IMG/VR virus record: IMGVR_UViG_3300023174_002543
Span: 186,001 to 250,000 of that record
DNA: 64,000 nucleotides
Strand: one strand, 5' to 3'
Shown: in pieces, positions 1-64,000 of the stretch
Position numbering within the stretch: position 1 is the first letter of the stretch
How the letters are laid out: the number at the start of each line of letters is the position of its first letter
Translations under genes and position numbers: made by a program
The notes under the pieces: generated by a model
Told to the model about the DNA's origin: nothing
Database searches by the model: none
What the model saw: only the letters and a program-made list of their open reading frames with translations

Positions 1-460
1 CAATGGTTAATGTTGGGCTAACATATGTACCGGGATTAAAATCAGCACTTGTTGGAATAGCAGGCAATTCAATAGAAATAATACCACGACTAATAATTGG
101 ACTACCGCTAATGTTCAATGTAGTACTACGAATACCAACGTTAGTCACACCTGCTACTACACCACTTAAACTACCACTGACACTTATAGTTACGTTTCCG
201 TTACTATTATCCAATGTAATACCTGTACCGGATGTAAGTTTAGTAACCCCTGTATTAAGTATGCTTAGTGAATTGGCACTGGGATTAGTTACTAATATGC
301 CAGTACTGCCCGTGACGGTTAAATACGGGCTAGAATTGGTGAATAGATTTTCAAAGTTTGTTTCTACTTTAGTAAAGGCGGTATATAAATCATCAGAACC
401 CGTAGCCTGATTTTGTACCCCTACATTAATTATTTGTCTTCCTGGAATTGTATCTGCCAT
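1..460 (-). CDS. Partial structural protein with a T4 gp9/gp10-like baseplate or tail-fibre N-terminus (runs off the window)
   Basis: Not in the ORF track. Manual translation gives MADTIPGRQIINVGVQNQATGSDDLYTAFTKVETNFENLF..., resembling the IN.G....GTGD.L..A..K.N.NF..L start of baseplate/fibre proteins, then G/T/S/V-rich beta repeats. A GATAAATA motif lies upstream. Confidence 0.7.
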   Translation of the reverse strand, partial: MADTIPGRQIINVGVQNQATGSDDLYTAFTKVETNFENLFTNSSPYLTVTGSTGILVTNPSANSLSILNTGVTKLTSGTGITLDNSNGNVTISVSGSLSGVVAGVTNVGIRSTTLNISGSPIISRGIISIELPAIPTSADFNPGTYVSPTLTI

Positions 461-491
461 TTTATCACCCTATTGAGTATTTATCTTAAAT

Positions 492-815
492 CTAAACGCT
501 AAATGAACTTCCGCATCCACATGTACTTACCGTATTGGGATTGCTTATCTTAAATTCCGACCCCATTAAGTCCTCTGTATAATCAATTTCCGCGCCTTGC
601 ACATATTGAGCCGACATTGAGTCAACCAGGACACTTGTGGAACCTATCTCAAATTCAAAGTCATCTTCGTTTTTCATTTCATCTAGTGTAAAGCCATAAC
701 TAAATCCAGCACATCCTCCACCTTGCACAAACATACGTAGTTTGAGATCAGGATTGTTTTCCTCTGCTAAAATATCTGCTATCTTAACTTGTGCTGATTG
801 TGTTATTGTTATCAT
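492..815 (-). CDS. erpA: A-type Fe-S carrier (ErpA/IscA/HesB family)
   Basis: GGGCAGFSY and C-terminal TCGCGSSF motifs. Confidence 0.93.
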
Positions 816-1357
816 ATATATCCTCTTACTTTATCAAAGAAACTTGGTTTATTTACTTCTGGACCTTTTACGTCACCATGACGTTTATGTTGGCTAGCAT
901 AATCATAGTACTTACCAACAACATCAAATCCTGGTTTAAAGAATATAGCTGCGGGTGGTCTGCTCATACGTAACATACCTACACGTTCTTTACCTTCTGG
1001 TGCAGTAACAATACCCTTTGTATTGTAGTCAACTTTTTGCAACCATGCATTGGGTTTTAACTTCACAAGCCAGACGTATGGATGCTCCCCGGCAAACAAA
1101 CTATCTGCATTAATATATTCTTTTAAGGGATAGAACCAAAGAGCCGGACGTCCCTTCCCTGCACCGATATAGTCTACACTAAAGTCAGGATCTTCTAGGT
1201 CGGGACTACGACCAAACTTTTGTTTTGCACTGAATGCTAATTGGTCCAATCTAGTGAAACGCACAAAGTATTCACCAGAACCATGTTTACGTACATCACG
1301 CATAATTTGATCCTTGATGCTGACCTTGGCTTCAGTAATAAATTCAGTAGCTCTCAT
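812..1357 (-). CDS. Putative capsid-packaged protein with [10 protein letters not shown] leader; function unknown
   Basis: Leader shared with the next two genes; single domain of about 170 aa. Confidence 0.6.
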
Positions 1358-1361
1358 TATT

Positions 1362-2948
1362 TTATTTCTTTATAGGTTTCCAATGGAATATAATCATACC
1401 CATATTAGGATATTCTTCATGTTGCCATTTTGGTCCTAATATATTCTGAATTACTGGGACGAAATATTTACGATACAAACTAGCACGGTTATCGCCTTTG
1501 GCAGTAAATGATATAGCCGGCGGCCGAGCCTTAGCCATGTATTCAGGCAACTGCTTTTTAACAATATTGAGAACTGTGCTTAATATCTTAATCGTTGATT
1601 TACTAGCCGAAGTAGGCATCTCGGGTGCATCATAATCTCCATTCACTGTAAACGTAATATGTAATGTGTCATTAAATTCACTACGGTCAAAGAATACATC
1701 TACCCAATGATTATCTACTGTAGAATGAAATAGGCTGCGCTTTCTTTTGTTATTGGGTTTATATTCACTAGGACTATCACCTAATTCAGTAAGTTGTTTT
1801 TGTGGTTTGATACGTGTTAATGTATAGATCGCGGCACTGGGATAATCTTTTCTTGTCAAATCGTAACCGGTACCAGTGATATATCTTTGAAGCATTCTAT
1901 CATACAGTCTAGCTCTACTGCCTGTAGGGTCATCATCTTTTTCTGCACTGAAATTCAACATCACCGGTTTACGCTTGGCAATGAATTGTTGCATGGCAGT
2001 CAACACAGTGGCAAACACACGCGGAGCATCGCCTTCTCCGGTGATCTCCATGTTTTCATCACGCTCAAACTCCACCATCCAGCTGTTGTCGCCCTGGGCC
2101 ATGAACAGTACAACTAATTCACTGCCGTCATCTAAGTCGGATGTAGCATGCCAGTCACCATTTGTTTTTTCCCAATGAACATTATAAGGTTGGTTAAAGG
2201 CTTCTAGTATACCTTGTTCTTTAAGTTGCGGTATCGGAACATATGCTAGTATATCTTTTTTATTCATTAACTCGGCAGCGGCCCATGCTCTATGTGTACC
2301 ATCTAATATATAACCTCTTGTATCTATAACAATAGGTCTCTTGTCTATATGATGCATACTATATTCACCTGCATGTCTAAAGTCTACAAATCTGCCACGA
2401 CCGTATGGATCATATGTATCAGGTTCTTGTTCTGCATCATCATACTCTTGGTCAGGTATATGTAGACTAGATAAAGGAACACGCTTCAATTGATATTGCG
2501 GATGACGCATTATTAATCTCTTTAAGAATCCACCACCTTGTTGGTCTTTAGGATGTATATCACCTACATAATTCCATACTTCTATATTGGATACAACATT
2601 AGAATTTGTTTCTTCCCAAACACGAACTTCTTCTCCACGGTGTTTATTCCAGAAACCTGCACCTGCATCAGTTTGGTCATAACTTCTAACAATCTTATAG
2701 CCAAGTTTTTTGATATAATCATACATCACTTTAGCAATACCTTGACCTTGATATTTTTCATTAACCCACAGGTCTTGTGGATCTAGCTCTTTGTCATCAC
2801 CCATATAGAATGTAACATGACCTAATACGTTATTACCCCAGTCATCAAGGGCATCAACCATTAACTCATAGTCATTCTTGGTTACTTTTAGTGTTATGCC
2901 TTCGTAGTCTACTAGTTTGGCTTCTGTTATAAATTCACTTGCTCTCAT
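1362..2948 (-). CDS. Multi-domain putative internal head protein: GNAT-like, ParB/Srx-like and two copies of a repeated ~130-aa domain
   Basis: MRASEFITEA leader. GNAT motif A (VNEKYQGQGIA...QTDAGAGFW). ParB motif (PIVID...ILDGTHRAWAA). Linkers VWEE, QGILEA and QLTE. Confidence 0.7.
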   Translation of the reverse strand: MRASEFITEAKLVDYEGITLKVTKNDYELMVDALDDWGNNVLGHVTFYMGDDKELDPQDLWVNEKYQGQGIAKVMYDYIKKLGYKIVRSYDQTDAGAGFWNKHRGEEVRVWEETNSNVVSNIEVWNYVGDIHPKDQQGGGFLKRLIMRHPQYQLKRVPLSSLHIPDQEYDDAEQEPDTYDPYGRGRFVDFRHAGEYSMHHIDKRPIVIDTRGYILDGTHRAWAAAELMNKKDILAYVPIPQLKEQGILEAFNQPYNVHWEKTNGDWHATSDLDDGSELVVLFMAQGDNSWMVEFERDENMEITGEGDAPRVFATVLTAMQQFIAKRKPVMLNFSAEKDDDPTGSRARLYDRMLQRYITGTGYDLTRKDYPSAAIYTLTRIKPQKQLTELGDSPSEYKPNNKRKRSLFHSTVDNHWVDVFFDRSEFNDTLHITFTVNGDYDAPEMPTSASKSTIKILSTVLNIVKKQLPEYMAKARPPAISFTAKGDNRASLYRKYFVPVIQNILGPKWQHEEYPNMGMIIFHWKPIKK

Positions 2949-4894
2949 AGTACTGCCAAATATTCTTTAAATTTATTGTGTCTATCTTGTAGTCCACTTA
3001 GACCGGGATTGATTGCATTGGTTACTTCTTTTGTGTTGCTAAAATTACTAACATTGGGTCTAACTTGATTCTTCCAGAACCATAGTGCAATTTGAGCACC
3101 TACATCTAGATTACTAGCCAGGTCGGGGTTTTTTACCAATCTATCATCTCCGAATATTTGCTTGCTTGCTCGGGTATAATTGTCACGTCCAGTCAACTGA
3201 ATAAAGCCACGACCTTTAAATAGTTCTCCGTCGCCTTTTACTTTGTTACCTAATTGTCTTGCCTTGCGCGGAGCTTCATATTTGGCAAATCTTTTTTTAT
3301 TGCCCACTTCCTTCATCTTACCAAAGTCCCAACTCTCATGCCGAGTCTGAGCCATGAATTGTGCCAGTTCTACTCCATTGAGTCCTGCGGCTTTAGCAGC
3401 AGTTTGTAGTGCAGCTTCAGCATCACTATTGTCACTTAATAATGTTACACCTTTTTCTTCTTCTTTGTCATCACGTGAAAACTTTGGAATCATTGATGTA
3501 AGTTTATCTTTAAATGAAGTTGTTGGTTGTGCAACTGGTTGTGCAACTTTAGTAGGCTCTTGCTTAAGAGTAGGCTTTACAGTAGCGGGCATTTTACTAA
3601 TAGGTTTAGAATAATCAGGTACTATAACTTTTTGTCCTATTTCTAACTTAGTATTACGACCCATCTTGTTGAGTTTGTATATCTCTAATGGATTTACATT
3701 GTTTTGTCTTGCTATACTGTAAACGGTATCTCCGGGTTCAACTATTTGTTGAACCATTTGAGGAGCCTTTGCATTAGCACCCATTGCCATCGCACCTGCC
3801 ATAGCACCTGTTGCTAGTGCAGATTTCCAATCTTCTTCTAACTCATTTTCTGTTACACCTTGCTTACTTTCATTCATACCCTCTGCACCATAATGAGCAA
3901 TTTTACCTGCTTTGTGCATGTTTTTTACTTGTTTGAATACTTTATCTAAATCATCAGTAACACGGACTATCCACCCTTGACTAGCGATATATTTAAATGG
4001 ATCACCGATGGGCATTTGTTTAATAGGCTTACTAGGATTTTCACTAAACCATTCACCTGTTGGTAATTGTCTGAAATCGCCAGCATCAAACACAGTTAAG
4101 TAAGTTTTACGACTACGCATTGCTGGCAAATCTTTTTGGTCAAAATAAACAATAGGTTGACCGTTTTGCGTAAACTCTACATAGCGTGTTTCATGTGCAT
4201 TGCCTGTAGCGTACAGTGCTGTTCTACGCGGATCACCGGCAAACAATCCTTTAGTAGTGTTAGTTTTAAGATTTTTGTTTTTCCAATAACTATCGTCACC
4301 TGTATCTAAACCACTCTGACTCCAATCATCCGTATGCTTGTATGCTTTGAGGCCAGACACAAAATCTGTGACAGGTTTAGAATCAATTCGTGTTACTGTT
4401 GCACCTTCCGCCACACCTTGTTTTAATCTACTCAATTCATATATAACTAAATCACCATTATCTGCACGAAAAGCCCTATAACCCCAGGCTTTGGCATAAC
4501 GAATCACCAGTCTGTCATACAACTTGGCACGACTCTCAGGATTTGGTTGAGGCTGGTCAGGCTCATAATATATTGTTGGATCAGTTGCTTTAATAGCTGA
4601 AAAACTCAATCTTGAAGGTTTGTATTTTTTGATGTATTTTTGTATAGCGTTTAACACCGTGGCAAAGATACGCTGTGCATCACCTTCGCCTGTGACTTCT
4701 TGGCTGTTGTTTCTATAAAATTCAACCTGCACTACTTCTTTGCCTTCGTCATCTTGTTGATTGTTGAACATGATGCTTAAATTTGTTCCGTCGGGCAATT
4801 TTGTGTTTAAATCAACGTCACCGTAATCGCTTTTTTCCCATTTGCCTTTATAGGGTTGGTCAAAGGCCTCTGTTATAAATTCACTTGCTCTCAT
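2945..4894 (-). CDS. Multi-domain virion-associated protein: repeated domain, unknown domain, LysM and GH19 lysozyme/chitinase
   Basis: Start moved to MRASEFITEA (ATGA overlap with the sod stop). LysM: VEPGDTVYSIARQNNV. GH19: AQTRHES, GRGFIQLTGRDNY, INPG. Linkers QGVAEG and QGVTEN. Confidence 0.8.
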   Translation of the reverse strand: MRASEFITEAFDQPYKGKWEKSDYGDVDLNTKLPDGTNLSIMFNNQQDDEGKEVVQVEFYRNNSQEVTGEGDAQRIFATVLNAIQKYIKKYKPSRLSFSAIKATDPTIYYEPDQPQPNPESRAKLYDRLVIRYAKAWGYRAFRADNGDLVIYELSRLKQGVAEGATVTRIDSKPVTDFVSGLKAYKHTDDWSQSGLDTGDDSYWKNKNLKTNTTKGLFAGDPRRTALYATGNAHETRYVEFTQNGQPIVYFDQKDLPAMRSRKTYLTVFDAGDFRQLPTGEWFSENPSKPIKQMPIGDPFKYIASQGWIVRVTDDLDKVFKQVKNMHKAGKIAHYGAEGMNESKQGVTENELEEDWKSALATGAMAGAMAMGANAKAPQMVQQIVEPGDTVYSIARQNNVNPLEIYKLNKMGRNTKLEIGQKVIVPDYSKPISKMPATVKPTLKQEPTKVAQPVAQPTTSFKDKLTSMIPKFSRDDKEEEKGVTLLSDNSDAEAALQTAAKAAGLNGVELAQFMAQTRHESWDFGKMKEVGNKKRFAKYEAPRKARQLGNKVKGDGELFKGRGFIQLTGRDNYTRASKQIFGDDRLVKNPDLASNLDVGAQIALWFWKNQVRPNVSNFSNTKEVTNAINPGLSGLQDRHNKFKEYLAVL

Positions 4895-5445
4895 AGACTC
4901 TTGCCCCAACGTGTATTGATGACATTCCAGTTTATGATCTTCCATTGTTCACGCAAATACTTCTTTTTATCGGCTCCGTAGTCAAGTGTCCAGGCATGTT
5001 CCCACCAATCAATTAATAACAATATATCATTACGAACTTCATGGTTTTTGATTGTTTTGAGTTTGCCATCACTTGCTAGATAAATCCAACCACTACCCTG
5101 TATAGTCATAGCCTCAGTCTCAATACTATCTTTGAGACCGTCGTAACTTCCATAATGCTTGTTTATAAATCCAAGCATAGGGCCGTTGGGCTTGTTATTG
5201 TTGCGTACCTCACGGAACTGAGGGAACAGAGTATTGTGTAGGAAAGCACCTGCGTAGTTAAATTCTTTATCACCTTCACCCTTGTTATATCTATCAGCAT
5301 ATCCATGTGCTAGTTTACCAAAGTGCAAGTCTAAGGCACCGGCACTGAATACAGGCTTTACATCCTTATATTCAAAATTTAACGGAATGATTTCTATATC
5401 TTGAGGCTTGTTTTTATCCTCAAGAAGGCTGATTATATCTCGCAT
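4891..5445 (-). CDS. sod: Fe/Mn superoxide dismutase
   Basis: LHFGK..HGY, FLHN, QGSGW and DWWEHAW motifs; the H/H/D/H metal ligands are present. Confidence 0.9.
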   Translation of the reverse strand: MRDIISLLEDKNKPQDIEIIPLNFEYKDVKPVFSAGALDLHFGKLAHGYADRYNKGEGDKEFNYAGAFLHNTLFPQFREVRNNNKPNGPMLGFINKHYGSYDGLKDSIETEAMTIQGSGWIYLASDGKLKTIKNHEVRNDILLLIDWWEHAWTLDYGADKKKYLREQWKIINWNVINTRWGKSL

Positions 5446-5471
5446 ACTTATATTTATCGTATGCGAGATAT
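5435..5471 (-). promoter_or_regulatory. 13-bp inverted repeat covering the sod start codon, with a late-promoter-like motif in the loop
   Basis: Minus strand reads ATATCTCGCATAC-GATAAATATAA-GTATGCGAGATAT. Confidence 0.75.
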
Positions 5472-5476
5472 GTTTA

Positions 5477-7816
5477 TCAGAAGCGTACTGCTAATTGAAT
5501 TTGTGCTATATCAGCAACGACTCCATTTTGTCTTTGTTGACCTATTTTTAGTATCATAGTAGAGTTGTTTTGTGCGTTATACATCAATGTTCCGTAAGCA
5601 GTAGATAGATTTTTATTGTTTTGTGCTACTTCCCCGGATACTGCCCAATTTTGATTAAATTGGTGTTCATAGCGCATTCCATACTCTGTAGTATCAACTG
5701 TTTGCTTTAGGTTAGTATAGTCAACTGCTGTTAGTGAAGAACCAGTTTCCATAACATAGTCACGTGAATTATGTTCTTTTCTAGCACCAACGAAAGGTCT
5801 GAATCCCTTCATAGCAGGGGTATATACACGCAAATGCGCCCAGGTATCCTGACCATGTGTATTAGCATTGTTACTCATACTTAATTCAGGTAATGTATGG
5901 AATGTATTATAAGTATTTTTGGATTGTCCTACATCAGTTTTAAATATCCAATCATTATGTACATATAGGTTATAGATAGTAAGTGCTTCTTTGTATAAAC
6001 TACCGCCACTGTTAGTGCCATCTAATACAGTGCTTATTCGGTTGTATTGTAAACCTAACAATGAAGAACGACTAATTCTATGCTCTGCACCAAATGTATC
6101 TATTGTTGCAGTATAACTATACCCATCTGATAAGTTAGACTTTGTTTTTGAACCATGTATATAAATGTTAATATCACGGTCATCAAAACTACGGTTAGAG
6201 ATTCTATCGTCTTTAACTAAGTTTCTACTTAATGGATCACTTAATAAACTATAGTTGATTCTAGTATTGGTTTCAGATAGTTTATCCATTTGGTCAATGC
6301 GTGTAGTATAGTTTTGATCCGTTGAGGTAATCTGAACATCATCTACAATAGTTGTAGTTGTTGTCACATCATTTCTTGTAGTAACTACGGTTACAGGAGT
6401 ATCTGTTGTAGTAGTTGTTGTACCATCACTCCAAGTAGTAACTGAAGTAGGAGTTGTAACGGTAGTTATAGTTACCGGTGTTGTATTAGTAACCACAGTA
6501 GTTACAGGTGTTGTACTAGTTAGTGTGGTAGTACGAATGATATTGAGTTCTCTTACACCACGCTCACCTCTAGTATTAGCATATGTAGTAACATCAACGG
6601 TTGAACCCCTTGTTATATTACTTGTTGTTACTGTTGTACCTGGTGTTTCTGTTACTACAACCGATGATGTGCCCGGTGTAGTACTGACTACTGTAGGTGC
6701 AGGTGTAGACATACTGCTTACAGAGCCTGCGGTTCCTGGATTAGCAATAGAACCAACTAATGTACTTGTGCTGGTTGATGTGTTATTACTATCATAGTAA
6801 TAGGTAACTTCACCTATCTGTACGCTATCACATGCTAATGTACCTAATGCTGATTGACAACCTGATATTGAACCATACGTATCAATAGCCTTAATGCTAG
6901 GGAATGTTATAAAGTAATAAACATATGGATTATTATTATTAATAGTAATCATACTTGTTTGAGTATAACGACCGCTGACATTTTCTAATGTTGTACTTTG
7001 ATTTGCAGTAATCTCAGTCCAAGTACGACCATCATTACTACCATACAAGGTAAACTTAGTAGGATCTCTTGGTACAAAGTCGTTAGCAGTAGTAAATTTA
7101 ATACCATTGATGACTTTACCTGCATTCAATGTAATTGTAAATCCTGCATTAGCACGGTCAAAGTTTAAATATTTCGTACCACTACTTCCGTCAACTGCCT
7201 TAGTTGCACCTTCACCACTTGGACTATTACTACTTGTAGGAGTAACAGTACTGATAATGCTACTTGTAACTGCTGTATAGTTTACAGTAGGTGCAACAGT
7301 TTGTCCTGCGGCTAATGGAGTAGTTGAACCACCTACACTCAATGCATTAACTTGTGATAATGTTGGATTGCGTGTTCCAGTCCATGACAACCCACTAGTG
7401 TTAGCAAAACCTTGTGTCATACTAAACAACTGACCGGTGTTGTTATCATTGCCCACAAAGAAGAAATAGTCTGTGCCCATATTAATAATATGCCCAGTGC
7501 CCATTACTGCTTTTTGAACGCCTGCTGAATTATATTGAATAGCATTGTATGGATTTGTGCTGTTACCTGTAGCTACAAATTTAATATAGTCTCCGGAAGA
7601 CCAACTTAGTTGACCACTTGTCCATGGAATCTTATATGCTGTTCCAGGATTTTTACTATAGATTTGACAAGTGGTCGTATTCATACAAGCATTAACATTC
7701 CACTGACTATCTGCTATCTGTGCTTGACCAAATTGTAAATCTGTAAAATCTGCACTTGCATTTACGCTCATGGCGGTAAGCAGAGCCATAATGGCTCCCT
7801 TTAAAAATCTTATCAT
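5477..7816 (-). CDS. Autotransporter-like outer-membrane protein: signal peptide, F5/8 type C (discoidin)-like domain, Thr-rich stalk, C-terminal beta-barrel
   Basis: Signal peptide ending ASA. Discoidin pattern AVDGSSGTK...RDPTKFTLYGSNDGRTW. Alternating beta-strand C-terminus ending in Phe (QLAVRF). Confidence 0.7.
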   Translation of the reverse strand: MIRFLKGAIMALLTAMSVNASADFTDLQFGQAQIADSQWNVNACMNTTTCQIYSKNPGTAYKIPWTSGQLSWSSGDYIKFVATGNSTNPYNAIQYNSAGVQKAVMGTGHIINMGTDYFFFVGNDNNTGQLFSMTQGFANTSGLSWTGTRNPTLSQVNALSVGGSTTPLAAGQTVAPTVNYTAVTSSIISTVTPTSSNSPSGEGATKAVDGSSGTKYLNFDRANAGFTITLNAGKVINGIKFTTANDFVPRDPTKFTLYGSNDGRTWTEITANQSTTLENVSGRYTQTSMITINNNNPYVYYFITFPSIKAIDTYGSISGCQSALGTLACDSVQIGEVTYYYDSNNTSTSTSTLVGSIANPGTAGSVSSMSTPAPTVVSTTPGTSSVVVTETPGTTVTTSNITRGSTVDVTTYANTRGERGVRELNIIRTTTLTSTTPVTTVVTNTTPVTITTVTTPTSVTTWSDGTTTTTTDTPVTVVTTRNDVTTTTTIVDDVQITSTDQNYTTRIDQMDKLSETNTRINYSLLSDPLSRNLVKDDRISNRSFDDRDINIYIHGSKTKSNLSDGYSYTATIDTFGAEHRISRSSLLGLQYNRISTVLDGTNSGGSLYKEALTIYNLYVHNDWIFKTDVGQSKNTYNTFHTLPELSMSNNANTHGQDTWAHLRVYTPAMKGFRPFVGARKEHNSRDYVMETGSSLTAVDYTNLKQTVDTTEYGMRYEHQFNQNWAVSGEVAQNNKNLSTAYGTLMYNAQNNSTMILKIGQQRQNGVVADIAQIQLAVRF

Positions 7817-7904
7817 TGTAGAACTCCTTTGTTATTTTTATTATTGTTTGTCTACAATAATATTTAACTAAAGAGTTGGTGCAATCAATGCTAGTATTTA
7901 TTTT

Positions 7905-8798
7905 TTAGCAGTTGTACACGCCTGGATCCATAACTATAGTACCATTACCGTCTGAATTATACCAACTACCTCCGCCAGCACCAGCACCACTGTATGGGCT
8001 ATCCGAACTACGTGATAATCCTATGAAGGTTAACTGGTGTCCTACTGCACTGTTATCTTCTGCTAATGTAGGATTTCCATACCCAAGTGATTGAATCAAT
8101 GCGATACAATTTGAAACAGCAGGTAATGGTGCAGTTGGAACTGTAATTGTACTTGATGTTGGATTATATACATACGAATTTGAAACTATGCGAATATCTG
8201 TTTGATAACCTACAAAAGGTAAACCATCTTGCGGATTTGGCCAACCATTACCAATAGTCAATGAATTAGATTCATACACTATATTGTCTGTTTGCGTACC
8301 ACCGCAACGAACTCCGTTAACCCAAACGGCCTCTACATTACTATTGGCAGCATTTCTACTTACTGCAATATGATACCAAACATTTTTTACAAAATTTGTA
8401 CTAGGTACATATATATTTTGACCAACAAAATATCCATCTACTCTTATGTTTGAATTATTAACTGTTTGACTACCGTCCCAATAATTATCATTAACATATA
8501 TTCCTAGATAGTGCGGTTGTCTTGTGGTATCGCTTGGACTACCTATAAAAGTACCTACGCATCTACTAGCACTATTATCCCATTTAACCCATCCCTCTAC
8601 TGTAAATGAACGGGTAGTAGTTGGTCTTGCTTTACCAGTTATGAGATTATAAGGTCCGGTATAATCTGTGTTATTTACGATAGCGTCATTTGGAGTAGAA
8701 CCGGATCCACCTCCACCTCCGCCTGTGCCGGCTCCGAATGTGATCCCTTTGCCTATTGTTAGGCCTGCGTGTAATGTTAATGTTAATGGTGCAACCAT
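7905..8798 (-). CDS. LamG/concanavalin-A-like lectin domain protein, probably virion-associated
   Basis: FTVEGWVKW, WYHIAVSR and FVGYQTDIRI motifs; Gly linker. Confidence 0.75.
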   Translation of the reverse strand: MVAPLTLTLHAGLTIGKGITFGAGTGGGGGGSGSTPNDAIVNNTDYTGPYNLITGKARPTTTRSFTVEGWVKWDNSASRCVGTFIGSPSDTTRQPHYLGIYVNDNYWDGSQTVNNSNIRVDGYFVGQNIYVPSTNFVKNVWYHIAVSRNAANSNVEAVWVNGVRCGGTQTDNIVYESNSLTIGNGWPNPQDGLPFVGYQTDIRIVSNSYVYNPTSSTITVPTAPLPAVSNCIALIQSLGYGNPTLAEDNSAVGHQLTFIGLSRSSDSPYSGAGAGGGSWYNSDGNGTIVMDPGVYNC

Positions 8799-8834
8799 GA
8801 TAATCCTTTTTAATTATCACGTATTTATCTCTTT

Positions 8835-9050
8835 TTAACGTCTACGGGTAATTCTGCCCTTAGATAAATCATAGGGGCTAAACTCTACCTCTACAGTATC
8901 GCCTAATAATATCTTAATATCGTGCTTACGCATTCTACCACTAATATAGCCCATTATGATATTACTACCGGGCATCTCTATCCTAAACATAGCGTTGGGT
9001 AATACTTCTACTACCTTCCCGTCTAGTTTAATACCTTCTTCTTTTGCCAT
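8835..9050 (-). CDS. infA: Translation initiation factor IF-1
   Basis: 71 aa; G.VVE.LPNAMF, ISGRMRK..I.IL.GD.V.VE.SPYDL.KGRI. Confidence 0.96.
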
Positions 9051-9440
9051 TTATCTCCTCATTTTACTGATATCTTGAGCCTCTTCATCACTAAAGATGG
9101 GTACTGCATTGCTCTTATGCATAGTACCGATACCAATAATTTTAGTACCTGTGTATTTTGGAATTTGTTTTACACTTGCAATACCATCACCCGTGTTACG
9201 ACTTGGAATATGTGTAGTTGTGCGACCTGCAGGGGCGGATAATTTATATGTGAGTGGCTCGGCTTTTAACGCACGTTTACGTTTCTTGTCGTCCTGCTCT
9301 ACTTCCCAACGCTTTTGCAATTCTTTCCAAGAGGCGTCTAGTTCACGTGCCTTACGTGCTTCCTCTGCATTACGGAATTTGAATTTACCCTTACGCTTAC
9401 CGGTCAATGTTAGAGCCGGACCTACTAAGTGCATAGTCAT
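9051..9440 (-). CDS. Conserved hypothetical phage protein
   Basis: C-terminal YTG..I.GI.TMHKSNAVP motif typical of large myoviruses; upstream TTGACA-N17-TATACT. Confidence 0.65.
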   Translation of the reverse strand: MTMHLVGPALTLTGKRKGKFKFRNAEEARKARELDASWKELQKRWEVEQDDKKRKRALKAEPLTYKLSAPAGRTTTHIPSRNTGDGIASVKQIPKYTGTKIIGIGTMHKSNAVPIFSDEEAQDISKMRR

Positions 9441-9501
9441 AATGATAATTGTTGAGTTGACATAGTTGTTAGTATAGCACAAATAGGATTTATTGTCAAC
9501 C

Positions 9502-9912
9502 TTATTTTTTTAAGATTTTCCACATTTCTTCCGCATGTAATATCTCTTTTTCCATTTCGCGGTACTCATCACCCAATTTCTTGAGTTTTTCCCACTTTTC
9601 TTCTAACTTTTCATTTGGGTGTAATATAGCTAATCTTTTTTCTATGTTATCTATTAACTTAGTAAGGCTTTTACCTTTTATTTTAACATCACCTTCAAAC
9701 TCAGCATCACCGCCAACTAGTAATGATGCACCCTTAAGGTTAGGATCTGCACTTATAGTGTAAGGGCCAGAACCAGTACTTACAGTCCACGGGCTTGTGT
9801 TTGTAGTTGTTGTAGTTCCCCAGGTAATTGTGCTACTTGCACCGTTACTCATTAATACTTGTCCTGATGTGCCTGTGATAGGGCTAGTATATGTATATGT
9901 GGGACTACTCAT
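9502..9912 (-). CDS. Hypothetical protein (S/T-rich N-terminus, coiled-coil C-terminus)
   Basis: Co-oriented ORF abutting its neighbours. Confidence 0.6.
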   Translation of the reverse strand: MSSPTYTYTSPITGTSGQVLMSNGASSTITWGTTTTTNTSPWTVSTGSGPYTISADPNLKGASLLVGGDAEFEGDVKIKGKSLTKLIDNIEKRLAILHPNEKLEEKWEKLKKLGDEYREMEKEILHAEEMWKILKK

Positions 9913-10103
9913 TATTTCTTAGCCTTACTGATAATATAACGACCTTTATCATCAACACTAAACTCTAGCGTATCACCCTCTTTCCAACCTAGTTTACGTA
10001 ATAATGGAGGGGGTAATGGGATAACTACATCCCCGTTCTCGTCAAATGTAGTTACTTCATAACTTTCTTTACTAGGAACGAAATTCTTTGATGATTTTGT
10101 CAT
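9912..10103 (-). CDS. AbrB/MazE-type DNA-binding protein
   Basis: G.VVIPLP..LLRKLGWKEGDTLEF motif. Confidence 0.75.
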   Translation of the reverse strand: MTKSSKNFVPSKESYEVTTFDENGDVVIPLPPPLLRKLGWKEGDTLEFSVDDKGRYIISKAKK

Positions 10104-10126
10104 TTGTGTATTATAGTACTTTTTTC

Positions 10127-10681
10127 TTAGATAGTCAAATCTCTTTTACCCACATATGGATTATAGATTTTTTCTAATTGTTGTATAGTGTGACCAGTAC
10201 TTTCATCACTATGTTTAACTGCAATGCCACCTGCACTAGCCCAAGCACTCAAGTACTTTCCGAAGTCATCTACTAATACTTGTGGTTTACCGTTTTTAGT
10301 AGCATATTTATATTTTGCACTTGTAAAGATAGCATTACTGCTAGTACCCGGATTGTAAGTGTCTAACCATTCACGCTTACCTTTGATGCTTGCTTGCCCC
10401 TCCATTCTAAGAGGAGCACTTAATACAGTAAAAGGTATTTTGTTTCTATGTAACCAAGCAATGATTACCTGTCCACCAGGTAATGGATCTAAGTCTCTAA
10501 AAAAATGATATACATTTTCGGGACCTGATTTTGCCAATCTAACGATTGCTTCCTCAGGGTTTGTGATATCTTTATAATGTTTAACTTTTTCTATCTCAGC
10601 CCAACGACCAAAGAAGTCGGCTTGAACTCCATCCATATCAAGGTATAAATGGGGCATTGATTCGATTTCTTGGATTTTCAT
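10127..10681 (-). CDS. HAD-family 5'(3')-deoxyribonucleotidase
   Basis: LYLDMDGVQADF, LSAP, K..WL and LVDD motifs. Confidence 0.85.
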   Translation of the reverse strand: MKIQEIESMPHLYLDMDGVQADFFGRWAEIEKVKHYKDITNPEEAIVRLAKSGPENVYHFFRDLDPLPGGQVIIAWLHRNKIPFTVLSAPLRMEGQASIKGKREWLDTYNPGTSSNAIFTSAKYKYATKNGKPQVLVDDFGKYLSAWASAGGIAVKHSDESTGHTIQQLEKIYNPYVGKRDLTI

Positions 10682-10785
10682 ATTAATAGTATACTATATT
10701 GTATTTAGTATGTCAATATTTATTTGACCAAAATCAAATAAATACTAATAAGAAGTATTATAACTAAAGTATAAGGAGTCAATCT

Positions 10786-11562
10786 GTGGATCCATTAACA
10801 CTGTTTGCGTTAGCCAACGGGGCAGTAGCCGCTGTTAAGAAAGGGTGTCAATTATATAAGGACATCAAAGGCGCCGCGGGTGATGTTAAAGCAGTATTAA
10901 AGGATCTTGACGAACAGTTTAGTAAAGCACATCCACCAGAAAAGCCAGCAAGTCCTGAGGCACGTAAACAGTTCATAGAAGAAAAAAATCGTGTTATTGA
11001 ATTGAATAAACGTGACGGTGAAACTGCCGGTATATACACCGAACTAGGTGAACATCTAGGTGCATACTATGACAACTACTACAAGTGCATGGCTGTGTTT
11101 GAGGAAGAAGAAAAACGTGCAAAGACTGAGGTTTATCACGGAGATGCTAGTTTAGGTAAACGCGCCTTACAACGTGTTTTAATGCGTAAACAACTAGAAC
11201 AGATGGGTGTGGAATTACGTGAGATAATGGTCTATCAAAGTCCAGCCGAATTGGGTGCGTTGCACACTGAAGTTGAAGAAATGATGAAAGAAATGGGCAA
11301 ACAACAAAAAATTCTAATTGCCCAGCAAATGCAACGTGACCGTGCCATGGCAATTAAAAGACGTAAAAAAAATGAAAATCTTTGGATACAGGCAACATGG
11401 GGAGTAGGCGCAATTATAATCATTGCAGCATTTAGCATAATGTTAGCAATGGTAGTAGAATCACGTAGGAATTTATATCCTCAATTAGGCAATCAATGGA
11501 TACCTAAAACAGAACAACAACGTAAAAAAGAAGCAGAACCACAAATATACATAGGAAGGTAA
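10786..11562 (+). CDS. Hypothetical coiled-coil membrane protein
   Basis: AAGGAG RBS and upstream ATAAATA motif; one C-proximal TM helix. Confidence 0.7.
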   Translation: MDPLTLFALANGAVAAVKKGCQLYKDIKGAAGDVKAVLKDLDEQFSKAHPPEKPASPEARKQFIEEKNRVIELNKRDGETAGIYTELGEHLGAYYDNYYKCMAVFEEEEKRAKTEVYHGDASLGKRALQRVLMRKQLEQMGVELREIMVYQSPAELGALHTEVEEMMKEMGKQQKILIAQQMQRDRAMAIKRRKKNENLWIQATWGVGAIIIIAAFSIMLAMVVESRRNLYPQLGNQWIPKTEQQRKKEAEPQIYIGR

Positions 11563-11780
11563 CCATGATAATATGGCAGATAATAATAAAAAAGAAGAAT
11601 ACGAATCCTTATGGGAATCATTTGTTGATATGGGAATTAAAAAGGCTTTATTACTAGTATGGTCTGTGTATATAGTAGCATATATTGCAGCCATGGCTAT
11701 ATTGTATTGGGCCCACAAACATTATAGATAAAATAAATAATTATATGAAATTATCACTATATACAATTAATACACATCAT

Positions 11781-11803
11781 GCCCCTATTTTGGGGCTTTT
11801 TTT
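11781..11803 (+). terminator. Intrinsic terminator
   Basis: GCCCC-TATTTT-GGGGC followed by a T run. Confidence 0.55.
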
Positions 11804-11816
11804 AGGAGGAAAACCT

Positions 11817-11954
11817 ATGAGTTGGTTTAATAGAAAACCCAGATTAAGAGAACCAAGCAGACCTTCTGCGCCACATCGCACTAGTCCAGTCTCAGAAAAA
11901 ATATTAAAAGAAGCAAAAAAATTAGGTCCAAAGAAAAAACTAAAAAAAGAATGA
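11817..11954 (+). CDS. Small basic protein (MSWFNRKPR...)
   Basis: AGGAGG RBS just upstream of the ATG. Confidence 0.5.
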   Translation: MSWFNRKPRLREPSRPSAPHRTSPVSEKILKEAKKLGPKKKLKKE

Positions 11955-12206
11955 AGTATTAGTTTACCCAAGTTTTATCTTTATAAATATATACAAAGGT
12001 AACTTATATGATAACAAAAATGATATGTAGGTTGCGTAAACTTTTAATATATGTATTCAAGGAAATACCAATTATATTGTTACTTGAGATATGGACTATC
12101 GCTAGGGTGTTGTCAACCTTAACGATAGTATTCTATATTATAATTAACAATTTTTTGAAAAATAATGTTGATGCTTGTATATTAAGTTTTTTTAAATAGG
12201 CTATTT

Positions 12207-12515
12207 ATGAAATTTTTATACACACTTTTACTATTATCAGTTATGACAACTGCAAATGCTCAAGTCTCAGAAACTATTACAACCGTTATGCCATGCGGTG
12301 AAACAAAACTTATTACTGATAAGTTAAAAAACAGTTATAATGAGAACCCTATTATAATCGGTATAGCCGATGATGAGGTTAATAGTTTAATGTCATTGTG
12401 GGCTAATACTAAAACCGGTAGTTGGACACTAGTTGCATCTAGTCAAGGACTAAGTTGCATTATAGGTACTGGAAAAAATTTAAAGGTTGTCGAGTCTGCT
12501 GGCAAGACTATTTAA
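12207..12515 (+). CDS. Secreted or periplasmic protein with two Cys
   Basis: Signal peptide ending ANA; N..TGSWT...C....G pattern common in phages. Confidence 0.7.
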   Translation: MKFLYTLLLLSVMTTANAQVSETITTVMPCGETKLITDKLKNSYNENPIIIGIADDEVNSLMSLWANTKTGSWTLVASSQGLSCIIGTGKNLKVVESAGKTI

Positions 12516-12877
12516 AACACCATTGTCAATATAAACAAGTATGTTATCTGATGTGCCATTTGGTCTAATCCCAAGTGATTCCAAAATTGAATTTTTGACA
12601 CATCTGTCTCCCCATAATTCATTTTAGTCCAGTCAATGTGATAATGCAATAAACTGTCAATAATTGCCAATATCATAGCATATAAAAAGTAACCTTGACC
12701 AGTAATCGCTAGTATACAGAATAAAGTAGCTATACCATGTTTGATGCTATGTGTCATACCTTGCATACTACCATAGATGCCCTTATGTTCCAACTCGCTT
12801 TTGGTTTGTGCGGCAAAATCAATATACCAATGTTTGATTTGCAATAGTATGTATAGTGTGATTAATTCAACTGACAT
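12512..12877 (-). CDS. DUF3307-like membrane protein
   Basis: HW..DF, H..ID..K and G.DQ..H motifs with TM helices. Confidence 0.75.
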   Translation of the reverse strand: MSVELITLYILLQIKHWYIDFAAQTKSELEHKGIYGSMQGMTHSIKHGIATLFCILAITGQGYFLYAMILAIIDSLLHYHIDWTKMNYGETDVSKIQFWNHLGLDQMAHQITYLFILTMVF

Positions 12878-12885
12878 GTTTTTCC

Positions 12886-13325
12886 TTATTTTCTGATGGG
12901 TGTATAATCAACGTTTGGGGTGGGTGAATAATCTTTGGTAAAGCTATTACGCATCTCATCACCATACTTTAATGTGATATAACTAAAGAGTGTATCTTTA
13001 CCTTCATTTATTCCTATACGCAAATAGTTTAGCCACTTGATTTTTTCATGGATATGCTTTTTAAGATTGATATCTTTTAGTATATCATCAAAGTTATTTG
13101 ATTCACGGTAAAAAGTAATGTACTTCATTTTTTCCAAAGTATAAAGTTTATATAGTCTGTCTCTGATTCAAAATAGAATGTATATTTGCCGGGAAGTAAT
13201 CCTGCCATACCTTGTATATCATAACCCCAATCTGCAATGCATTGGTTTTGACACCAATTCATTATAGGTGCAAGCTGACCAAACTTAATGTCAATTTCAG
13301 TCTTGTACTGTGTGTTGGGTGACAT
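12886..13325 (-). CDS. Two small hypothetical proteins (12886-13128 and 13125-13325)
   Basis: Overlapping co-oriented ORFs ending F..I.LK(Y/W). Confidence 0.55.
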
Positions 13326-13815
13326 TGACTCCACTCTTATTTAAGAAATTTATACCATCATCGCTACGATAAGTGTTACGGTATAAAACGTTGTTAATAC
13401 CACTTTGGTAGATAAGTTTGGCACAGTCCAAACATGGAGCATGGGTAATAAACAAAGTAGCACCCACACCAGATTCGTTAGATTTAGCAAGTTTCGCAAT
13501 CGCATTCGTTTCAGCATGTAATACCTCGGGCTTAGTTTTTAGTCCGTAACGCACATCACGTTGGACACTATCGTGCCATTCTTCATACGGATACTTTTCT
13601 GCAAACTCATCTGGATCCAACCATCCGCCTGCTCCAGGATCATAAACTTTGTCTTCACAGTTATTATCCCAACCACTGGGCATACCGTTATACCCAATAG
13701 ATATGATTCTATCATCTTTAACAATGATGGCACCAACTTTCAATCGTATAGCATGGCTTAACTGACTTGTACGTTCGGCTACATCCATGAAATAGTTAAT
13801 AAACTTTTGTTTCAT
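13297..13815 (-). CDS. dCMP deaminase
   Basis: GYNG.P, HAETNA and PCLDC zinc-deaminase motifs. Confidence 0.92.
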   Translation of the reverse strand: MKQKFINYFMDVAERTSQLSHAIRLKVGAIIVKDDRIISIGYNGMPSGWDNNCEDKVYDPGAGGWLDPDEFAEKYPYEEWHDSVQRDVRYGLKTKPEVLHAETNAIAKLAKSNESGVGATLFITHAPCLDCAKLIYQSGINNVLYRNTYRSDDGINFLNKSGVNVTQHTVQD

Positions 13816-14971
13816 TTAACATAAAATGTTTTAATATGGTCTCTGGCTGCTTTGTTGTTTAATATACTTAGCACGTGATTGGTCTCGTTATATTTTTCAC
13901 AAAAATATTGACCTAATTTTTTATCACCTTTGATTTGTTCAAATAAGAAGCCCTTGAAAAATTGTTCAAACTCTTGTTCATCAATTTTGAAATTGCTCCT
14001 ATTTTTACCCAATGATTGTAATTCTAATTGTTTTGCTAAATTATCAAACATATCAATCCCACAAGTTACGATAATACTTACCAAACAAATCAAGACCTTC
14101 TTGTATGCGGTCTTCGTGTTTCTTGTGTCCTACATGGTCATACCAATGTTCATCTGGATTTTTATCAACCATTTGATATGTCGCTTCCATTACACCTGTT
14201 ATAGGATTAGGATAAAGTTTATCAGTTTCTTTCCAATCATACTTTGCCTCACCGTGATGATACTTACTATCGTAGTCTCCGTCAGCAATTTGCTGAAAGC
14301 TCCAAATCATTTTGTCTAATGCATCGTCCCATGATTTGATTCGTTCATTGAATAGTTCGTCAACATTTTCTTTGTAAAAATCAAAACTATCTTGATTGTT
14401 ATAACTCTCACCGCCTACTTCTGAGAAGTCATGGGGCACACCGTGCTTTGTTGCTTTCAGTTGTAACAACATGGGGTAGATAATCATAGCCAGGGTATGA
14501 TCCATATTCCATGTATCATATTTGTCTATTTGTATATCAACTTTTCTATTCCCATTGCCTTTAGGAAAAGGACCAATTTTAATCTTCATGCTTTACTTTT
14601 TCTATAACTTCGCCGTCATAGTGATATGCTTGTTTATCATGGAAGACGAACACATCTGTTAATTTTGTATATTCTCTGCACCGTTTACAAAGTTCCTCTA
14701 ATGTAGAAGCCTGACATACAAAGTTGCTTTGGTCTACTGTGTACAAATACAATTCATCATTAATAGTTTCCGTTTTAAACATCATCGACCTTGCGACTTC
14801 TAACACATGTTCATCTTCTGTATTAAGTCTCTCAATATCTTCTATTTCAATTTCTCTTCCGGTCATTTTTTCAAATAGGCTAAGCATACGCATTACTGCC
14901 ATAAACTCGCCTACATGATACCCTACTATAAGGATAAGGATAATTTCAAGTAGTGTGTAAAAGTCTTCCAT
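13812..14971 (-). CDS. Three hypothetical proteins (13812-14051, 14053-14589, 14579-14971)
   Basis: Tightly packed co-oriented ORFs. Confidence 0.6.
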
Positions 14972-14988
14972 AGAATATACCTCTACTT

Positions 14989-15270
14989 TTATTTATTAAT
15001 TGTAAGATTAGACCATTGTTTCAATTTTTCAAACTTCTTCATTTTGGCTTCAAAGATGCCTTGATCGGTTATGCCAACTTTACAGTCAACTAATAATTCA
15101 ACCATAGCCATCAAGTCACCAATTTCTTCTTCAAGCATACTAAGATTAGTTCGTTCTTTACCTGGCTTTAGTTGGTCAGGGCCAAAACGAAAACACTTAC
15201 TAATTGCTTGTGTTACTTCTGCACACTCTTCCATAAGGATGAGTAATGTTTCTCTCAAATCTTCATTCAT
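14989..15270 (-). CDS. MazG-like nucleotide pyrophosphohydrolase
   Basis: EECAEV...EEEIGDL motifs. Confidence 0.75.
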   Translation of the reverse strand: MNEDLRETLLILMEECAEVTQAISKCFRFGPDQLKPGKERTNLSMLEEEIGDLMAMVELLVDCKVGITDQGIFEAKMKKFEKLKQWSNLTINK

Positions 15271-15272
15271 TT

Positions 15273-15488
15273 TTATTTGTCCCATGTATTCAATTCAGTA
15301 ACAATGTGTTCTAAAGCCTCTGTAACTTCCCATGTACCATGCGGGGGTGCATAGACGAATGTTACATTTTCTAATATACCGTTTTCTCTTGTAATTGTGT
15401 TAGTGTAGATAGATATAATTTCAGTAATTTTAATTGCTACTTTATTACCCTTATGGGCTTCAGTTGCATTTGTCAATGTTATAAACAT
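15273..15488 (-). CDS. Small hypothetical protein
   Basis: MFITLT...V.E..E.I pattern; translationally coupled. Confidence 0.55.
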   Translation of the reverse strand: MFITLTNATEAHKGNKVAIKITEIISIYTNTITRENGILENVTFVYAPPHGTWEVTEALEHIVTELNTWDK

Positions 15489-15955
15489 TATTTTATTCCT
15501 TGTAAATATTCTTCGTGTTGTATCCAGTCTGATTTTTTATCAGAACCTTTTAAGAAACCCCAATCACGTTGTTGTGGTCCCATGAAGAATAATGTAGTAG
15601 CAGGTCCAACATTCTCATCAAGTTCTAACCAGTGATAGTCTTTTGCACCTCGTATAATAACAGAGCCTGGCCTACGCCACACTTGGAACTCTGCAATCTT
15701 TTTGCCCTCGTTATTAAAGACAGGAGTGTGTTCCCAGTATCCACCTTTGATGATAACTGTCATATAGGGCCAGGGATGGTCATGAAAGATTGGATCATCA
15801 CTAATCAATATTTTATGTAATGTGACATTAAATGGGAACCATTTGCGGTCTTTAAGAAAGACATAGTATCTATGCATATAGTCACGACCTGTTCTGCGGT
15901 CTGGGATTAAACGATAGCGACCTAACTTATCCATTACTCGGTGAAACCAACTCAT
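15488..15955 (-). CDS. Cupin-fold protein
   Basis: HDHPW...GGY.E...H motif; AGGAG RBS and an upstream sigma70-like promoter. Confidence 0.75.
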   Translation of the reverse strand: MSWFHRVMDKLGRYRLIPDRRTGRDYMHRYYVFLKDRKWFPFNVTLHKILISDDPIFHDHPWPYMTVIIKGGYWEHTPVFNNEGKKIAEFQVWRRPGSVIIRGAKDYHWLELDENVGPATTLFFMGPQQRDWGFLKGSDKKSDWIQHEEYLQGIK

Positions 15956-16005
15956 AACATCTCCTATAGAGTATTATAGCACATAAATGATTTTATGTAA
16001 ACAGA

Positions 16006-16028
16006 AAAAGGGCATTAAATGCCCTTTT
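16006..16028. terminator. Bidirectional intrinsic terminator
   Basis: AAAAGGGCA-TTAAA-TGCCCTTTT. Confidence 0.75.
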
Positions 16029-16045
16029 CTTAGTGCTAGTCTAAA

Positions 16046-16300
16046 TTAGACTTGCTCTGCCAACGCACGATAGCCAGCGGCTACAACTGCACGGCTAGGA
16101 GTACCCAAACGGTACTTGGTAAAAGTTTGACCAAGACGATTAGTACGCTTGTTAGCGTAAATTGCAAAACCGTTAAAACGCAATGCGCTAACAGATGCAG
16201 TTGGGTTAGCAATACCAAAACGATGGGTAATTTGCTTTGCGGTGAGTTCTTCACCTTTACGTAGTGCCTCTAAGAGGGCTTGTGATTTAGTCACGTTCAT
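16046..16300 (-). CDS. Small winged-HTH-like DNA-binding protein
   Basis: Start moved to MNVTKSQ after AAGGA; L.ALR.GEELTAKQI..RFGIANP. Confidence 0.65.
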   Translation of the reverse strand: MNVTKSQALLEALRKGEELTAKQITHRFGIANPTASVSALRFNGFAIYANKRTNRLGQTFTKYRLGTPSRAVVAAGYRALAEQV

Positions 16301-16396
16301 TTTATTTTCCTTAAATGTTTCATTGTTCTCACAATGTACAAAGATTATACGATATTCTTTGCGCTTATGCAATACATATTGGACACCTTGTTTCAC

Positions 16397-17245
16397 TTAA
16401 ATGTCCAAATATTTTAACTGAAAACTATCAGCATGTTCATCGTGGCCCTTATATCCTCTTGGATTGCACACAATACGTGTGTTACCAATCATATAATCAA
16501 ATGGTTCATGCGTATGACCATGAGTCCACAATGCAATTTGTGGGTGATTCAAAATGAATTCACTCAACTCACTATGGTATCCACCATTCATCAACATATC
16601 ACCTTTGTATCTATCATGGATTGATTGGTGACTTGGTGTATGGTGACCTACAATAACACACTTCTGGTCTTTTCTATCGGCTAGAACATTTTTAAAGTAA
16701 CTCATTGTTTGCGAATGGCGATACATTGTTTGTGCCGGTCGTAACTTAGTGAAACCTTTTTCATCATTGCGAATAATGCGATAGTCATTCATCATGTCCG
16801 TTAGTGCATGAAGTGTTAGTGGATCACCTTTATTACAATCAGTCCACAATGTAGCACCAATGAATGTTACATCATTGATAACTTTCAAATCGTTTTCTAA
16901 AAAGTAAACGTTGGGAAACTTAGCACATTCTTCTCGCAAATGGTCCAAACTAGCCTTCCAACGACCATGATAGAATTCGTGATTACCTGCAATGTAAATC
17001 ACATGTGGGAATTGAAAACTACAGCGGCTAAGGAAGTCACGGAAGCGCAACGCTACGACCTGTCTACGACCAAGGTCAGCAAGATTAATGTTACTATACA
17101 TTCCATAACTCATTTCCGGATGATTATGTAAATCTTCCGCAATCATAATATCACCGCCGAGGATAAGTACCTCCGCACCTTCTTCGTTTTTAAGGTTGAT
17201 ATCTTCAAATTCTAAATGTAGGTCACTACATACTGCTATTTTCAT
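16397..17245 (-). CDS. Calcineurin-like metallophosphoesterase
   Basis: SDLH, GGD, AGNHE, GHH.P, HGHTH and NPRGY motifs. Confidence 0.92.
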   Translation of the reverse strand: MKIAVCSDLHLEFEDINLKNEEGAEVLILGGDIMIAEDLHNHPEMSYGMYSNINLADLGRRQVVALRFRDFLSRCSFQFPHVIYIAGNHEFYHGRWKASLDHLREECAKFPNVYFLENDLKVINDVTFIGATLWTDCNKGDPLTLHALTDMMNDYRIIRNDEKGFTKLRPAQTMYRHSQTMSYFKNVLADRKDQKCVIVGHHTPSHQSIHDRYKGDMLMNGGYHSELSEFILNHPQIALWTHGHTHEPFDYMIGNTRIVCNPRGYKGHDEHADSFQLKYLDI

Positions 17246-17592
17246 TTTAATCCTTCAACGTGTTTGCACTTGCCCCTAAATACAAATCCAGGGCATGAAC
17301 ATGTATGTCCATTTTCTTCTTCAGTAACAGTATATTCGTTGCCTTTACTACCTTTAACTATCCATGACTTTGATACTTGTTTAAGTTCGTCAATATGGAT
17401 ATAACCATATGTATTTGGGATTTCTTTGAAAGTACGACCGCGTGTGTCAATACGAATAAAATTCTTTAATGTACGAACCTCTTTCGAACCATGCGGTACA
17501 TAAGCATACAATTTAGTTTTGTCATCACTCAAGTAATAAGCATGGTTGGGACAATCAACATCCCATTTAGTAGTTTCTTGAAATAACTTCAT
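17242..17592 (-). CDS. SWIM zinc-finger protein
   Basis: C-terminal CSCPGF...CKH. Confidence 0.75.
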   Translation of the reverse strand: MKLFQETTKWDVDCPNHAYYLSDDKTKLYAYVPHGSKEVRTLKNFIRIDTRGRTFKEIPNTYGYIHIDELKQVSKSWIVKGSKGNEYTVTEEENGHTCSCPGFVFRGKCKHVEGLK

Positions 17593-17659
17593 AACATCTC
17601 CCTTTGATATCTTATTATAGTACCAAAAGGAGATATTGTCAACATCTTACTTGTTGTTT

Positions 17660-18265
17660 TTATACAACATTATTTGTAATACGTTTTTCTAACACTTTAT
17701 CCGCTAGCCCATACTCCACTGCTTGGGTAGCACTCATAAAATTATCACGTTCCATATCAGCAGATAATTGTTCAAATGTTTTACCCACACTATTATGCTT
17801 AACATAAATGTTAGTGAGGTTCTTTTTCATCTCAATAATTTCATTTACCTGAATAAGCATATCAGTTGCTTGCCCACGTGCGCCACCTGATGGCTGGTGA
17901 ATCATGTGTCGTGCATTGGGAAGAATAAAACGCTTACCGGGGGAGCCTGCTTGTGCAAGTAAACTACCCATTGAACATGCCTGACCCATAACAATTGTAT
18001 GTACATCTGGTCCGATAAATTGCATTGCATCATAGATAGCCATACCAGCAGTTACACTACCACCTGGGCTATTGATGTAAACTGAAATGTCTTTATTGCT
18101 ATCTTCGCTTTCTAAGAATAACAATTGGGCAACAATAAGATTTGCCATTTGGTCATGAACCTCACCCTCAAGTAAGATAACACGGTCACGCATTAATCGA
18201 CTATAAATGTCGTAACTACGTTCACCCTTTGATGTTTGTTCAATAACGATTGGTACTAATGCCAT
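17660..18265 (-). CDS. clpP: Clp protease proteolytic subunit
   Basis: YDIYSRL, YINSPGG, QACSMG (catalytic Ser), MIHQP (His), RDNFM. Confidence 0.97.
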
Positions 18266-18326
18266 ATAACTTCCTATAAAATAGTAATTATTATATAAGA
18301 AATTTACTTGATTGTCAAGTGTTTAG

Positions 18327-19922
18327 TTATCTTTTTTTGACCACTGATTGCTTGCTGCGACCCACATTACCGCCTGCTTTAACCTGTTGTGATAGTTTGG
18401 TAACTTTATCGGGTTCGGCTATACTTTGTGAAATTTCGGGTTCGTCAATATCTACATCTGGCGTAGTGTCAACATCAATATATGGACCGTCTGGGCCCAT
18501 ATCTTCATAGTCACTTGCGTTACGACCTAACTTGAAACTAAACCCAGCACTACTTGGTTCTACTGCACTAGATTTGTTTTCCATAGTTACAACGCCTTCA
18601 AGTTTTGAGGGCCATTGTGTAGCAAATGTTATCTCACCATTAGAATTGTAATCGGTGTATTGTTGAATAAAGTTCATTTCTAAAACTTGTAGAATAGTAT
18701 CTGCAAATTCTGGAACAACTGCTTTACTGTTAACTAACTGTGCAATGGTTTTCTTAATCTTATAAACCATTTTACCACCGTCACTAGCCTTCTCACTGTT
18801 AACATCATTTATTAAAGGTTGATATACTTGCGGTAATTGTAATGATTGTATACCCTTTTCATTCTTTTGACCCTTGATACTATTAATACTTGCAATACAT
18901 TGTTGTTGTAGTTTAGGAGCCTTGCTTTCAAATGGTAAAAATTTATGCCAAACTTTTGGTACACCGTTTGGACTAACTGAATATAAGAAATCCATAATCT
19001 TAAATGCCTGTACAATAGTACTTGGACCAGTCTCATCTTTACCTGCCTGACATAATTCAATTAATCTAACTGCATTCTTTAATTTTGCATTACGTTTGAT
19101 ATCTGGACTTATCTTCAACCCTGATATTGCAGGAGCTGCTCCACCACCGGTACCTTTACTACTGATATTCAAACTATGGCTTGTATTTGGATTTTTAATA
19201 ACTGCATAACTATCAGCAATGTTATTGTTAGCCGCACTAGGGAAGTTCAATGTTAACTCACCGATATCACCACCTAGCCACTCTAAGAACTGTTGCTTTC
19301 TTGGGAAGCGACTACGACCATATAATAATGCCAGTACACCCAAGTATTCACCTGCATAATCAACAATTGCTTTGCGTTCTGATTCTTTTGCTTTTTCTAA
19401 ATATTCAGGTGGTAATTGACAATATTCACCTGCAATAATATATTGTGCTAGTTGAATAACTACTCTACCATAGTCTGTACTTTGAAGTACTTGATTGCCT
19501 GCAATTTGTTCGTATAAATCCGTAGCAGGAATATCTCTGTCTGTAATCTTAATTAAACTTGGTTTCAGTAATACGGATTCTTTTGTACTACCGCCAAATT
19601 CTTCATTCTTGGCCAATTGTGACATCGGAATTTCTTGTCCGTCTTTAGTTAAGATAGTTGTTTTCTCACCCTTGAACGTACCGTCCTTCTTCATTTTAGT
19701 TAGACGCTTTGCCTCATTTGGATCAATAAAGATTTGGTCACCTGTTACATTGTCAATGAAGGGTTGATTTGTGGATATCTTTTGAATCAATAACGTCCAA
19801 CGTGCAGGGTCTTTGTTTATTTGGGTGGGGGTTAAGCCGTTAGCAAAAAGAGTTTGAGGAGCATTAGGATCCTTCTTTGTTGCTTCTTCTAAATTTTCTA
19901 GTATTGTTAATAAATCACGCAT
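18327..19922 (-). CDS. Large late protein with an MRDLL..LE leader and a possible PD-(D/E)xK nuclease-like core
   Basis: AGEY.G...FP...N..ADSY...NISSKG pattern; TAAATA 6 nt before the ATG. Confidence 0.55.
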   Translation of the reverse strand: MRDLLTILENLEEATKKDPNAPQTLFANGLTPTQINKDPARWTLLIQKISTNQPFIDNVTGDQIFIDPNEAKRLTKMKKDGTFKGEKTTILTKDGQEIPMSQLAKNEEFGGSTKESVLLKPSLIKITDRDIPATDLYEQIAGNQVLQSTDYGRVVIQLAQYIIAGEYCQLPPEYLEKAKESERKAIVDYAGEYLGVLALLYGRSRFPRKQQFLEWLGGDIGELTLNFPSAANNNIADSYAVIKNPNTSHSLNISSKGTGGGAAPAISGLKISPDIKRNAKLKNAVRLIELCQAGKDETGPSTIVQAFKIMDFLYSVSPNGVPKVWHKFLPFESKAPKLQQQCIASINSIKGQKNEKGIQSLQLPQVYQPLINDVNSEKASDGGKMVYKIKKTIAQLVNSKAVVPEFADTILQVLEMNFIQQYTDYNSNGEITFATQWPSKLEGVVTMENKSSAVEPSSAGFSFKLGRNASDYEDMGPDGPYIDVDTTPDVDIDEPEISQSIAEPDKVTKLSQQVKAGGNVGRSKQSVVKKR

Positions 19923-19931
19923 AATATGTAT

Positions 19932-20423
19932 TTAGCACTTGAACAAATCTTGGTGTTTAAACCAACGTTTTTGTCCATGACTAGTTTTTAGCGCAATACC
20001 GTGTTTAGCTAATTTGTCACGGAATACAAAGAAACTAGGACCGTGACTTAGAATGAAATCTTTACCTTTTCTATAACGCTTGGGTCCATCTATATCCCAT
20101 TGATATTGATGACACATTTCATGTGCTAGTGTAGTTACCATCCACTGCGGGCAGAACCATTTATCCATCATTTTTATAGTACAGTAACTCCCTGTATAGT
20201 TTATTGAAGTTTCTGCTATACACATGCCCCAGTATTTCTTACAATGACTAGCTAAAACTAACTTTGGCATATGTAGTTTATTGTCAAAAATTAACCAATT
20301 CAGTTGTTCATATACATGTCTAATATCACTTTTTGAGGGTCTATAGGGTAATTTTCTCTGTAAATAAACAGGGGGAAGAGGAAAATCCATTATTTCTTCT
20401 AAGGAGTAGTTAATGAGTTTCAT
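19932..20423 (-). CDS. SprT-like zinc metalloprotease
   Basis: TLAHEMCH and HG..F motifs. Confidence 0.8.
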   Translation of the reverse strand: MKLINYSLEEIMDFPLPPVYLQRKLPYRPSKSDIRHVYEQLNWLIFDNKLHMPKLVLASHCKKYWGMCIAETSINYTGSYCTIKMMDKWFCPQWMVTTLAHEMCHQYQWDIDGPKRYRKGKDFILSHGPSFFVFRDKLAKHGIALKTSHGQKRWFKHQDLFKC

Positions 20424-20492
20424 ACATATATTTATGAAAAATATACTACTTTAGTGCAAACCAACTAAATAATAGTACAAGGAGAATTTATC

Positions 20493-20774
20493 ATGGAATT
20501 GATTATTGGAATCGCAGTTATTGCAGTTGTTGGTTATTTTGTTTTACGCAAAAAACCAGAAGTAGTGCAAGAAATCGTTGAGGAAGTTAAAGAAGTCGAG
20601 AAAAAAGCTGAAGTAGCAGTTGCTAAGGTTGAAGCAGAAGTTAAAGAAGTTGCTAAAAAGACTACCACCCGTGTTAAAAAAGCATTGGATGTTAATCAAG
20701 ATGGCAAGGTCAATGCTAAAGACGCAGTTGCTGCCGTTAAAAAAGCACGTAAACCACGTGCCCCTAAGGCGTAA
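20493..20774 (+). CDS. Small membrane-anchored protein with an EF-hand-like loop and Lys/Ala-rich tail
   Basis: N-terminal TM; DVNQDGKVNAKD; AGGAG RBS. Confidence 0.7.
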   Translation: MELIIGIAVIAVVGYFVLRKKPEVVQEIVEEVKEVEKKAEVAVAKVEAEVKEVAKKTTTRVKKALDVNQDGKVNAKDAVAAVKKARKPRAPKA

Positions 20775-20796
20775 TTCTTTAATTAAACATTAACGG

Positions 20797-20819
20797 AAAT
20801 AGGGCTACGGCCCTATTTT
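20797..20819 (+). terminator. Intrinsic terminator
   Basis: AAATAGGG-CTACGG-CCCTATTT. Confidence 0.7.
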
Positions 20820-20822
20820 ACT

Positions 20823-21518
20823 ATGATTTTTGGCTTTGATATAATTAGTGATTTAAACCTAACAGAGAATGATATCTTTGATTGGGAAGGAAAGCCAACA
20901 AGTCTTTATTGTGTGCTTGCAGGTAACATATCTAGCGACCTGCACGTACTCTATAAAACTATCAAACATTTGAGTAAGTTATATCAAGGTGTTTTTTATA
21001 TAGATGGTTTTATAGAAAATAGCCAAATAGAAGATAAAGACCGCGTTATAGATGAAATATCAAAAATATTCACTGGTATGAAAAATGCAGTATATCTACA
21101 TAACAATGTAGTTGTAGTAGAGGGAGTAGCATTAGTAGGAGTGAATGGGTGGTACGGAAATCAAGCCACTACACAAGGAGACACACTCAATCTAAGAATG
21201 AATAGGTATGATGATTTGGCATACCTGCAAAAAACAATAGAGAAATTGCAACTTCATATAGATGTAAAACAAATCGTAATAATTTCTAATAGTATACCTT
21301 CTATTGAATTGTATTTTGGTGAGAAACCTAATATAGATCCAGCTGAGATAAATCTAAATTATGTGTTAGATACTGATACTGAGAGTAAAATAACTACTTG
21401 GGTATTCGGAACACATAAAAAAATAGTTGACACCAAAATTAACGGTGTCAACTATTTTAATAACCCTTGTCTTACTAAGATTCCTTATTACCCTAAAAGA
21501 ATCAATATAGAAGTTTAA
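20823..21518 (+). CDS. Degenerate metallophosphoesterase-fold protein
   Basis: Motif order is preserved but the ligands are altered (SDLN, AGNI, GFIE, FGTH). Confidence 0.65.
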   Translation: MIFGFDIISDLNLTENDIFDWEGKPTSLYCVLAGNISSDLHVLYKTIKHLSKLYQGVFYIDGFIENSQIEDKDRVIDEISKIFTGMKNAVYLHNNVVVVEGVALVGVNGWYGNQATTQGDTLNLRMNRYDDLAYLQKTIEKLQLHIDVKQIVIISNSIPSIELYFGEKPNIDPAEINLNYVLDTDTESKITTWVFGTHKKIVDTKINGVNYFNNPCLTKIPYYPKRINIEV

Positions 21519-21826
21519 ACTTCGCTTTCAATTTTGACTTGTAAGGGGAAACCTTCTTGTCTTGCATCAAGTGTAACTTCAATTCCCTTTTGTTCTGCAA
21601 TCTCGTATGGCAATACTGCAACTACAGCACTTCCTTGTTCATGTATACCTACTGTGATATTTTGTGCGGTATCACTGGTATAATTAAAGTGATCCACTAA
21701 ACTACGTACTACAAAATCCATAGAAGTTAGTTCATCATTTAAATAGATAACCTTGAACATAGGGGGTTCTTGGATAGCTAGATTAGGCTTGATTTTAATT
21801 TTTGTATCTATATGTGTTGATGCCAT
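21515..21826 (-). CDS. clpS: ClpS N-degron adaptor
   Basis: PP.FKVI.LND..T.MDFVV...IH.QG.AVV...YEIAE.K...FPL. Confidence 0.93.
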   Translation of the reverse strand: MASTHIDTKIKIKPNLAIQEPPMFKVIYLNDELTSMDFVVRSLVDHFNYTSDTAQNITVGIHEQGSAVVAVLPYEIAEQKGIEVTLDARQEGFPLQVKIESEV

Positions 21827-21893
21827 TTTAAACCCTTAAAGTTAGTAGTGCATATTTCTATACACTACTTTTATTTACAATAAATGTATTATA

Positions 21894-22340
21894 CTATTTA
21901 GTGTAGTTTATTGCAATACTCTTGGGTTTTTTGTCTTCCGGGACTAAACGTTCGCATGTAATAGTCAAAATACCGTTATTATGCTCGGCATTTTTAACTT
22001 CCATGTGTTCTCCTAAGATAAATTCACGTTGGAAGTTTCTATAACTAATACCACGGTGTAGATATTCTTTTGGTTTATCCAAATCCTGAATTTTGTTACC
22101 AGTGACAGTAAGCATACGATTTTCTATCTCAATAGAAATTTCCCCTTGAGTAAATCCTGCAACTGCAATTTCAATTGCAAAATTGTCCTCAGAGATTTGT
22201 ACCACATTGTACGGTGGGTAATTATTATTTGTTTGTGTTGCATTCATACGCATCAATTCGTCTAACATAGAATCAAATCCTATGCCAAATCTATGAATTG
22301 CAGGTATGTCTAATGAACGTAATGATAATGTGTTTGTCAT
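21894..22340 (-). CDS. Small heat-shock protein (Hsp20/IbpA-like)
   Basis: IGFD, NYPPYNV, AVAGF, YLHRGI..R.F and NGIL motifs; start moved to the ATG after AGGAG. Confidence 0.95.
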   Translation of the reverse strand: MTNTLSLRSLDIPAIHRFGIGFDSMLDELMRMNATQTNNNYPPYNVVQISEDNFAIEIAVAGFTQGEISIEIENRMLTVTGNKIQDLDKPKEYLHRGISYRNFQREFILGEHMEVKNAEHNNGILTITCERLVPEDKKPKSIAINYTK

Positions 22341-22346
22341 GTTTTT

Positions 22347-22394
22347 CTCCTTATTAAGCAAGTATATGACAAGCGGGCCTCGAAAGCGCCCGCT
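22347..22394 (-). promoter_or_regulatory. ROSE-like RNA thermometer in the hsp20 leader
   Basis: CUUGCU pairs with AGGAG leaving a bulged G; upstream GC-rich hairpin closed by a UUCG loop. Confidence 0.65.
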
Positions 22395-22408
22395 ATCTTT
22401 ATAGAATC

Positions 22409-24340
22409 TTATTTAGATTCTTTTACCTCTGCATCAACCACTGTTGACTCATCAACGGGTTTTGCAGTTTCTTCTGTAGTAGCAGTTGGATTTGCTGCCT
22501 CTTCAGCCTTCTTCTTGGCTTCTTCTTCCTCATACTTAAACTTAGTAATTGGACCGATAGCCTCGTATAACTTAGGAATACTATCTTGGATTGCTTTAGG
22601 ATCATCACCTTCCATAGCAGTTTCAACAGCCTTAATAGCTTCGTCTGCTTTGTTGCGTTCTTCTTCGGTGACCTTATCCTTATAAGCCTCAAAGTCTTTC
22701 TTAAAGCCAAACAATGTACCTTCAGCACTATTACGTGCTTGTACTAATTCAACATGTTTCTTATCGGCTTCAGCATTCAACTCACCATCTTTAACCATTT
22801 GTTGAATTTCTGCTTCACTTAATCCTGAATTAGCCTTGATAGTGATTTTGTTCTCTTTACCAGTACCTTTGTCCTTAGCGGACACTTTGAGAATACCGTT
22901 AGCATCAATATCTAATGTAACTTCAATCTGTGGTTGACCACGTGGTGCTGGTGGAATGTCACCCAAACTAAACTCACCCAATACTTTATTATATTGGAAT
23001 AGTTCACGTTCACCTTGACCTACTTTAATAGTAACTGCCGGCTGATTGTCATCCGCAGTACTAAAAGTTTGTGAATGTTTAGTTGGGATAGTTGTATTCT
23101 TGTTAATCAATTTAGTGAATACACCACCGACTGTTTCGATACCAAGACTCAATGGAGTAACGTCAAGTAATAGAACGTCACTACGGCCACCACTCAATAC
23201 ATCACCCTGAATAGCAGCACCTGCGGCAACTGCTTCGTCTGGGTTAACATCTTTGCGTGGTGCCTTGCCGAATAATGATTCAACAACTTCTTGCACCTTA
23301 GGCATACGTGTCATACCGCCAACTAAGATAACTTCATCAATGTCACCTGCACTAACATTAGCATCTTGCATAGCCTGACGACATGGAGCCAAACTACGTT
23401 GGATTAACTCGTCAACCAATTGTTCTAATTTAGAACGTGATAGTTTAACGTTCATGTGCTTAGGACCATTTGCATCGGCTGTAATATATGGCAAGTTAAC
23501 ATCTGTTTGTGCTGAACTTGATAATTCAATCTTAGCCTTTTCTGCGGCTTCTTTTAGTCGTTGTAGTGCCAACACATCTTTACTTAAATCAACTCCGTTG
23601 TCTTTCTTAAACTCATCAATTAAGAAATCCATAATACGTTGGTCAAAGTCTTCACCACCTAAGAATGTATCACCGTTCGTAGACAATACTTCGATTTGTT
23701 TGTCACCGTCAACATCTGCTAATTCAATGATAGATACGTCAAATGTACCACCACCTAAGTCATAGACTGCAATTTTACGGTCACGTTTTTCTTGTTTATC
23801 AACACCATATGCTAGTGCGGCCGCTGTTGGCTCGTTAATAATACGCAATACTTCTAAGCCTGCAATTTTACCTGCATCCTTAGTTGCTTGACGTTGACTA
23901 TCGTTAAAGTAAGCAGGAACTGTAATAACTGCTTGGGTTACATCATGTCCAAGATAGTCTTCGGCAGTCTTTTTCATCTTGCGTAGTACTTCGGCACTAA
24001 TTTGCGGGGGTGCTAACTTTTCATCATTAACTTGTACCCATGCATCACCGTTATCGTTCTGTACGATTTTGTATGGCATTAGGTCAATATCTTTTTGCAC
24101 AGCCTGTTCATTAAACTTACGTCCAATTAAACGTTTGCTTGCATAGATTGTGTTCTTTGGATTTGTAACTGCTTGGCGTTTGGCGCTTGCACCAACCAAG
24201 ATTTCATCGTTTGCGTAGGCAACGATTGAGGGTGTAGTTCTAGCACCTTCTGAATTTTCAATTACTTTGGGGATTCCGTTTTCGATAACGGCTACGCATG
24301 AATTTGTGGTACCCAAATCGATACCGATGACTTTGCTCAT
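22409..24340 (-). CDS. dnaK: Hsp70 chaperone DnaK
   Basis: Full length; [25 protein letters not shown] and [13 protein letters not shown] motifs. Confidence 0.98.
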
Positions 24341-24345
24341 TTTTT

Positions 24346-24406
24346 TCTCCTTTAAAAAGCAAGATGTTTATATAGACCTGACTATCAGCGTCCATATGTA
24401 TTTATA
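24346..24406 (-). promoter_or_regulatory. dnaK leader: TATAAATA late promoter plus a ROSE-like SD hairpin
   Basis: TATAAATA at 24399-24406; hairpin at 24375-24392; UCUUGCUU...AAGGAGA. Confidence 0.6.
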
Positions 24407-24446
24407 TATTTTACATTGTTGCGTAAAATATTTGTATATTATTGGG

Positions 24447-24665
24447 TTAATATTGTTTAGGGGGAAGTGTTTGGTCACGCAAATACTTTTTCCAACGACT
24501 CTTTGCTTTACTCTTATCTATCTTACGCTTAGTAGTGGGTTTTACAAATTCTTGTCTATCACGGATTTCTTGGATTAATCCTGACTCTAAGATTTTTTTT
24601 TTGAATTTACGTAATGCTTTTTCAACATTTCCGTCTGGTCCTACTATTACTTTTCTTCCTGGCAT
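24447..24665 (-). CDS. rpsU: Ribosomal protein bS21
   Basis: VEKALRKFKKK...G...E.R.RQ.FVKPT..RK. Confidence 0.9.
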   Translation of the reverse strand: MPGRKVIVGPDGNVEKALRKFKKKILESGLIQEIRDRQEFVKPTTKRKIDKSKAKSRWKKYLRDQTLPPKQY

Positions 24666-25855
24666 ATGATTGGTGTTGGTTTAATAATCTGCTCCCTACT
24701 TATATTTATCTTTTTAACATTAAACTTACGATATTCACGTGTCCGATACATATGGCACATTAATGCTTTTTCAATTTCAGTGTGCAAGCCCCTAGCACCG
24801 GTCTTTAGTGCTAGTGTATTTTCTGCTAATTGATCCAATGCATCTTCTGTAAAGGTCAAATCAATTTCATCTAATTTAAGCAAATATTGATATTGACTGA
24901 TATAGTTGTTTTTCACATCTGTAAGAATATGTATTAATTGTTCTTTAGTGAGGTTTTTTACACTAATAGTGGTTGTAAAACGACCTACAAATTCCGGAAT
25001 TAATCCAAACTTAGTCAAGTCATCAGGGGTGACTTCTGACAAATCACCTTCTATTTTACTATCTTTAATGTCTGCGGCAAATCCAATACTAGTACCATTG
25101 GTGCGTTTTGCTATAATTTCTTTTAATCCTACAAATGCACCACCTGCAATGAATAATATATTTTTAGTATCAATCTCAACCATGTCTGAACCAGGGTGTT
25201 TACGTCCACCTTGATTAGGTACACGACAAACTGTACCCTCAACTAACTTAAGCAATGCTTGCTGTACGCCCTCACCTGACACATCACGGGTAATGCTAGT
25301 ACTTTCACTTTTACGGGCAATTTTGTCAATTTCATCAATGAATACGATACCCTTTTCAGCTAAAGATTTGTCTCCTCCAGCCGCGTTAAGCAACATACTA
25401 ATCATTGATTCAACATCATCACCTACATATCCGGCTTCGGTTAAACTAGTAGCATCGGCAACAACAAACGGAACCTTTAAATACTTGGCGGCAGTTTTAG
25501 CCAATAGTGTTTTACCACTACCAGTTGGACCAACTAACAATACATTGCCTTTTTGAATTTCTAAGTCTTTGGGAGGACGACTAATACGCTTATAATGATT
25601 AGTGATTGCGACACTTAACACTATTTTAGCACTATCTTGACCCACAATATGTTGGTCCAAATATTCTTTAATACTTTCAGGATCATATTGGGGTTCTTCT
25701 TGTGGACCTGAGGTTTCATCAACTATTAATTCTTGGCAAAGTTCAACACAATCGCTACAGATTGCTACACTTTCACCTACGATTAATTTTTTGACTGTTT
25801 CTTTACTAGTACCACAAAAACTACAATGAGTGAGTTGTTTATTTTCTTCTGTCAT
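24647..25855 (-). CDS. clpX: ClpX ATPase
   Basis: CSFC/CSDC zinc domain, [29 protein letters not shown] loop, GARGL. Confidence 0.97.
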
Positions 25856-25891
25856 TATAATACTTATCTAAGTACAAATACTTGATAGAAT

Positions 25892-26863
25892 TTATACTTT
25901 ACCTAAGCATACATTTCTGTTAGAAGTCATATATACGTTAACATGATCCATGCGTTTTAGGTCATTGAATGTTTTACTATCCTTAGGAATAGTATATGCG
26001 GCATTAACAGTAAAAGGATCAATCATACCAATTGCACTAAAATTAGGGTAATCACCGCAACCACGAATGATAGAATTACCATTTACATCTACTACTTCAA
26101 CTACGGAGAACATGGTGATGAATATAGACTCAAATGTTTTCTTGTAAATTTTTTCATCATTGATAAACAATTCAAGTTTTTCATCAAATGCACTAAATGA
26201 TGATTTAGGTTTACGCCATATTGAAATTTTTCTATATGTAGATTTACCATCATCACTTACTCTGTTTAAATTTTCAACCAATGAATCTACCCATTTTGGA
26301 TTCCAAGTAACAACGGCAGATATCTCAATAATCATATCTCGGTCATTGTTTAATTTAATTTTAGTGGATGTTACATTAGAATTGAATGCACTTTTCGGGT
26401 ATCCATTGAGAAGATTACCTATTAATTTTTCCGCATCGTCACGTTCTTTACTATAAGAATCATATTGTGCATATATCCTAGACGAATCTAATACACCTTT
26501 TTTATTACCGGTACTTAAAATTACATCAGCAATTTGACTGTTCTTAACTTTAACATCCATAGTAATACTATAACCCAAACTAGTGTGTGATTGGTCAATG
26601 AGTTTGAAATCATCGACATAACCACTGCTATGTTTTAGAATTTGGTCACGTACTAGTACGTTATTGGTTGCTTGTTTTTCAGTTATTACTATCGCACCAA
26701 CAGCCATTTCAACTGCTAATTGAAATCCATTACGTCTAGCCTCTTCTACTGTTTTACCAGTACCGAGCACTCGTACATAACCATTTTCTACTTTGGCTTC
26801 TTTAGAAGGTGTGCTTGCACAGGCCGAAAGTATCAGCACTAGCACTATGGCTAGATATTTCAT
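25892..26863 (-). CDS. Lipoprotein (LPP20/FlgT-N-like)
   Basis: Lipobox LSAC; G.G.T.EEA...A...AV pattern. Confidence 0.7.
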   Translation of the reverse strand: MKYLAIVLVLILSACASTPSKEAKVENGYVRVLGTGKTVEEARRNGFQLAVEMAVGAIVITEKQATNNVLVRDQILKHSSGYVDDFKLIDQSHTSLGYSITMDVKVKNSQIADVILSTGNKKGVLDSSRIYAQYDSYSKERDDAEKLIGNLLNGYPKSAFNSNVTSTKIKLNNDRDMIIEISAVVTWNPKWVDSLVENLNRVSDDGKSTYRKISIWRKPKSSFSAFDEKLELFINDEKIYKKTFESIFITMFSVVEVVDVNGNSIIRGCGDYPNFSAIGMIDPFTVNAAYTIPKDSKTFNDLKRMDHVNVYMTSNRNVCLGKV

Positions 26864-27486
26864 TTCATTCTATTGGCAAGTTGATTACGAACGGCTTCGC
26901 TATCCAAATCCCAACGAATGGTAACTGCTACTTCTTGAGGACCAATTACTTCTTCTTTGATTTTTATAAAACCTTTAAGTATTGCACTTGAGTTTGTTTT
27001 GATTGTTTCAGTTAATTGAACAACCGTATCGTTTTGGTTCTCACGCAAACTAGTATTTGCGGCTTCTTTATCAGTCATTTCAACTGTTGAACCATCTGCA
27101 TTACCGGATTTAACAACATCTTTTGCTTTTTCAATGTTCTTGGCAATAGTAGTGTTAACACGGTTAGTACTAATTTCTTTATTTAAGAATTCACTTACAT
27201 TGCTATTCGCCCTCATTTCGGCAATAGTCAACGCATTTTTACGGTTGCTAGTTGTAGCACCGAATGTTGGTGCAGTACCGGTTGACTCAATGGCAACAAT
27301 CTTACAATTACTACCTAAACCAAACCATTCACATTTGGTTTCAACTTTGATTTTTTCACTTACAAAGTTGGTAGACAATTTTTGACTTGTGATGGGTCCG
27401 GAACTATTAGCACCGTCTACCGACTTCATACTAGAACATGCAGACAAAAGTACTACAATTGCTACTGCTGAAAGTTTGAGTTTCAT
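26860..27486 (-). CDS. Lipoprotein (LPP20-like)
   Basis: Lipobox LSAC; upstream TTGACA-N17-TATACT. Confidence 0.7.
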   Translation of the reverse strand: MKLKLSAVAIVVLLSACSSMKSVDGANSSGPITSQKLSTNFVSEKIKVETKCEWFGLGSNCKIVAIESTGTAPTFGATTSNRKNALTIAEMRANSNVSEFLNKEISTNRVNTTIAKNIEKAKDVVKSGNADGSTVEMTDKEAANTSLRENQNDTVVQLTETIKTNSSAILKGFIKIKEEVIGPQEVAVTIRWDLDSEAVRNQLANRMK

Positions 27487-27549
27487 AAAAACCTCTCTGA
27501 GTTAAACTATGAACATAGTATAACATTATTCGGAATTATTGTCAACCTT

Positions 27550-29349
27550 TTAGATGGTATTTTTGTCTTCTTTTATGTATTGGGCAATTGCGTCTTGTTC
27601 AGCAGGAGTCAAATGATCCGGATCATATTCTCCGCTAGCAATTTTCTCAATTAAATGTTGGATATAACCATCTTCAGATAGATGACTATCAGTATTTTCA
27701 CGGTTTACTTCTATCCATTTTCTACCGTTAAATTTAAAAATTCTATGCGGAATAACATCAATACGGGTAAACATATCACCTAAAGCTGGTACTTTGGGAA
27801 AATTATCACCGAATGTAACGTTTGGTTCAGTAGGATCATCAACTTTTAATTTTAAATCATTGACAAGATGTAAGTCGGGGCGCAAATCAGAGAGAACACT
27901 TTTATGCATTCTTTTCCCACCGTATACTATGTAATCGCCGGGACTGTCTTTTAGTAGATTACTTAACTCAATGTCTTCTTCTTTTGGAGCTTCAAAAGCA
28001 GGTCCTGTTTGTACCCATTCGCCTGTTGTTAAATCTTTAAAGCCTTCAAAGTTAGGTGTATCATCCTTTTTAACTTCTGGTTCCTCTATTTGCTCACGTA
28101 TAGTCATAGTGTGTTGCTTTAAGAAACCTACAGATACTGAATCATCCTCTTTAGTTGTAATAACTGGGTCTGTATAATCTGGTTCGTGATCCTCTTCTAC
28201 AAACTTGTATTCAATATCAATTGCAGGTGTTTTAGACGTAACAGGTTCTTCTACCTTTTCTTCAACTACAGGAATGTTGTCAGCAGGATTTGAGTTAGTG
28301 ACTACCAGTTGAATAGGTTCAGAACCATCAAAGGGCCCATCTAATACATCACACTCTTTATTTGGACAGAATAATCCAATGCCAGGTGCCTTAACAAGAG
28401 GAGTATTGCAAATATGGCAATTAATTGGATCATCTAATTCTTTAACTACATCTTCATCTATCGGAAATAATTCGTCTTTGTTAGTAAGTTCACCTGTTGG
28501 TAAATCTTCTTTGGCACGTTCACGTAATGCCGCTAGTGCTTCCTCATTAATTGGACCGTCATCTTGTTCGTATTTGTGTTTGTCTTCTTTTTCTTCTTTA
28601 AGCCAACCAAATGTCATTTGAGCCGCTAATAGCATAACAATTGCTAACGGGTCAAACACAATAACAATAAGAATAATAACCCAAGTTACTGCACGTTCTA
28701 ACACATTAGTATCAGGGTTGTCACCATAGACAAATGCCGCTATGTACTTGATTGGCCCTACTTCTGCTTCAACCTTACGAACCTCGGCTGCGATGGGTGC
28801 CCTTTCTTCGCTAAGGGCGGCAACAGTTTTCTGTTCGGTCGCAATCTCAGATTGAAGGCGGACACGTTCTTTTTGCTGTGCTCTTCGGATTTGAACAGCT
28901 TTCTCGGCACCTTTTTCATCATTGCTTCGACCCATAACTTGGTCCACAGCCTCATCCATTTGTTTAAGCGCCTTCCGGTTCGCATCTATGTTGTCCTTTG
29001 CTGTTTTGATTTTTTCGTCATATACTGCAATCTTACTTTGTACATCACCACTTACTAATGTTTGGTCACTATGTGCTTTGCTTAAAAAACCAAAAATACC
29101 TAAACTAGTAATAACCATTAAAATAACAACGGCAATAATAGCATATGACTTCATTAAAAATGGAGCTTGTGTCCATCGTGCTTTTACCCAACTTGCAATA
29201 ACAAGTTTACCTACCTCAAGACTGATACCCATAACCATGATAGGTATTGCCGCGGCAGAGAATATCGCAACCAAACCTGCGACAGAATAATAAATGGCAA
29301 CCGCTGAAATAGTTAAGCCGGAAAGTAGGAGTAATATAGCTAGGATCAT
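27550..29349 (-). CDS. Membrane protein with four TMs, a coiled coil and an acidic C-terminal region containing a zinc ribbon
   Basis: S..A.YYS..GL, GIFGFLSKAH, EVGPIKY and FDPLA motifs typical of large myoviruses; CHIC...C...C. Confidence 0.75.
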   Translation of the reverse strand: MILAILLLLSGLTISAVAIYYSVAGLVAIFSAAAIPIMVMGISLEVGKLVIASWVKARWTQAPFLMKSYAIIAVVILMVITSLGIFGFLSKAHSDQTLVSGDVQSKIAVYDEKIKTAKDNIDANRKALKQMDEAVDQVMGRSNDEKGAEKAVQIRRAQQKERVRLQSEIATEQKTVAALSEERAPIAAEVRKVEAEVGPIKYIAAFVYGDNPDTNVLERAVTWVIILIVIVFDPLAIVMLLAAQMTFGWLKEEKEDKHKYEQDDGPINEEALAALRERAKEDLPTGELTNKDELFPIDEDVVKELDDPINCHICNTPLVKAPGIGLFCPNKECDVLDGPFDGSEPIQLVVTNSNPADNIPVVEEKVEEPVTSKTPAIDIEYKFVEEDHEPDYTDPVITTKEDDSVSVGFLKQHTMTIREQIEEPEVKKDDTPNFEGFKDLTTGEWVQTGPAFEAPKEEDIELSNLLKDSPGDYIVYGGKRMHKSVLSDLRPDLHLVNDLKLKVDDPTEPNVTFGDNFPKVPALGDMFTRIDVIPHRIFKFNGRKWIEVNRENTDSHLSEDGYIQHLIEKIASGEYDPDHLTPAEQDAIAQYIKEDKNTI

Positions 29350-29360
29350 AGTGTATATAT

Positions 29361-29558
29361 TTAGTCTTTAAATAAATGTCCGAATGTATTGTTAAACTCG
29401 TCTAGTTGCATAACTAGTTTTCTAGGTAAACTAGCATTCATTGAAATAAAATAATGAACCCATAATCCATCTTCTCTTTCTTTAAGTTGGATTATCTCAA
29501 TCATTGCCCCGTCTTCAAACGAAAACTTCTTACCTATTAAATCTAAATAATCATCCAT
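29361..29558 (-). CDS. Small hypothetical protein
   Basis: Co-oriented ORF. Confidence 0.5.
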   Translation of the reverse strand: MDDYLDLIGKKFSFEDGAMIEIIQLKEREDGLWVHYFISMNASLPRKLVMQLDEFNNTFGHLFKD

Positions 29559-30399
29559 TGTTAACATCTTCAACTAATGAACCACATTCTGGACAAGTAT
29601 CCTCACCATCATCGTTAGATTTTGTGTCGGTCCAATCACCGGTCCATTTACACTCTGTACACTTCATGGGAACTACATCACTTGTCGCTACTAATTCATC
29701 AAACTCACGTTTCAATTCTTCTAATGCGTTTTCTAATTCTGTTTCATCGACCGGTTCTTCCTCACGACTATCCATCATTACCCAACCTTCATGGCAATCA
29801 GGACAATGATATTGCCCACTCAATTCAGGCAAGTCACTTTCTTTATGCATAGCACCACAACTAAAACAAGGAACTTCTTCCTCAGCGTCTTTGGCTTCTT
29901 TGGCCCATCGTGCGGAACGTTCATCAGATTCTTTTTTATCTTTGATGCCTGCTTCGGTTAACTCAGTGTCACTATCACACATTGGGCAAACTTTCTTTGG
30001 TTCATCAAGGTCTTTGCCATCACTGTCTTGCCATTGCCAATCAGCATCATAATTCTGACCAACCCATTTACATTTAGTACACTTGTGTGTTGGTTCGGGT
30101 GGAGAAGGTTCGTGATGGTAACTATCTTCATCACCATATTCGTAAGTAACCTCATACCCGCCTTTACGGTCAGTCCAACAATCATCATATTGGAATTCCC
30201 AATCTATTTCAATATCATTTTCCCAGGCTTCATTGATGATATCCTCAATATCAGCTTCACCATTTTCAAGTTGCTCTAACAAACTAGCAATTTCATCTTC
30301 ATCCATATCAGGATAAATTTCACTCAATATATCTTCATCAAGTTCATAAGTATATTGGCGGTCTGTGCTATGCCATTCATGTTTTACGATAGTTACCAT
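29551..30399 (-). CDS. Highly acidic protein with three CxxC...CxxC zinc ribbons
   Basis: CTKC/CPMC, CFSC/CPDC and CTEC/CPEC pairs. Confidence 0.7.
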   Translation of the reverse strand: MVTIVKHEWHSTDRQYTYELDEDILSEIYPDMDEDEIASLLEQLENGEADIEDIINEAWENDIEIDWEFQYDDCWTDRKGGYEVTYEYGDEDSYHHEPSPPEPTHKCTKCKWVGQNYDADWQWQDSDGKDLDEPKKVCPMCDSDTELTEAGIKDKKESDERSARWAKEAKDAEEEVPCFSCGAMHKESDLPELSGQYHCPDCHEGWVMMDSREEEPVDETELENALEELKREFDELVATSDVVPMKCTECKWTGDWTDTKSNDDGEDTCPECGSLVEDVNNG

Positions 30400-30424
30400 T
30401 TGTAATCCTTAAAAGTTTAACTTA

Positions 30425-31687
30425 TTATATGCTACTATTTAAATCTTGTACAGACAATCGGGAAAGAATTTCTTCTTGGGTATCCAAATCTTCTGGCTTA
30501 GTATGTAAGTCACATGCCGTATACAACCATCCAACACCCCTGCGTCTTCCTGGATTCCCGCAATTTTCACATGTCCTACTTGAAAATCCCTCAGCCATAC
30601 TTACCAAGCCTCTAATGTAGTCATCACCACCATTATAATAAAACCTCAATGTACCAAACTTTTCTTTAATTTGACTTGCAACTACTTGGTGTGGTGCTTC
30701 CGGAACTTGTCTTGGTTGATTTCTTTTAATTTCAAACTCTACGTTCTCATAAGTCTTTTCGTTTGGGCTATCTCCATAAGTAAAATATTTGACTAACCCA
30801 GATTTATCACCCTTCAGTGCCTTAGCCAGCAAACGATTATATTTTAATGCACGGACACGTTGATTACGTTTCCAATCAATATGATGTTGTATCTGATTAC
30901 ACAATAAATCTAATATGTTGTACCATCCTGTGCCACATTCAAAACCCCAACACATTGCGGTTTCTTGCATAGGTTTATATCTATCTCTAAAAATTTTAGG
31001 ATACTTTTTAACTAAGTCATCATCTAGTTTAGAATTCATTGGTTCTTCCTTCTTTTAACCTCATGTATTACGCGCCTTACATGGTCTACTATTTTGTTGT
31101 AATCTTCGGATCCTTCTACAGGCCAAGTTTTTTCTCTGAAATATTCACCCTCTGCGATAACTCCGATAAATGCCATAATCACACACATGAAAATCATCAT
31201 TGGTTGTGTATACACTATACCAAAAAATATACCTACTGTACTAACCGTATACAGTAGGTAAAATCCATATTGTATGAATTTATCTTTTTTATCCTTCATA
31301 CCTTATCTCTTGGTAGGCACTGATAACTTCGGTTAGCATTGATTGATTGTTTCATACGAACAACCATACATTCTTTTTTAGTATTAAAATAATCAACCAC
31401 GTCATATTCAACTTTAGCAATACCATTTATATTAGTCATAAAAATTGCAACTAATACCCACTCATTCATACAACACGTCCTAATCCTAACCAAATTAACT
31501 GCTCAAGTTCAGTTTGATAGTCCTGTCCAATCCTACGTTTTTGATAAATGGACTCTAGTATTTCTTTACCATCTCCATAGTCCGTGACTCCCGATCCACG
31601 TGACTCCAATTCTTCAATCAAATCATCGGTATCAAAGTCACCCAAGTCAACGTCAACTTCTACTTCTGTGTAAATTGTTTTATACAT
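30425..31687 (-). CDS. Four hypothetical proteins (30425-31039, 31036-31299, 31296-31469, 31466-31687)
   Basis: Coupled ORFs; the first has the QIKEKFG.LRFY and CENCG motifs common in phages. Confidence 0.6.
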
Positions 31688-33024
31688 TATTTGTCATCCC
31701 TAAATCTAACAAAGCGAGGGAAACGTAAACTATACGTACCATCACGATTTTGTGTAATCACATCGCACATGATTTCAGCAGTACGACCAATGATGTGATT
31801 AGTGTTAGCCCAAAACTCATCACGATCATCATCGCTAAAACCACTTCCCACATTGACGGAGATTTCTTTTCCGTCATCGAATCCCGAACAAACCAGTGCA
31901 CCAAGTCGTCCTTCATTTCTTCCAGTACCTTCTTCGACACCTATGACCTCCAAGTCTACAGTAATGACAGGCTTCCACTTCATCCAGTCTGTACTACGCT
32001 TACAGACATATGGCGCATCAACATTCTTAATCATAATGCCCTCGAATCCAAGATTCACTTGATCCTTAGCATATCGTTCTAATTGATTTTTACCTGCCGC
32101 TGTATCCAAATCAACCATGATATGTGGTAACAATTCAACATTAGGCATGTCATCAATGATACTACGCATATCTTCTAAAATGTTAATGCGTTTGTGTAGT
32201 TGTGCATTCCAATGACCTTCACGGAAAGCATCAATTGGTAGAATGTCAAATACATTAAACACACTATCCTCTGCTTGTACATCAGTCTTGCGGCGCGCCT
32301 GACGCATAAGTTCTTGGAATGTATTACCAATCACTTCACCATCCATCACAAAGCCCATGCTCAAGTTACTACTTGCGGCTTTATGTGTAAGTTTTACAAA
32401 GTTCTCACGTATTTGATTTTCAATATGACCAAAGTTGTCAAACTGTTTACCATTGCGACTGAAACAAATAGTGACAATATTGCCATCCTCATCAGGGATA
32501 GCTGTCAACAACACACGAACGCCGTCAAGTTTAGGCTCAAGACGTTTGATGCCTTTCATCTCTGGACGACCTTCACTATTAGTTGCTAGTTGACAACCAA
32601 AGATTGGTACTTCATATTCAGTACCTTTACAAATCTTATTGATTGTCTTATCACTGATACCTGCTCGTAAGTCTCTACGCAACACTGGTGCTAAGAATGT
32701 GTTCCATTCAATACTATCAAACCGCTCAGACATATTTTGTACAGCATCACGTGCCGCATGACCTGTCAATTTACGTTGGCTAAGTTGATACATCAACATA
32801 TTGAATTCATCCCAGGGATTTTCTGCGTCAACAATACCTACAGTATCGGGTACTTGACGAATACCAAATGTAACATAGGGATTATAACAGGCGTTGGTAA
32901 AACCCAAGAAAATTTGACTATTGCGACTGCCTAGGACACTTGCCTCAAGAGCCTGCAAAATTACATCTTCTTTATGAAGGCGACTATCGCTCTCGTTTAA
33001 TTTATTAATCCAACTTGCACTCAT
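31687..33024 (-). CDS. ATP-dependent DNA ligase
   Basis: EPKLDGVR, DGE, FD, EGIMIK, W.K.KP and SLRFPRF motifs. Confidence 0.95.
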   Translation of the reverse strand: MSASWINKLNESDSRLHKEDVILQALEASVLGSRNSQIFLGFTNACYNPYVTFGIRQVPDTVGIVDAENPWDEFNMLMYQLSQRKLTGHAARDAVQNMSERFDSIEWNTFLAPVLRRDLRAGISDKTINKICKGTEYEVPIFGCQLATNSEGRPEMKGIKRLEPKLDGVRVLLTAIPDEDGNIVTICFSRNGKQFDNFGHIENQIRENFVKLTHKAASSNLSMGFVMDGEVIGNTFQELMRQARRKTDVQAEDSVFNVFDILPIDAFREGHWNAQLHKRINILEDMRSIIDDMPNVELLPHIMVDLDTAAGKNQLERYAKDQVNLGFEGIMIKNVDAPYVCKRSTDWMKWKPVITVDLEVIGVEEGTGRNEGRLGALVCSGFDDGKEISVNVGSGFSDDDRDEFWANTNHIIGRTAEIMCDVITQNRDGTYSLRFPRFVRFRDDK

Positions 33025-33033
33025 TTATATCTC

Positions 33034-33210
33034 CTATGCCATTTTGTCAATGTTACTACCTTTGTCAAGGTCTTGCGGTCTAATTTGTTCTAATTCACGT
33101 TGTCTATCTTTGATAACTTTAATCTGTTGTTGTTTAATTGTTTCTTGATGGGCAAGTTTCTGTAACTCAATTTTATGAGCCATTGCTGGATTAATTCTAT
33201 CAACCTTCAT
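33034..33210 (-). CDS. 58-aa protein MKVDRINP...KGSNIDKMA (not in the ORF track)
   Basis: AGGAG RBS; manual translation. Confidence 0.55.
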   Translation of the reverse strand: MKVDRINPAMAHKIELQKLAHQETIKQQQIKVIKDRQRELEQIRPQDLDKGSNIDKMA

Positions 33211-33260
33211 CTATGTCACTCCTATGTTATAGTCAGTGTCAAAATAAAGCAGATAGGTTT

Positions 33261-34055
33261 TCATTTTGGCATCATCAATGCATTGAAGTTTGAAGGAACA
33301 ACAATAGTCTGTACTTGACCGTTCTTGATACCTTCACTGATATTCAACATGGCTTGTGCTTGCATGAATGCAATACTAGCACCTGAGTTATTAGCCAATG
33401 CTGCCATTCTGCGACTTTCTGCTTCGGCAGTTTTTACTTCAACTTCCTTTTGCTTGAGTTCGTTTTTGCTACGAACCAATGCATTTGCAGATTCAACCAC
33501 TGTATCGCTAGGCAACACATTACGAATCATCACTTGACTGATTGTGATACTGCCATCTAGTTTTTCTTCGGCAAGATTGCGAGTAATCTCATCCTTGATG
33601 TAGTTCTCCATGTCAGTGCGATTGTCTGCCATGTCCAGTGCTTCGTGCTTGCGGGCTGATTTGTAAATAGCATTGCGGGCATTTTGCACAATGTAGTTAT
33701 ACATCACATAAGTGTCACCACGAAACTCAGCGTGAAAACTCTTGTTCTTGGTTGCGTACAACTCACTTACTTGTTGTGGGTTGATGTTGTAAACAACTAC
33801 AGCATCAAAGTCTTTCATTGTAGAATTGTCTTTAGCAACAGGAGTCATGTTCTCCAATGTCACATTAACGTCCTTGATAGGGAATGTAAGCACATCACCG
33901 ATCAATGTTTGATTGAATGATCCGGGCATCAATTCACCTGGCTGAACCTGTCTATCAAAGCCAACTCGCACGCCAACTTCACCTGTTTCAATACGTGTAC
34001 AACCTGTTGCCAAAACTGCAGCAGCAAGAATAGAGAGGGTGAAAATACGTTTCAT
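33261..34055 (-). CDS. SPFH/band-7 lipoprotein
   Basis: Lipobox ATGC, RIETGEVGV, coiled-coil C-terminus. Confidence 0.85.
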   Translation of the reverse strand: MKRIFTLSILAAAVLATGCTRIETGEVGVRVGFDRQVQPGELMPGSFNQTLIGDVLTFPIKDVNVTLENMTPVAKDNSTMKDFDAVVVYNINPQQVSELYATKNKSFHAEFRGDTYVMYNYIVQNARNAIYKSARKHEALDMADNRTDMENYIKDEITRNLAEEKLDGSITISQVMIRNVLPSDTVVESANALVRSKNELKQKEVEVKTAEAESRRMAALANNSGASIAFMQAQAMLNISEGIKNGQVQTIVVPSNFNALMMPK

Positions 34056-34064
34056 TATGTTTCC

Positions 34065-35055
34065 TTAAAATAAAATAACAATCAACATTAACAGCACTAT
34101 TGCTGTCAATGCACATAGTATACTATAACCAAGCAATTTTGTCAATGCCCATTTGTCTTTCCCGGACAAATCCCTGTAGCCTTTTATGCCAAAATAAAAC
34201 ACGAAAAACACAAACAAAAATGCCAATATAATTTTAATCATTCTTCAACTCCAAATGTATTTTTAAAATCTTTAACGCAAAACAATATACTGTTAGCATT
34301 TTGTTTAGTAACCTCTGATTGAAGTTCATGTTGAAAAGCCACGCATTGACTAAAAGTATCATGCTTGCCCAATTCACCTAGAGGGAAAGACTGCTCAAAG
34401 GGTTCAAACAAAACTAAAATCAATGACCACATGATATTACCAGCTACTGTTGTAAAAGACTTTCAATCCTAAAAATATTTCTGCTTTGGCTTCAATACAG
34501 AATTTTAAATCATCGTGATAATAAATGTTATCTGCAGGATTACCAAAAAAGAAACCTGTTGTATTAGGCAAATGTCTTTTCTTAATGTCTTTTTCAAGCC
34601 TACTAATATCTTCCCATGATAATTCAAGTTCAATACCATTGAAGGTTTTAGTACCACCTTTTTCACGATATAGATTTTCCATCCAGCCATGTAGGTTAGG
34701 ATGCTTACGCCAATATGCTAATTCACGCGGTTTGGTTATAGTGCTTGAATCTTTTTCCCAATCATAGTTTTCATAATATTCTTTCATCTTGTCGGCTTTA
34801 GAGGCGACATAAGCATACATATCTAAACCCATATTAATCTCCAAAAACTAAAATTATAATTGCTAAAAATAATGACCAGCCAAGATGACCTAGCATCAAC
34901 AACATGAGTACACCAATCCAAGCCATTTATTTTGCCTGCTCAATCGCAATTGCTTTTGTTTTCTCAATACTGTTGTCCACCATTTTAGCAATACCGCTAA
35001 AACCTACGGTAGCGACTACAATACCAAAAACTGTACCAATGATAAAAGTCTTCAT
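34065..35055 (-). CDS. Cluster of small early ORFs (34065-34241 membrane, 34238-34432, 34437-34832, 34927-35055)
   Basis: 34437-34832 has the MGLDMY...YWRK...Y.SSW phage motif; others are from manual translation. Confidence 0.55.
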
Positions 35056-35108
35056 ACGAACTCCTGTGTGTAAAGATGATTATAGTATACTATATTGCGT
35101 AATATATG

Positions 35109-35762
35109 TCAAGTTAATTTGACCCGACTCAATTGGGTACTATTGTCACGGTGTGCTTTAACAGTACCATTGACAATGATATTTTGTCCAACTGGGATAC
35201 TTTCTTTGTAAGAAAAAAACACTACCTCATCTGCGGGTGTAACTCCGGTAATAAAATTCACATTATATCTATGTGAGAAAATAGATTTTAGTACTTCCAA
35301 TTTAATTAGTGTAGCCTTTAATCCGGGCTTGCTAATGTAGCCACCTTGTGCAAATTTAATACGTTGGTCAACATTATCCCGTGCAACCGCACGTACATAA
35401 GAATTGGGCAAACTTGCAATAACTGCTAGGTCAAAGTTTTCGGTGATAACATCACGATTGCTAATCAACATAACATTATTATCAAAGTCATTAAGTTTGA
35501 TACCTTTAAGAACCTTGAATGTAAGACCTTGATAATATTGACGAACCTTTTTACCTTGCTCACGGTTTTCATCAGTAATTTGGGTAGTATCTTCCATCAA
35601 TGATACTATGATTTCACGATTAGCACGTGTACCATTCGTAAGTTGGTCGCTAGTTAATTCATTTAATTTTATATAACTGCCGTTAACTTGTTGAGCCTGA
35701 CATGCTGCGGCCCAAACATCATTGGCATTATAATTCAGTACAGGTTTTTTATGTACAGCCAT
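35109..35762 (-). CDS. Hypothetical protein with a C-terminal OB-fold-like region
   Basis: GTVKAH...TQLSRVK ending. Confidence 0.6.
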   Translation of the reverse strand: MAVHKKPVLNYNANDVWAAACQAQQVNGSYIKLNELTSDQLTNGTRANREIIVSLMEDTTQITDENREQGKKVRQYYQGLTFKVLKGIKLNDFDNNVMLISNRDVITENFDLAVIASLPNSYVRAVARDNVDQRIKFAQGGYISKPGLKATLIKLEVLKSIFSHRYNVNFITGVTPADEVVFFSYKESIPVGQNIIVNGTVKAHRDNSTQLSRVKLT

Positions 35763-36238
35763 TATACAGTCTCCACTTGTTTCAATGCAAACTCTAAACT
35801 AACCAATTCAGTCATGTCGCCGCTAGTAACATACCAAACATCGTCACGCATGATGTACATAAACTCACAACCCATATCTTGGTAGTATTCAACTGCCTCA
35901 GAAAATTTAGTAAATGTTTTATAGCCTTGGTCTTCTTCGCCGCGGTCACGACCATAGAATGTAGACCAACCTTTAGATTCTGCTTCCTCATACAAAGCAA
36001 TAAGGGCATCAACGTCGGGCGACTTGTCGTTGATTTCAAATTTGCTAAATGGGTGTTGTTCGCCGATATTAGGACGCAAACTAGAAAGATTACCAAGTGC
36101 TACCAGATAATTTGCTTTGGGACTATCATAATGCTTTTGCAAAATTTCACCATTGTGTTCCAAGTAACCGTCCCAATGACAGTATACCATTTTGCAGTTA
36201 TCACCATGCATCACACCAATTGCTGAACGTGTAGCCAT
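35762..36238 (-). CDS. Conserved early phage protein
   Basis: MATRS.IG...YCHWDGY...G..L motif. Confidence 0.7.
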   Translation of the reverse strand: MATRSAIGVMHGDNCKMVYCHWDGYLEHNGEILQKHYDSPKANYLVALGNLSSLRPNIGEQHPFSKFEINDKSPDVDALIALYEEAESKGWSTFYGRDRGEEDQGYKTFTKFSEAVEYYQDMGCEFMYIMRDDVWYVTSGDMTELVSLEFALKQVETV

Positions 36239-36245
36239 TTGCAAA

Positions 36246-38752
36246 CTCCTTTAATTAACTGATTAAGACTCTATTATATACCCAAAGTGATTTATTGTCA
36301 ACCTTTTTCGACCACGGTCAAATCGTTGACCCACTCTAGTTCCATCAATGCATCTTCCTCATTATCAAACCCTACCGCATCATGTCCTGATGCATAGTGT
36401 TTAATGTAGAATTTTCCGTTGCCCGGGCTTGCCTCAGTATCGATACCAACTTCACCGACACCTTCAACTATTCTAACAATGAAATCCATGTTATACTCCT
36501 ACTCTATACGTATTATAATTACGGATTTTGCTTTGGCGATTAGTATGGCTTTCGTTGAAACGGATTTCATAGCCACGTTCACGCAGGGCAGTAATCAATA
36601 CTGACAAATCACAATCCTCTTCCAAGAAAGCATTCTCACCTTTTTGATAACTATAAGTAGAGATTTTATCAGCGATACCAAGTTTCACCAATTTGGACTT
36701 AGCAATACGTGCCCAAGCATGACCTGGATCTGCAAAAACTTTGATAGAGATTTTTTTAGTCATTTGTACTCCTTAGACCAAATCAACTTGTACTTGTTTG
36801 CCACGGAAAGTGTCACCGAGACCTGTTGGAATCGTTTCGTTTTTGCGTTTGGCTTCATAACGCAAATAAGACAATTTAATCATTGCGTCCCAGCAAAGTG
36901 AGCGGGCGTTAACTGTAGCAAATTGCTCGGTCATTTGCTGGATTGTCATATAAAAACCAACGTCATTTTCACTACCGTCACCCTTGAAAATGATACGGAA
37001 TTTTTGTGAATTTTTGAAACCGTCAATGATAGTTTTTGTACGCATTTTGTAGTCCTTTTCTTTACTGTCTAAGATTCTATTATATACCCAAATCCATTTA
37101 TTGTCAAGCCATTTTGTATGATTTTATGAATTCAGGACCAACATCTAGACTAACAAAAGTATCACCTTGCATACCTTGCTCAGAATAAGAAACATCAGTA
37201 CCTAATTCTAGTCTAGAAAGTAATACTTTTACATTACTTAAAAATTCTTTATCCGTATAGATGAGGCCGTAAACATTCACATTCCAAGTATCAGGGCTAA
37301 AGTGTACCCTTAGTTCACCAAACTCCCAATCATCAGATGTATACGAAAGTTCTAATCCGGTAACTAGTACTGTTTTAGCCAGGTTAGACCAATAACCAGA
37401 ACCATCTGTACTCAACTTTGTATTAACTTTAATCATTAATTGCTCCAAAAAGATTCGCTAGAGGGTGAACAGAAATACGGGGTATCATACCGTTCCTTGT
37501 ATGTCTTACCAGTCATTAAATTTTGCTTAATTTCATAAGTTTGGAACATCTCAACAATGAAGCCCAACTTGCGTTTTGATTCAGCAACAGCCTCGATATA
37601 GTCTTTAGTAGAAGGGGCAAAATCTTCTTTTTTAATAAGACGTTTACCTTCTTTGACACGTTTGTCAGATTTGTAAATTTCAAGTGTGTAGCAAAGCATT
37701 TGTGACATTTGTGTTCCTTTAATCAATCAATACAAGTATTATATACCCAAATCCATTTATTGTCAACCTCAGGCCGCTTTTCTAAAGTAATTATAGGGCA
37801 ATCCCTGAGTAAAGCAAAAGTATTCATAATCACCGTTAGCACCCTCAGCATCCATCAACCAAGCAATCACACGTTCACGATTGGTACCAGTGTGCATGAG
37901 GTTAGTAATAGTATCCTCAAACTTAGCAATAGCCGCTGCCTCAGCAATTTTACGTTGGGCATCCTCTTGTTCAATAGCAGTAGCCAATGAAGCAAACTCT
38001 GCTTCAAATACCTCAAGGGTCCAACCAGAAGTGTCAACACCGCGAGGGCGAACGCCATAAGCATCCTTGTACATATCCCAATATGTGCATTGGGCTTGTT
38101 CCAACTCAGACATTTCTTCCCAAGATTTGAATTCGTTTGACATTTTGTACTCCTTTAATCAACTAACTAAGACTCTATTATATACCCAAATCCATTTATT
38201 GTCAAGTTTTGGATTTCTCAGCACCGACGATTTCCCAATGATTTCCGTCACATTTGACAAAAATCTTACGACCGAAAACTGTCACAAAACCATACTCACC
38301 GTCTTGGTAGACGTTGACCGGATCAGGGATAATGGTCACCGTGCGGGGTGTCTCACAGTAATCCCAACGCCTAGTAGGAAGTTTGTTTTTGAAATACATG
38401 TAATTCTGACTACCTGTAACAAAAAGTTTTACCTTCATAACTAGCTCCTTTAATCAATCAATACAAGTATTATATACCCAAACCGATTTATTGTCAAATT
38501 TTGGGTTGTTGTTATTCTGCAACAGGAGCAAACATTTTTGCGCCCTCAACCATAAATATCCTATACGCTTGCATGGTCTTTTCGCTATAGACCATTCGAC
38601 CGTCTTTTTGAATGTCAGCTAAAAGTTCTAATAGACCTAGACCCAAAAATTCTTGTTCTTTTTTAAGTTGGGCTATTGCAGTTTCAATTTTCATAACAAC
38701 TCCTTTAATCAATCAATACATGTATTATATGCCCAAAATGATTTATTGTCAA
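36246..38752 (-). repeat. Six dispersed ~55-bp direct repeats, each a consensus sigma70 promoter plus RBS
   Basis: Copies at about 36246-36301, 37053-37107, 37715-37766, 38150-38205, 38445-38497 and 38700-38752. Consensus TTGACAATAAAT..(T)TTTGGG(T/C)ATATAATA...AAAGGA, with a 17-nt spacer in all. Confidence 0.92.
36298..38694 (-). CDS. Eight small early ORFs between the repeats (36298-36489, 36491-36763, 36773-37045, 37104-37436, 37436-37708, 37769-38143, 38202-38438, 38512-38694)
   Basis: Each follows a repeat RBS or is coupled to the previous ORF; 36491-36763 has DPGHAW...LEEDCD. Confidence 0.7.
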
Positions 38753-38759
38753 GCCGTGG

Positions 38760-38784
38760 AAAAGCCCCGACTAGCAGGGCTTTT
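38760..38784 (-). terminator. Intrinsic terminator upstream of the early cassette array
   Basis: AAAAGCCC-N9-GGGCTTTT. Confidence 0.65.
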
Positions 38785-38797
38785 GAAACTAAAAGTA

Positions 38798-39070
38798 TTA
38801 CTTTTTAGTTGTAGTACTTTGATTTACAAAACCATACATTTTTTCTGCGGTTTCTAAAATCTGCTCTAATCCAGGAAACTCTGGTGCGGCAACTGAATTA
38901 ACAAGTTGTCCTGTTGCAGGATCTTTCTTTGCAGTTAGTTCCCAACCAGCAAATTTCATGCTGTATTCTTTTTCTACAAAATCTTTAGCCATTCCAAGAA
39001 CATCGCTGCGAATTTCGTATCCGTTTTTACTGAATTTTACTTCAGGCATTTTTGGTGTAAAATCTGACAT
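38798..39070 (-). CDS. Conserved hypothetical protein
   Basis: KNGYEIR..L.MAK motif; own TTGACT-N17-TATAAT and AGGAG. Confidence 0.65.
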   Translation of the reverse strand: MSDFTPKMPEVKFSKNGYEIRSDVLGMAKDFVEKEYSMKFAGWELTAKKDPATGQLVNSVAAPEFPGLEQILETAEKMYGFVNQSTTTKK

Positions 39071-39215
39071 ATTGTCTCCTGTGTTTGTGTGTAAATTATA
39101 TAGCCATTAAGATTGAAAGTCAATCTAGTTTGGGTTTATCTACCCTTTAAACTAGAATCGTTTCTATGTTTTTTAATAGCTTGGATGGCTTCTAAGATGC
39201 TTAGAATAAATTTTT

Positions 39216-39401
39216 TCATAGTATACCTCTAGATATTTTCATGTTGTATTCAACTGTAAGACGTTCCACATCACCTGAATGTTGTGGGTTACGCTCAGTA
39301 ATATATTGTTCTAAACTAGAACCATATGAAGTGTCGTTTGAAATTTTGGCAACTTTATAACCGGCATAAGCCAATGCTACAATAAGTAGAGTTATTAACA
39401 T
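39216..39401 (-). CDS. Small protein (DUF3563-like)
   Basis: LE.YI..RNPQ...DVE.L motif. Confidence 0.5.
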   Translation of the reverse strand: MLITLLIVALAYAGYKVAKISNDTSYGSSLEQYITERNPQHSGDVERLTVEYNMKISRGIL

Positions 39402-39402
39402 A

Positions 39403-39690
39403 TTACTTTGTTTTCTTGCTTGCAGCTTTAGCAGGTGCTGTTGGTGCGAATTTATCTAAACCATATGCTGAAATAAGGTCTTTAACAAAGTCTTTCTTTG
39501 TAACAAGTGTACCAAAATTCAACATTGTTTCAATGTTTGTGTCTAATACTGATTTAGTGTATTCTGTTTGGGCTTGAACGAATTTAGTCATCGTTTCTGC
39601 TAGACCTTCGTGTTTAACGAAAGCTGAAACGAATTGTAGTTTACCCTTTTGTACCGCATCAACGGCATCGTGTGTGAAAGATTGAATCAT
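39403..39690 (-). CDS. Phasin-like amphipathic helical protein
   Basis: D.VQ..K..FV..FV.......FV.AQT.YTK pattern; AGGAG RBS. Confidence 0.5.
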   Translation of the reverse strand: MIQSFTHDAVDAVQKGKLQFVSAFVKHEGLAETMTKFVQAQTEYTKSVLDTNIETMLNFGTLVTKKDFVKDLISAYGLDKFAPTAPAKAASKKTK

Positions 39691-39962
39691 AATTTTCTCC
39701 TATGTGTGTGTATGATTTTGGGTTTTTATACAGAACCCATAACTGCACAAGTATTTATGCCTGTGAATTTTTATTATAACATACTTCTCTGTATTTGTGT
39801 AGAGCCTTGACTCTAATTAGAGCCAATCGTATTGTTACATAATCTGATAACGGTTCATCATCAATTTCATGATGGACTATCTTCGGGCGATCAAACCCTC
39901 TTTGTAAGTCTAGTTCGTCTGGTCCGGGCGGACCGTTACCTTCATCATCAATGTCAAATATT

Positions 39963-40172
39963 TTATTTGGATGCCTTACTATCTTTAGCAGGTTTCTTTG
40001 CGTCCTTGGCAGTGCTAGAACTTTTACTGGGACTTTTGGTGGTGTCCACCTTTGCATCCTTACTGTGGTCTTTTTTCTTTGCCAATTTAACACCCGAATC
40101 AGTTACGGTTGGTTCATTTGCATATGCTACGAATGTGAATGTTGCTAGAATGATTGCGATAAGTTGTTTCAT
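39963..40172 (-). CDS. Small secreted Lys-rich protein
   Basis: Signal peptide ending AYA; low-complexity K/D/S tail. Confidence 0.6.
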   Translation of the reverse strand: MKQLIAIILATFTFVAYANEPTVTDSGVKLAKKKDHSKDAKVDTTKSPSKSSSTAKDAKKPAKDSKASK

Positions 40173-40239
40173 TTTATGTTCCTTTAAAAATATTACTCAT
40201 ATATATAACGCGGTAGCCCGCGTTATCGTTGACAAGTAT

Positions 40240-40416
40240 TTATCCGCCTCTACCACTTCGTCTTACTACACTAGCACCACCGAATCCCTTTGTATTTGCT
40301 TTTGGCCCTTGTTTCTTTGGTGCTTTACCTAATCCAGGATGCTCGCCTTGATTTTTCTTTTTAGCATCGTTAGCCATATTGATGAATGGGTTCTTGCTTT
40401 TCTTTTCTTCTGTCAT
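40240..40416 (-). CDS. 58-aa basic Gly-rich protein (not in the ORF track)
   Basis: MTEEKKSKNPF...VVRRSGRGG; coupled to the upstream stop. Confidence 0.55.
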   Translation of the reverse strand: MTEEKKSKNPFINMANDAKKKNQGEHPGLGKAPKKQGPKANTKGFGGASVVRRSGRGG

Positions 40417-41743
40417 TATCGTACCTTTACTGATTTAAGATATTCTGATATGTTACCATACAGACTAACCAACATAGCAATCTTACTGTCATATAATCTT
40501 ATGAAAGGTTTCTTGCTATCTTCTACTTTATTTACGCCTATGTAGTAGGGACATTTTAATTTTTTATTTAACTCTAATAGATAATTATGCCAGCCGCCAC
40601 CAGACTTGGTATCTATTGTAAAATCGTAATTATAAAATTCTATTTTGGCATACCTGAATGATAAATCACCGATATCAGATAATCGTAGTCCGCCATCTGG
40701 TCTTTGAACCATCCACCATTTTTTCATGGCTTCTTCTTGTGTCCAAGTAGGACCGTCTATATCTAATTCTTTGATAATTTGTTGTGTGACTAATTCTTTA
40801 TAAGATAGTTTAGTCATCTGGATAAACTCTAGTGCCGGTAGATAGAAACACGACACTAAATTTATCTGTTTTGAATTGGTTGTTTAATTTGCGACAGAGA
40901 TTTCTGGCGTGCCCTGGATTACTAAAACTAGTCTTCTTATATTTGGGCACAGTATTGCTATCTAAGTAATGTGAACTTTTTAAATTGATAGGTTGGTCAT
41001 CATAGAAGACTGCCCATATTCCACTGGCTTCTACGATTTGGTCACATTTATAACTTGTTTTATCTACTATCTCTAATAGAACTTTTGGTTGTGTTCTACT
41101 CATTACCAACGCTCCCCTCTCATAACTACTTGTATGTTATCATCTACTGTATGTCCACGCTGGTCTAACATGATTTTCATAATATCGTCACGTAATTGTT
41201 TAGCTTCATTTAACGGTAATACAACTTGTACCGCGTTGCGGGTTTCTGCTAACGCAACTTTGTCAATAAACTTTTTTACATTTATCATCAAGTATTTATG
41301 CTACTATTTAACTCATCCTCGGTATTAAATGGCCCGAGATACTCATATCTACATACAAAAATGTACTTTGGACAAAAAATATTGACAAATTCTGTATTTT
41401 GTTTGACTGCAAACCAGCCGGCTGCATGATAGCATTTGCTTTTTGGTTCTTTAGTAAACAAATGTAGTTTGCGTTTTACATCAAATACACTATTATAAAC
41501 TTTACTTTTTCCTGTAGGAAAATTAGAAAATGTAACTGCTACTGTATCTTGTGGTTTACGAAATTTTTCAAATTCAATCTTTTTGAATTTTTCAATTTGT
41601 TTAGTACTGTTATAATGTTCAATATTGTTTCCAATCTTTACATCAAATCCTGTACCTTGACTCTCTACGTTTCCTATTTTTTTATCACCGTCCGTGATAA
41701 CCCAATATTGATTTTTGATAATTGGTTTTGCTACTAAGTTCAT
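40416..41743 (-). CDS. Four conserved hypothetical proteins (40416-40817, 40810-41103, 41103-41288, 41288-41743)
   Basis: Coupled ORFs; motifs GLRL...CPYY, KYKKTSFSNPGHA and CPK...Y.GPF. Confidence 0.65.
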
Positions 41744-42204
41744 TCTTCGTCCTCTTCTTCGTCTTCTTCCCAACCAAATTCATCTGATATGAATTCTTTG
41801 TATTCTTCTGGGTCTTCGTCTTGGGTAAGCGTATCATCATCAAAGTACTCGCCGTCCCAATCAGCCACACCTGCAAATCCTATACCTGGTTCAAAATACT
41901 TTAATTTAAATATACAATCAGGGTTTTCTTCACCCCATGATTTGAATGCCTCAATAGGCGGGGACCATGCAGTATCAAATGATATAGTAAGTACCTTATC
42001 ATCTTCTGACACATCGAATTGTGCATCACTTACTTCCCACTTAGTACCCCATGCATTAATTTGCTTATGATACCATTCAGGATCATTCTCCTCCATTGGA
42101 ACTAAATGATTAAGTAATTTATCTTTTTCGATAGCATCAACTAATGCTTTGATTTTTTCAACAGGTGCTATAATAGTAACCTGATTCATACACCAATTAG
42201 GCAT
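41740..42204 (-). CDS. DUF1281/YubB ferredoxin-like domain protein
   Basis: MPNWC.N, WGTKW, FDTAWSPP and Y.EPG..F.G motifs. Confidence 0.8.
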   Translation of the reverse strand: MPNWCMNQVTIIAPVEKIKALVDAIEKDKLLNHLVPMEENDPEWYHKQINAWGTKWEVSDAQFDVSEDDKVLTISFDTAWSPPIEAFKSWGEENPDCIFKLKYFEPGIGFAGVADWDGEYFDDDTLTQDEDPEEYKEFISDEFGWEEDEEEDEE

Positions 42205-43534
42205 TTACAATCTCCTTGAGTTCTCTTACACGATATGCAACAATCACCGGACCATTACGCCATGCCCTGCCACCATCAATCTTTTTATTCCACATATCAC
42301 ATCTAGCATTAGCCTCTTCTAATGTATCACAGAGGTTGTGTATCTCCCAACGCTCAGGTACTGTTTTGAATTTTAACAATCTATCTATTGCATAATTAGA
42401 CATTGTTATGATCCTTTGTTAGTTCTGCTAGAAATAAAAAATGTTCGTATGCCTTTTTAACTGCAGGTACAGACAACAACTTGTCTGCCTCTATTTGCAT
42501 TACTTTAACTGCATCTTCGGCTACTTCTCTAGCACTAGGCCATTCTAACATACGTGCATCTTCACCGAATTCTTTTACTAGATTTTCCCAAGCCTCTTGT
42601 TGCCCTTTAGTAATAGGTGCTCGTTTAGGGCGCATATCACTGGCCTTTCTTATTGCCTCACTAATCTTATCTTCTGCTACACGACCTGCGGCAATCATCG
42701 GTGCATATGCAGGATTTACATTATAACGTGTGCTTTGCCCGCCTGGATAGCAAATTACCAAATGACTACCTTTAGGAAACGAATCCATAAGTGTCTGGTC
42801 ATACTCATGCACAGGAACATACCTGCGCCCAACTTTTTTGTAAAAAATTTCCTTCATAGCCTAAATTTCTTTAGATATTCTTTAACAAAACTCAAATCTT
42901 CACAATCATATGAGGGTTTTCTAGGGGCCACTGGGATATCACTTAAATCGTCTAAGCCATAATTCTCAGCATAGTATTCAACTAGACTATCAATCACTGC
43001 GGCAAGCATACGCTCATCCATCATCTTTAATGCGTCAAGGTTAACTCTAATTTCTTTATCATTCATGTTACTCTCCTAGTTTATCCCAAATATATTCTGA
43101 TTCTTTTACGTATGCTACTGGGTTAATCCAACCTCTGTCAATACACTCAGCTAAAATCAAACCATATTCACGTGGGCAACTTTTAGAAACTTCAAAACCT
43201 GCACGTGGTGTAATTGTTATTCCGTTCTTGATGTACCAACCAGGATCACCTATTTTGATAGTTTTAATTTTCTGTTTTGGTTCAGTGATTTTAATCATTT
43301 GTAAGCCTTAACATCTTTATGTTTAACTCGAATAAAGTTATAAACTTTATCTTCAAATTTGATAGGTAAATCTAAGTGTACACTAATATATGGACCTTCA
43401 ATTTCATTAAGTTGCGTATCATTACCTACTGTACCTACAAATGGAATACCATTCCATTTACCTATGATACGATCACCTATGTTCCATTTAGCCTTGTATC
43501 TGTTTAGTGAAAAATAATCTGCTAAACTTGGCAT
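42197..43534 (-). CDS. Five small hypothetical proteins (42197-42403, 42396-42857, 42854-43066, 43068-43298, 43295-43534)
   Basis: Coupled co-oriented ORFs. Confidence 0.55.
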
Positions 43535-44526
43535 AGTACCCCCTTGTATGGATTGTTTAACCACTTGCTATATGTCTCGGCATTCTGTGATATCTTCTCA
43601 AGTTCGTACTTACCACAGAATTTCATCAAGTGAATGCCTACTTGAGGTGTAGTTTCAAGCCTAACACCAGTTTTAATAGCATTGTCAACATTAGTCTTTA
43701 CCCAATCAGGCTGACATGTCAAGTCAATCAATTGACGATTGCGCTCATAGTCGTCCTTAACACGATGCTCGACACCATCATGGTCAACCCAGCGTTGCAG
43801 CATCATGTTATTCCAATTAAAACCTTGCTTAGTACGATCCTCGTATGCTTCCATCAAGCCGATTTTGTTCTTAGTACCTTTCTCACGCACACCTGGATAT
43901 GCCGAAAACACATTGTCGCTTGAATCACCGCGCATACATTTTTTGAAAAGCAACCATTGAGGATCTTCTAAGAGTTTGGGCTCTTTAGTTTTCTTATCAA
44001 CGATTAGTTTTCCTTTATCATCAAAATATCCATCTGGGGTGATAAGTTGGTTAGTGATTCCATTGTACTGATGTACTGTATCTGATATAAGCTGGATATA
44101 ATCGCCATCAGAACTAATAATAAAAATTTTATCATTTGGGTGTAAGTGTATAAATCTTGCAATTAAATCGTCAGCCTCTGCTTGCGGTTCACGCAATACG
44201 CTAACGTTCGTTTTCTCTTTTAGAAATGTAGTGAACTTTTCATAAGTATCCCAAAACATTTCCGATTCTTCTTTTTCTGCCTCAGTCAATGCCTGATTAG
44301 CAACTGCTCGTTGTGCCTTGTAGGGCTTGTATAGGTCTTTGCGAAACGACCTACCTTCTAAGCAAAACACAACGTGGTCAATGCCAAATTTGCGTACAAT
44401 CTGATTGACACTCGCAAGTGTCAAGTGTAGTGCCATTCCCACTTTCTCCCACGGGTCACTATTACGTGATGCAACGTGACGGGCACGGAAGAAAGTGTTG
44501 GCAGTGTCGATAAGTGCGTAGTTCAT
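43522..44526 (-). CDS. rnh: T4 RNase H-like 5'-3' exonuclease (FEN family)
   Basis: LID..N, YKA.R, EADD, SSDGDY.QL, GD.SDNV and N..LIDL motifs. Confidence 0.9.
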   Translation of the reverse strand: MNYALIDTANTFFRARHVASRNSDPWEKVGMALHLTLASVNQIVRKFGIDHVVFCLEGRSFRKDLYKPYKAQRAVANQALTEAEKEESEMFWDTYEKFTTFLKEKTNVSVLREPQAEADDLIARFIHLHPNDKIFIISSDGDYIQLISDTVHQYNGITNQLITPDGYFDDKGKLIVDKKTKEPKLLEDPQWLLFKKCMRGDSSDNVFSAYPGVREKGTKNKIGLMEAYEDRTKQGFNWNNMMLQRWVDHDGVEHRVKDDYERNRQLIDLTCQPDWVKTNVDNAIKTGVRLETTPQVGIHLMKFCGKYELEKISQNAETYSKWLNNPYKGVLCQV

Positions 44527-44562
44527 GTGTGTATTATATACGTATATTTAGATTTTGTCAAG

Positions 44563-45354
44563 TTATTTCAATTTAATTTGGGCAACGTTTAATCGTGCAA
44601 ACACATCGTGCCCAAATTCCCAGCCTTCCGGCATACTTGTTTGTAAGTCTAATTCATTGTCTAATAACTCTGCCTCTTCATTTGTAATCAATACTATTGC
44701 TAAATTATTTTTAATCATTTGTGCAATTTCGGTCACGCTATGTTTTTCCATAGTCATTGTTACCGCTTGATTATAGATAAGGATACAAGGAACAATATGT
44801 TCACGGTAGGTGTTTTCTTTAGTACGATTAACTGATTCACCAATTGTAATCAAATAGTCAATACTATCTCCCTCAAGCAATGCTCGGGTATTTTCTAAGC
44901 CAAATCCATCTTCACTGTCAATAAAGTATTTGAAACGTTTGGCAATCTTTTCAAAGATATTACGTTCACTTACCTCACGTGCAATTGGCTTAATTGCCTG
45001 ACCTCGTACCTTACGTACAATAGTAGTAATGGATTCGATGATTCCAACTAGAACCCAAAAGTTTTCGAGTACATCTCCGTCAAAGTGTACATTGATAAAA
45101 TCTTTTTCGTCCTTGCGCTTTTCACTACGCTTGCCTTTTTTCTCAACAAACCCTGCATCAATAAATTGTTGACGCATAGTAGCAACATCTTCTGGTCTTG
45201 CTAACCAGCCTATTGTATAGTGATTCTTTTTAATCTCGCATTTGATTCCGTTATTGGAATATAATACGTATACCCCGCGGTCATGGTATATGCGTTCAGT
45301 ATAACCACGATCCTCACAGGACTGTTTGAACAAGTCAAAAGAGATTTCGGACAT
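44563..45354 (-). CDS. Hypothetical protein with a possible His-Me (HNH-like) nuclease motif
   Basis: REHIVP...IT.EE...LD; own TTGACA-N17-TATAAT at 45379-45407. Confidence 0.5.
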   Translation of the reverse strand: MSEISFDLFKQSCEDRGYTERIYHDRGVYVLYSNNGIKCEIKKNHYTIGWLARPEDVATMRQQFIDAGFVEKKGKRSEKRKDEKDFINVHFDGDVLENFWVLVGIIESITTIVRKVRGQAIKPIAREVSERNIFEKIAKRFKYFIDSEDGFGLENTRALLEGDSIDYLITIGESVNRTKENTYREHIVPCILIYNQAVTMTMEKHSVTEIAQMIKNNLAIVLITNEEAELLDNELDLQTSMPEGWEFGHDVFARLNVAQIKLK

Positions 45355-45412
45355 AATAACTTTCTGAGTTTATGTTTTATTATACACCCAAACTAGTTAC
45401 TTGTCAACCTTT

Positions 45413-46330
45413 TTATGTCAATTCAAAAAGAGTACTAAAGAGTGCGTTTTGTTGGGCAAGTTTTTCCGCTTTTCTCTCAGCGGCCCGGCGTCTGTGCCCT
45501 TCAGCAATTTTTTGCTTCGTTTCCTCGCTTCTAGGTTTACCCTTAAGTGCTTCACTGATTTTTTTATTAGCAATGGGGTCAAAGGGTTTTGGTTTTTTCT
45601 TCAAGCCTTTCATTGCTGCACTAACTGCGGCTCGATGTTCCGGTGATAATGGACCTCTAGGTTTCTGCTTCTTACCTCTCAAAGCATCACCAATTTTTTT
45701 CTTAGTTTCTTCGGAATGAACTGCGGGAGGTCTTTGTTTATTATTCTCTAGTCTAGTTTTAACTCGTTTATCTATAACTTCCTGTGGTATAGTTGACCCT
45801 AAATTTCTTTCCCGCAGTCGTTGAATTGCGAGTGCAGACGGTTTTCTTCCCATTTGTCTCTTGCTAATATTTTTGCAAAATTCTTCAGTACGAATTTTAC
45901 CTTTATTTCCCTCACCAATTTTTTTTCTAGTTTCAAGAGATACTGGTTTACCTTTTCTGCCTATAATACCCAATCTGTTTAGTTCACTTAATCTTTCCCT
46001 AGTCTCCGGTGACGGATTACTCATTCCCTCACCACCATCTGTTCGATTTAACAAAACACCGGTTTTAAGGTCTTTTCGCCCCCACCATCTAATCATTCTT
46101 CGTTCTAATGCAAATGCACCTAATTCAGTTAGATTATCTTCTAATATAACTATTCGAGATAATTCTTTGGGTTTAGAACCATTGGTATGTTTGTTATCAA
46201 CTGCACGATTTCCCTTACCTTTTCCTATGTAGTAGGGGGTTCCGGCGGTTGCTGTTATTGAGGTGTAGGCACGAATATACGCATAAATATAAAATCCTTT
46301 AGGAGGATTGTTTTTATCGTATATACGCAT
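45413..46330 (-). mobile_element. Free-standing GIY-YIG homing endonuclease with NUMOD3 repeats
   Basis: YIYAY...YYIGKG, E...I, N...GGEG, and repeated H/RS.ET(K/R).KI motifs. Confidence 0.85.
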
Positions 46331-46752
46331 TAACTTACTTCTGTGCGTCCATCACCTAAATCACGTGTTCTAATGGGGCGGACATCCCTATTTGTAGGAT
46401 CTGCTACTACTTGTTCATAGACCTCAAGTGCTATATTGCGACAAACTACTTGAAACCAACGATCGGCTATAACATCATCAGTGTCAGTATCTTTTTGTTT
46501 GTATCCCGCTTTTATCAAATTGATAATAAACTTATCATTCCAGTCAAGTTCAAATGCACCGTTGTGCATATCATTGGGATCAATATCTACTTTAGTAATT
46601 GCAATATAGGGTTCACCTGCTAATGTTGCTTTTTCTTTGTCTGATAACTCAAGTGCAACCTTAGGTTCTTTTGGCTTGCGTGGTTTCTTTGGTTTAGGCT
46701 CAACCTTTACAGGCTCTGGCTTTTTAAAAATACTTTTAATCTTATCAAACAT
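46330..46752 (-). CDS. Conserved hypothetical protein
   Basis: EP.I...G.FELDWN..F..L...GY...WF..VC motif. Confidence 0.65.
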
Positions 46753-46758
46753 AGTATA

Positions 46759-47868
46759 CTATTTACTGAAAACGTAAATGCCTTCAAATTTTTCTCTACC
46801 TTCATTACGAAAGTTACCAACACCTGGTCTAGTGTTTAATATCATTTTGATTGTCTTACGATATTTGAATCCTAAACTTTCAGCAGTACTTATCCATTTA
46901 TCAACTACAAAGAACTCGCCACCTATACCCTTGTAGTCAGCAATGTTAGTAGCAAACAATCCATCAACATTCAACCCATTATATATATTACGCATAGTTG
47001 GGACTACATAACCATCAAACCATTCATCCAATGTAGTATAACGATTCATACATTGTGTTGGTTCGTCACAATACTTTTCTAAGTTAAAGTAAGGCGGACT
47101 ACTGAATGCTAAGTCAATATTTTCTGGTTGATAGTCTTCACTAACAGTATTGTATAACTCCACATCATTGTCACAAAACTTTTGTAGATAGTTAAGATAT
47201 TTAAATGTTTCTGTATTTGGGTCTATACCTATATAGGTATAGTGCATATTACTAAGACTAGTGCCTAGCATTCGTCCACCGTATCCTGAACTATAATCAT
47301 ATATACGACCGAACATAGTAGGGCATAGATGTTCAATGATACTACGTGCGTTTAATGATTTAAAGTTTTGTATGTTCTCACCGGTTACTAACTCTAATGC
47401 AGTTCTAATTAATGTAGGATAAACTAATCTTGCGCCACCACTACGATGTTCAAAGCAAATACGAATGGCTCTATCTAGTTTAGTATCGTTTAAGAACCTA
47501 TCACGCAAACTATTACCTGCACGACCTTTTGGTAATGCAGTTAACATATTAGGGAATAAGAAACGATTGATTGTCTGTCCACCATTGTTACCTAAAGGTA
47601 GTATATCGTTATGTATCTCGTTATACTTTCTATCTTTTAGTGTGTTAATTTCATCTATTAATCCCTGTTCGGTGTAGTAATACATTGGAACAAGATTAAT
47701 ACTACGATATAGTTCTAGTATTTGTTTACGTACACCTTCTGGATCTTTAGCATAAACTTCTTCTGTAAACTTATCAAACTCAGGGTATAGGCTTTCATAA
47801 CCAGTAAACTTGTCACCGTGTATATGTTCAGGCTTTACACCCCAAATTTGATATAGTTCATCTATCAC
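46759..47868 (-). CDS. DNA amino-methyltransferase (N4-mC/N6-mA type)
   Basis: SAM motif YDYSSGYGGR, GIDPN, catalytic FSSPPYF. Confidence 0.82.
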   Translation of the reverse strand: MIDELYQIWGVKPEHIHGDKFTGYESLYPEFDKFTEEVYAKDPEGVRKQILELYRSINLVPMYYYTEQGLIDEINTLKDRKYNEIHNDILPLGNNGGQTINRFLFPNMLTALPKGRAGNSLRDRFLNDTKLDRAIRICFEHRSGGARLVYPTLIRTALELVTGENIQNFKSLNARSIIEHLCPTMFGRIYDYSSGYGGRMLGTSLSNMHYTYIGIDPNTETFKYLNYLQKFCDNDVELYNTVSEDYQPENIDLAFSSPPYFNLEKYCDEPTQCMNRYTTLDEWFDGYVVPTMRNIYNGLNVDGLFATNIADYKGIGGEFFVVDKWISTAESLGFKYRKTIKMILNTRPGVGNFRNEGREKFEGIYVFSK

Positions 47869-48869
47869 TTACAATATTTTTCGTAAAAGTCAATGCTAGC
47901 CAAGTTCTTAGCCTTAGACTCGCACATGATATCAAAGTTCTCATTGAAACTAGCCGCCCACTTGTTAACTTCAACATTCCAGTAGTAGTCACTATGGGCA
48001 CGTAGTTTTTGTTTGTTATGACCTTCAGTTAATAGTTGTGCATGATTGGGTCTAGTCTTTGTATCATGACCAACTAGAATGTCTTCACGACTAACGCTAT
48101 AGTGGAGAGTAGGACGCATTCCGCGCCAACTATCAATAACACGAATAACCCTAGAGTCCAAAGGGTCGATGTATTCACCTTCTCGGATCCAATGATGATG
48201 TATGTCAAGAACAATAGGCACCAAATCGGAAAGCTGCAAACAAGTATCCAATCCATGACTCATCTCCTCGTTCTCTATAGTTAAACAATTACGTGCCTCG
48301 GGACTTAGGCGGGTATATGCTTTACGAATACCATCAGGACCTTGACGACCACTAATATGTACATTGATTTTCATGTCTTGAAATTTACGACCATAGCCCA
48401 TCCAGCGAGCCATATCACAATGATATTCAAATTCACGTATGCTATTAGTAACAACTTCTTCACGTTCGCTTGCTAGTACAACAAACTGGTCAGGGTGAAA
48501 ACTAACACGAATGTCATTAGCACGTGCAGTCTCACCTAATGGTGCAAACCATTTAGACAACATATTTTGTACGTCAGATGATTGCCAGAAGTAAAGATAA
48601 TCGGGGTGCGTATAGAAACTAAGCATATCGCTAGTTAGTCGTAACATACGTAGTTCAGGAGGAAGTGTTGCAACTTTCTTAATCAATGCATGTGTGTTAA
48701 GAATATTTTTCTTAGCCACTTCAATGATTTTTTCTTCAACCATTTGCTTGTTATTGCGTTTTGCCCATGCCATTGTAGTGCCACCGGTGTTAAGACCCTC
48801 AGCACTAACAATCTCACCTTTTTTATTAATCTCTGCCCATTTGCAAGCAAAGCCTACACGTTTAGTCAT
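47865..48869 (-). CDS. uvsE: UV-damage endonuclease
   Basis: GFAC, R..SD, SFHPDQF..L.S, IEN, D.HHH, HYS, AHSD and E.K.K motifs. Confidence 0.92.
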   Translation of the reverse strand: MTKRVGFACKWAEINKKGEIVSAEGLNTGGTTMAWAKRNNKQMVEEKIIEVAKKNILNTHALIKKVATLPPELRMLRLTSDMLSFYTHPDYLYFWQSSDVQNMLSKWFAPLGETARANDIRVSFHPDQFVVLASEREEVVTNSIREFEYHCDMARWMGYGRKFQDMKINVHISGRQGPDGIRKAYTRLSPEARNCLTIENEEMSHGLDTCLQLSDLVPIVLDIHHHWIREGEYIDPLDSRVIRVIDSWRGMRPTLHYSVSREDILVGHDTKTRPNHAQLLTEGHNKQKLRAHSDYYWNVEVNKWAASFNENFDIMCESKAKNLASIDFYEKYCK

Positions 48870-48918
48870 AAAGTATTACCGTTATAGTTAGTCATACTGT
48901 AGTGTAGCATAGTTGTGA

Positions 48919-49749
48919 TTATTTGTCAATCTTTAATAAATCCTTAATATCATAAAGATGTTTCATGTACTCACTAACATTTCCCAACACACTAACTGCA
49001 ATATCACCTTCTCTACGAGGTCCATACTTAACGTCAATGGTAAGGTTGTTAACTGTTTCAAATATACTAACCATTTCTTTAACGGTATAACCTACACCAT
49101 GACCCAAACATTCAATATTATTGCTAGGTGTTTCTATGGCAGTACGCAATGCATCGCATATTTCATTCACGTGTACATAATCACGTACACAAGTACCATC
49201 CCAACTTTCATTGTAGTTTTTCCCAAAGATAGTAAATTCACCAGTGTCTTTTGCCTTGAATAAATTGTACATTAATCCATCAGGGTTAGTAGGTGCAAAT
49301 CCATCACTACCAATTACATTGTAAAATCTAAAGATAGTATATGGTATGTTTCTGTATTCACACATTTCTTTAATACAATCTTCAGCCGCTTTCTTACTTG
49401 TACCGTATGCGCTTTCGCATTTTTCGGCTGCACCTGTACTAGCAAAAATAAAATTATCTGTATCTACCCAAGTTAATAGATTCAATGAACCAATCATATT
49501 AGTCAAATAATAATCAGTGGGTGTCCTTTGACTTTCACCTACATTGACTAATGCGGCTAGATGTATAACTGCATCAAAATGTTCTTTCTTTAATGTAAAC
49601 TGGTTTTTGATATTTCTATTAAAGTGTCTACTAACTTTATATTGAGGATCTTTGATATCTAATCCCACAATCTCATACTCACCATCTAACATCTTACAAA
49701 GATGTGATCCTATGTAACCACTGTTACCTGTTATTAATATTTTTTTCAT
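48919..49749 (-). CDS. NAD-dependent nucleotide-sugar epimerase (GalE-like)
   Basis: TGNSGYIG, HLAA...VGES, YGTSK, RFYNV and DGTCVRDYVHV motifs. Confidence 0.9.
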   Translation of the reverse strand: MKKILITGNSGYIGSHLCKMLDGEYEIVGLDIKDPQYKVSRHFNRNIKNQFTLKKEHFDAVIHLAALVNVGESQRTPTDYYLTNMIGSLNLLTWVDTDNFIFASTGAAEKCESAYGTSKKAAEDCIKEMCEYRNIPYTIFRFYNVIGSDGFAPTNPDGLMYNLFKAKDTGEFTIFGKNYNESWDGTCVRDYVHVNEICDALRTAIETPSNNIECLGHGVGYTVKEMVSIFETVNNLTIDVKYGPRREGDIAVSVLGNVSEYMKHLYDIKDLLKIDK

Positions 49750-51083
49750 ACTAGTTCAAATAATCCTAATCCTGTTACTTCCTCTAATGGTTCATAGCTA
49801 GGATCCTTGGTTAGATAAGTTTCCTTGTCTGTATAGATTATACGATACTTGTGTTTATTTGTCAATACACTACGAATGTCATCAATGCAAATTAAACTAC
49901 GACCCAAATCTTTAATGTAATCACTATGTTTGACCGTAGTGTTCTCTAATATTTTGGCTGTGTTACTGTTTGATTGCTTTGGCTTAAACTCATTGAAACA
50001 TTCATTCCATTTATGAAATACATCTGATTCTAAATTTTGTGTATCTCGCAATGCATTTTTGTCATACCAAGATTTAGCAGTTGGGTAAGCGTGATATGCA
50101 TCCTTAACATCTTCTGCCATTTGTTTTTTATTAGTTACAAAGAAGAATCTACCTTTAAAATTATTAGTCCAACGTTGATTCTCTAAACAGAACGTGGGTA
50201 GTTGTGTAATCTGTTCATAGAAAGCCATACCATAACTCTCAACAATACTAGGATTGAATGCAACTCTTGCACTTGTAATGAAATCTACTTTTTCTTGACC
50301 AATAATACCTACTTTTATTTCATAAGGTACACCAATCTTCTTTAATCGTTCTTCAAATTTCTTAGCACCATTTGCGCTAGTCATTACCTTAGCGGGTAGT
50401 TTAGTTTGTTCAATCAGTTCTAAGAATAGTTCAGGGTTTTTGCCTTCTTCCCAACGACCAACAAACAATATACCCTCACGTGGCTTGTGATGTTCTTCTA
50501 GCAATCCTTGTTCTGTAATTGGAATAGGTAAATGATAAGATGATTCATCTAGGTTAAGCCAATTGTATTTGCTTTGTGTACCAACATATACACCGGGAGT
50601 ACTAAGTTGTTGACGCATCAACACATTGGTATTATATAAGAAAGGATTCTTTGTATCCTTAAAGATTTGACTTTCTAAATGAGTATATGCAATAACTTGA
50701 ATACAATCTTCAAGTCCCATTGTAATAGCAACCTGCACTGTTTCGTATGTGTTACAAATGAATGCATCATATAAATTATGTTCTAATGCTTCTACAATAC
50801 TATTTCGGAAGTTAGCCATACGTTCATAGTTGAATGTATCACCATACATAAAGATATTACTATGTGTTGTATAGGCTAATGACACTTTAGGATATATAAT
50901 ATTTGCCTTCAATGATTTAACAAACTCATTGTCTTTGGGTTCTTTATCAGTGATTATATCAACTTTAATGTTATGGCTATCCATCAATTCGCAAAAACTC
51001 TTTGCAAATTGCCCTATACCACCATGAGGTATAAGAGTTTGATAACTTACTAAGAAGCCAATTCTTTTATCATATGTTCTCAT
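49746..51083 (-). CDS. GT-B (GT4-like) glycosyltransferase
   Basis: GGIG, LFVGRWEEGK and PSIVESYGMAFYE motifs. Confidence 0.85.
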   Translation of the reverse strand: MRTYDKRIGFLVSYQTLIPHGGIGQFAKSFCELMDSHNIKVDIITDKEPKDNEFVKSLKANIIYPKVSLAYTTHSNIFMYGDTFNYERMANFRNSIVEALEHNLYDAFICNTYETVQVAITMGLEDCIQVIAYTHLESQIFKDTKNPFLYNTNVLMRQQLSTPGVYVGTQSKYNWLNLDESSYHLPIPITEQGLLEEHHKPREGILFVGRWEEGKNPELFLELIEQTKLPAKVMTSANGAKKFEERLKKIGVPYEIKVGIIGQEKVDFITSARVAFNPSIVESYGMAFYEQITQLPTFCLENQRWTNNFKGRFFFVTNKKQMAEDVKDAYHAYPTAKSWYDKNALRDTQNLESDVFHKWNECFNEFKPKQSNSNTAKILENTTVKHSDYIKDLGRSLICIDDIRSVLTNKHKYRIIYTDKETYLTKDPSYEPLEEVTGLGLFELV

Positions 51084-51624
51084 TGTTTTAATTTCCAAAT
51101 AATATGTTCATGTTTATCATGCCATTTACATTCAAAGACAGTGGCACCAGGTCCAGTATATAATGCAGTAAGTTTATAACCAAACTCTAACCATATAGGT
51201 TTATCTGATATGTTACACTTTACTGGAAACCAAGCAAATTTTAACTCTGTACCTACTAATTTATTATAAAACATTTCGTCTAGTGTCGTTGGTCTATACC
51301 CCGTGCCCATCATTTTTTACCACCAGTGACCCATTTAGTGTATGCTTCCACAAATAGTTTTTCACGTTCAGGATTATTAAGTTGTTTTACGTGTTCAACG
51401 AATCTAGGTACACCTCGATCGGCTGAGATTATCTCTAACAATCCTACATCAAGTTCAGTCAATGCAATTTTATTAGTAATATCAATAAACTTACCACTTG
51501 AATCTTTTTCCTGAGCAACCACTACATCAAGTTCAACCGTAACACCGTGAATCGTGCCTCTACCGGTGAGTGGCACTTTCATTACTGCACCCATGTCATT
51601 GTCTAAAATGCGTGTACTAATCAT
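51080..51624 (-). CDS. Two small hypothetical proteins (51080-51313, 51310-51624)
   Basis: Coupled ORFs. Confidence 0.5.
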
Positions 51625-51638
51625 TTAATATTTTCTTG

Positions 51639-52271
51639 TTATTCATTCATTCTCCATTTGTTCTCTGGTAATCCATAGTCCCACTTTGAATCCATTTCAA
51701 CATTCCATCTAGTAGTAGCAACATTGAAATCTGGTATCTTCATTTCTTTAGGGTTAGATGCCGGTTCTAAAATAACAATACGATTATTTGGTTGTGCAGC
51801 AAACTGTCCATTATCGCACTTGATAAAGTTAAAGGACTTATGATCCTCAACGTCTTCACTGTGTCCACAATCAAGAGTATTAAAATCGGGATGTGAGGAA
51901 TCAACAGTAAAAAGATATTCACCCTCTAACCATGAACCATCTTTCATTTTAATTTTACATCTCATATTTGCTATCATTGCTTTTTTAATTACAGTGATAT
52001 CATAAGACATGCTGTTCCATAATTGTAAAAAATCTAAAGGATACGGATCACCTTCTATAGGTTTCCAGCAGTAAGCATGTAATGGAAGTTTATCATATAA
52101 CGCACCATAGTGATTTAAGTACGATTCAATTCTAAATGCTTGGCTACGTTGAGACTTTATTGATATCCACCAACATGGTTCAAGTTCCCCTTGACCCTTC
52201 TCAAAATCATACAAAAATTCTCTGCGAATAAAACATTTTACTGGTGGCAAGTTTGCTACTAAAAAACTCAT
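51639..52271 (-). CDS. Conserved phage protein of unknown function
   Basis: G.Y.FTVD, EDHK and GQFAAQPNNR motifs seen in aquatic phages. Confidence 0.7.
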   Translation of the reverse strand: MSFLVANLPPVKCFIRREFLYDFEKGQGELEPCWWISIKSQRSQAFRIESYLNHYGALYDKLPLHAYCWKPIEGDPYPLDFLQLWNSMSYDITVIKKAMIANMRCKIKMKDGSWLEGEYLFTVDSSHPDFNTLDCGHSEDVEDHKSFNFIKCDNGQFAAQPNNRIVILEPASNPKEMKIPDFNVATTRWNVEMDSKWDYGLPENKWRMNE

Positions 52272-52272
52272 T

Positions 52273-52923
52273 TTAATATTTTCCTGATGCCAATACTATT
52301 TTACAAATATGTTCTAATCGTTCAATGTGTTCATAGGCACGCCATGGACTTGTGTCAATAGCAACTACTCCATGTCCTTTGATACCTACAATGTCATATG
52401 CGATGTTTCCATAGTCATCTAATTCTAATCTATAGTGACACTGGTCAGCAAGTTCTTGGCTAATTGGTTTCACATCTCCTACATTGGGCGCTACCTTTGT
52501 ATAACGATTAAGTTCTGGAAAACTATCACTAATTGTACTTAAATCAATACCGGCATGCATCGCAGCAATACAATATGTAGGATGAACGTGTACGACTACC
52601 CGCACATCGTCTGTATGTTGTCCCATTTCTTTTTGCAATCCAAAGTGTAAGGGGAGTTCTCCGCTGGGCTTTAAGTTAGCACTTATATCGGTATAAAATT
52701 CTTCCTGCCAAGATTTTGTTAAGAAAGGCGGGGAGGCACTGATATTATCAACTAATTTAATTTTCTTAAATTGATCGGGCTGTAATGTTTGCTTACGTAC
52801 ACCACTCGGGGTGATGTAGAAATGGTCACGGTCATGATGCCGAATACTCACATTGCCGTCACGACTTGTAATCCAATTACGCTTGTAGGCGTCTTCTAAT
52901 ACTTCACATATTGTTTCTAACAT
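52273..52923 (-). CDS. Class II aldolase/adducin-family metalloenzyme
   Basis: GNVS.R, ITPSG, PSGE..LH, HVHP and GHG motifs. Confidence 0.88.
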   Translation of the reverse strand: MLETICEVLEDAYKRNWITSRDGNVSIRHHDRDHFYITPSGVRKQTLQPDQFKKIKLVDNISASPPFLTKSWQEEFYTDISANLKPSGELPLHFGLQKEMGQHTDDVRVVVHVHPTYCIAAMHAGIDLSTISDSFPELNRYTKVAPNVGDVKPISQELADQCHYRLELDDYGNIAYDIVGIKGHGVVAIDTSPWRAYEHIERLEHICKIVLASGKY

Positions 52924-52926
52924 ATT

Positions 52927-53100
52927 TTAGGTTCCCCATTTTACGTTGAGCCATACTCGTTCATGTATGTAATGTAATACAGTTAACACTATATTAGCCC
53001 ATATTGCCCCACTCCACCCTGCCCAAATTGCAGTTACGCATGTAGCTATTATACGCCATACTATGGCTCTTACTATTGTTCTTTTGTGTGTTTCTGACAT
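52927..53100 (-). CDS. DUF2061-like small membrane protein
   Basis: ET..RT...AI.WR...Y.HER.W....WG. Confidence 0.7.
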   Translation of the reverse strand: MSETHKRTIVRAIVWRIIATCVTAIWAGWSGAIWANIVLTVLHYIHERVWLNVKWGT

Positions 53101-53957
53101 TAAGTTCCCCACTCGTTTTTGAATAGTGGCACTTGTAATCTATCACTGTACCGCCAGCCTTTTTGCATTGCCATTTCTGCCACTGCACGATTGTTAAGGG
53201 AATACACCCGCTCAACACCACCGACAGGCATAAGATACACGCTACCTTTAAAACCATTTTTACGGTACTCATTTACTGCTCTTTCTGCATCTTTTACATC
53301 ATGTTCAGTAGCAACTACCAATTTTAAATAAGTATGACCAACATCTTGGTATTGACACACAACATCTGGTTTGATAGCATCACTCCAACTTTCACCACTG
53401 CAAGGTAGTTTAGCACTTACACTAAATGTTAATGCATTGTATCCTCGTTCTTTATTGCCTAGAGTCCAGTTCAATAAATAGTGTCTGAAATCAGGTGTAA
53501 GAAGTTGTGTACCGTTTGTTTCAAAGGTCAATTCTTTGAGTGATTTCATCTTATCATTTTGTAATAAATCTATAAATGATTTTTGCCATCCGAGAAGAGG
53601 TTCACCGCCTGTAATAACTAGATGTTCATCTATCCAACGCTCATGAGGGAGCATATCCATAATTCCATCTACGATAGCATCAGTAGAGATAACAGCACTA
53701 AGATGTTTAAACCTAGGATCCCAACTAGCATAACTATCGCAACCAGTACTGACTAAAGGTAATTCCTTATAATTATTATATAAGTGTACTACTTGTGCAA
53801 TTTCTTCTGCCTCAGCACTTAACATACCACCGGGCATACCAAATCCCGCACATTTAAAATTACAACCGAATGTACGAAGGAATACGCTAGGCACACCCAT
53901 GTATCTACCTTCACCTTGTATACTATAAAACAACTCTGCGATTTTAATTTTGCTCAT
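53100..53957 (-). CDS. queE: 7-carboxy-7-deazaguanine synthase (radical SAM)
   Basis: [19 protein letters not shown]...CDS (insertion before the third Cys), TGGEP, ETNG. Confidence 0.9.
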
Positions 53958-54138
53958 TTTTAATCCATAGTTCTAATGCTTTTGCCGGATAAATCTGAAC
54001 AGAGCCTTTTTCAGTATCGCTTTCAACTGCATAGCCTTCAGGTGTCAATTCAGTTGAATATGTACCAACAACAACAACACCGTGCCATTGTGACCCGGAA
54101 ACTTTTTTTACTAAATCACCTAATTTAAATTTACTCAT
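53944..54138 (-). CDS. dfrB: Type II (R67/DfrB-family) SH3-fold dihydrofolate reductase homologue
   Basis: [17 protein letters not shown]...[14 protein letters not shown]....[10 protein letters not shown] is co-linear with the R67 core, including VQIY. Confidence 0.88.
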
Positions 54139-54713
54139 CTTGTTCCAACCAATTTGTTACTTGATCCTCTGCATCTACTTGGCTGGATGCATATACGGTA
54201 AATGTTGCAACACCATTGCGGCATCTAACATTGAACGGGACAGTACCATTAGGTAACCATCCGGTTTCTACTTCACGTTTTACTTCATAGAATTGCATGT
54301 CACTAGATTTAATTCTACCGAATAATTCATCGGCTATTTGTTTTGCTGTTTTCATTATTGATCCTTACCAATGTCTTATCACACCTGCTATGATAAAAAA
54401 GTTTGTTATTACATATATTAACACAATACAGGTGCGGATGCAAGCAATACGGTCAGCTTCCTGATCTGTATCACCTGACTTCTCTCCTAAACTTTTAGCC
54501 CAAAGTCTCCACATTTTTTTCATTTTTTACCTGTGGATAATAATATGTACAATCACTACGGCGTATGTCCCAACTGCTGCCTAGACCACCTAGGTGTTGT
54601 AGGGCCCATCTAGCACGGTCATGTGCTTGTGGCACTGCCATTGGCCAGGGCGTATTGTTGCGGCACTGAATGTACTGCTTTAGATAAACATAACTTTGTT
54701 CACGTGCCCACAT
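54131..54713 (-). CDS. Three small ORFs (54131-54355; 54365-54514 MWRLWAK.LGEK membrane peptide; 54495-54713)
   Basis: 54365-54514 translated manually; it matches a familiar small myovirus protein motif. Confidence 0.55.
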
Positions 54714-54839
54714 GTCTGCCCCTAATTTTACGCCACACTATTTCAAATGTGTCAGGCCTGATAAACACTTCCCATCCTTTGGGAATATGCTCAGGAAAAA
54801 GACTTGCCTTACCGTTACTGTGTTTATACAGTTTCATTC

Positions 54840-55289
54840 TTAACCTTCGTAAATAGCACTATTAGCACCGTGTTCTGCACATTCTACTTTAACGCAATAG
54901 CAACGGTTATTGGTATTAGCTCTAATTAAATTGTCAGCAAATGTGAAAGCATGTTGGGCAAACTTCTCTGCACCAACACCATCAAAAATTCTAATCTCTG
55001 CTAGATCCAATGCTTCTAGTTCTTTAAATTTAGATAGATGTGGATCTGATTTATCCAGTGCCAGCTTATGGTCGAAATGGTCTTCTAGCCATGCCTTAAG
55101 CATTTTAAGTCCACCGAAGTCTACTGCCCAATTTTTATCATCTAGTGTGTCACATCCAAATGTAAATGTAAAGGCTAGACTGTAACCATGTAGTAAATGA
55201 CAATGACTGTGGTCTGCATTGGGTTGTCTAAATACAGCACTTAGTCCAATGTTGTGTCCGTAATGTTTTGTTGAATAATATTTTGCCAT
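54840..55289 (-). CDS. queD: 6-carboxytetrahydropterin synthase
   Basis: HC..LHGY, W.VDFG.LK, FDH and E...NSA motifs. Confidence 0.9.
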   Translation of the reverse strand: MAKYYSTKHYGHNIGLSAVFRQPNADHSHCHLLHGYSLAFTFTFGCDTLDDKNWAVDFGGLKMLKAWLEDHFDHKLALDKSDPHLSKFKELEALDLAEIRIFDGVGAEKFAQHAFTFADNLIRANTNNRCYCVKVECAEHGANSAIYEG

Positions 55290-55292
55290 GTT

Positions 55293-55360
55293 AATTCTCC
55301 TATGTTAATTATAGCATAGGACGCAGAATTTGTATACCGGGATGAGCCCATAAGGCCGGT
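55293..55360 (-). promoter_or_regulatory. Structured queD leader: SD-sequestering hairpin with an extended -10 in the loop
   Basis: AAUUC..UCCUAUG pairs with CAUAGGA-GAAUU; TGcTATAAT overlaps the loop. Confidence 0.55.
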
Positions 55361-55365
55361 TATCT

Positions 55366-55833
55366 TTATTTACCTTTTTTGGCTTCTGCCTGATAAACAC
55401 GTTTACGTAAACTTGTACTACTGAAACTATGGTCACGCCCATTAAATACAATTTCAATGCCACGCTGAAAACATGCTTGATCTCCAGTAAATTGTTTACC
55501 TTCATATTCAATACCTAGTATACGAACATTAAGAGGTAATATCAATAACAAGTCAACCAAGTCTTGTTCAGTTTGATATACAACTACCTCATCAACATAG
55601 CGGCATGCACTTAGTTGAATTTGTCGTTCTACAATGCTTTGAATAGGTTTGTTCTTTGTATCAGGTCTATCAAGTGTTGGATCAGTTTGTAATCCCGCAA
55701 TCAAATAATCACAATGATTTTTTGCCTCACTAAGCATTGCAATATGACCTGCATGTAACATATCAAAAGTACTAAAGGTAATTCCAATTCGTTTACCATC
55801 TTTGTTAAGTTTTTTAATTTTATTGAATATCAT
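55366..55833 (-). CDS. TagD-like cytidylyltransferase (HxGH nucleotidyltransferase)
   Basis: TFD.LHAGH, R...L.A..YVDEV and SST motifs. Confidence 0.88.
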   Translation of the reverse strand: MIFNKIKKLNKDGKRIGITFSTFDMLHAGHIAMLSEAKNHCDYLIAGLQTDPTLDRPDTKNKPIQSIVERQIQLSACRYVDEVVVYQTEQDLVDLLLILPLNVRILGIEYEGKQFTGDQACFQRGIEIVFNGRDHSFSSTSLRKRVYQAEAKKGK

Positions 55834-56559
55834 TCTAACTCCGTAATTTCTTCTACTATTGGATCCGGTTCACCTTCTTCACTAAACCCATATGTAACTT
55901 CATATTCTCTACCTATATAATGAAATGTTTCAGTAAAGGTTCTTTGGTTGTTACTAGAATCTGTTGGACCAATCAATGCTAAAACTAATAGCATGTGTTC
56001 ACGTTCAGTCCCCAGTAAAGTTCTGCGTTTTTTCATGCCTATACTTTTTAAAAATTCAAGTGCTTCCTCTTGATTTCTGAAGGGTGAACGATTCATCTTT
56101 TTAATATCTCAATTATCTTTTCTTGTTCTTTTAGTTTGAGCCATTCTTCTTCTGGTGCAAATGTACTACATTTTCTTAATGATTCATCAATCAACCATTT
56201 AAGTTCGTATAGTTCTTGTTTAACACCCCAAGACACAAATCCATCATTACGTGGATTTGTGCATTCATAACGCATGGCCCATATGCCATGTTTAATAGCA
56301 TTTAAGTCCCAGTCTTTACGAAAGCCCATTATTCAACTCCCATACGGTCTTTAATGTAATCACTTATCCTACTAGAATGACTACGAATTTCTTTATCATT
56401 GAGAGATTGTATATTATTGTTAAAGGTTAATGCATGTTTGGCACATTCCTGAACAATCAACTCGGCGAACTTAGACATAAAGGCAGTTTGTTCTTCCCAA
56501 CTATCGCCAAAGTTTGATTTGGCCGCCTCAGACCAAAGTTGTTTAACTCGTTCGTTCAC
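55830..56559 (-). CDS. Three small hypothetical proteins (55830-56096, 56093-56329, 56329-56559)
   Basis: Coupled ORFs. Confidence 0.55.
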
Positions 56560-57239
56560 TTACAACCTTGTCGGGCAATTTGATAGAATTCAGCACGTGC
56601 AGCTGAATCAGTTTTGAACCCGCCACCTAATCGTGTAGTTACTGTTGAACTACCTGTATCCTCAACACCACGTGACTTTACACAATAATGTTGGGCGTCA
56701 ATCATAACTGCGACATCCTCTGTCTCTAAGATGAACTGTAAGGTGTGAAATACTTGTTCAGTTAGCCGTTCCTGTATTTGTGGACGCTTGCTGAAATATT
56801 CTACAATCCTGTTAATCTTACTAAGCCCTAAGACTTTATCTTTAGGGACATAAGCTACTGTCGCTAATCCATCTATGACCACAAAGTGATGTTCACAGTT
56901 AGATTGAACACTTACGTTACGCTCACATACCATTTCGTTGTACTTCATCTTATTATCGACTGTTGTACATTTTGGAAATGCCTCGTAATCTAAACCCCAG
57001 AAAATCTCATTCACATACATCTTAGCTACTCGCTTTGGTGTATCAATCAGACTATCATCAGTTAGGTCTAAACCTAATACTTCCATGATGCCTTGAAAAT
57101 GACTTTCAATTAACTCAATCTTACCCTTACGATCCATATGACCTGTATAAGTAGTTGGTGTTTCAACTCCCATCTTAACTAGATGTTCGTGTACTTTTAA
57201 TCCTAATTCAGGATCCGTTTTTGTTTTATTATAACTCAT
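56556..57239 (-). CDS. folE: GTP cyclohydrolase I
   Basis: TPKRVAKM, SNCEHH, GLSK..R, RPQIQERLT and H.C...RGV motifs. Confidence 0.96.
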   Translation of the reverse strand: MSYNKTKTDPELGLKVHEHLVKMGVETPTTYTGHMDRKGKIELIESHFQGIMEVLGLDLTDDSLIDTPKRVAKMYVNEIFWGLDYEAFPKCTTVDNKMKYNEMVCERNVSVQSNCEHHFVVIDGLATVAYVPKDKVLGLSKINRIVEYFSKRPQIQERLTEQVFHTLQFILETEDVAVMIDAQHYCVKSRGVEDTGSSTVTTRLGGGFKTDSAARAEFYQIARQGCK

Positions 57240-57298
57240 AGATAACCTTCCTTTGTGATGGTTTTGTTTTGATATTTTGTAACCGTTGTGTTACATAC

Positions 57299-57853
57299 TT
57301 ATTTATCTGTTTCTTCAATACTATTAAAAATATTCGCATTTGATGATGGACCAAACGGCCATGCAGCATTTGGATTTAACGGGGGACGTTCTTTTAATTC
57401 GATATTCTCTTTGATTATTGTTCCGTAATCATCTGTATAATCAATTTGAAATGGTGCAGCAATCATAACATATTCGTCTTCAAATTGCCAATCGTGATTA
57501 CCTTCATGTAACCAGGCAGCACCACCTCGTTCGTATTCATCATCTTCATCACCATCAAAGTAACAAGTCTTGATACGTTCTTGTTCTTCTTCAGTGATAT
57601 CATCACTAAATTCCCAATCAACATTAATGCTATCATCAAATTCAGTGCCCCAGCCTATGTCAGTTTTGCAATAAGCAAGATTAGTATCTTTATATGGAAG
57701 GTCAGTTTCTTCTTCAACAAACCCTTGTCCCCAACGATAAAGTTCTTCCATATTAAACCAGCTAGTAGTACCATCTGGATTTTCACGATACATTTCTACT
57801 CGCCAATAGACGCTTTTCTTTTCTAACGGTTTAATACAATAAACATTACCCAT
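57299..57853 (-). CDS. Acidic hypothetical protein, paralogue of 59031-59603
   Basis: KP..KKS...RWG..F; C-terminal AWPFGP. Confidence 0.65.
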   Translation of the reverse strand: MGNVYCIKPLEKKSVYWRVEMYRENPDGTTSWFNMEELYRWGQGFVEEETDLPYKDTNLAYCKTDIGWGTEFDDSINVDWEFSDDITEEEQERIKTCYFDGDEDDEYERGGAAWLHEGNHDWQFEDEYVMIAAPFQIDYTDDYGTIIKENIELKERPPLNPNAAWPFGPSSNANIFNSIEETDK

Positions 57854-57854
57854 G

Positions 57855-58631
57855 TTATTTCCTTATACGATTGTTGGCATTTTCAACTGCTTCTAGTATA
57901 CCAATGCTATTATCAGTTCGTTGCAATAAATCAATTATAGCACGAACATCTTTAGGAAAGCAAGCACCACCGTACCCTAAACTTCCATCTGGTCCAGGTA
58001 CATCTAAATGGCTATCACCCATTCTAGTATCTGTTTTCAACATACCTGTAAAGTGTTCCCAATTTCCACCTAGACTATCAACTAATATCTTATATTGATT
58101 CATCATAATAACCTTGTTAGCTAGGAAGGTATTCATAAAATACTTTACTAAACTAGCAGTTATCAAATCAGTAAACAAAATAGGTCCTGTAGTATTGATA
58201 GCACTTTGCGCTAACATATCTAATAAAAATAAATTGTCACCAGTGCCACCTATAAAGATGAATTTTGGATTAAGATAATCATGTATGGCGGTTTTTGCTA
58301 CAAGAAATTCTGGTATGTGCCATAGATTTTCAACACCCTCATACTGTTTCCAGAATACAGGGTCAGTTGTACTTTTTACAACAATATGTCCTTTATACGA
58401 TGCTAATTTATTTAGGGTAGTTCTTACTATAGAAGTATCACAACTACCGTCGGGATTACTTGGTGTAGGTACACATACAAAAATTACATGCGGCTCACTA
58501 TCAAGTAATTCTTGTATTGATACTGAACCACTAATAATCGGATCGTGAAATAATACAGTATTGTCAGTGCCTAACCAGCTAGCCTGTACTGCTTTACCCA
58601 CATATCCTAAACCAACAATACCCACTCGCAT
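57855..58631 (-). CDS. ugd: UDP-glucose/GDP-mannose 6-dehydrogenase family (lacks the C-terminal domain)
   Basis: GLGYVG, CVPTP, KST, PEFL, KY..N and GYGGACFPKD (catalytic Cys) motifs. Confidence 0.88.
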   Translation of the reverse strand: MRVGIVGLGYVGKAVQASWLGTDNTVLFHDPIISGSVSIQELLDSEPHVIFVCVPTPSNPDGSCDTSIVRTTLNKLASYKGHIVVKSTTDPVFWKQYEGVENLWHIPEFLVAKTAIHDYLNPKFIFIGGTGDNLFLLDMLAQSAINTTGPILFTDLITASLVKYFMNTFLANKVIMMNQYKILVDSLGGNWEHFTGMLKTDTRMGDSHLDVPGPDGSLGYGGACFPKDVRAIIDLLQRTDNSIGILEAVENANNRIRK

Positions 58632-58633
58632 TA

Positions 58634-58822
58634 TTAGGCCTTAGCTTCTTTACGTGCGGCTTTCTCAGCAGTAATTTCATTACGGCGTGCTTTGATTGCT
58701 TTAGCCATTTCTGCTAATGCTTTGCGGGCACGTGTGCCTGCTGCCGCGTTACCTTTTTCAAATTTTTCATGTTCTGCTAGGTAGGCTTCTAGTTGTGTGT
58801 TAATATCATTATGTGCGCTCAT
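58634..58822 (-). CDS. Hc1/histone-H1-like small DNA-binding protein
   Basis: KFEKGN.AAGTRARK.L..M....K..R motif. Confidence 0.75.
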   Translation of the reverse strand: MSAHNDINTQLEAYLAEHEKFEKGNAAAGTRARKALAEMAKAIKARRNEITAEKAARKEAKA

Positions 58823-59603
58823 AGTTTCTCCTTTGATTTACGCTTTGGTTTTGCCTCAGTAATTGTTACCGATGCAATTGCTTCTCTTACTTCTTTTAAT
58901 AGTTGTTCATCATCCCAAACAAGTTCAGTTGAACCATCCTCAAAAGTTTTTACAGTCAAATGCGTACCTTGATTAATCAAGGGCCAGCCACCTGATGGTA
59001 CGTTTTCTGTTTTCTTTTTACGTGTTGCCATTAATCTTCCTCTTTAGGACCTTCTTTTGGTCTATCAAAGGGCCATTTGACTGTTTCAATAGTAGACGCA
59101 AGTTCGGGTCCAAACGGCCACTGAGTGGGTTTTTCTAGCATTGCTCTTGCCTCAGCCTCAGAAGTTATAACCTCTAGTTGATTGTTAATTTCTTCTTCAG
59201 TCTGACCTGTGTGTATGATTTGCTCAGTATCACCATCAACACGTTCAATGATTAAATCACAATCAATAATCATTTCGGTATCACCTTGTGACCAATCATG
59301 TTCCTCTAAATCGTAATATGAATTTTCTTCTAAGAATTCTTCGAGCCATTCTTCTAGGTCTTCATCATCAACAGTGACTTCTTCCCAGCAACCATCATTA
59401 GTTTCTACTAACTCAGTTTCATAATCACAATTATAGATATCCACACCTGCTTCAATATCAGGGGGATTATCATCATCTGTATAAACAATAAATTCTCCCC
59501 AACGCCAGCCCGTTTCTGCTGTGATAGTTGCACCATCTTTGTGATAGTAATTACGTTCAATAATTGATTTTTTCCACTGGGGTTTTACGCTCCATTCAGC
59601 CAT
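58819..59603 (-). CDS. Small protein (58819-59031) and acidic protein with WPF motifs (59031-59603)
   Basis: Coupled ORFs. Confidence 0.6.
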
Positions 59604-59604
59604 T

Positions 59605-60780
59605 TTAGTATTTTCCTTCTCTAGTATGTTTACGATAATCTGTACTCATTCTAAGCATTGTATCACCTTTGCCTTCAAGTACGTCAATGATTCGGTCAAT
59701 CGTGCCGTCGTTGTAGTCACTAATCTTACCTATATGTTCACTCGGTTTCGCTAATAACTTTTCTAATTTGTCTAGTGCATCTTCTATTGACCAAGGAACA
59801 TATAATCTGGAATAATCATTGGCAAAAGTTTCAGGAAAACTCCGGTAAGCAGGATAAAGAACATTACAACCCAAAGCATCTGCTTCCGAGACAGTATTAC
59901 TGACCCAATCTTGTAACGCACAATTAAATACAACACGACTATCATTAACAATATTGTAATAATCATTTTTATCTAAATCCTCATTTAACGTTAATAGCCC
60001 TTTTGATTGTAAATCATGTGTTCGTTGCATGTAACTAAGATTGTTGCTTTTTAGTTTTGCACCACTACATACACAAAATTCTACATATGTATTTGGATGG
60101 CGCACGTTCCATGCTTCAATGAGGTCCATATAAAAGTCTGGTTGTTTCTCTTGGTCCCATCTTGCACTAAACACAACACGATGTTTGCGTTCATTGAATG
60201 GTTTGATAGAACTAACCCGAGACCTCACCTCTTCTTTACCGAATGCAAGACCTGATATATTATAGATTGGGGCTTCCCAGCCTGCAATCTTCATGTGCAT
60301 TACCATTTCTTCATTCGTAGCGAGTACACCATCGACAAAGCTATCCACCATCTTTTCATAATGCCCCATAAATTTAGACATATTCCATACGTGAACAAAA
60401 TCATCAGGATCAATGGATTGAGCAAGACAGCGAACAAAAATCCTAGGACGATTAATGCTGTCGATTTGATTAAGTATATAAGGAAGGCTCTCGATACCGG
60501 GTTGAAACATGTCCTCAAAGTAGATAACATCTTCATTATTAAGTTCTCCTGCTTTCATCATACGAATCAAATTCATTAGTTGCGACATACCGAAATATGT
60601 GCGACCATGTGCATCTAATACTTGCCCAGTAACAATCGCTTGGTCGTTACTTAGTGTTTCACCGGGGACAATGACATAATCAATGCCCCGTTTCTCAAAG
60701 ACAACACGATTCCACTCTTGTAATTGTAGAGTGTACCTTGCTTTATAAGGCTCTAGCCCCATATAGTAAAATTTACGCAT
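59605..60780 (-). CDS. GT-B glycosyltransferase
   Basis: F.ARW..EK.P, and QDWVSNT..EA...G....P...SFPE (variant E-x7-E region). Confidence 0.8.
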   Translation of the reverse strand: MRKFYYMGLEPYKARYTLQLQEWNRVVFEKRGIDYVIVPGETLSNDQAIVTGQVLDAHGRTYFGMSQLMNLIRMMKAGELNNEDVIYFEDMFQPGIESLPYILNQIDSINRPRIFVRCLAQSIDPDDFVHVWNMSKFMGHYEKMVDSFVDGVLATNEEMVMHMKIAGWEAPIYNISGLAFGKEEVRSRVSSIKPFNERKHRVVFSARWDQEKQPDFYMDLIEAWNVRHPNTYVEFCVCSGAKLKSNNLSYMQRTHDLQSKGLLTLNEDLDKNDYYNIVNDSRVVFNCALQDWVSNTVSEADALGCNVLYPAYRSFPETFANDYSRLYVPWSIEDALDKLEKLLAKPSEHIGKISDYNDGTIDRIIDVLEGKGDTMLRMSTDYRKHTREGKY

Positions 60781-60985
60781 GTCTACGTGCGTCCTCATCC
60801 CAACTGTTCTTTGCTGGCTTTCCAGTCATATACTTGTTGAATTGCCTAAATACATAACTACGCATATCGTACAATGTTGCCTCATCATACTTATAACCAT
60901 AATCTACGCAAAATTCTAAATACTTTTCTAAATCTTCAAAAATTTGACGAACTCTGTGGTTAGGTTGAAATGATTGTTTTGCCAT
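60773..60985 (-). CDS. Small conserved hypothetical protein
   Basis: IF.DLE.Y..FC..YGY.YDE..LY. Confidence 0.6.
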   Translation of the reverse strand: MAKQSFQPNHRVRQIFEDLEKYLEFCVDYGYKYDEATLYDMRSYVFRQFNKYMTGKPAKNSWDEDARRHA

Positions 60986-61000
60986 TTGTTTTTTTCTCTC

Positions 61001-61519
61001 TTAGATTACAATACTATTGTATGGTTTTGTTGTGTTATAATAAATCGTAGCACCGTTTTCACCGTCTTCTGAAACAGTAATTTCAATGTCACGATCAGGG
61101 TACCGTGTTGCGATAGTTTGATATAAATCATCACTTATCATTTCACAGCTTTTGTTATTCAATTCAAGTATGCCTTTACCGAATAAATTTTCGATCCAGC
61201 GTTTGAATTGAATGAACTCAATGTCACGATTATTGTGGAACACTTGAATGCCCACAGTAAAGTGAAATATATGACGATGCGGCATTCCTAAGAAACTCAC
61301 ATCATATTCGTCTCCCGTCTTTAGTGCGGGGTCATGATTGGCATCATAATATGCATGAATGCCTTCACGGCGTAGTGTAACCCATATCATACGCTTTGCC
61401 GCATCACTGATACGTGTGCGTTGTTCTGCTAAAGCCATTTGTCGTGGGTCAAATACTTCTTCTACTACTGTAGATTCTTGTACTACTTCTGTTACTTTAG
61501 TCTTTTTTGGTCTTGCCAT
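61001..61519 (-). CDS. QueD-paralogous T-fold protein, DpdL-like (putative CDG decarboxylase)
   Basis: EGIH, LGMPHRHIF (LxxxHRHxF), SCEM and VSEDGENGA motifs; start moved to MARPK. Confidence 0.65.
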   Translation of the reverse strand: MARPKKTKVTEVVQESTVVEEVFDPRQMALAEQRTRISDAAKRMIWVTLRREGIHAYYDANHDPALKTGDEYDVSFLGMPHRHIFHFTVGIQVFHNNRDIEFIQFKRWIENLFGKGILELNNKSCEMISDDLYQTIATRYPDRDIEITVSEDGENGATIYYNTTKPYNSIVI

Positions 61520-61520
61520 T

Positions 61521-61703
61521 TTAAAATGTCCTATTAAGTGTGGCCCATGTGAGCCATTGATGAAAGGTTTTGTAAACTGATTCTGCTTCACGTTCATCTT
61601 GCGGCACTTTTACACCACGAACATAAAAGCCTTCTTGTGTAATTTTTAGCATTTCGTCAGACGCATCATTAGCATAAAATGTTACTGTGTTTTTTGTTTC
61701 CAT
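61521..61703 (-). CDS. Small hypothetical protein
   Basis: GFYVRG..V...E.EA..VY..F..W. Confidence 0.5.
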   Translation of the reverse strand: METKNTVTFYANDASDEMLKITQEGFYVRGVKVPQDEREAESVYKTFHQWLTWATLNRTF

Positions 61704-61746
61704 GTATGTAGCACCTTTATTATCTGTGATCCAAGTTAAAATTTGA

Positions 61747-63318
61747 TTAGACTTCATTTAAGATTTTTTCCATCTCATCATCACTATCTTCTATCACTTC
61801 TTCAAATTCAACTTCTTCTGTATTTGCTTTTACTTCTTCAAACAATCCTGATTCTATGATAGAAATTGTATTAGTAGTTTTCTTACCACTCATACCTTGA
61901 CTACCGCTTTTAAATTGTTCCCATAACTTTTCATGTTTTTCAATTAAAGCAATTGATTCATCTTTAGTTTTACACGCAAATACTTGGTCAATGATATCTT
62001 TGAAAAGAATCTTTTCAAAACGCTGACTCATTAACATACTTGGAATTACACCTTGTTCATACTTACGATTAGCCTCTTGTACAGCATTCATGTGCATCCA
62101 AACATTATGACTTTGAATCAATGTATAACTCAATGTATCCCAACTTGTTTTAGTTTCTTTACCATGCTGACCTAAGAAACCTTGACCACGATAACACATA
62201 TCCTTAAGTACTAGTTTATCAGTTATTGGACTATCTGTAAAGACTTTATGGATACCTTCAGCCACAACTGCATCACTATATTTGCGAGTGTCATTTGCAT
62301 ACGACTTTTTCTCCGCAGTCTTTTCCATACTATATGACCACTTCTTGTTGTGTTCAATACTAGTATTAAAATATGCTAAGCCTTTTGCCGCGCCAAAGAA
62401 TGGGCTTGCACAATCAAATGTAATTTTGAGATTTGAGTTATGATATTTGCGTATTGCTTTTTGAATATCAGTAAATAATACCGCATACTCCATAATACTT
62501 GTACCCAAACAATGAATCAAATCGTGTTTTCCTGGTTGTAGTAAACCATCATGAATTATACCAACCATGCGTTTAAGCATTAACTCAACATCAATCTTAT
62601 TCTGTCCACCAAATGCCCAACCGTTAAAGTGATTGTCTGGATAGATATTTGGGTCACAATACTTTTTCATTTCTTCATACCAACTATCACTTTGTGTATG
62701 AGTACGACCTTGCAATACGTTTAAGAACTTACAACTACCATTGCGATTCTTAATGAAGTATTCATTATTGATATGTGTTGCTTTAATAGCATCTTCAATA
62801 GTTTTAATACCATGCGCTGATGTTTTAGTCTTTGGGTCTTGAATATGATAAGTTGTCAATGACTGTGAAGGAATATCTAAACACATACCGTAGTTCATGT
62901 ATGTATCCATCCATGTCAATACTTGTTGACGTTTCTTCATAGCACGGGGACAGTTAGGATCTTTCCAATCAGCGGGCCATTGTGCTTTAAGAATTTGGAA
63001 ACCACCTGAATCACCTAACATAAATGTGTTAGGGTCACGTTTACGAATAATTGATTCGTTATTGTCATCCTTAGTTACATCTAAGTTTGCATGACCTGCA
63101 CTATACAAGCCCCACTTATAATAGTAAAGACCTTTTTGTGCGTTTAAAAAGTTAAGACATTCAACATCACCATTGAACTGTGCAGGGATACGTGCAGCAT
63201 CAAAATAGTTCTCGCCTTCACGTTGTTTACCTAAGCCAGCAATATAAAAACTACTAATAGCAGGCAAGAATGTTGCCCACTCATCATTATGTTTTTGTGA
63301 TAAATTGTCTTGTTCCAT
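61747..63318 (-). CDS. dpdA: TGT-fold base-exchange enzyme (DpdA-like)
   Basis: GDSGGFQ, CLDIP, VLQG, WAFGG, HCLG and TFDCAS motifs; no CxCxxC zinc site; same locus as folE/queD/queE. Confidence 0.75.
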   Translation of the reverse strand: MEQDNLSQKHNDEWATFLPAISSFYIAGLGKQREGENYFDAARIPAQFNGDVECLNFLNAQKGLYYYKWGLYSAGHANLDVTKDDNNESIIRKRDPNTFMLGDSGGFQILKAQWPADWKDPNCPRAMKKRQQVLTWMDTYMNYGMCLDIPSQSLTTYHIQDPKTKTSAHGIKTIEDAIKATHINNEYFIKNRNGSCKFLNVLQGRTHTQSDSWYEEMKKYCDPNIYPDNHFNGWAFGGQNKIDVELMLKRMVGIIHDGLLQPGKHDLIHCLGTSIMEYAVLFTDIQKAIRKYHNSNLKITFDCASPFFGAAKGLAYFNTSIEHNKKWSYSMEKTAEKKSYANDTRKYSDAVVAEGIHKVFTDSPITDKLVLKDMCYRGQGFLGQHGKETKTSWDTLSYTLIQSHNVWMHMNAVQEANRKYEQGVIPSMLMSQRFEKILFKDIIDQVFACKTKDESIALIEKHEKLWEQFKSGSQGMSGKKTTNTISIIESGLFEEVKANTEEVEFEEVIEDSDDEMEKILNEV

Positions 63319-63707
63319 TAGCTTCCCATCATTTCTACTGGCTCATTACCTGGACTCTTAATAAGGGTTCTAATCATTTTGATTTGGTATTTTTTCTTTT
63401 CAATATCATTAACTAAGTCTTTGATACTAGGATGTTCTTGGGCTAATGCTTGTAATTCAAGTTCTTCAATACGTTTTTGTCTAGCCCAGTCAAGTAGACT
63501 TTCTGCTTCACCCGTGAGTCCTATGCTTGGCATAGCCATATTAAGCATGACCCAATTACTACCATCAAACACTTCCATATTTTGCGAACTAGTATTGTAT
63601 CGCATGTTACCCACACCTTGCAATCCTGAGTGCCCATTTACATAGGTACTAGCTATAGAATTGGTAACTGTTATATAACGCCCGAATGGTGTAATACTCT
63701 TAATCAT
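63318..63707 (-). CDS. Hypothetical protein
   Basis: G.MRYN....MEVFDG..W followed by a helical C-terminus. Confidence 0.6.
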   Translation of the reverse strand: MIKSITPFGRYITVTNSIASTYVNGHSGLQGVGNMRYNTSSQNMEVFDGSNWVMLNMAMPSIGLTGEAESLLDWARQKRIEELELQALAQEHPSIKDLVNDIEKKKYQIKMIRTLIKSPGNEPVEMMGS

Positions 63708-64000
63708 TTTGTGTGTGCTGGCAATAAGTAACTGTAATTAGCAAGACCGCTATCAACTGTAATCTCTAATGCACCTGCACCATTGATACGGAATACTTTG
63801 TCACCGGGAAGATTCAAAATACTGATTACATGCGTAATAGGCCACTTGAGTTTCTTTGACAATGAACCAGTAACACCACTTTGGAATACAAAATTACCAT
63901 TGTGTGTACTTACATCACCGAAGTCAAAATACAAATTACCATTTGCAATACGTGTTGCAAATGTTTCTTCTTCGCTATGCACCTGTGATTGTTTCTTTAG
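63704..64000 (-). CDS. Partial probable DNA polymerase sliding clamp (gp45-like), C-terminus
   Basis: GA..ITVDSG...Y.Y.LPA ending typical of jumbo-phage clamp homologues; runs off the window. Confidence 0.55.
   Translation of the reverse strand, partial: LKKQSQVHSEEETFATRIANGNLYFDFGDVSTHNGNFVFQSGVTGSLSKKLKWPITHVISILNLPGDKVFRINGAGALEITVDSGLANYSYLLPAHTK

What the first reader, a model, noticed from the sequence alone, without database searches (positions are those of the whole stretch)
22341..24406. ROSE-like RNA thermometers in front of both phage hsp20 and phage dnaK
SEEN: the hsp20 leader reads CUUGCU-UAAUA-AGGAG and the dnaK leader reads UCUUGCU-UUUUAA-AGGAGA. Each can pair the SD with a bulged G, and each has a second hairpin upstream (22372-22394 with a UUCG loop; 24375-24392). 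KNOWN: U(U/C)GCU opposite the SD defines ROSE thermometers, typically found on small heat-shock genes. INFERENCE: temperature-gated translation of phage chaperones. A ROSE on dnaK under a TATAAATA late promoter would be unusual.
Basis: partly seen in the sequence, partly recalled or inferred. Interest (0 to 1): 0.65.

Follow-up and report, generated by a model that had tools for sequence, protein, structure and literature searches.

The report
ROSE-type leaders on phage chaperone genes
The neighbouring dnaK and hsp20 genes of a 367-kb freshwater phage each start with the same small two-hairpin RNA leader, a relative of the bacterial 'ROSE' RNA thermometers; it probably ties chaperone synthesis to temperature or protein stress, and it proves common on phage hsp20 genes and, unexpectedly, on phage dnaK.

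Summary
On the minus strand, dnaK (22409-24340) and hsp20 (21894-22340) each have a leader made of a G+C-rich hairpin I with a bulged G. A short hairpin II follows, in which (U)CUUGCU pairs with the AGGAG ribosome-binding site around a second bulged G.

- **Family match.** Rfam ROSE_3 scores the window's hsp20 leader below threshold (21 bits). Leaders of relatives reach 53.7 bits on hsp20 (cut-off 43) and 34 bits on dnaK.
- **Own model.** A covariance model built only from relatives' hsp20 leaders finds two strong hits in the whole genome: the dnaK leader (55.7 bits) and the hsp20 leader (50.9 bits). In 80 viral dnaK-hsp20 loci it hits 138 times, always at those two gene starts.
- **Structure support.** Hairpin I covaries strongly. 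Hairpin II is nearly invariant.
- **Distribution.** The 80 closest bacterial dnaK loci lack the element. Cultured Kyanoviridae have it on hsp20.
- **Function.** Thermometer action is inferred, not shown. Hairpin II is about 4-5 kcal/mol weaker than the ROSE_3 consensus, and folding models do not mark these start sites as unusually closed.
- **Rival.** Control by the IbpA-like Hsp20 protein remains open.
- **Promoter.** The TATAAATA motif is a real promoter-like element of unresolved class.

The parts
24399..24406 (-). TATAAATA promoter-like motif, 2 nt 5' of dnaK hairpin I
   Evidence: Sequence. ATAAATA is about 8-fold enriched in intergenic DNA, and 68 of 129 copies lie less than 100 nt upstream of a same-strand start. 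An ATAAATA-type motif sits at the same place in most relatives' dnaK leaders. Its class, T4-type late or sigma-70 -10, is unresolved.
24371..24396 (-). dnaK leader hairpin I: 7 bp, bulged G at 24389, 4 bp, loop UAG
   Evidence: R1 alignment. The pairs are kept through many compensatory changes in 59 distinct dnaK leaders. It also appears in the RNAfold minimum-energy structure at all temperatures tried.
24346..24364 (-). dnaK leader hairpin II: UCUUGCU (24358-24364) paired with AGGAGA (24346-24351), bulged G at 24360, loop UUUA
   Evidence: Sequence and R1 alignment. It is the minimum-energy structure at 5-25 C and is lost at 30 C and above when folded from the likely 5' end. The pairs are invariant in 59 distinct dnaK leaders. 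Computed dG is -3.6, -2.2 and -0.6 kcal/mol at 15, 25 and 37 C.
24335..24399 (-). Whole ROSE_3-like element of dnaK, as matched by model R1
   Evidence: 55.7 bits, E=1.8e-14, filters off, with a model built only from hsp20 leaders of other contigs.
22409..24340 (-). dnaK (Hsp70), 643 aa
   Evidence: Pfam HSP70 6.5e-257. The closest bacterial homologues are Comamonadaceae and other Burkholderiales, at about 66-77% identity over full or near-full-length matches.
22396..22403 (-). TATAAAGA, a degenerate copy of the promoter-like motif in the dnaK-hsp20 spacer, directly 5' of hairpin I
   Evidence: Sequence. Relatives have NATAAATA, TATAAT or TTGACA-17-TATTAT at this place. It is weak in the window, so co-transcription with dnaK is possible.
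22372..22394 (-). hsp20 leader hairpin I: 7 bp, bulged G at 22387, 2 bp, UUCG loop
   Evidence: Rfam ROSE_3 alignment and R1 alignment. Compensatory changes occur in 8 of 11 pairs of the seed. It is not called terminator-like because no T run follows it.
22365..22371 (-). UUGUCAU, complementary to AUGACAA (22334-22340), the start codon plus 4 nt
   Evidence: RNAfold minimum-energy helix at 5-42 C. Complementarity of 5 nt or more between this spacer and the start region occurs in 57% of hsp20 leaders against 15% after shuffling. The partners change together: GUCAU with AUGAC, UUGAUU with AAUCAA, UUGUU with AACAA.
22347..22362 (-). hsp20 leader hairpin II: CUUGCU (22357-22362) paired with AGGAG (22347-22351), bulged G at 22359
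   Evidence: Sequence and ROSE_3 and R1 alignments. The core pairs are invariant in 51 distinct hsp20 leaders. Computed dG is -2.1, -0.8 and +0.7 kcal/mol at 15, 25 and 37 C.
22335..22397 (-). Whole ROSE_3-like element of hsp20
   Evidence: R1 gives 50.9 bits, E=5e-13. Rfam ROSE_3 gives 21.1 bits, E=0.38, full length, with the start codon aligned.
21894..22340 (-). hsp20, an IbpA-like small heat-shock protein of 148 aa
   Evidence: Pfam HSP20 3.9e-18. Alignment with Salmonella IbpA and IbpB shows that the equivalents of IbpA Y34, R93 and R97 are kept and that K98 is replaced by E.

Best explanation
Both leaders are copies of one cis-acting RNA element, a phage-borne relative of the ROSE_3 class of RNA thermometers.

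Proposed working:
- Each mRNA starts at or near a stable 5' hairpin I. By inference this hairpin aids folding and protects the 5' end.
- Hairpin II follows. In it the conserved anti-SD (U)CUUGCU pairs imperfectly, around a bulged G and a U-G pair, with the strong AAGGAG ribosome-binding site.
- In the hsp20 leader a further helix covers the start codon.
- At low temperature the site is partly closed. Warming melts the weak hairpin II and lets 30S subunits bind.
- The phage's own DnaK and IbpA-like Hsp20 are therefore translated in step with temperature. No host factor such as sigma-32 is needed, because the sensor lies in the mRNA.

Hairpin II is much weaker than in Pseudomonas and the phage lives in lakes, so the set point should lie well below the 25-42 C range of the bacterial elements.

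Shown here: the sequence, the family relationship, the covariation of hairpin I, and the exclusive link to the two chaperone genes. Inferred: the melting, the transcription start, and the effect on translation.

The leader was most likely copied from hsp20 onto an acquired dnaK, because phage hsp20 genes without a dnaK neighbour carry it and bacterial dnaK genes do not.
For: - Rfam ROSE_3 matches the hsp20 leader over its full length with the start codon in register, at 21.1 bits.
- Leaders of relatives score 53.7 bits (above the cut-off of 43), 42.6 and 38.7 on hsp20. They score 34.3 (E=0.0024) and 27.7 on dnaK.
- Model R1 was built from 31 hsp20 leaders of other contigs. It gives 55.7 bits for the dnaK leader and 50.9 for the hsp20 leader. 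Nothing else in the genome exceeds 15.2 bits.
- R1 gives 138 hits in 80 viral loci: 74 at dnaK starts, 64 at hsp20 starts and none elsewhere.
- Covariation: 95.9% of cells are paired against 79.6% after shuffling and 40-62% when the partners are slid. Ten of 11 hairpin-I pairs show double changes.
- Hairpin II is kept in 110 distinct rows. Its only variations are U-G to C-G and bulge G to A.
- Both UUGCU and UCGCU forms occur in phage hsp20 leaders.
- Folded from the likely 5' end, the dnaK leader has the ROSE hairpin as its minimum-energy structure up to 25 C. The SD unpaired probability rises from 0.21 at 5 C to 0.84 at 37 C.
- Hairpin I shares the GAUGCC...GGGUC bulged-G design of the ROSE_3 consensus.
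- The experimentally proven model is the Pseudomonas ibpA leader: two hairpins, with hairpin II alone sufficient (PMC3669281).
Against: - No experiment or RNA data exist. No RNA run holds this DNA.
- Hairpin II is only 6-7 bp and A-U rich, without the upper G-C clamp that mattered in P. putida. Its dG at 37 C is -0.6 (dnaK) and +0.7 (hsp20) kcal/mol, against -4.7 to -6.2 for the ROSE_3 consensus.
- With other sequence boundaries RNAfold leaves the dnaK SD open at all temperatures. In that fold the anti-SD pairs with codons 1-3 instead.
- The energy to open -15..+6 is no higher than for 197 other genes of the genome. Medians at 15 C are 7.7 (dnaK leaders) and 6.3 (hsp20 leaders) against 8.2 kcal/mol.
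- Hairpin II shows conservation but no compensatory change, so its pairing is not proven by covariation.
- The window's own leaders do not reach the Rfam gathering score.
Confidence: 0.6

Rival explanations
1. The shared leader is mainly an operator for a protein, most plausibly the phage's own IbpA-like Hsp20. Free Hsp20 would bind both leaders and repress translation. When Hsp20 is drawn onto aggregating proteins, both hsp20 and dnaK would be released. The sensor would then read protein damage rather than temperature, or both together.
For: - E. coli, Cedecea and Vibrio IbpA bind their own ROSE-type 5' UTR and repress translation. R93 and an aromatic residue at position 34 are essential for this (PMC10474464). 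IbpA also controls sigma-32 translation (PMC10410725).
- All phage Hsp20s aligned keep the R93 and Y34 equivalents, which IbpB lacks at R93.
- Two different genes carry the same leader.
- In one sub-lineage the bulged G is A in hairpin I and hairpin II of both genes at once, while the stems differ. This fits a shared reader of that nucleotide.
- The weak hairpin II may need a protein to close it.
Against: - The K98 equivalent, needed as a positive charge in E. coli IbpA, is E, T or S in the phage proteins.
- No binding data exist.
- The G-to-A lineage may represent only one or a few evolutionary events.
- In Pseudomonas, hairpin II alone works as a thermometer in vitro without any protein (PMC3669281).
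Confidence: 0.2
2. The element does not switch. Hairpin I is a 5' stabiliser, and the conserved stretch before the SD is part of an efficient, constitutive initiation region or an RNase or processing site. The resemblance to ROSE is ancestry without retained thermosensing.
For: - Hairpin II is predicted to be marginal.
- Accessibility of the initiation region is ordinary for this genome.
- The strongest covariation is in hairpin I, not in the sensor hairpin.
Against: - The anti-SD is invariant in 110 distinct leaders, although it has no coding role and neighbouring spacer letters vary freely.
- The only changes seen keep the pairing (U-G to C-G) or keep a purine at the bulge.
- Model R1 matches only dnaK and hsp20 starts: 138 of 138 hits in the 80 viral loci and no other strong hit in the genome. 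In the motif scan, most gene-start matches preceded by hairpin I were hsp20, with 3 dnaK and two small unknown proteins.
- The genome's two J-domain genes do not have it.
Confidence: 0.12
3. Chance complementarity next to strong ribosome-binding sites, with hairpin I of hsp20 being merely the dnaK terminator.
For: - The window's Rfam hit alone has E=0.38.
- Hairpin I of hsp20 follows the dnaK stop codon by about 14 nt.
Against: - The motif is unique to the two leaders among gene starts of the genome.
- R1 scores are 50-56 bits, and the element is conserved and covaries in over 100 leaders.
- In relatives where hsp20 is not behind dnaK, the same hairpin I follows a promoter-like motif.
- There is no T run and no terminator call.
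Confidence: 0.02

Closest known systems
ROSE_3 (Rfam RF02523): short two-hairpin ROSE-like thermometer of Pseudomonas ibpA (PMC3669281)
   Same: - About 60-nt leader with a G+C-rich hairpin I carrying a bulged G in a GAUGCC...GGGUC design.
- Single-stranded spacer, then hairpin II with U(U/C)GCU opposite the SD and a bulged G.
- Sits on an IbpA-type sHsp gene.
- Relatives' leaders reach the family's gathering score.
   Different: - Encoded by phages, and also present on dnaK.
- The promoter is not of the sigma-32 type.
- Hairpin II lacks the upper G-C clamp and is about 4-5 kcal/mol weaker.
- The hsp20 version adds a helix over the start codon, whereas the AUG is unpaired in Pseudomonas.
- The window's own copies score 21 bits or are not found by the Rfam model.
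Classical ROSE elements of Bradyrhizobium and other rhizobia and the E. coli/Salmonella ibpA leader (3-4 hairpins)
   Same: - U(U/C)GCU anti-SD and a bulged G.
- Heat-shock gene targets.
- In the classical elements the start codon is also paired, as in the phage hsp20 leader. This point rests on my own knowledge of ROSE1.
   Different: - Two hairpins here, three in one phage sub-lineage.
- Much shorter sensor hairpin.
- No Rfam hit to the longer ROSE families in the window.
IbpA self-repression through its own 5' UTR (PMC10474464, PMC10410725)
   Same: An IbpA-like sHsp with the R93 and Y34 equivalents lies behind a ROSE-type leader. A second heat-shock gene shares the control element: rpoH in E. 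coli, dnaK here.
   Different: Not tested for the phage protein. The K98 equivalent is not basic.
Known phage RNA thermometers: lambda cIII, SPbeta blyA (fourU), gut-phage sigma-70 (fourU) (PMC11182007, PMC10586365)
   Same: Temperature-responsive mRNA structures encoded by phages.
   Different: They belong to other structural classes and control other genes. The 2024 paper counts these three as the phage cases known. None is ROSE-like and none controls a chaperone.

Membership tests
ROSE-like RNA thermometer (ROSE_3 type) | Lies in the 5' leader of a heat-shock gene, ending at the start codon | tested here: met
   Both elements end at the ATG of hsp20 and dnaK. All 138 hits in the viral loci lie at these two starts.
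ROSE-like RNA thermometer (ROSE_3 type) | U(U/C)GCU anti-SD opposite the Shine-Dalgarno sequence in the 3'-proximal hairpin | tested here: met
   CUUGCU and UCUUGCU lie opposite AGGAG. UCGCU variants occur in relatives. The pairs are invariant in 110 distinct rows.
ROSE-like RNA thermometer (ROSE_3 type) | Bulged G and non-canonical pairs in the SD hairpin | tested here: met
   By the pairing scheme, G22359 and G24360 are unpaired next to a U-G pair. The bulge is G in 99 and A in 11 of the distinct leaders. The three-dimensional geometry was not tested.
ROSE-like RNA thermometer (ROSE_3 type) | Two to four hairpins, with a stable 5' hairpin supported by covariation | tested here: met
   Hairpin I: 10 of 11 pairs show changes on both sides, and 94% of cells are paired.
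ROSE-like RNA thermometer (ROSE_3 type) | Reaches the Rfam gathering score of 43 bits | tested here: not met
   The window's hsp20 leader scores 21.1 bits and the dnaK leader is not reported. The score is met by a relative's hsp20 leader (L015, 53.7 bits) and nearly met by L014 (42.6). The best dnaK leader reaches 34.3 bits. The window's copies are linked to those by model R1.
ROSE-like RNA thermometer (ROSE_3 type) | Temperature-dependent melting of the SD hairpin and heat-induced translation | not testable with these tools
   Only in-silico hints exist and they disagree. One search shows opening between 5 and 37 C for dnaK. Searches show no special occlusion.
T4-type late promoter (TATAAATA read by a gp55-like sigma) | The motif is over-represented just upstream of genes | tested here: met
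   47% of 131 ATAAATA copies lie in the 5.7% intergenic DNA, against 15-20% for shifted A/T-rich controls. 68 of 129 lie less than 100 nt before a same-strand start.
T4-type late promoter (TATAAATA read by a gp55-like sigma) | No -35 element; precedes late (structural) genes; a gp55-like factor is encoded | tested here: inconclusive
   - Several relatives have TTGACA 17 nt upstream of TATAAA/TATAAT.
- Genes behind the motif in the window include a deoxyribonucleotidase and a GTP cyclohydrolase, and the others have no PHROG match.
- gp55 was not searched for.
- The simple sigma-70 scan finds no promoter before either gene.
Self-regulating IbpA-type sHsp | Arg93, an aromatic residue at position 34, and basic residues at 97 and 98 (E. 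coli IbpA numbering) | tested here: inconclusive
   The R93, Y34 and R97 equivalents are present. The K98 equivalent is E in the window's protein and E, T or S in relatives. RNA binding was not testable.

The most novel reading that the evidence does not exclude
The two leaders form a small phage-encoded chaperone regulon with a dual sensor. The ROSE-type hairpins would act as a low-temperature-range thermometer. They would also be the operator for the phage's IbpA-like Hsp20, which would read the bulged purine present in both hairpins of both mRNAs. That reading would explain why G becomes A in all four hairpins together in one lineage. The phage would then gauge protein aggregation in the infected cell and adjust its own DnaK and Hsp20 supply independently of the host heat-shock sigma factor.
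Probability: 0.15. Interest if true: 0.8.

Novelty: new variant of a known kind. Interest (0 to 1): 0.6.

Why it matters
RNA thermometers are barely documented in phages. A 2024 survey counts three, none ROSE-like (PMC11182007).

This element is widespread. It occurs on hsp20 of cultured Kyanoviridae: Methylophilales phage Melnitz, Synechococcus phage Bellamy, cyanophage P-TIM40, and more weakly Pelagibacter phage HTVC008M. It also occurs on dozens of uncultured viral contigs.

In large freshwater phages the same leader has been placed on a phage dnaK. I did not find that on bacterial dnaK genes or in the literature.

A sensor built into the mRNA needs no host sigma factor. That would suit phages whose hosts range from cyanobacteria to SAR11 and Betaproteobacteria.

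It also offers natural, very short and apparently low-set-point ROSE variants for study and for engineering. And it gives a concrete handle on why phages carry hsp20 and dnaK at all, because the conditions under which they are translated can now be tested.

Tried and rejected
- **Whole-genome ROSE_3 search** (genome search). Its first-look filter missed the known 21-bit hit, so I used cmscan and my own model instead.
- **RNAalifold on all 78 hsp20 leaders** (MAFFT alignment A1). It returned no structure, because distant groups are shifted by one column around the bulge. I re-aligned a coherent subset (A3) and gave the structure myself.
- **SD occlusion ranking.** I expected RNAfold to rank the two leaders among the most SD-occluded of the genome. 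It does not: dnaK ranks 198 and hsp20 ranks 78 of 199. Searches also gave no excess. Results depend strongly on the 5' boundary (compare).
- **Raw TATAAATA count.** 34 copies against roughly 76 expected from base composition first suggested no promoter role. The positional test overturned that.
- **PHROG scan of genes behind NATAAATA**. It did not settle early versus late.
- **Host-side origin.** R1 on five Limnohabitans, Polynucleobacter, Rhodoferax and Methylophilaceae genomes gave only unrelated weak hits. ROSE_3 in 121 genomes of the same order gave nothing, but the tool's own control also failed to ring, so this says nothing about absence. The six IbpA-like genes found in those 121 genomes have no ROSE hit upstream.
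- **Terminator reading of hsp20 hairpin I.** Rejected.
- **Two small proteins with the same leader** in other contigs have no Pfam match.
Full report
**What is there**

All genes of the region lie on the minus strand:
- clpX (24647-25855)
- a ribosomal protein S21 gene (24447-24665)
- dnaK (22409-24340)
- hsp20 (21894-22340; the true start is the ATG at 22340)
- clpS (21515-21826)

The window is part of a single 367,104-bp virus record that CheckV rates complete. Near-identical DNA occurs in freshwater and lake metagenomes from two studies, and no RNA run holds it. The phage DnaK is closest to those of Comamonadaceae and other Burkholderiales, at about 66-77% identity over full or near-full-length matches. 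The host is therefore probably a freshwater betaproteobacterium, which is an inference.

**The observation**

The hsp20 leader has these parts:
- Hairpin I at 22372-22394: a 7-bp stem, bulged G, 2 bp and a UUCG loop.
- A short spacer.
- CUUGCU (22357-22362), which can pair with AGGAG (22347-22351) as C-G, U-A, U-G, bulged G, C-G, U-A.

The dnaK leader has these parts:
- TATAAATA at 24399-24406.
- Hairpin I at 24371-24396, also with a bulged G.
- UCUUGCU (24358-24364) opposite AGGAGA (24346-24351).

Genome-wide, CTTGCT followed within 3-9 nt by AGGAG occurs three times. Two are these leaders. The third is inside a coding region on the other strand, with no gene behind it.

**Family membership**

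Rfam's ROSE_3 model aligns the hsp20 leader end to end, with both hairpins and the start codon in register. The score is only 21.1 bits against a cut-off of 43, with E=0.38.

Relatives settle the matter. The hsp20 protein retrieved 80 viral loci and the DnaK protein another 80.
- ROSE_3 scores their hsp20 leaders up to 53.7 bits, with others at 42.6 and 38.7.
- It also scores two dnaK leaders, at 34.3 bits (E=0.0024) and 27.7 bits.

I then built a covariance model, R1, from 31 hsp20 leaders of other contigs. It used neither the window nor any dnaK leader.
- With filters off, R1 finds two strong matches in the 64-kb window. They are the dnaK leader (55.7 bits, E=1.8e-14) and the hsp20 leader (50.9 bits, E=5e-13). 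The next match has 14.7 bits.
- The whole genome gives the same two.
- Over 80 viral dnaK loci (382 kb) R1 gives 138 matches: 74 at dnaK starts, 64 at hsp20 starts and none elsewhere.

So the two leaders are one RNA family, and that family is a relative of ROSE_3.

**Structure support**

- Hairpin I covaries strongly. On the model-based alignment of 110 distinct rows, 95.9% of cells pair, against 79.6% after shuffling and 40-62% when partners are slid. Ten of 11 pairs show changes on both sides. The dnaK subset alone shows the same.
- The seed alignment made by MAFFT, which was not fitted to the structure, gives 97.7% paired and 8 of 11 pairs with double changes.
- Hairpin II is almost invariant. 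This is expected, because its 3' arm is the ribosome-binding site. The only variation keeps pairing (U-G to C-G) or swaps the bulged G for A. The SD pairing therefore rests on conservation and on homology, not on covariation.

The hsp20 leader has a further feature. UUGUCAU (22365-22371) is complementary to AUGACAA, the start codon plus four bases. RNAfold makes this helix at all temperatures tried. Such complementarity occurs in 57% of hsp20 leaders against 15% after shuffling, and the partners change together in different lineages.

In dnaK leaders the anti-SD is also complementary to codons 1-3 (UUGCUU with GAGCAA). This holds in 89% of leaders against 35% after shuffling. It offers an alternative closed form.

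**Distribution**

- Bacterial dnaK: none of the 80 closest loci has the element.
- Candidate-host genomes: five gave only unrelated weak hits.
- IbpA-like genes: only 6 of 121 genomes of the same order have one, at about 40% identity, and none has a ROSE hit upstream.
- Motif scan: an unbiased scan of the viral collection for the anti-SD plus SD motif returned 81 matches. Of these, 43 precede genes that my strict test calls hsp20, about 11 more are evidently hsp20, 3 are dnaK, and two precede small unknown proteins behind a hairpin I. The rest have no gene or no hairpin I.
- Cultured Kyanoviridae carry it on hsp20. R1 scores are Methylophilales phage Melnitz 54.7 bits (ROSE_3 34.1), Synechococcus phage Bellamy 33.4, phage C48C1 31.2, cyanophage P-TIM40 30.1 and Pelagibacter phage HTVC008M 16.7.
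- Within this genome only dnaK and hsp20 have it. The genome's two J-domain genes do not, and no grpE was found.

The simplest history is that a leader native to phage hsp20 genes was copied onto a dnaK taken from a host. This is an inference.

**Mechanism and its weak points**

In Pseudomonas the two-hairpin ibpA leader is a proven thermometer. Hairpin II melts between 25 and 42 C and suffices alone, while hairpin I stays closed and supports folding (PMC3669281). By homology I propose the same here.

The energetics are only partly friendly.

| Hairpin II | dG at 15 C | dG at 25 C | dG at 37 C |
|---|---|---|---|
| dnaK leader (window) | -3.6 | -2.2 | -0.6 |
| hsp20 leader (window) | -2.1 | -0.8 | +0.7 |
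| ROSE_3 consensus hairpin | not quoted | not quoted | -4.7 to -6.2 |

Values are in kcal/mol.

- Folded from the likely 5' end, the dnaK leader shows the ROSE hairpin as its minimum-energy structure up to 25 C. The SD unpaired probability rises from 0.21 at 5 C to 0.84 at 37 C.
- With other boundaries the anti-SD pairs with the first codons instead, and the SD is predicted open.
- Neither leader stands out from 197 other genes of the genome in opening energy or in SD occlusion.
- Nearest-neighbour rules do not model the non-canonical pairs known from ROSE structures (summarised in PMC11182007), so these numbers are soft.

If the element is a thermometer, its range should be far lower than in Pseudomonas, which would suit a lake.

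**A rival worth testing**

Gammaproteobacterial IbpA binds its own ROSE-type leader and represses translation. This needs R93 and an aromatic residue at position 34, and it also reaches rpoH (PMC10474464, PMC10410725).
- The phage Hsp20 is IbpA-like and keeps the R93, Y34 and R97 equivalents. K98 is replaced by an acidic or neutral residue.
- In one sub-lineage the bulged G is A in hairpins I and II of both genes at once, although the stems themselves differ.
- That pattern suggests one common constraint on the bulged purine, either a shared set point or a shared reader.

**Promoter**

- ATAAATA is a genuine promoter-like motif of this genome. It sits just 5' of hairpin I in most dnaK leaders, so the mRNA should begin at the foot of hairpin I.
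- Melnitz and HTVC008M have TATAAATA at the same place. Bellamy and many contigs have an extended -10 of the sigma-70 type.
- Some dnaK relatives add a TTGACA at 17 nt.
- Whether the window's motif is read as a late promoter is open.

**Novelty**

The RNA class is known. I found three things described nowhere in the searched literature:
- its wide presence in phages;
- its placement on a dnaK gene;
- the paired use on two adjacent chaperone genes.

A 2024 paper lists three phage thermometers, none of them ROSE-like.

**Verdict**

The family assignment is well supported. The function is inferred. The element is a new variant of a known kind, of moderate to good interest, and is directly testable in cultured phages.

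Noticed in passing
window 21515-25855 (-): A proteostasis and translation island: clpX, ribosomal protein S21, dnaK, hsp20 and clpS lie in a row. Elsewhere the genome has two J-domain proteins (G000 about 274757 and 158723, minus strand) and no detectable grpE.
   Followed up: partly
L087, L092, L105, L134, L139, L140, L147; partly L117 and L143 (dnaK and hsp20 leaders): In one sub-lineage the bulged G is an A in hairpin I and hairpin II of both leaders at once (CUUACU or CUCACU; GGGAU-A-CC). These leaders also carry a third small hairpin (GGGCAUAGUGCCC) between I and II. Forty other distinct loci have G at all four places. The number of independent events was not determined.
   Followed up: partly
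window 24338-24364 (-) and 64 dnaK leaders: The dnaK anti-SD UUGCUU is also complementary to GAGCAA, the last base of the start codon plus codons 2-3. In the CUCACU lineage the register shifts to GCUCA with UGAGC. Complementarity of 5 nt or more is seen in 89% of leaders against 35% after shuffling. This is a possible alternative closed conformation.
   Followed up: partly
window about 17593-17640 (-), before gene 17242-17592; also G000 about 305891 (-): Very long, near-perfect hairpins bury the ribosome-binding site (predicted about -26 kcal/mol at 25 C). Their loop or upper stem holds a promoter-like TATAAT or GATAAATA motif. This resembles the T4 arrangement in which a late promoter inside the hairpin frees the site; that comparison is from my own knowledge.
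   Followed up: no
whole genome G000; window examples at 24399-24406, and upstream of 7905-8798, 10127-10681 and 56556-57239: NATAAATA is the dominant promoter-like motif. 47% of ATAAATA copies lie in the 5.7% intergenic DNA. Some copies are only 5-13 nt before the start codon, which implies very short leaders.
   Followed up: partly
L259:2531-2861 (-) and L314:4140-4404 (+): Two small proteins (90 aa and 65 aa) without a Pfam match carry the same hairpin I plus CUUGCUU-AAGGAGA leader. ROSE_3 scores 27.1 bits on L259. They may be further members of the regulon in other phages.
   Followed up: partly
L314:12888-13275 (+): A permuted alphaproteobacterial-type tmRNA gene (118 bits) lies on the same 'viral' contig. 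The contig may therefore be a prophage or partly bacterial.
   Followed up: no
L020-L077 (hsp20 leaders of more distant viral contigs): In a second large group the leader reads UUCGCUU or CUCGCUG opposite AGGAGG or AGGAGA. Hairpin I there carries AUCGCC...GGGGUC, so the 5' arm of hairpin I mirrors the anti-SD variant of hairpin II within each group. These leaders follow extended -10 promoters of the TGnTATAAT type.
   Followed up: no

What the first reader, a model, noticed from the sequence alone, without database searches (positions are those of the whole stretch)
35084..38784. Array of promoter-delimited early gene cassettes in which the -35 box supplies the upstream stop codon
SEEN: six ~55-bp repeats in 2.5 kb, conserved even in the spacer (ATAAAT..TTTGGG), each driving one to three tiny unrelated ORFs and insulated upstream by a terminator. 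The TGA inside TTGACA is the stop codon of the ORFs ending at 35109, 36298, 37104 and 38202. Two leader subtypes (...GAGTCTTA and ...TGTATTGATTGA) are interspersed. KNOWN: repeated early-promoter elements mediate gene shuffling in T4-like phages. INFERENCE: a recombination-driven cassette array for host-takeover or anti-defence genes, in which any captured ORF gains a promoter, an RBS and often a stop. The conserved spacer may also be an operator for coordinated shut-off.
Basis: partly seen in the sequence, partly recalled or inferred. Interest (0 to 1): 0.62.

Follow-up and report, generated by a model that had tools for sequence, protein, structure and literature searches.

The report
Shuffled early-promoter gene cassettes in jumbo phage
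A giant freshwater phage carries a row of near-identical strong promoters, each in front of a few small unknown genes, and comparison with relatives shows that these promoter-plus-gene units are swapped by recombination inside the promoters, much as already described for T4-like phages.

Summary
The repeats are real: six perfect TTGACA-N17-TATAAT promoters on the minus strand (window 36273-38752). They share the spacer, the leader and the Shine-Dalgarno sequence, and none is expected by chance. They drive 1-3 unrelated ORFs each. The window lies in a 367-kb uncultured jumbo phage with a T4-type capsid, related to PA5oct. This genome holds 13 copies of the family in two clusters, and three complete relatives hold 5-21.

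Among 42 syntenic relatives there are 32 different gene orders. The flanks are conserved and the array is scrambled. Homology blocks start and stop inside the repeats. One cassette (r11) is 96-97% identical to relatives while its neighbour is 70-86%, and the switch falls 4 nt after a -10 box. Another cassette (x06) sits 141 kb away in this genome behind a related promoter with the same leader type.

So the recombination-driven cassette idea holds, but it matches the known PeSL elements of T4-like phages.

- Not confirmed: a terminator before each repeat (only 1 of 6).
- The -35 TGA does end four ORFs, but no more often than frame chance allows (about 38% against 33%).
- The cassette functions and the operator idea remain untested.

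Verdict: a stem-loop-poor variant of a known kind, of moderate interest.

The parts
38760..38785 (-). Intrinsic terminator-like hairpin (AAAAGCCCUG-CUAGU-CGGGGCUUUU) ending the upstream r09 unit. It is the only clear terminator in the array.
   Evidence: RNA folds (10-bp stem). Read directly.
38692..38757 (-). Repeat P6: -35 at 38752-38747, -10 at 38729-38724, type B leader with the TGATTGATTAA three-frame stop, SD, and the ATG of r10.
38512..38694 (-). r10, 60-aa ORFan. Replaced by the unrelated x06 in most close relatives.
38436..38502 (-). Repeat P5: -35 at 38497, type B leader, ATG of r11.
38202..38438 (-). r11, 78-aa ORFan. Its stop is the TGA of the P4 -35. It is 95-97% nt identical to relatives, and only 6 relatives exist in 5.8 billion protein clusters.
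38141..38210 (-). Repeat P4: -35 at 38205, type A leader, ATG of r12. The divergence switch (recombination breakpoint) falls 4 nt after its -10.
37769..38143 (-). r12, 124 aa, all-helical. Member of a large unannotated metagenomic family. Its stop lies 2 nt before the P3 -35.
37706..37771 (-). Repeat P3: -35 at 37766, type B leader, ATG of r13.
37104..37708 (-). r13 (37436-37708, 90 aa) and r14 (37104-37436, 110 aa). r14 stops on the TGA of the P2 -35. r14 is absent from all relatives examined.
37043..37112 (-). Repeat P2: -35 at 37107, type A leader, ATG of r15.
36298..37045 (-). r15 (36773-37045), r16 (36491-36763) and r17 (36298-36489). r17 stops on the TGA of the P1 -35. In relatives, r15 and r16 occur singly behind repeats in other orders.
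36236..36306 (-). Repeat P1: -35 at 36301, type A leader, ATG of r18.
35109..36238 (-). r18 (35762-36238, 158 aa, phrog_1987) and r19 (35109-35762, 217 aa). r19 is the conserved downstream anchor of the variable region, and its stop is the TGA of the next -35.
35084..35112 (-). Promoter-like site TTGACA-N17-TATACT in front of the 42-aa r20. Not a member of the repeat family.
38798..39123 (-). Conserved upstream anchor: promoter TTGACT-N17-TATAAT (39123-39095) and r09 (38798-39070, 90 aa).

Best explanation
The six repeats are host-sigma70 (early-type) promoters fused to a conserved 5' leader and ribosome-binding site. Each heads a small cassette of 1-3 ORFan genes in a hyperplastic region of a 367-kb jumbo phage that has a T4-type capsid and is related to PA5oct.

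Because about 60-65 bp of near-identical sequence recurs at the head of each cassette, here and at other loci in the genome, the phage's general homologous recombination system crosses over inside the repeats. The genome encodes a RecA/UvsX-type recombinase. These crossovers delete, replace, reorder and translocate promoter+ORF units within and between related genomes. Every moved ORF arrives with a promoter, a leader and an RBS.

Shown here: the repeats and their statistics; variable cassette content between conserved flanks; breakpoints in or at the repeats; mosaic repeats; cassette translocation.

Inferred, not shown: that the promoters fire early; that recombination is homologous and not site-specific; that circles form; that the small proteins serve host takeover or counter-defence.

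The -35 TGA stop is a by-product of ORFs being packed right up against the promoter. The conserved spacer most likely reflects a sequence-specific functional constraint. The same 26 of 29 core positions are kept across genomes whose backbone is only about 78% identical, while 3 positions vary freely.
For: - Repeats: 6 of 6 perfect matches with 0 expected; 13 copies in the genome in two clusters; 5, 14 and 21 copies in three complete relatives; more than 119 viral contigs carry the motif.
- Conservation starts about 5 nt before the -35 and ends at the SD. The 29-nt core has 91% mean pairwise identity, against 27% for the flanks.
- Phage type: Gp23 capsid E=1.9e-99. Closest isolates are Phosso, Vibrio 2.275.O and PA5oct at 69-72%. 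PA5oct uses the host RNA polymerase and has TTGAC/TATAATA promoters at mapped start sites (PMC7318152).
- Synteny: 32 architectures among 42 loci. r01-r09 and r19-ligase are conserved; the array between them is scrambled.
- Breakpoints: homology ends at the P6 leader/ATG, resumes 9 nt before the P5 -35, and resumes 3 nt before the P3 -35.
- r11 block: 3% divergence against 23% in the neighbouring block. The switch is 4 nt after the P4 -10 (Fisher p=2e-15).
- Mosaics: the spacer triplet stays with the upstream gene, and the same ORF is found behind different leaders.
- x06 is single-copy in each genome. It sits in the array in G001 and at 360 kb in this genome. It is 98% identical in protein and 90% in DNA from 9 nt before the -35 to the stop, while the backbone is 79%.
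- x45+x02, x16 and x41 are likewise found behind other promoters in this genome.
- R junctions are homology breakpoints more often than promoter-less junctions (92% against 73%, OR 4.2).
- RecA/UvsX-like gene present; no tyrosine or serine recombinase.
Against: - Two clear breakpoints (r13|r14 and r18|r19) and the right edge of x06 lie at gene junctions with no repeat.
- Neighbour diversity after promoter junctions is only modestly higher (0.53 against 0.39, p=0.075).
- The breakpoint test is near saturation, and its loci are phylogenetically non-independent.
- All genomes are metagenome assemblies. Logan contigs break at every repeat, so cassette order rests on the original assemblies, and strain chimeras at repeats cannot be fully excluded.
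- No circles or junction reads could be examined, because only contigs were available.
- No transcription start or timing data exist for this phage.
Confidence: 0.75

Rival explanations
1. The repeats are simply strong early promoters kept alike by selection for expression. The region's plasticity comes from illegitimate or microhomology-mediated recombination at any gene boundary, and the repeats are bystanders that mark boundaries.
For: Breakpoints occur at repeat-free junctions (r13|r14, r18|r19, and the x06|orfY edge). Several promoter-less junctions are highly variable (r20, r21, x01, x00, p=0.075). The same core is conserved across diverged genomes with site-specific freedom at only 3 positions, which points to functional constraint.
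Against: The divergence switch lies inside the P4 repeat. Replacement events are bounded by repeats on both sides (r10 against x06; r10-r12 against x06). Spacer and leader halves reassort. Translocated units begin exactly at the repeat's left edge. R junctions are enriched as breakpoints.
Confidence: 0.15
2. The conserved spacer and/or leader is a binding site for a phage-encoded factor. This could be an operator for coordinated shut-off or activation of this promoter subclass, or a helper for recombination. It would act in addition to promoter function.
For: The spacer is nearly invariant apart from 3 nt in 290 distinct copies, whereas 197 other perfect -35/-10 promoters of the same phages have free spacers. 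The motif is private to this phage clade, with 1 hit in about 185,000 bacterial species genomes. The family heads only small ORFan cassettes.
Against: No dyad symmetry is evident on reading the core. No candidate regulator was identified. AsiA, MotA and RegB were not detected, but that search had no positive control. Conservation could equally reflect contacts with RNA polymerase or DNA shape.
Confidence: 0.15
3. An integron-like system: the repeats are sites for a dedicated site-specific recombinase that captures and excises cassettes.
For: The architecture is an array of short cassettes, each bounded by a conserved site, and the cassettes are found at several arrays in the genome.
Against: The 367-kb genome has no tyrosine or serine recombinase, with controls positive. 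Crossover positions differ between events (left edge, after the -10, at the ATG). There is no inverted-repeat or attC-like structure.
Confidence: 0.03
4. Assembly artefact: the mosaic divergence and variable order arise because metagenome assemblers switched between co-occurring strains at the repeats.
For: Logan contigs from the best-holding samples break at each repeat. Related strains co-occur in the same samples.
Against: The same architectures recur in independent samples and contigs (for example L128/L130/L131, L181/L182/L183, L141/L194). The repeats (about 65 nt) are shorter than typical reads. Piece depths in run X1 are similar, 35-56. Even chimeric assembly would require the shared r11 allele to exist in diverged backgrounds.
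Confidence: 0.05

Closest known systems
PeSLs (promoter-early stem-loops) of T4-type phages RB49/phi1 (Arbiol et al. 2010, PMC2839356) and of PST/T4 and nt-1/KVP40 (Comeau et al. 2014, PMC4122927)
   Same: A near-perfect sigma70 promoter (TTGACA-N17-TATAAT in RB49/phi1) is fused to an SD and start codon. The upstream gene's stop lies at the element's 5' edge. The elements cluster in hyperplastic regions in front of ORFans. Indels, replacements and displacements between related phages are bounded by the elements, and the published crossovers map between the -10 and the SD/ATG. Here the r11|r12 switch lies 4 nt after a -10.
   Different: The defining stem-loop/terminator is missing from 5 of the 6 copies here and from most of the family. 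The 17-bp spacer and the leader are themselves highly conserved, whereas PeSLs are aligned mainly on the boxes. Conservation spans about 65 bp, against about 100 bp in PeSLs. The host phage is a 367-kb PA5oct/Rak2-like jumbo phage from freshwater, not a member of Tevenvirinae or the Schizo-T-evens. Mini-circles have not been shown here.
Host-RNAP promoters of jumbo phage PA5oct (Lood et al. 2020, PMC7318152)
   Same: The phage clade is related (capsid 69% identical). Transcription depends on the host RNA polymerase, and conserved TTGAC and TATAATA motifs lie at mapped start sites.
   Different: In the passages read, that paper does not describe a repeat family extending through spacer and leader, a cassette array, or shuffling.
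Integron gene-cassette arrays
   Same: Arrays of short single-gene cassettes, each bounded by a conserved recombination site, with different content in different relatives.
   Different: Integron cassettes are promoter-less, carry attC hairpins, and are moved by an IntI tyrosine recombinase. Here each cassette carries its own promoter, there is no attC-like structure, and the genome has no tyrosine or serine recombinase.
Host-takeover module of Bacillus phage SPO1 and early-gene clusters of T4
   Same: Clusters of very small early genes, each behind a strong host-type promoter with a strong ribosome-binding site.
   Different: They are known as regulatory/functional modules. Recombination at repeated promoters is not their defining feature.

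Membership tests
PeSL (promoter-early stem-loop) elements | Consensus sigma70-type early promoter (-35, about 17 nt, -10) | tested here: met
   Six of six copies are TTGACA-N17-TATAAT, matching 12 of 12 positions.
PeSL (promoter-early stem-loop) elements | Stable stem-loop (terminator/attenuator) within or adjacent to the promoter | tested here: not met
   Only P6 has a terminator hairpin. The other five have none, with fold z-scores from -2.2 to +0.7. Across the family there is only a weak enrichment of CCAAA/CCCAAA upstream that could pair with the spacer TTTGGG (37 and 12 of 203, against 8 and 1 in the control), with no covariation.
PeSL (promoter-early stem-loop) elements | Shine-Dalgarno and start codon of the downstream gene at the 3' end; stop of the upstream gene at the 5' edge | tested here: met
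   AAAGGAG/AAAGGA followed by ATG in all six. 72% of upstream ORFs across the family stop within 8 nt of the -35 or inside it.
PeSL (promoter-early stem-loop) elements | Clustered in hyperplastic regions, in front of ORFans | tested here: met
   Two clusters in the genome. 7 of the 10 array ORFs have no PHROG hit and none has a Pfam hit. There are 32 architectures among 42 relatives.
PeSL (promoter-early stem-loop) elements | Insertions, deletions and replacements between related phages bounded by the elements | tested here: met
   Some breakpoints are not at elements, as also reported for PeSLs.
PeSL (promoter-early stem-loop) elements | Formation of mini-circles by recombination between neighbouring elements | not testable with these tools
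   Only Logan contigs were available, and they break at the repeats. Joints had 30-45 nt sides and unknown middles.
PeSL (promoter-early stem-loop) elements | Promoter (and terminator) activity shown experimentally | not testable with these tools
   The phage is uncultured. RNA-library contigs cover parts of the array at 90-95% identity but cannot show transcription starts.
T4-superfamily phage | Gp23-type major capsid protein | tested here: met
   PF07068 E=1.9e-99 at genome 64120-65124. The closest isolates are PA5oct/Rak2-like jumbo phages.
Integron | IntI-type tyrosine recombinase and attC sites | tested here: not met
   PF00589 and PF00239 are absent from the genome, with controls positive. 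No attC-like hairpins.

The most novel reading that the evidence does not exclude
The nearly invariant spacer and leader of this promoter subfamily are not just a promoter. They would be a dedicated recognition module for a phage-encoded factor that switches the whole ORFan-cassette regulon and/or promotes cassette exchange. That would make a promoter-embedded, integrase-free 'phage integron' in which the repeat supplies the promoter, translational insulation (three-frame stops), the RBS and the recombination site.
Probability: 0.12. Interest if true: 0.75.

Novelty: new variant of a known kind. Interest (0 to 1): 0.4.

Why it matters
It extends PeSL-type modular shuffling from classical T4-like phages to an abundant, uncultured clade of freshwater jumbo phages, with clean natural examples:
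- a cassette with a recombination breakpoint mapped to within a few nucleotides of a -10 box;
- a single-gene cassette translocated 141 kb.

It also shows that the stem-loop is dispensable for this mode of evolution. The arrays mark where these phages keep their fastest-turning-over genes, which are likely host-interaction genes, so they give a way to find candidate takeover or counter-defence proteins in metagenomes. The strongly constrained spacer gives a concrete, testable question about promoter recognition or regulation.

Tried and rejected
- Megablast of the region and blastn of one repeat against 50,697 phage records: no match.
- AsiA, RegB and MotA Pfam searches in the genome: no hit, but no control genome rang either, so this is uninformative.
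- Read-level search for circles or deletion junctions: only Logan contigs exist for the holding runs, and they break at each repeat. 'Goes back' and 'skips' joints had short sides and unknown middles, so they are best read as other repeat-flanked cassettes. This gives no verdict on circles.
- Rfam scan of 34000-40000: nothing near a gathering score.
- Terminators or stem-loops at each repeat: rejected.
- Special role for the -35 TGA: not above the 1/3 frame expectation.
- Three-frame stops as a universal property of the family: only 58% of copies close all three frames, and leaders alone do so in 22% against 15% for shuffles. The property is characteristic only of the type B leader.
- Function of the cassette proteins: PHROG and Pfam give unknown or nothing. 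ESM Atlas gives only viral hypothetical proteins. r12 profile against PDB sequences and an AlphaFold model (pLDDT 87) against PDB folds: no significant match.
- Host-promoter mimicry: the motif is essentially absent from bacterial genomes.
- Integron-like mechanism: no recombinase found.
Full report
**What is there.** All genes in the 64-kb window run on the minus strand, and the GC content is 36.7%. Read on that strand, the finding's region holds six copies of a 52-66-nt direct repeat. Each copy is a perfect TTGACA-N17-TATAAT promoter, and all six match TTGACAATAAATNNNTTTGGGYATATAAT with no mismatch, with 0 matches expected in shuffles. The -35 boxes start at 38752, 38497, 38205, 37766, 37107 and 36301.

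Downstream of the -10, each copy continues into one of two leader types:
- Type A, AGAGTCTTA...AAAGGAG, at P4, P2 and P1.
- Type B, ACTTGTATTGATTGATTAAAGGAG, at P6, P5 and P3.

Each leader ends in a strong Shine-Dalgarno sequence and an ATG. The six units drive 1, 1, 1, 2, 3 and 2 ORFs of 60-217 aa (r10 to r19). These ORFs have no paralogues in the genome. None has a Pfam hit and only three have a PHROG hit, all of unknown function.

- The TGA inside TTGACA is the stop of the ORFs ending at 35109, 36298, 37104 and 38202.
- The promoter at 35112-35084 has TATACT and an unrelated spacer, so it is not a family member.
- Across relatives, 70 of 186 independent upstream ORFs (38%) end on that TGA. 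This is not significantly above the one-third expected if the reading frame is random (p=0.12). Unrelated consensus promoters show 36%, and the window's 4 of 7 gives p=0.17.
- Another 64 of the 186 stop 4-8 nt before the -35. What is real is extreme packing of the ORF end against the promoter, as PeSL figures also show, and the TGA stop follows from it.
- 'Each insulated by a terminator' fails. Only P6 has a terminator hairpin (38785-38760). The other five have none.

**Genomic context.** The window is bases 186,001-250,000 of a 367,104-bp IMG/VR virus record that CheckV rates complete. The phage has a Gp23-type capsid gene (E=1.9e-99). Its closest isolates are the jumbo phages Phosso, Vibrio 2.275.O and PA5oct, at 69-72% capsid identity, followed by 121Q-type coliphages at 66%. 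PA5oct depends on the host RNA polymerase and has TTGAC/TATAATA motifs at mapped start sites (PMC7318152).

The genome carries about 45 consensus sigma70 promoters co-oriented with the genes, many with the extended -35 TTGACAATAAAT. The tight family with the conserved spacer has 13 copies in two clusters: seven on the plus strand at 174.4-183.5 kb, just outside the window, and the six studied here. Three complete relatives have 5, 14 and 21 copies with the same spacer variants. More than 119 viral contigs carry the motif. Only one contig among about 185,000 bacterial species genomes does, a 1.9-kb piece of a Lake Erken MAG.

In 290 distinct copies, conservation begins about 5 nt before the -35 and runs to the Shine-Dalgarno sequence, and only 3 spacer positions vary freely. 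In 197 other perfect promoters from the same phages the spacers are unconstrained. Mean pairwise identity of the 29-nt core is 91%, against 27% for the flanks on either side.

**Comparative test.** The neighbouring ATP-dependent DNA ligase (31687-33024) recovered 224 relatives at 77-95% identity. Forty-two loci cover the syntenic region and show 32 different gene orders. The blocks r01-r09 upstream and r19, r20, r21 to the ligase downstream are conserved. Between r09 and r19 the cassettes differ in nearly every lineage:
- Reference: r10>r11>r12>r13 r14>r15 r16 r17>r18.
- 95% relatives: x06>r11>r12>r13 x28.
- Others: x06>r13; x10>x02; x24>r11>r16)x58>r11>x02; and further variants.

At the DNA level, homology with close relatives:
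- ends at the P6 leader/ATG, where r10 is replaced by x06;
- resumes 9 nt before the P5 -35;
- resumes 3 nt before the P3 -35 where r11-r12 are missing.

Two other breakpoints lie at gene junctions that carry no repeat: r13|r14 and r18|r19.

Adjacent cassettes have different histories. r11 is 95-97% identical to five relatives (third codon positions about 91%). r12 and r13 are 70-86% identical (third positions 57-70%). The switch from about 3% to about 23% divergence falls 4 nt after the P4 -10 box (Fisher p=2e-15). This is the same zone, between the -10 and the SD/ATG, where PeSL mini-circle crossovers were sequenced (PMC2839356).

The repeats are mosaics:
- The spacer triplet tends to stay with the upstream gene. 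r12-GGA, for example, is followed by B-r13, A-r13 or A-r19.
- The same ORF occurs behind different leaders. This holds for r13, r16, x27, x41 and r11.

**Cassette mobility.** Genes that occupy this array in relatives lie elsewhere in the reference genome, each directly behind another promoter copy:
- x06 at 360 kb;
- x45+x02 at 177.5-178.0 kb;
- x16 at 333.7 kb;
- x41 at 174.8 kb.

x06 is single-copy in each genome. In G001 (ligase 92% identical) it sits 2.9 kb from the ligase. In the reference it is 141 kb away. It is 98% identical in protein and 90% in DNA from 9 nt before the -35 to the stop codon, while the adjacent backbone is 79% identical. The orthologous downstream gene in G001 lacks it.

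Repeat-bearing junctions are homology breakpoints more often than promoter-less ones (92% against 73%, OR 4.2). That test is close to saturation. The architecture-level test is only suggestive (neighbour diversity 0.53 against 0.39, p=0.075). The whole region is hyperplastic, and the repeats are not the only places where it breaks.

**Mechanism.** The genome has no tyrosine or serine recombinase, with controls positive, but it does encode a RecA/UvsX-type protein at 335.6-336.4 kb. Crossover points differ between events. I therefore favour general homologous recombination on about 60-65 bp of shared sequence, as proposed for PeSLs, over a site-specific system.

Early timing, promoter activity and circle formation are inferred. 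The only public runs holding the sequence are kept as contigs that break at each repeat, so no junction evidence could be obtained. One RNA-library contig and one DNA contig do carry the r13-r19 junction of the deletion-type relatives, alongside the reference form in the same lake sample.

Cassette function is unknown. r11 has only six relatives in 5.8 billion clusters. r12 belongs to a family of more than 3,500 unannotated clusters. It folds confidently as a small helical protein with no PDB match.

**Comparison with the known.** The closest known system is the PeSL of T4-type phages (PMC2839356, PMC4122927). It is a composite of an AT-rich region with the upstream stop, a sigma70 promoter, a stem-loop terminator, an SD and an ATG. 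PeSLs cluster in hyperplastic regions in front of ORFans and mediate indels, replacements and mini-circles. Every tested feature is met here except the stem-loop, which is missing from 5 of the 6 copies. Across the family there is only a weak, non-covarying CCAAA...TTTGG complementarity around the -35.

The differences are these:
- the nearly invariant spacer and leader;
- the lack of terminators, so read-through from upstream promoters should add up along the array (an inference);
- a different, much larger phage lineage from freshwater.

I therefore file it as working like a PeSL array, a stem-loop-poor variant, and not as a strict member.

**Verdict.**
- Observation: partly confirmed.
- Interpretation: supported in its core and already known in kind.
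- Novelty: a new variant of a known kind.
- Interest: moderate (0.4).
- Most novel reading still open: the constrained spacer/leader is a recognition module for a phage factor, acting in regulation or recombination. I put this at about 0.12.

All sequences used came from the tools. Read laying was given 4,301 letters.

Noticed in passing
Genome G000:C1:174463-183940 (plus strand, just left of the window): A second array of seven family promoters, plus several looser ones, heads small ORFs on the opposite strand and converges on the window's genes. It holds homologues of cassettes (x41, x45, x02, x73-75) that sit in the ligase-proximal array in relatives.
   Followed up: partly
window 38715-38705, 38460-38450, 37729-37719 (minus strand): The type B leader contains TGATTGATTAA, which puts stop codons in all three frames at 4-nt spacing just before the Shine-Dalgarno sequence. 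It occurs in 36 of 290 family copies, against about 0.005 per 36-nt window genome-wide. Five of the six window repeats close all three frames between the -35 and the ATG. It may act as a translational insulator.
   Followed up: partly
window 10138, 10716 and 44561 (minus-strand -35 starts); genome 175244, 182129 and 329899: Six consensus promoters have an ATG exactly 6 nt after the -10 hexamer, opening ORFs of 52-334 aa (for example ORF 43522-44526). The offset histogram peaks only at 6. These are probably leaderless mRNAs. Relatives have a matching 'type D' repeat (ACATTTATGAA).
   Followed up: partly
window 38202-38502 (r11 with its promoter): The r11 cassette is 95-97% nt identical (third positions about 91%) across five relatives whose neighbouring genes are 70-86% identical. 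This looks like a gene-specific sweep, and only six protein relatives of r11 are known.
   Followed up: yes
window 22409-24340 (minus): A phage-encoded DnaK/Hsp70 homologue (643 aa, phrog_22485), about 68% identical to DnaK genes in records labelled Pseudomonas or Acinetobacter phage. Lak megaphages also carry one.
   Followed up: no
window 31687-34055 (minus): An ATP-dependent DNA ligase (445 aa) lies next to an SPFH/Band-7 lipoprotein (264 aa, with a lipobox-like N-terminus).
   Followed up: no
window 1362-4945 (minus): Two adjacent large proteins (528 and 666 aa) share a phrog_6387/16075 domain. The second ends in an endolysin/chitinase-like domain.
   Followed up: no
genome 157717 and 166849 (plus strand, outside the window): Consensus promoters of the TTGACAATAAAT type sit directly in front of tRNA-like sequences. 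The window itself has no tRNA.
   Followed up: no
L219 (CAIUKZ010000432.1, 367-395): The only bacterial-genome hit of the extended promoter is a 1.9-kb contig binned into a Lake Erken Bacteroidales MAG. It is probably mis-binned phage DNA and not evidence of the host.
   Followed up: no

What the first reader, a model, noticed from the sequence alone, without database searches (positions are those of the whole stretch)
48919..63318. 7-deazaguanine DNA-modification locus interleaved with sugar-activation and transfer genes: candidate new hypermodified base
SEEN: one co-oriented ~14-kb block directly downstream of a probable sliding clamp. It encodes a DpdA/TGT-like enzyme, a DpdL-like T-fold protein, a GT-B, Ugd, FolE, a cytidylyltransferase, QueD, DfrB, QueE, a class II aldolase, a second GT-B and a GalE-like epimerase. 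No QueC, QueF, ArcS or Gat-QueC is visible in the window. KNOWN: FolE, QueD and QueE convert GTP to CDG, and phage DpdA enzymes put 7-deazaguanines into DNA against restriction. As I recall, DpdL carries an LxxxHRHxF motif and was proposed to decarboxylate CDG to 7-deazaguanine. The phage deazaguanines I know of are not glycosylated. INFERENCE: sugar genes are interleaved with the deazaguanine genes rather than in a separate block, with one GT two genes from the DpdL-like gene. This suggests a sugar- or uronate-decorated deazaguanine, or a second glycosylated base layered on dDG/dCDG. The aldolase-fold enzyme and DfrB could supply extra C7 chemistry. The alternative is that the sugar genes glycosylate virion proteins or host LPS.
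Basis: partly seen in the sequence, partly recalled or inferred. Interest (0 to 1): 0.9.

Follow-up and report, generated by a model that had tools for sequence, protein, structure and literature searches.

The report
Deazaguanine DNA-modification locus with built-in glycosyltransferase
A freshwater jumbo phage carries a gene block for replacing guanine in its DNA with a 7-deazaguanine, and a sugar-transferring enzyme is so consistently attached to this block in unrelated phages that the final base is probably sugar-decorated, a kind of DNA base not yet described.

Summary
Window 48919-63318 is one co-oriented minus-strand block in a 367-kb freshwater jumbo phage. It encodes FolE, QueD and QueE, and a DpdL with the LxxxHRHxF signature. 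It also encodes a 523-aa protein with no Pfam hit whose confident model matches only tRNA-guanine transglycosylases (Z 16-17.6). This is a DpdA-type enzyme of an undescribed subfamily that includes PA5oct gp168.

The key new result concerns the first glycosyltransferase, GT1, a GT4-type GT-B enzyme. Its family sits next to dpdL in every lineage examined: PA5oct-like phages, Phosso, ACP17, Xanthomonas X1 and BUDD, Burkholderia BCSR5, cyanophage BUCT-ZZ01 and a metagenomic contig. In 80 IMG/VR loci fetched with a distant GT profile, 77 carry dpdL, at a median gap of 236 bp. GT1 is absent where DpdL is absent.

A nucleotidyltransferase and a GalE-like epimerase recur around this core in different arrangements. 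The Ugd is truncated and strain-specific. DfrB most likely serves the thymidylate cycle. The aldolase is variable.

Best reading: CDG synthesis, DpdL conversion, DpdA insertion into DNA, then glycosylation by GT1. No chemistry was available, so the sugar and its attachment point are inferred.

The parts
61747..63318 (-). DpdA-type DNA guanine transglycosylase of an undescribed subfamily (523 aa; PA5oct gp168 type)
   Evidence: AlphaFold model has pLDDT 87.8. The only significant PDB matches are tRNA-guanine transglycosylases: Foldseek E 3e-7 to 4e-4 and VIA Z 15.9-17.6, against <=10.7 for other TIM barrels. Viral matches include phage TGT/DpdA proteins. D103/S104/G106, D148, H269/G272 and D302 are invariant in 44 diverse relatives. 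No PF01702 hit.
61001..61597 (-). DpdL (QueD-like T-fold; proposed CDG decarboxylase). The core is residues ~68-190; the ORF has an N-terminal extension of ~67 aa.
   Evidence: LxxxHRHxF motif present (motif defined in PMC10516641). tblastn hits ACP17 DpdL at 6e-33 and phiST CGPG_00067 at 2e-7. phrog_17812 E 4e-30.
60773..60985 (-). Small conserved ORF (70 aa) between dpdL and GT1, function unknown
   Evidence: Found in 65 of 80 close relatives and in 18 of the 80 distant loci. No family hit.
59605..60798 (-). GT1: GT4-type GT-B glycosyltransferase, the conserved partner of DpdL
   Evidence: Weak Pfam Glycos_transf_1 / Glyco_trans_1_2 hits; homologues in X1 and BUCT-ZZ01 score above the cut-off. 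(D/E)x7E motif conserved. The model (pLDDT 58.5) matches OtsA, MshA, PimA and BshA. Adjacent to dpdL across lineages.
58634..59603 (-). Three ORFs of unknown function: an acidic 190-aa protein, a paralogue of the 184-aa ORF, and two small basic ORFs of 70 and 62 aa
   Evidence: No family hits. The small ORFs are conserved in 35-45 of 80 relatives. pI 4.05, 9.05 and 9.69.
57855..58631 (-). Truncated UDP-glucose/nucleotide-sugar dehydrogenase-like gene; a strain-specific insertion
   Evidence: Only the UDPG_MGDP_dh_N and central domains are present. It matches positions 76-296 of the 413-position NDP-sugar dehydrogenase model. 0 of 80 relatives carry it. A co-occurring ~88%-identical strain skips 57307-58633.
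57299..57853 (-). Acidic 184-aa ORF, function unknown
   Evidence: No family hit. Present in 8 of 80 relatives.
56556..57239 (-). FolE, GTP cyclohydrolase I
   Evidence: PF01227 E 1.1e-60.
55366..55833 (-). Small nucleotidyltransferase (CT), nearest to RfaE domain II and TagD
   Evidence: PF01467 E 1.7e-11. TIGR02199 6.6e-22 and TIGR01518 2.9e-16, both below their cut-offs. In 42 of 80 close relatives, and in 29 of 80 distant loci at 55-65% identity.
54840..55289 (-). QueD (6-carboxytetrahydropterin synthase), phage CxxxHGY variant
   Evidence: PF01242 E 5e-13. Aligned with phage QueDs.
53944..54138 (-). DfrB-type (type II) dihydrofolate reductase homologue, 64 aa
   Evidence: NF000331 E 1.3e-23, below the cut-off for resistance alleles. 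Present in 11 of 80 relatives.
53100..53957 (-). QueE, radical-SAM 7-carboxy-7-deazaguanine synthase
   Evidence: PF04055. Five QueE NCBIfam models at E 4e-15 to 4e-10.
52273..52923 (-). Class II aldolase/adducin-family enzyme; variable accessory gene
   Evidence: PF00596 E 2.2e-27. Nearest MtnB and FucA, below their cut-offs. In 13 of 80 relatives.
51639..52271 (-). phrog_3704 protein (labelled 'ferredoxin' in PHROGs); variable, possibly mobile
   Evidence: PHROG E 6e-76. 97% identical in two relatives whose neighbouring genes are ~40-86% identical.
49746..51098 (-). GT2: second GT4-like GT-B glycosyltransferase
   Evidence: PF00534 E 1.4e-5, just below the cut-off. A 39%-identical homologue lies between FolE and DpdA in BUCT-ZZ01. 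Present at the end of the block in relatives wherever the flank reaches it.
48919..49749 (-). GalE-like NAD-dependent sugar epimerase (276 aa)
   Evidence: PF01370 E 2e-31. TIGR01179 galE E 1e-45, below its cut-off. Follows GT2 in relatives. SDR homologues occur beside the core in 37 of 80 distant loci.

Best explanation
The block is a phage system that modifies guanine in DNA after replication.

Established family chemistry: FolE, QueD and QueE convert GTP to 7-carboxy-7-deazaguanine (CDG).

Inferred from Cui et al. 2023: with no QueC, DpdL processes CDG, by the proposed decarboxylation to 7-deazaguanine.

Inferred from fold, catalytic residues and context: the 523-aa TGT-fold enzyme, a new DpdA subfamily, exchanges guanine in phage DNA for this base.

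New inference: GT1 is an obligate partner of the DpdL branch. It is a GT4-type, probably retaining, NDP-sugar-dependent GT-B enzyme. It adds a sugar to the deazaguanine-derived base, most likely after insertion into DNA.

In this clade GT2 may add a second sugar. The small nucleotidyltransferase and the GalE-like epimerase would supply or interconvert the activated donors.

The result would be a glycosylated 7-deazaguanine that protects the genome from restriction. The truncated Ugd, DfrB, the aldolase and the phrog_3704 gene are accessory passengers.
For: - Gene identities.
- DpdL motif and homology.
- TGT fold of the 523-aa protein. Invariant DSGG, LDxP, HxLG and FDxxSP residues.
- Divergent members of this family sit with FolE, QueE, QueC or DpdL in other phages.
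- GT1-dpdL linkage. PA5oct gp167 is 37% identical to ACP17 gp124 (E 4e-60) and lies between gp168 and gp166. ACP17 has gp123-gp124-gp125. X1, BCSR5 and BUCT-ZZ01 show the same linkage. In Phosso, GT1 abuts DpdL although DpdA is 170 kb away. The metagenomic contig L101 has it too.
- 77 of 80 IMG/VR loci fetched with a GT profile only 20-24% identical to the window's GT1 carry dpdL, at a median gap of 236 bp. The other 3 are cut at a contig end.
- No GT1 is found where DpdL is absent (L098).
- The GT catalytic-type (D/E)x7E motif is conserved.
- CT-like and SDR genes flank the core in different orders. A second CT paralogue lies directly upstream of GT1 in some relatives.
- PA5oct DNA resists several G-containing restriction enzymes, and nucleases that sense hypermodified DNA target it (PMC12191111).
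- dpdL plus dpdA from ACP17 and phiST gave no dDG in E. coli, and the authors suggested that other enzymes are needed (PMC10516641).
Against: - There are no chemical data for this phage or for any GT1-carrying relative.
- 7-deazaguanine itself offers no obvious O-nucleophile for a GT4 enzyme, so the acceptor atom is unknown.
- phiST has DpdL and no GT1, and its DNA contains plain dDG. GT1 is therefore not needed for the DpdL/DpdA reaction in every phage.
- Four other DpdL phages showed no GT1 family.
- The GT1 model is of low confidence (pLDDT 58.5). It resembles small-molecule GTs (MshA, OtsA, BshA), not known DNA glucosyltransferases.
- The genome holds other glycan genes elsewhere, so GT2 and Epi could serve another target.
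Confidence: 0.55

Rival explanations
1. GT1 acts before insertion, on a free base or pathway intermediate. It might glycosylate CDG or 7-deazaguanine, or make a sugar-linked precursor or cofactor that DpdL or DpdA needs. The DNA would then end up with plain dDG, or with a base that was glycosylated before exchange.
For: The structural neighbours of GT1 are small-molecule GT4 enzymes (MshA, BshA, OtsA). Phosphoribosyltransferase genes sit in the BUCT-ZZ01 and L101 clusters, which hints at free-base metabolism. GT1 follows DpdL rather than DpdA when the two are separated, as in Phosso.
Against: phiST makes dDG without any GT1. TGT-type pockets are tight, and a sugar-bearing base would need a reshaped pocket. 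No data distinguish pre-insertion from post-insertion action.
Confidence: 0.2
2. The sugar genes glycosylate something other than DNA, such as virion proteins, host envelope or a soluble metabolite. They lie in the block through shared early or middle expression and inherited synteny.
For: The genome carries further glycan genes at about 148-153 kb and 351-361 kb. GT2 is absent from the 80 distant loci. Remote GT paralogues in PhiXhv phages sit with GlmS and a deacetylase and have no dpdL. Ugd and the aldolase are clearly accessory.
Against: For GT1 the linkage to dpdL survives changes of host, of phage family, of DpdA subfamily and of gene order, and survives separation from DpdA. Inherited synteny does not explain this.
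Confidence: 0.15
3. The TGT-fold enzyme and its partners modify tRNA, phage or host, rather than DNA. GT1 would glycosylate a deazaguanine in tRNA, by analogy with mannosyl- and galactosyl-queuosine.
For: The fold is that of the tRNA-guanine transglycosylases. A language-model feature search listed tRNA-queuosine mannosyltransferase clusters among GT1's neighbours, 9 of 100 at score 0.97.
Against: QTMAN_N (PF12038) is not detected in any GT1-family member, and GT1's structural neighbours are generic GT4 enzymes. The block lies among replication and repair genes. PA5oct DNA itself resists restriction at G-containing sites. All phage TGT-like enzymes studied so far act on DNA.
Confidence: 0.05

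Closest known systems
Cellulophaga phage phiST dDG system (DpdA3 + DpdL + FolE/QueD/QueE; Cui et al. 2023, PMC10516641)
   Same: It uses the same QueC-less route: FolE, QueD and QueE, a DpdL with the LxxxHRHxF motif, and a TGT-superfamily DNA transglycosylase.
   Different: phiST has no GT1-family gene near dpdL, and its DNA carries plain dDG. Its transglycosylase is the short DpdA3 (259 aa). The window's enzyme is 523 aa and only marginally similar to DpdA3 by profile comparison (hhalign E 7.7e-4, probability 25%).
Acidovorax phage ACP17 cluster gp119-gp126 (listed as a DpdL phage by Cui et al. 2023)
   Same: It has QueD, FolE, DpdA, a GT1-family gene (gp124), DpdL (gp125) and QueE in one block.
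   Different: ACP17 uses a DpdA3-type enzyme and lacks GT2, CT and Epi in the block. gp124 was left as hypothetical, and its link to DpdL does not appear in the papers searched.
Pseudomonas jumbo phage PA5oct gp162-gp168 (Wroclawvirus)
   Same: It has the same DpdA subfamily (gp168, 35% identity), a GT1-family gene (gp167), DpdL (gp166) and QueE (gp162), and the same upstream 240-aa gene. Its DNA resists G-containing restriction enzymes, and nucleases that sense hypermodification target it.
   Different: Its block has no GT2, Epi, Ugd or detectable CT homologue; gp177 is not similar to CT. The chemical nature of its modified G is not reported in the papers searched.
T-even phage DNA glucosyltransferases (alpha- and beta-GT acting on 5-hydroxymethylcytosine)
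   Same: The concept is the same: a sugar is transferred after replication from an NDP-sugar onto a modified base in DNA, sometimes by two successive GTs. Beta-GT is also a GT-B enzyme (own knowledge).
   Different: The base differs (C, not G), and the acceptor there is a hydroxymethyl group. GT1 and GT2 show no sequence or fold preference for these enzymes; their best matches are GT4 and GT20 enzymes.
Glycosylated queuosine in tRNA (mannosyl-Q and galactosyl-Q; QTMAN/GTDC1)
   Same: It is the only known case of sugar decoration of a 7-deazaguanine derivative in a nucleic acid, and QTMAN carries a GT4-type C-terminal domain. QTMAN clusters appear among GT1's feature neighbours.
   Different: The substrate is tRNA, and the acceptor is the cyclopentenediol of queuosine. 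The defining QTMAN_N domain is not detected in GT1.

Membership tests
DpdA (DNA guanine transglycosylase, TGT superfamily) | TGT-type TIM-barrel fold | tested here: met
   Model pLDDT 87.8. The top 8 PDB matches are all TGTs, at VIA Z 15.9-17.6 over ~300 residues; the next fold scores <=10.7. Phage TGT/DpdA proteins appear in BFVD.
DpdA (DNA guanine transglycosylase, TGT superfamily) | Conserved catalytic aspartates (the DSGG motif Asp and the nucleophile Asp in an FDxxxP-like motif) | tested here: met
   D103-S104-G-G106, D148 and D302 are invariant in 44 relatives at 25-40% identity. The motifs align in register with DpdA3-type proteins. Their equivalence to the TGT catalytic residues is inferred from motif similarity, not from a residue-level superposition.
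DpdA (DNA guanine transglycosylase, TGT superfamily) | Sequence membership in a described subfamily (bDpdA, DpdA1-4) or in Pfam TGT | tested here: not met
   No PF01702 hit for the protein, the genome or 44 relatives. No PDB sequence hit. hhalign against the DpdA3 type gives E 7.7e-4, probability 25%. It should therefore be filed as a new subfamily, not as DpdA1-4.
DpdA (DNA guanine transglycosylase, TGT superfamily) | Genomic association with 7-deazaguanine synthesis genes | tested here: met
   The window, PA5oct, L098 with QueC/FolE/QueE, L101 with DpdL/FolE/QueE, and 72 of 80 loci.
DpdA (DNA guanine transglycosylase, TGT superfamily) | Base exchange on DNA | not testable with these tools
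   This needs an enzyme assay or analysis of virion DNA.
DpdL (proposed CDG decarboxylase) | LxxxHRHxF motif replacing the QueD CxxxHGH motif | tested here: met
   The motif is present at residues 103-111. Its definition is in PMC10516641.
DpdL (proposed CDG decarboxylase) | Homology to the founding members (phiST CGPG_00067, ACP17 gp125) | tested here: met
   tblastn E 2e-7 and 6e-33. HMM of the family.
DpdL (proposed CDG decarboxylase) | Occurs with DpdA, FolE, QueD and QueE but without QueC | tested here: met
   No QueC over the cut-off in the whole genome. The caveat is a divergent viral PP-loop QueC-like gene 36 kb before the window start, in a different gene context.
DpdL (proposed CDG decarboxylase) | Decarboxylase activity on CDG | not testable with these tools
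   The activity was not shown experimentally even for the founding members.
GT4-type GT-B glycosyltransferase (GT1) | C-terminal Glycos_transf_1-type Rossmann domain | tested here: met
   The window protein scores below the cut-off (E 3.6e-4). Family members from X1 (E 8e-12) and BUCT-ZZ01 score above it.
GT4-type GT-B glycosyltransferase (GT1) | Ex7E-type motif of retaining GT4 enzymes | tested here: met
   Dx7E in the window and BUCT-ZZ01 proteins, Ex7E in the ACP17 and X1 proteins. The second Glu (E305) is invariant. Read from the alignment.
GT4-type GT-B glycosyltransferase (GT1) | Two-Rossmann-domain GT-B fold | tested here: inconclusive
   The model has pLDDT 58.5 and a poor N-terminal domain. 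It still matches OtsA, MshA, PimA and BshA at E ~1e-9 with TM ~0.5. An Atlas neighbour model aligns with GT4 proteins at TM 0.7-0.8.
T4-type DNA glucosyltransferases | Sequence or closest-fold similarity to alpha-GT or beta-GT | tested here: not met
   No such Pfam hit at E <= 5. Neither enzyme appears among the top 50 PDB matches or the top 30 Swiss-Prot matches.
tRNA-queuosine mannosyltransferase (QTMAN) | QTMAN_N domain (PF12038) | tested here: not met
   Not detected in five GT1-family members or in either GT2 homologue at E <= 5. The only link is a feature-similarity lead.
UDP-glucose 6-dehydrogenase (Ugd) | Three domains, including the C-terminal UDP-sugar-binding domain | tested here: not met
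   Only the N-terminal and central domains match. The protein ends at 258 aa, at position ~296 of the 413-position model. The next ORF is unrelated.
DfrB (type II dihydrofolate reductase) | Homology to the ~78-aa SH3-like DfrB family | tested here: met
   NF000331 E 1.3e-23 over 53 of 78 positions. The score of 82.7 bits is below the 137-bit cut-off used for naming resistance alleles.

The most novel reading that the evidence does not exclude
Phages carrying the DpdA-GT1-DpdL core place a glycosylated 7-deazaguanine in their DNA. These include this abundant freshwater jumbo-phage clade, PA5oct-like Pseudomonas phages, ACP17, X1/BUDD, BCSR5, Phosso and cyanophage BUCT-ZZ01. This would be a class of hypermodified purine not yet described. 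GT1 would be the first glycosyltransferase known to act on a deazapurine in DNA, and the PA5oct gp168-type enzyme would be a fifth viral DpdA subfamily.
Probability: 0.5. Interest if true: 0.9.

Novelty: new variant of a known kind. Interest (0 to 1): 0.78.

Why it matters
All known 7-deazaguanine DNA modifications are small C7 substituents. Sugar decoration of DNA bases is known only for hydroxymethyl-pyrimidines. A glycosylated deazaguanine would be a new base chemistry and a new DNA-acting or deazapurine-acting glycosyltransferase family.

It could also explain two published observations. The first is why dpdL plus dpdA alone failed to reconstitute the modification in E. coli. The second is what the unidentified 'modified G' of the therapeutic candidate phage PA5oct is.

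The family is very large. GT1 has at least 7,999 homologues with E <= 0.001 in metagenomes, the scoring limit of the search; the 120 listed are 82-100% identical. The DpdA-like protein has 797 clusters at 50% identity. The modification would therefore be ecologically widespread, and it would bear on restriction, on type IV and glycosylase defences, and on sequencing of environmental phage DNA.

The hypothesis can be tested directly, because several cultured phages carry the core.

Tried and rejected
- Near-identity DNA search of the block against GenBank phages found nothing.
- Sequence searches of the 523-aa protein against Pfam, PHROGs and PDB found nothing. A family-profile search of PDB gave only non-significant QTRT1 hits at E 2.5. 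The identification rests on structure.
- The QTMAN (queuosine mannosyltransferase) lead from the Atlas search was not borne out by Pfam or by fold ranking.
- Reading Ugd through its stop into the next ORF was rejected. The 184-aa ORF has its own homologues in relatives that lack Ugd, and no dehydrogenase domain.
- The QueC-like gene at genome 149.6 kb was considered as a missing QueC. It belongs to a virus-only PP-loop family and sits with an FkbM methyltransferase, a cupin hydroxylase-like gene and a GT-A-like gene. It is unrelated to the PAPS-reductase-like gene in the X1 cluster. It was left unassigned.
- A hydroxymethyl-pyrimidine target for the GTs was considered. The only ThyA-family gene is a full-length canonical match at 353 bits, which gives no support.
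- Isoelectric points do not distinguish DNA-binding from other roles.
- Public runs holding this phage are kept only as contigs, so no read-level modification signal could be examined.
- The sliding-clamp identity of the upstream gene could not be confirmed.

Full report
**Setting.** The window is bases 186001-250000 of a 367,104-bp IMG/VR virus record judged complete. G+C is about 36% throughout. The region around the finding carries replication and repair genes: DNA ligase, an exonuclease, UvdE and a homing endonuclease. Identical or near-identical sequence occurs in lake and freshwater metagenomes from two studies. No GenBank phage is close at the DNA level. This is an uncultured freshwater jumbo phage.

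**Observation.**
- Pfam and NCBIfam confirm FolE, a CTP_transf_like nucleotidyltransferase, QueD, QueE, a class II aldolase, two Glycos_transf_1-type proteins, a GalE-like SDR, a DfrB homologue and a nucleotide-sugar dehydrogenase.
- The dehydrogenase is incomplete. It stops after the central domain and lacks the UDP-binding domain.
- The 198-aa ORF is a DpdL. It carries LxxxHRHxF, hits ACP17 gp125 and phiST CGPG_00067, and aligns with the family.
- No QueC, QueF or Pfam TGT reaches threshold anywhere in the genome.

**The transglycosylase.**
- The 523-aa protein has no hit in Pfam, PHROGs or PDB sequences.
- An exhaustive search found 797 clusters of relatives at 50% identity.
- With 44 diverse relatives as the alignment, the model reached pLDDT 87.8.
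- Its only significant PDB matches are bacterial, eukaryotic and archaeal tRNA-guanine transglycosylases. Z is 15.9-17.6, against at most 10.7 for other TIM barrels.
- Viral matches include annotated phage TGTs and a Vibrio phage nt-1 protein.
- The DSGG, LDxP, HxLG and FDxxSP residues are invariant and align with DpdA3-type proteins.
- Divergent members sit next to FolE/QueE with QueC, or with DpdL.

I conclude that it is a DpdA-type enzyme of a subfamily not among bDpdA and DpdA1-4. PA5oct gp168 and a Phosso protein are the cultured representatives.

**The glycosyltransferase link.** Eighty close relatives (DpdA 74-91% identical) share the synteny DpdA-DpdL-small ORF-GT1-...-FolE-CT-QueD-QueE-small ORF-GT2-Epi. 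Ugd is in none of them, and the aldolase, DfrB and phrog_3704 genes are present only in some. That alone could be inherited order. The informative comparisons are the distant ones.
- Searching GenBank phages with GT1 found only six records, all of them DpdL phages, with the GT within a few genes of dpdL.
- ACP17 has gp123 (DpdA3 type), gp124 (GT) and gp125 (DpdL) in that order.
- X1 has GT, DpdA, DpdL and QueE.
- BCSR5 has the same set.
- Cyanophage BUCT-ZZ01 has QueE, a PRTase, QueD, FolE, GT2, DpdA, DpdL and GT1.
- PA5oct gp167, between gp168 and gp166, is 37% identical to ACP17 gp124.
- In Phosso the GT abuts DpdL although the DpdA-like gene is 170 kb away.
- A search with ACP17 gp124 found 23 records. 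The 18 with E <= 1e-12 all have dpdL nearby. Five remote paralogues lie beside GlmS and a deacetylase instead.
- As an independent test I fetched 80 IMG/VR loci with a profile of the distant GTs. These are 20-24% identical to the window's GT1. Seventy-seven carry dpdL at a median gap of 236 bp, and the other three are cut at a contig end. Seventy-two carry the new DpdA family and one carries DpdA3.
- Conversely, a DpdA-like gene that travels with QueC instead of DpdL has no GT.
- phiST, RHph_I1_18, Ahp1, Bakedbeans and D479 have DpdL without the GT.

GT1 is therefore a subset feature of the DpdL branch. It is independent of which DpdA subfamily is used.

**Nature of GT1.** Family members reach the Pfam threshold for Glycos_transf_1, and the (D/E)x7E motif is conserved. 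The low-confidence model and an Atlas neighbour both resemble GT4 and GT20 retaining enzymes: MshA, PimA, BshA and OtsA. It does not resemble T4 glucosyltransferases. A lead to queuosine mannosyltransferase was not confirmed.

**Other sugar genes.**
- In the 80 distant loci, a CT homologue (55-65% identical) occurs in 29, an SDR related to Epi in 37, and a Ugd-like gene in 6.
- These genes sit either upstream of DpdA or directly after the GT.
- Some close relatives have a second CT paralogue immediately upstream of GT1.
- This recurrence in different orders supports a role in donor supply, though less strongly than the case for GT1.
- GT2 is confined to this clade, BUCT-ZZ01 and, at distant loci, X1 and BUDD.
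- The Ugd here is truncated and strain-specific. A co-occurring strain skips exactly this segment.
- The genome encodes a canonical ThyA and no ThyX, which gives DfrB an ordinary role.
- Further glycan genes lie elsewhere in the genome.

**Mechanism.**
- Shown by homology: GTP is converted to CDG by FolE, QueD and QueE.
- Inferred from the literature: DpdL converts CDG, by the proposed decarboxylation.
- Inferred from fold and context: the new DpdA inserts the base into DNA.
- Inferred from conserved linkage: GT1 glycosylates the product, most likely on DNA. GT2, CT and Epi extend or supply the sugar in this clade.

The acceptor atom is unknown. Plain 7-deazaguanine lacks an obvious O-nucleophile. 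So either DpdL's product differs in GT1 phages, or the carboxylate of dCDG is the acceptor, or an N- or C-glycoside is formed.

Published data fit this reading but do not prove it. PA5oct DNA resists G-site restriction enzymes, and nucleases that sense hypermodification attack it. dpdL plus dpdA alone did not give dDG in E. coli. No paper in the library describes a glycosylated deazaguanine in DNA or the GT-DpdL link.

**Verdict.** It is a new variant of the 7-deazaguanine DNA-modification systems. It has a new DpdA subfamily and a conserved glycosyltransferase partner that predicts a new hypermodified base. The hypothesis can be tested in cultured relatives.

Noticed in passing
window 51639-52271: The phrog_3704 gene (labelled 'ferredoxin') is 97% identical in two relatives (L023, L079) whose neighbouring genes are only ~40-86% identical, and it is absent from many others. 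It looks like a recently exchanged or mobile gene.
   Followed up: partly
window 59031-59603 and 57299-57853: These are two very acidic paralogous ORFs (pI ~4.05) that share a WPFGP motif near the C-terminus. They have no family hit and are scattered among relatives.
   Followed up: partly
genome G000 148758-152702 (outside the window; L002): A second glycan-like cluster: an FkbM-family methyltransferase, a virus-only PP-loop QueC-like protein with a C-terminal HCGxCxxC motif, an Asp/Asn hydroxylase-like cupin, and a GT-A-like gene at 152.5 kb.
   Followed up: partly
L098 (Logan contig, 8452-10845): A 32%-identical DpdA-like gene is followed by a myo-inositol-1-phosphate synthase gene and an unusually long QueC (301 aa), with FolE and QueE nearby. 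This may be another decorated deazaguanine variant.
   Followed up: no
L085 4093-4554 (BUCT-ZZ01) and L101 5962-6489: Phosphoribosyltransferase genes sit inside two DpdL/GT1 clusters. This hints at handling of the free deazapurine base.
   Followed up: no
L091 7221-8372 (Vibrio phage Bakedbeans gp176): DpdL is the C-terminal domain (residues ~273-392) of a 383-aa annotated protein (the stop-to-stop frame is 394 aa). The N-terminal part matches none of the profiles used.
   Followed up: partly
L095 4747-7981 (Xanthomonas phage PhiXhv-15): A remote paralogue of the GT lies beside GlmS and an LmbE/BshB-like deacetylase, with no dpdL. This is a different sugar pathway of unknown target.
   Followed up: no
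L017, L018, L039, L042, L043, L053 (between the small ORF and GT1): Some close relatives carry a second nucleotidyltransferase paralogue, 31-38% identical to CT, directly upstream of GT1.
   Followed up: partly
window 61398-61597: The DpdL ORF has a ~67-residue lysine- and glutamate-rich N-terminal extension that is absent from the other DpdLs. The true start may be an internal Met near residue 70.
   Followed up: no
window 47865-48869 and 45413-46330: A UvdE-type UV endonuclease gene lies directly downstream of the block, and a homing-endonuclease-like gene lies further on.
   Followed up: no
genome G000 351382-353488 (L094): A canonical ThyA lies next to a second SDR epimerase/dehydratase (319 aa). 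A clear Glycos_transf_1 gene lies at 361.0 kb.
   Followed up: partly

What the first reader, a model, noticed from the sequence alone, without database searches (positions are those of the whole stretch)
53944..54138. R67/DfrB trimethoprim-resistance homologue between queD and queE: clue to the native function of the family
SEEN: a 64-aa ORF overlapping the queE start, co-linear with the R67 DHFR core. It keeps the K32-, W38- and VQIY-equivalent residues, has W45->T and H62->E substitutions, and has one extra Val inside a (GTT)4 run. KNOWN: DfrB enzymes are homotetrameric SH3-fold NADPH reductases, best known from integrons, inefficient on dihydrofolate and of unclear origin. H62 lies at the tetramer interface. 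INFERENCE: its position in a pterin/deazapurine pathway suggests the natural substrate is a pterin intermediate, for example re-reducing oxidised CPH4 for QueE. It also suggests environmental phages could be a reservoir of dfrB-like resistance genes.
Basis: partly seen in the sequence, partly recalled or inferred. Interest (0 to 1): 0.82.

Follow-up and report, generated by a model that had tools for sequence, protein, structure and literature searches.

The report
R67-type reductase gene in jumbo phage
A freshwater jumbo phage carries a real, strongly conserved 64-residue relative of the plasmid trimethoprim-resistance enzyme R67/DfrB, but it is an optional gene cassette lodged in a pterin/deazapurine gene cluster, not a fixed part of that pathway, so it says little about what the family was originally for.

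Summary
ORF 53944-54138 (-) is a DfrB/R67-type SH3-fold protein: Pfam DHFR_2 E 3e-20, about 57% identical to R67 DHFR, model rmsd 1.0 A to 1VIE. K32, W38 and S65-VQIY are kept, W45 is T, H62 is E, and there is one extra Val in a (GTT)4 run. It overlaps the stop of a 74-aa ORF and the start of the QueE-like gene.

About 50 IMG/VR contigs of one jumbo-phage lineage keep the gene within 8 kb of FolE, PTPS or QueE-like genes, at five or more positions. None of the 79 closest QueE-like loci has it. A roughly 92%-identical relative lacks exactly this gene. No pterin genes lie within 5-8 kb of the homologue in the eight isolated-phage contexts inspected (26 records hold one), in about 30 IMG/VR contigs of other lineages, or in 76 bacterial loci.

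The lineage copy is under strong purifying selection (dN/dS about 0.02). E at position 62 and a non-Trp at 45 are the majority states. The extra Val is unique, yet identical in two independent studies.

Phage DfrB homologues, one conferring trimethoprim resistance, are already published. Most likely this is an accessory NADPH-dependent dihydrofolate/dihydropterin reductase. The pterin-repair idea remains a low-probability, testable option.

The parts
53944..54138 (-). DfrB/R67-type SH3-fold reductase homologue, 64 aa, stand-alone core without the N-terminal tail of the plasmid enzymes
   Evidence: PF06442 E 3.3e-20. R67 DHFR PDB chains E 9e-16. NF000331 trim_DfrB scores 82.7 bits, below its cut-off of 137. 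phrog_31682, function unknown. AF2 model pLDDT 85, TM 0.86-0.94, rmsd 1.0 A to 1vie/2rk1. dN/dS about 0.02 in the lineage.
54067..54078 (-). (GTT)4 run encoding V21-V24; holds a one-codon insertion found in no other homologue examined
   Evidence: Relatives read ACA GTT GTT, GTT ATT GTT or GTT GTT GTG at this place. The insertion column is occupied only by the window in 85 and 32 aligned sequences. Contigs of runs X1, X3 and X2 (a different study) are identical over it.
53944..53957 (-). 14-nt overlap of the DfrB-like stop with the QueE-like start
   Evidence: Sequence AAAAATGAGCAAAATTAA. Suggests translational coupling (inference).
54131..54138 (-). 8-nt overlap (ATGAGTAA) of the 74-aa ORF's stop with the DfrB-like start
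   Evidence: In relative L022 the same junction joins the 74-aa ORF directly to QueE.
53100..53957 (-). QueE-like radical SAM protein, 285 aa
   Evidence: phrog_2076 QueE-like, E 8e-50. Matches five NCBIfam QueE models, all far below cut-off. 47% identical to Synechococcus phage BUCT-ZZ01 and 34% to KVP40-like phages.
54840..55289 (-). PTPS / QueD-like T-fold protein, 149 aa, with CxxxHGY in place of CxxxHGH
   Evidence: PF01242 E 5e-13. phrog_2389 QueD-like E 4e-40. TIGR03367 scores 34 bits against a cut-off of 89. Motif seen.
54131..54837 (-). Four small accessory ORFs (74, 52, 72 and 45 aa) between the PTPS-like gene and the DfrB-like gene
   Evidence: Only the 52-aa ORF has a PHROG, of unknown function. 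Their presence and order vary among relatives.
55366..55833 (-). Nucleotidyltransferase (RfaE domain II / cytidylyltransferase-like), part of the conserved core FolE-NT-PTPS-QueE
   Evidence: Core order seen in L119, L130, L131, L148, L156, L164.
56556..57239 (-). GTP cyclohydrolase I (FolE)
   Evidence: PF01227 E 1e-60. NF006824 scores 324 bits against a cut-off of 202.
13297..13815 (-). dCMP deaminase (context: the phage reshapes pyrimidine deoxynucleotide pools)
   Evidence: PF00383 E 5e-21.

Best explanation
The ORF encodes a functional DfrB-type reductase. Four copies of the 64-residue SH3-like barrel are expected to form the R67-style homotetramer. Its single central pore would be lined by S46-V47-Q48-I49-Y50 with K12 at the mouths. 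There NADPH and the 7,8-dihydropteridine ring of dihydrofolate (or a related dihydropterin) stack, and a hydride passes to C6.

In this phage the gene is an optional cassette of about 181 nt. It is one of several small genes inserted between the PTPS-like and QueE-like genes, is probably co-transcribed with them, and is translationally coupled to its neighbours. Its most likely use is to keep reduced folate or pterin available during infection, independently of the host's FolA. It is not a required step of the FolE-PTPS-QueE pathway.

Shown: homology, conserved key residues, predicted fold, strong purifying selection, operon-like packing, presence/absence polymorphism, and restriction of the synteny to one lineage.

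Inferred: tetramer formation, catalytic activity, substrate and physiological role.
For: - Family membership by sequence and fold.
- Invariant K12, W18, Y27, T32-S40 and G45-P51 across 32 phage and bacterial homologues, one of them essentially R67 itself (L236).
- In PMC9835603, homologues with the same conserved set (VQIY, K32, W38; W45 variable) formed tetramers, reduced DHF, or gave trimethoprim resistance. This includes the Vibrio-phage protein DfrB-H4, which has TEK at the H62 position as the window does.
- dN/dS about 0.02 at dS about 1.1 among 43 lineage copies.
- Accessory status: 0 of 79 nearest QueE-like loci carry it. Run X5 holds a contig that skips 53939-54119. The gene has near-repeat starts at both junctions.
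- The window encodes dCMP deaminase and a deoxynucleotidase, so the phage handles dTMP precursors.
- A Vibrio phage carrying an R67-family gene plus ThyA has been read the same way (PMC13749740).
Against: - No thymidylate synthase or canonical DHFR partner was found among the window ORFs scanned. The other 300 kb of the contig could not be read.
- The window's allele has a unique extra Val in strand 2, between the W38 and W45 equivalents. Its effect on the tetramer is unknown; pLDDT dips to 75 just before it.
- The protein lacks the N-terminal tail that PMC9835603 says is needed for expression of DfrB1 in E. coli.
- In several arrangements the gene directly follows the PTPS-like gene, even where FolE and QueE are more than 8 kb away. 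This leaves room for a pterin-specific role.
Confidence: 0.55

Rival explanations
1. One reading: the enzyme serves the deazapurine pathway by re-reducing oxidised 6-carboxy-tetrahydropterin (6-carboxy-7,8-dihydropterin back to CPH4) for QueE, and this reflects the family's native substrate.
For: - Within one jumbo-phage lineage the gene always lies within 8 kb of FolE, PTPS-like or QueE-like genes, in at least five arrangements. It often directly follows the PTPS-like gene or directly precedes QueE.
- It is translationally coupled to QueE in the window.
- In PDB 2RK1 only the pterin ring of DHF is ordered (PMC9835603), so a smaller pterin is sterically plausible.
- The phage also carries a superoxide dismutase, a hint that oxidative damage matters to it.
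Against: - 0 of 79 nearest QueE-like loci have the gene, including six with the identical cluster core.
- A relative about 92% identical lacks exactly this gene.
- No FolE, PTPS or QueE lies near the homologue in about 30 IMG/VR contigs of other lineages, eight isolated-phage contexts or 76 bacterial loci.
- The whole region is shuffled; the aldolase, kinase and small ORFs also change place. The several positions can therefore stem from one acquisition plus local rearrangement.
- By established pathway knowledge, the QueD and QueE reactions need no NADPH-dependent pterin reductase.
- The 'QueD' here has lost two of three zinc histidines, so even the pathway's intermediates are uncertain.
Confidence: 0.12
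2. The SH3 tetramer has a native role in phages other than folate or pterin reduction, for example another NAD(P)H-dependent reaction or a binding or host-takeover function. On this view DHFR activity is a side property of the pore.
For: - In other phages the domain sits among early, replication or recombination genes, or near DNA methyltransferases (PMC9835603).
- It is fused to non-homologous extensions of 92-574 aa that have no Pfam domain.
- PHROGs lists its family as of unknown function.
- PMC9835603 describes the catalysis as proximity-based and the binding site as promiscuous.
Against: - Near-invariance of exactly the pore residues (S-VQIY, K32) over all lineages is what a conserved ligand-binding pore predicts.
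- Every tested homologue with these residues that expressed well reduced DHF or gave resistance (PMC9774602).
- No alternative ligand or partner is suggested by any data here.
Confidence: 0.2
3. The window's particular allele is impaired: the slipped extra GTT codon in a core strand has weakened folding or tetramer formation, so the gene is on its way to loss in this genome.
For: - The insertion is unique among more than 85 homologues.
- It lies in a homopolymeric codon run prone to slippage.
- A close relative has lost the gene altogether.
Against: - The same allele, identical over 1.4 kb, occurs in metagenomes of two different studies at depths of 52 and 13.
- The rest of the ORF is intact, with dN 0.009 against dS 0.69 to its nearest relatives.
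- The monomer model still superposes on R67 at 1.0 A.
Confidence: 0.1

Closest known systems
R67 DHFR / DfrB1 (type II, plasmid- and integron-borne trimethoprim-resistant dihydrofolate reductase; PDB 1VIE, 2RK1)
   Same: Same Pfam family, about 57% identity over the SH3 core, same predicted fold (rmsd 1.0 A). K32, W38, Y46, T51-S59, G64-P70 and the VQIY motif are conserved.
   Different: 64 aa, not 78, with no disordered N-terminal tail. W45->T, H62->E, K33->V, and one extra Val in strand 2. Scores below NCBIfam's DfrB resistance cut-off (82.7 against 137). Encoded in a 367-kb phage contig, not in an integron cassette.
DfrB-H3 (Pseudomonas phage PS-1) and DfrB-H4 (Vibrio phage 1.030.O), distant DfrB homologues characterised in PMC9835603
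   Same: Phage-encoded, with the same conserved residue set. DfrB-H4 shares TEK at the H62 position. Native function unknown.
   Different: Those are 167- and 218-aa multi-domain proteins lying near DNA methyltransferases. The window's protein is the bare SH3 core inside a FolE/PTPS/QueE-like cluster.
R67-family DHFR of Vibrio phage vB_ValP-R39Z (PMC13749740)
   Same: Phage auxiliary gene read as a DHFR that supports nucleotide synthesis.
   Different: R39Z also encodes ThyA. No thymidylate synthase was found in the 64-kb window.
Phage 7-deazaguanine clusters (FolE, QueD, QueE, QueC, DpdA; e.g. Enterobacteria phage 9g)
   Same: FolE, a QueD-like and a QueE-like gene are clustered.
   Different: No QueC or DpdA was detected in the window by tblastn from phage 9g. 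The QueD-like protein lacks two zinc histidines. The cluster core includes a nucleotidyltransferase and is surrounded by sugar-nucleotide enzymes and glycosyltransferases. No described deazaguanine cluster found in my paper searches includes a DfrB-type gene.

Membership tests
Pfam PF06442 DHFR_2 (R67-type dihydrofolate reductase family) | Sequence match above the curated gathering score | tested here: met
   72.2 bits against a cut-off of 25, E 3.3e-20.
Pfam PF06442 DHFR_2 (R67-type dihydrofolate reductase family) | SH3-like five-stranded barrel protomer | tested here: met
   AF2 model (pLDDT 85) has five strands. Foldseek top seven hits are all R67 DHFR, TM 0.83-0.94, rmsd 1.0 A. This is a predicted structure, not a solved one.
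Pfam PF06442 DHFR_2 (R67-type dihydrofolate reductase family) | Pore and binding residues: VQIY motif, S65, K32; interface residue W38 | tested here: met
   V47-Q48-I49-Y50, S46, K12 and W18 are present and invariant in 32 homologues.
Pfam PF06442 DHFR_2 (R67-type dihydrofolate reductase family) | Obligate homotetramer with a single central active-site pore | not testable with these tools
   Only monomers can be modelled here. A unique extra Val lies between the W38 and W45 equivalents.
Pfam PF06442 DHFR_2 (R67-type dihydrofolate reductase family) | NADPH-dependent reduction of dihydrofolate, insensitive to trimethoprim | not testable with these tools
   Needs an enzyme assay. Precedent exists for homologues in PMC9835603 and PMC9774602.
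Clinical DfrB resistance enzymes (NCBIfam NF000331 trim_DfrB) | Score at or above the curated cut-off of 137 bits | tested here: not met
   82.7 bits.
Clinical DfrB resistance enzymes (NCBIfam NF000331 trim_DfrB) | 78-residue protein with a variable N-terminal tail, carried as an integron or plasmid cassette | tested here: not met
   64 aa with the match starting at residue 3. Located in a 367-kb viral contig between phage genes.
Phage/bacterial 7-deazaguanine (CDG/preQ0) biosynthesis cluster, with the DfrB-like gene as a component | FolE, QueD and QueE present | tested here: inconclusive
   FolE is clear (324 bits). The QueD-like and QueE-like genes match PHROGs strongly but fall far below NCBIfam equivalog cut-offs. 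The QueD-like protein has CxxxHGY and lacks the first zinc His.
Phage/bacterial 7-deazaguanine (CDG/preQ0) biosynthesis cluster, with the DfrB-like gene as a component | QueC and a DpdA/TGT-type transglycosylase present | tested here: not met
   No hit in the window with phage 9g DpdA or Gat-QueC at E<=1. None appeared among the ORFs scanned with Pfam. The rest of the contig was not readable.
Phage/bacterial 7-deazaguanine (CDG/preQ0) biosynthesis cluster, with the DfrB-like gene as a component | The gene co-occurs with the cluster across relatives and across lineages | tested here: not met
   0 of 79 nearest QueE-like loci have it. A close relative lacks it. No FolE, PTPS or QueE lies near homologues in other phage lineages or bacteria.

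The most novel reading that the evidence does not exclude
In this freshwater jumbo-phage lineage the bare DfrB core has been recruited as a pterin reductase working with the unusual PTPS-like enzyme (CxxxHGY, two zinc histidines lost). It would reduce or salvage a dihydropterin intermediate of a GTP-derived deazapurine or pterin pathway. That would be the first physiological, non-resistance role assigned to a DfrB-type enzyme.
Probability: 0.12. Interest if true: 0.75.

Novelty: new member of a known kind. Interest (0 to 1): 0.4.

Why it matters
The origin and native role of DfrB enzymes are open questions (PMC9835603). This case adds three things:
- A large, strongly constrained environmental pool of minimal (60-72 aa) DfrB cores in freshwater phages.
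- A concrete natural presence/absence polymorphism.
- One lineage where the gene rides in a FolE/PTPS/QueE-like island.

The last point gives a cheap, testable substrate hypothesis. The comparative evidence, however, says the placement is lineage-specific and facultative, so it should not be taken as the answer to the family's origin. The resistance-reservoir aspect is already known.

Tried and rejected
- **Fusion partners.** Pfam scans of ten fused DfrB-domain proteins looked for a clue in the partner domains; none had another domain.
- **Neighbours elsewhere.** Pfam scans of conserved neighbours in other lineages gave only DUF3310, an Hjc-type resolvase, a PD-(D/E)XK nuclease and a terminase-like protein.
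- **ThyA, ThyX or FolA in the window.** None appeared among about 60 ORFs scanned. The remaining 300 kb of the contig is out of reach, so absence from the genome is not shown.
- **A DpdA candidate.** The 397-aa ORF 59605-60798 had a weak tblastn hit at E 3.7. Pfam points to a glycosyltransferase instead, so the idea was dropped.
- **Promoter and terminator scan of 52800-57600.** No excess over shuffles.
- **Literature on R67 activity with dihydropteroate or dihydrobiopterin.** Nothing relevant is in the library.
- **Assembly error as the source of the extra Val.** Rejected because three Logan assemblies from two studies agree. These are contigs, not raw reads, so minor (GTT)3 variants cannot be excluded.
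- **The antisense 50-aa ORF 53976..54128(+).** Dismissed, because the minus-strand frame carries the homology and the purifying selection.

Full report
**What is there.** On the minus strand, ORF 53944..54138 encodes 64 residues.
- It matches Pfam DHFR_2 (R67 dihydrofolate reductase) at E 3.3e-20, 72.2 bits against a gathering score of 25.
- It matches the PDB chains of R67 DHFR at E 9e-16 over residues 3-56.
- NCBIfam's resistance model trim_DfrB scores 82.7 bits, below its cut-off of 137. PHROGs puts it in phrog_31682, function unknown.
- An AlphaFold2 model built on 32 homologues (mean pLDDT 85) has five strands. It superposes on 1VIE, 2RK1 and five other R67 entries with TM 0.83-0.94 and rmsd 1.0 A; the next hits are generic SH3/chromo/PWWP barrels at E > 0.04.

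All are correct. Reading the HMMER alignment with R67 numbering: K32, W38, S65 and V66-Q67-I68-Y69 are kept; K33 is V; W45 is T; H62 is E; and one residue is inserted in WHG-VVVV-G. The four GTT codons are at 54067-54078. The ORF's stop overlaps the QueE-like start by 14 nt. Its start overlaps the stop of a 74-aa ORF by 8 nt.

**Is it a working gene?**
- Among 43 copies from the same phage lineage, the core has median dN 0.023 against dS 1.1, so dN/dS is about 0.02.
- Across 32 phage and bacterial homologues the invariant columns are V10, K12, G15, W18, G20, G25, Y27, T32-S40, G45-P51, A54 and L55. These are the R67 pore and interface positions.
- E at the H62 position, in the motif T-E-K/R-G, is the majority state. 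The R67-like A-H-P-G occurs in a minority.
- The Vibrio phage 1.030.O protein, which is DfrB-H4 of Lemay-St-Denis et al. 2023, has L-T-E-K-G. It conferred trimethoprim resistance up to 600 ug/ml in E. coli (PMC9835603).
- That paper also states that VQIY, K32 and W38 are conserved in all homologues. It adds that W45 is not conserved and can be substituted without significant change of structure or function.

**The extra Val.** It is not ordinary: the window alone has it among 85 aligned sequences. Relatives read ACA GTT GTT, GTT ATT GTT or GTT GTT GTG, so slippage in a GTT run is the likely origin. It is not an assembly error. Logan contigs of runs X1 (possibly the source sample), X3 (same study) and X2 (a different study) are identical to the window over 53171-54546 or over the run itself, at depths 52, 9.5 and 13. 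Its effect on the tetramer cannot be judged here; pLDDT falls to 75 in residues 11-20, just before it.

**The neighbourhood.** On the same strand, tightly packed, lie:
- FolE (56556-57239, 324 bits against a cut-off of 202);
- three small ORFs;
- a nucleotidyltransferase (55366-55833);
- a PTPS/QueD-like protein (54840-55289);
- four small ORFs;
- the DfrB-like gene;
- a QueE-like radical SAM protein (53100-53957);
- a class II aldolase-family protein, glycosyltransferases, an epimerase and UvdE.

The QueD-like and QueE-like genes match PHROGs phrog_2389 and phrog_2076 at E 4e-40 and 8e-50. Both fall far below every NCBIfam QueD or QueE cut-off. The PTPS-like protein, its orthologues in the whole lineage and that of Synechococcus phage BUCT-ZZ01 carry C-x3-H-G-Y where phage 9g QueD has C-x3-H-G-H. 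They also lack the first histidine of the 9g AGH motif. No QueC or DpdA was detected in the window with phage 9g queries. The label 'pterin/deazapurine cluster' is therefore fair, but its product is not established.

- IMG/VR holds 197 relatives of the protein; the best 80 were fetched.
- About 50 of these belong to one lineage, recognised by shared flanking gene clusters (family B DNA polymerase, FolE, nucleotidyltransferase, PTPS, QueE, glycosyltransferase, epimerase, UvdE). In them the gene lies within 8 kb of FolE, PTPS or QueE.
- Its position differs between sub-clades:
  - PTPS-DfrB-QueE;
  - PTPS-DfrB-orf52-orf74-QueE (L022);
  - orf74-DfrB-QueE (the window);
  - FolE-DfrB-x-nucleotidyltransferase-PTPS;
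  - ClpP..PTPS-DfrB with no FolE or QueE within 8 kb;
  - a position downstream of the polymerase module, 6-7 kb before FolE.
- The larger genes of the region (aldolase, kinase, orf210) and the other small ORFs change place as well. The region is generally plastic, so the several positions are not independent events.
- The other roughly 30 loci come from unrelated contexts. There the domain is often fused into proteins of 92-574 aa whose other parts have no Pfam domain. Their neighbours are DUF3310, a resolvase, a PD-(D/E)XK nuclease and a terminase-like protein. None has FolE, PTPS or QueE within 6-8 kb.
- A second scan seeded with the Vibrio-phage homologue added some 20 contigs not in the first set, all without such genes.
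- Twenty-six isolated phage records hold a homologue. The eight contexts inspected are replication, early or integrase regions, or lie near DNA methyltransferases.
- Seventy-six bacterial loci, mostly Burkholderiales, have almost no conserved neighbours and no FolE, PTPS or QueE within 6 kb.

**The reverse test.**
- The QueE-like protein has at least 599 relatives in IMG/VR.
- Of the 79 best non-self loci (70-78% identity, up to 10 kb each side), none carries a DfrB-like gene. This includes six with the same FolE (85-89%)-nucleotidyltransferase-PTPS-QueE core, in which PTPS is followed almost directly by QueE.
- In run X5, from a third study, a 3,279-nt contig about 92% identical to the window aligns to 53098-53938 and 54120-54851. 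It skips 181 nt, which is the ORF minus its 14-nt overlap.
- The gene's first 17 nt (ATGAGTAAATTTAAATT) and QueE's first 17 nt (ATGAGCAAAATTAAAAT) agree at 14 positions, giving a short direct repeat at both junctions.
- The gene is thus a cassette that comes and goes without disturbing the cluster.

**Interpretation.** The family assignment is secure. The most economical reading is an accessory DfrB-type NADPH-dependent dihydrofolate/dihydropterin reductase.
- For a folate role: the demonstrated activity of homologues (PMC9835603; PMC9774602); the phage's dCMP deaminase and deoxynucleotidase; and the published reading of an R67-family gene beside ThyA in Vibrio phage R39Z (PMC13749740).
- Against a folate role: no thymidylate synthase or FolA was found in the 64 kb that could be scanned.
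It is also contradicted as a pathway requirement by the many clusters that lack the gene.
- I rate the pterin-repair idea at about 0.12, a non-folate native role at about 0.2, and impairment of this particular allele by the extra Val at about 0.1.

**Novelty.** Phage-encoded DfrB homologues, their conserved residues, their tetramerisation and their resistance phenotype are published (PMC9835603). GenBank records already label several as R67 dihydrofolate reductase. My searches found no paper linking a DfrB-type gene to queuosine or deazaguanine genes. The lineage-specific synteny, the size of the freshwater phage pool and the presence/absence polymorphism are therefore small additions. I file it as a new member of a known kind.

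Noticed in passing
window 54840-55289; L007-L039 PTPS-like genes; L086:10652-11119: The PTPS/QueD-like proteins of this whole phage lineage and of Synechococcus phage BUCT-ZZ01 have C-x3-H-G-Y instead of the QueD motif C-x3-H-G-H. They also lack the histidine of the AGH motif seen in phage 9g QueD. Two of the three usual zinc ligands therefore appear to be replaced.
   Followed up: partly
window 53100-53957: In the QueE-like protein, C32-x3-C36 is followed by the next cysteine only at residue 73 (C-x3-C-x36-C). The usual compact radical SAM cysteine motif is not evident. It scores below all five NCBIfam QueE models.
   Followed up: no
window 47865-60798: The FolE-nucleotidyltransferase-PTPS-QueE core is embedded among sugar-nucleotide and glycosyl-transfer genes: epimerase/dehydratase 48919-49749, GT1-like 49746-51098 and 59605-60798, class II aldolase family 52273-52923, and an NDP-sugar dehydrogenase fragment 57855-58631 (258 aa, matching only positions 76-296 of a 413-position model). 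Relatives add an APS-kinase-like/nucleotidyltransferase protein. The product of this island is unknown.
   Followed up: partly
window 17660-25855: The phage encodes a chaperone/protease set: ClpP (17660-18265), Hsp20 (21894-22361), a full DnaK/Hsp70 (22409-24340, 854 bits, about 68% identical to proteobacterial DnaK) and ClpX (24647-25855).
   Followed up: partly
window 492-815, 4891-5445, 10127-10681, 13297-13815: Auxiliary genes: an IscA-like Fe-S assembly protein, Fe/Mn superoxide dismutase, NT5C-type deoxynucleotidase and dCMP deaminase.
   Followed up: no
window 54549-54711: Runs X1 and X2 each hold a second contig over this stretch (the 72-aa ORF region) with the same 12 substitutions, at depth comparable to the main form. 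A two-haplotype segment is thus shared by two studies.
   Followed up: no
L056, L065, L069, L074, L076, L077, L082, L083 (IMG/VR); L178, L181, L180, L235 (bacteria): The DfrB-like domain occurs at the N-terminus, the middle or the C-terminus of otherwise unrelated proteins of 140-574 aa that have no other Pfam domain. The L077 partner looks MazG-like by eye, but Pfam did not confirm this.
   Followed up: partly
L171-L246: Bacterial DfrB-like loci are concentrated in Burkholderiales (Variovorax, Polaromonas, Rhodoferax, Ramlibacter, Undibacterium) and have almost no shared neighbours. L236 (Ectopseudomonas oleovorans chromosome) carries a core essentially identical to R67.
   Followed up: partly
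window 51639-52271: The 210-aa ORF matches phrog_3704 (labelled ferredoxin) at E 6e-76 but has no Pfam hit. It moves together with the aldolase-family gene in relatives.
   Followed up: no
window 31687-33024, 45413-46330, 47865-48869, 2945-4945: ATP-dependent DNA ligase, a NUMOD3-containing (homing-endonuclease-like) protein, UV endonuclease UvdE, and a LysM plus chitinase-class-I-like protein. No tRNA genes were found in the 64 kb.
   Followed up: no
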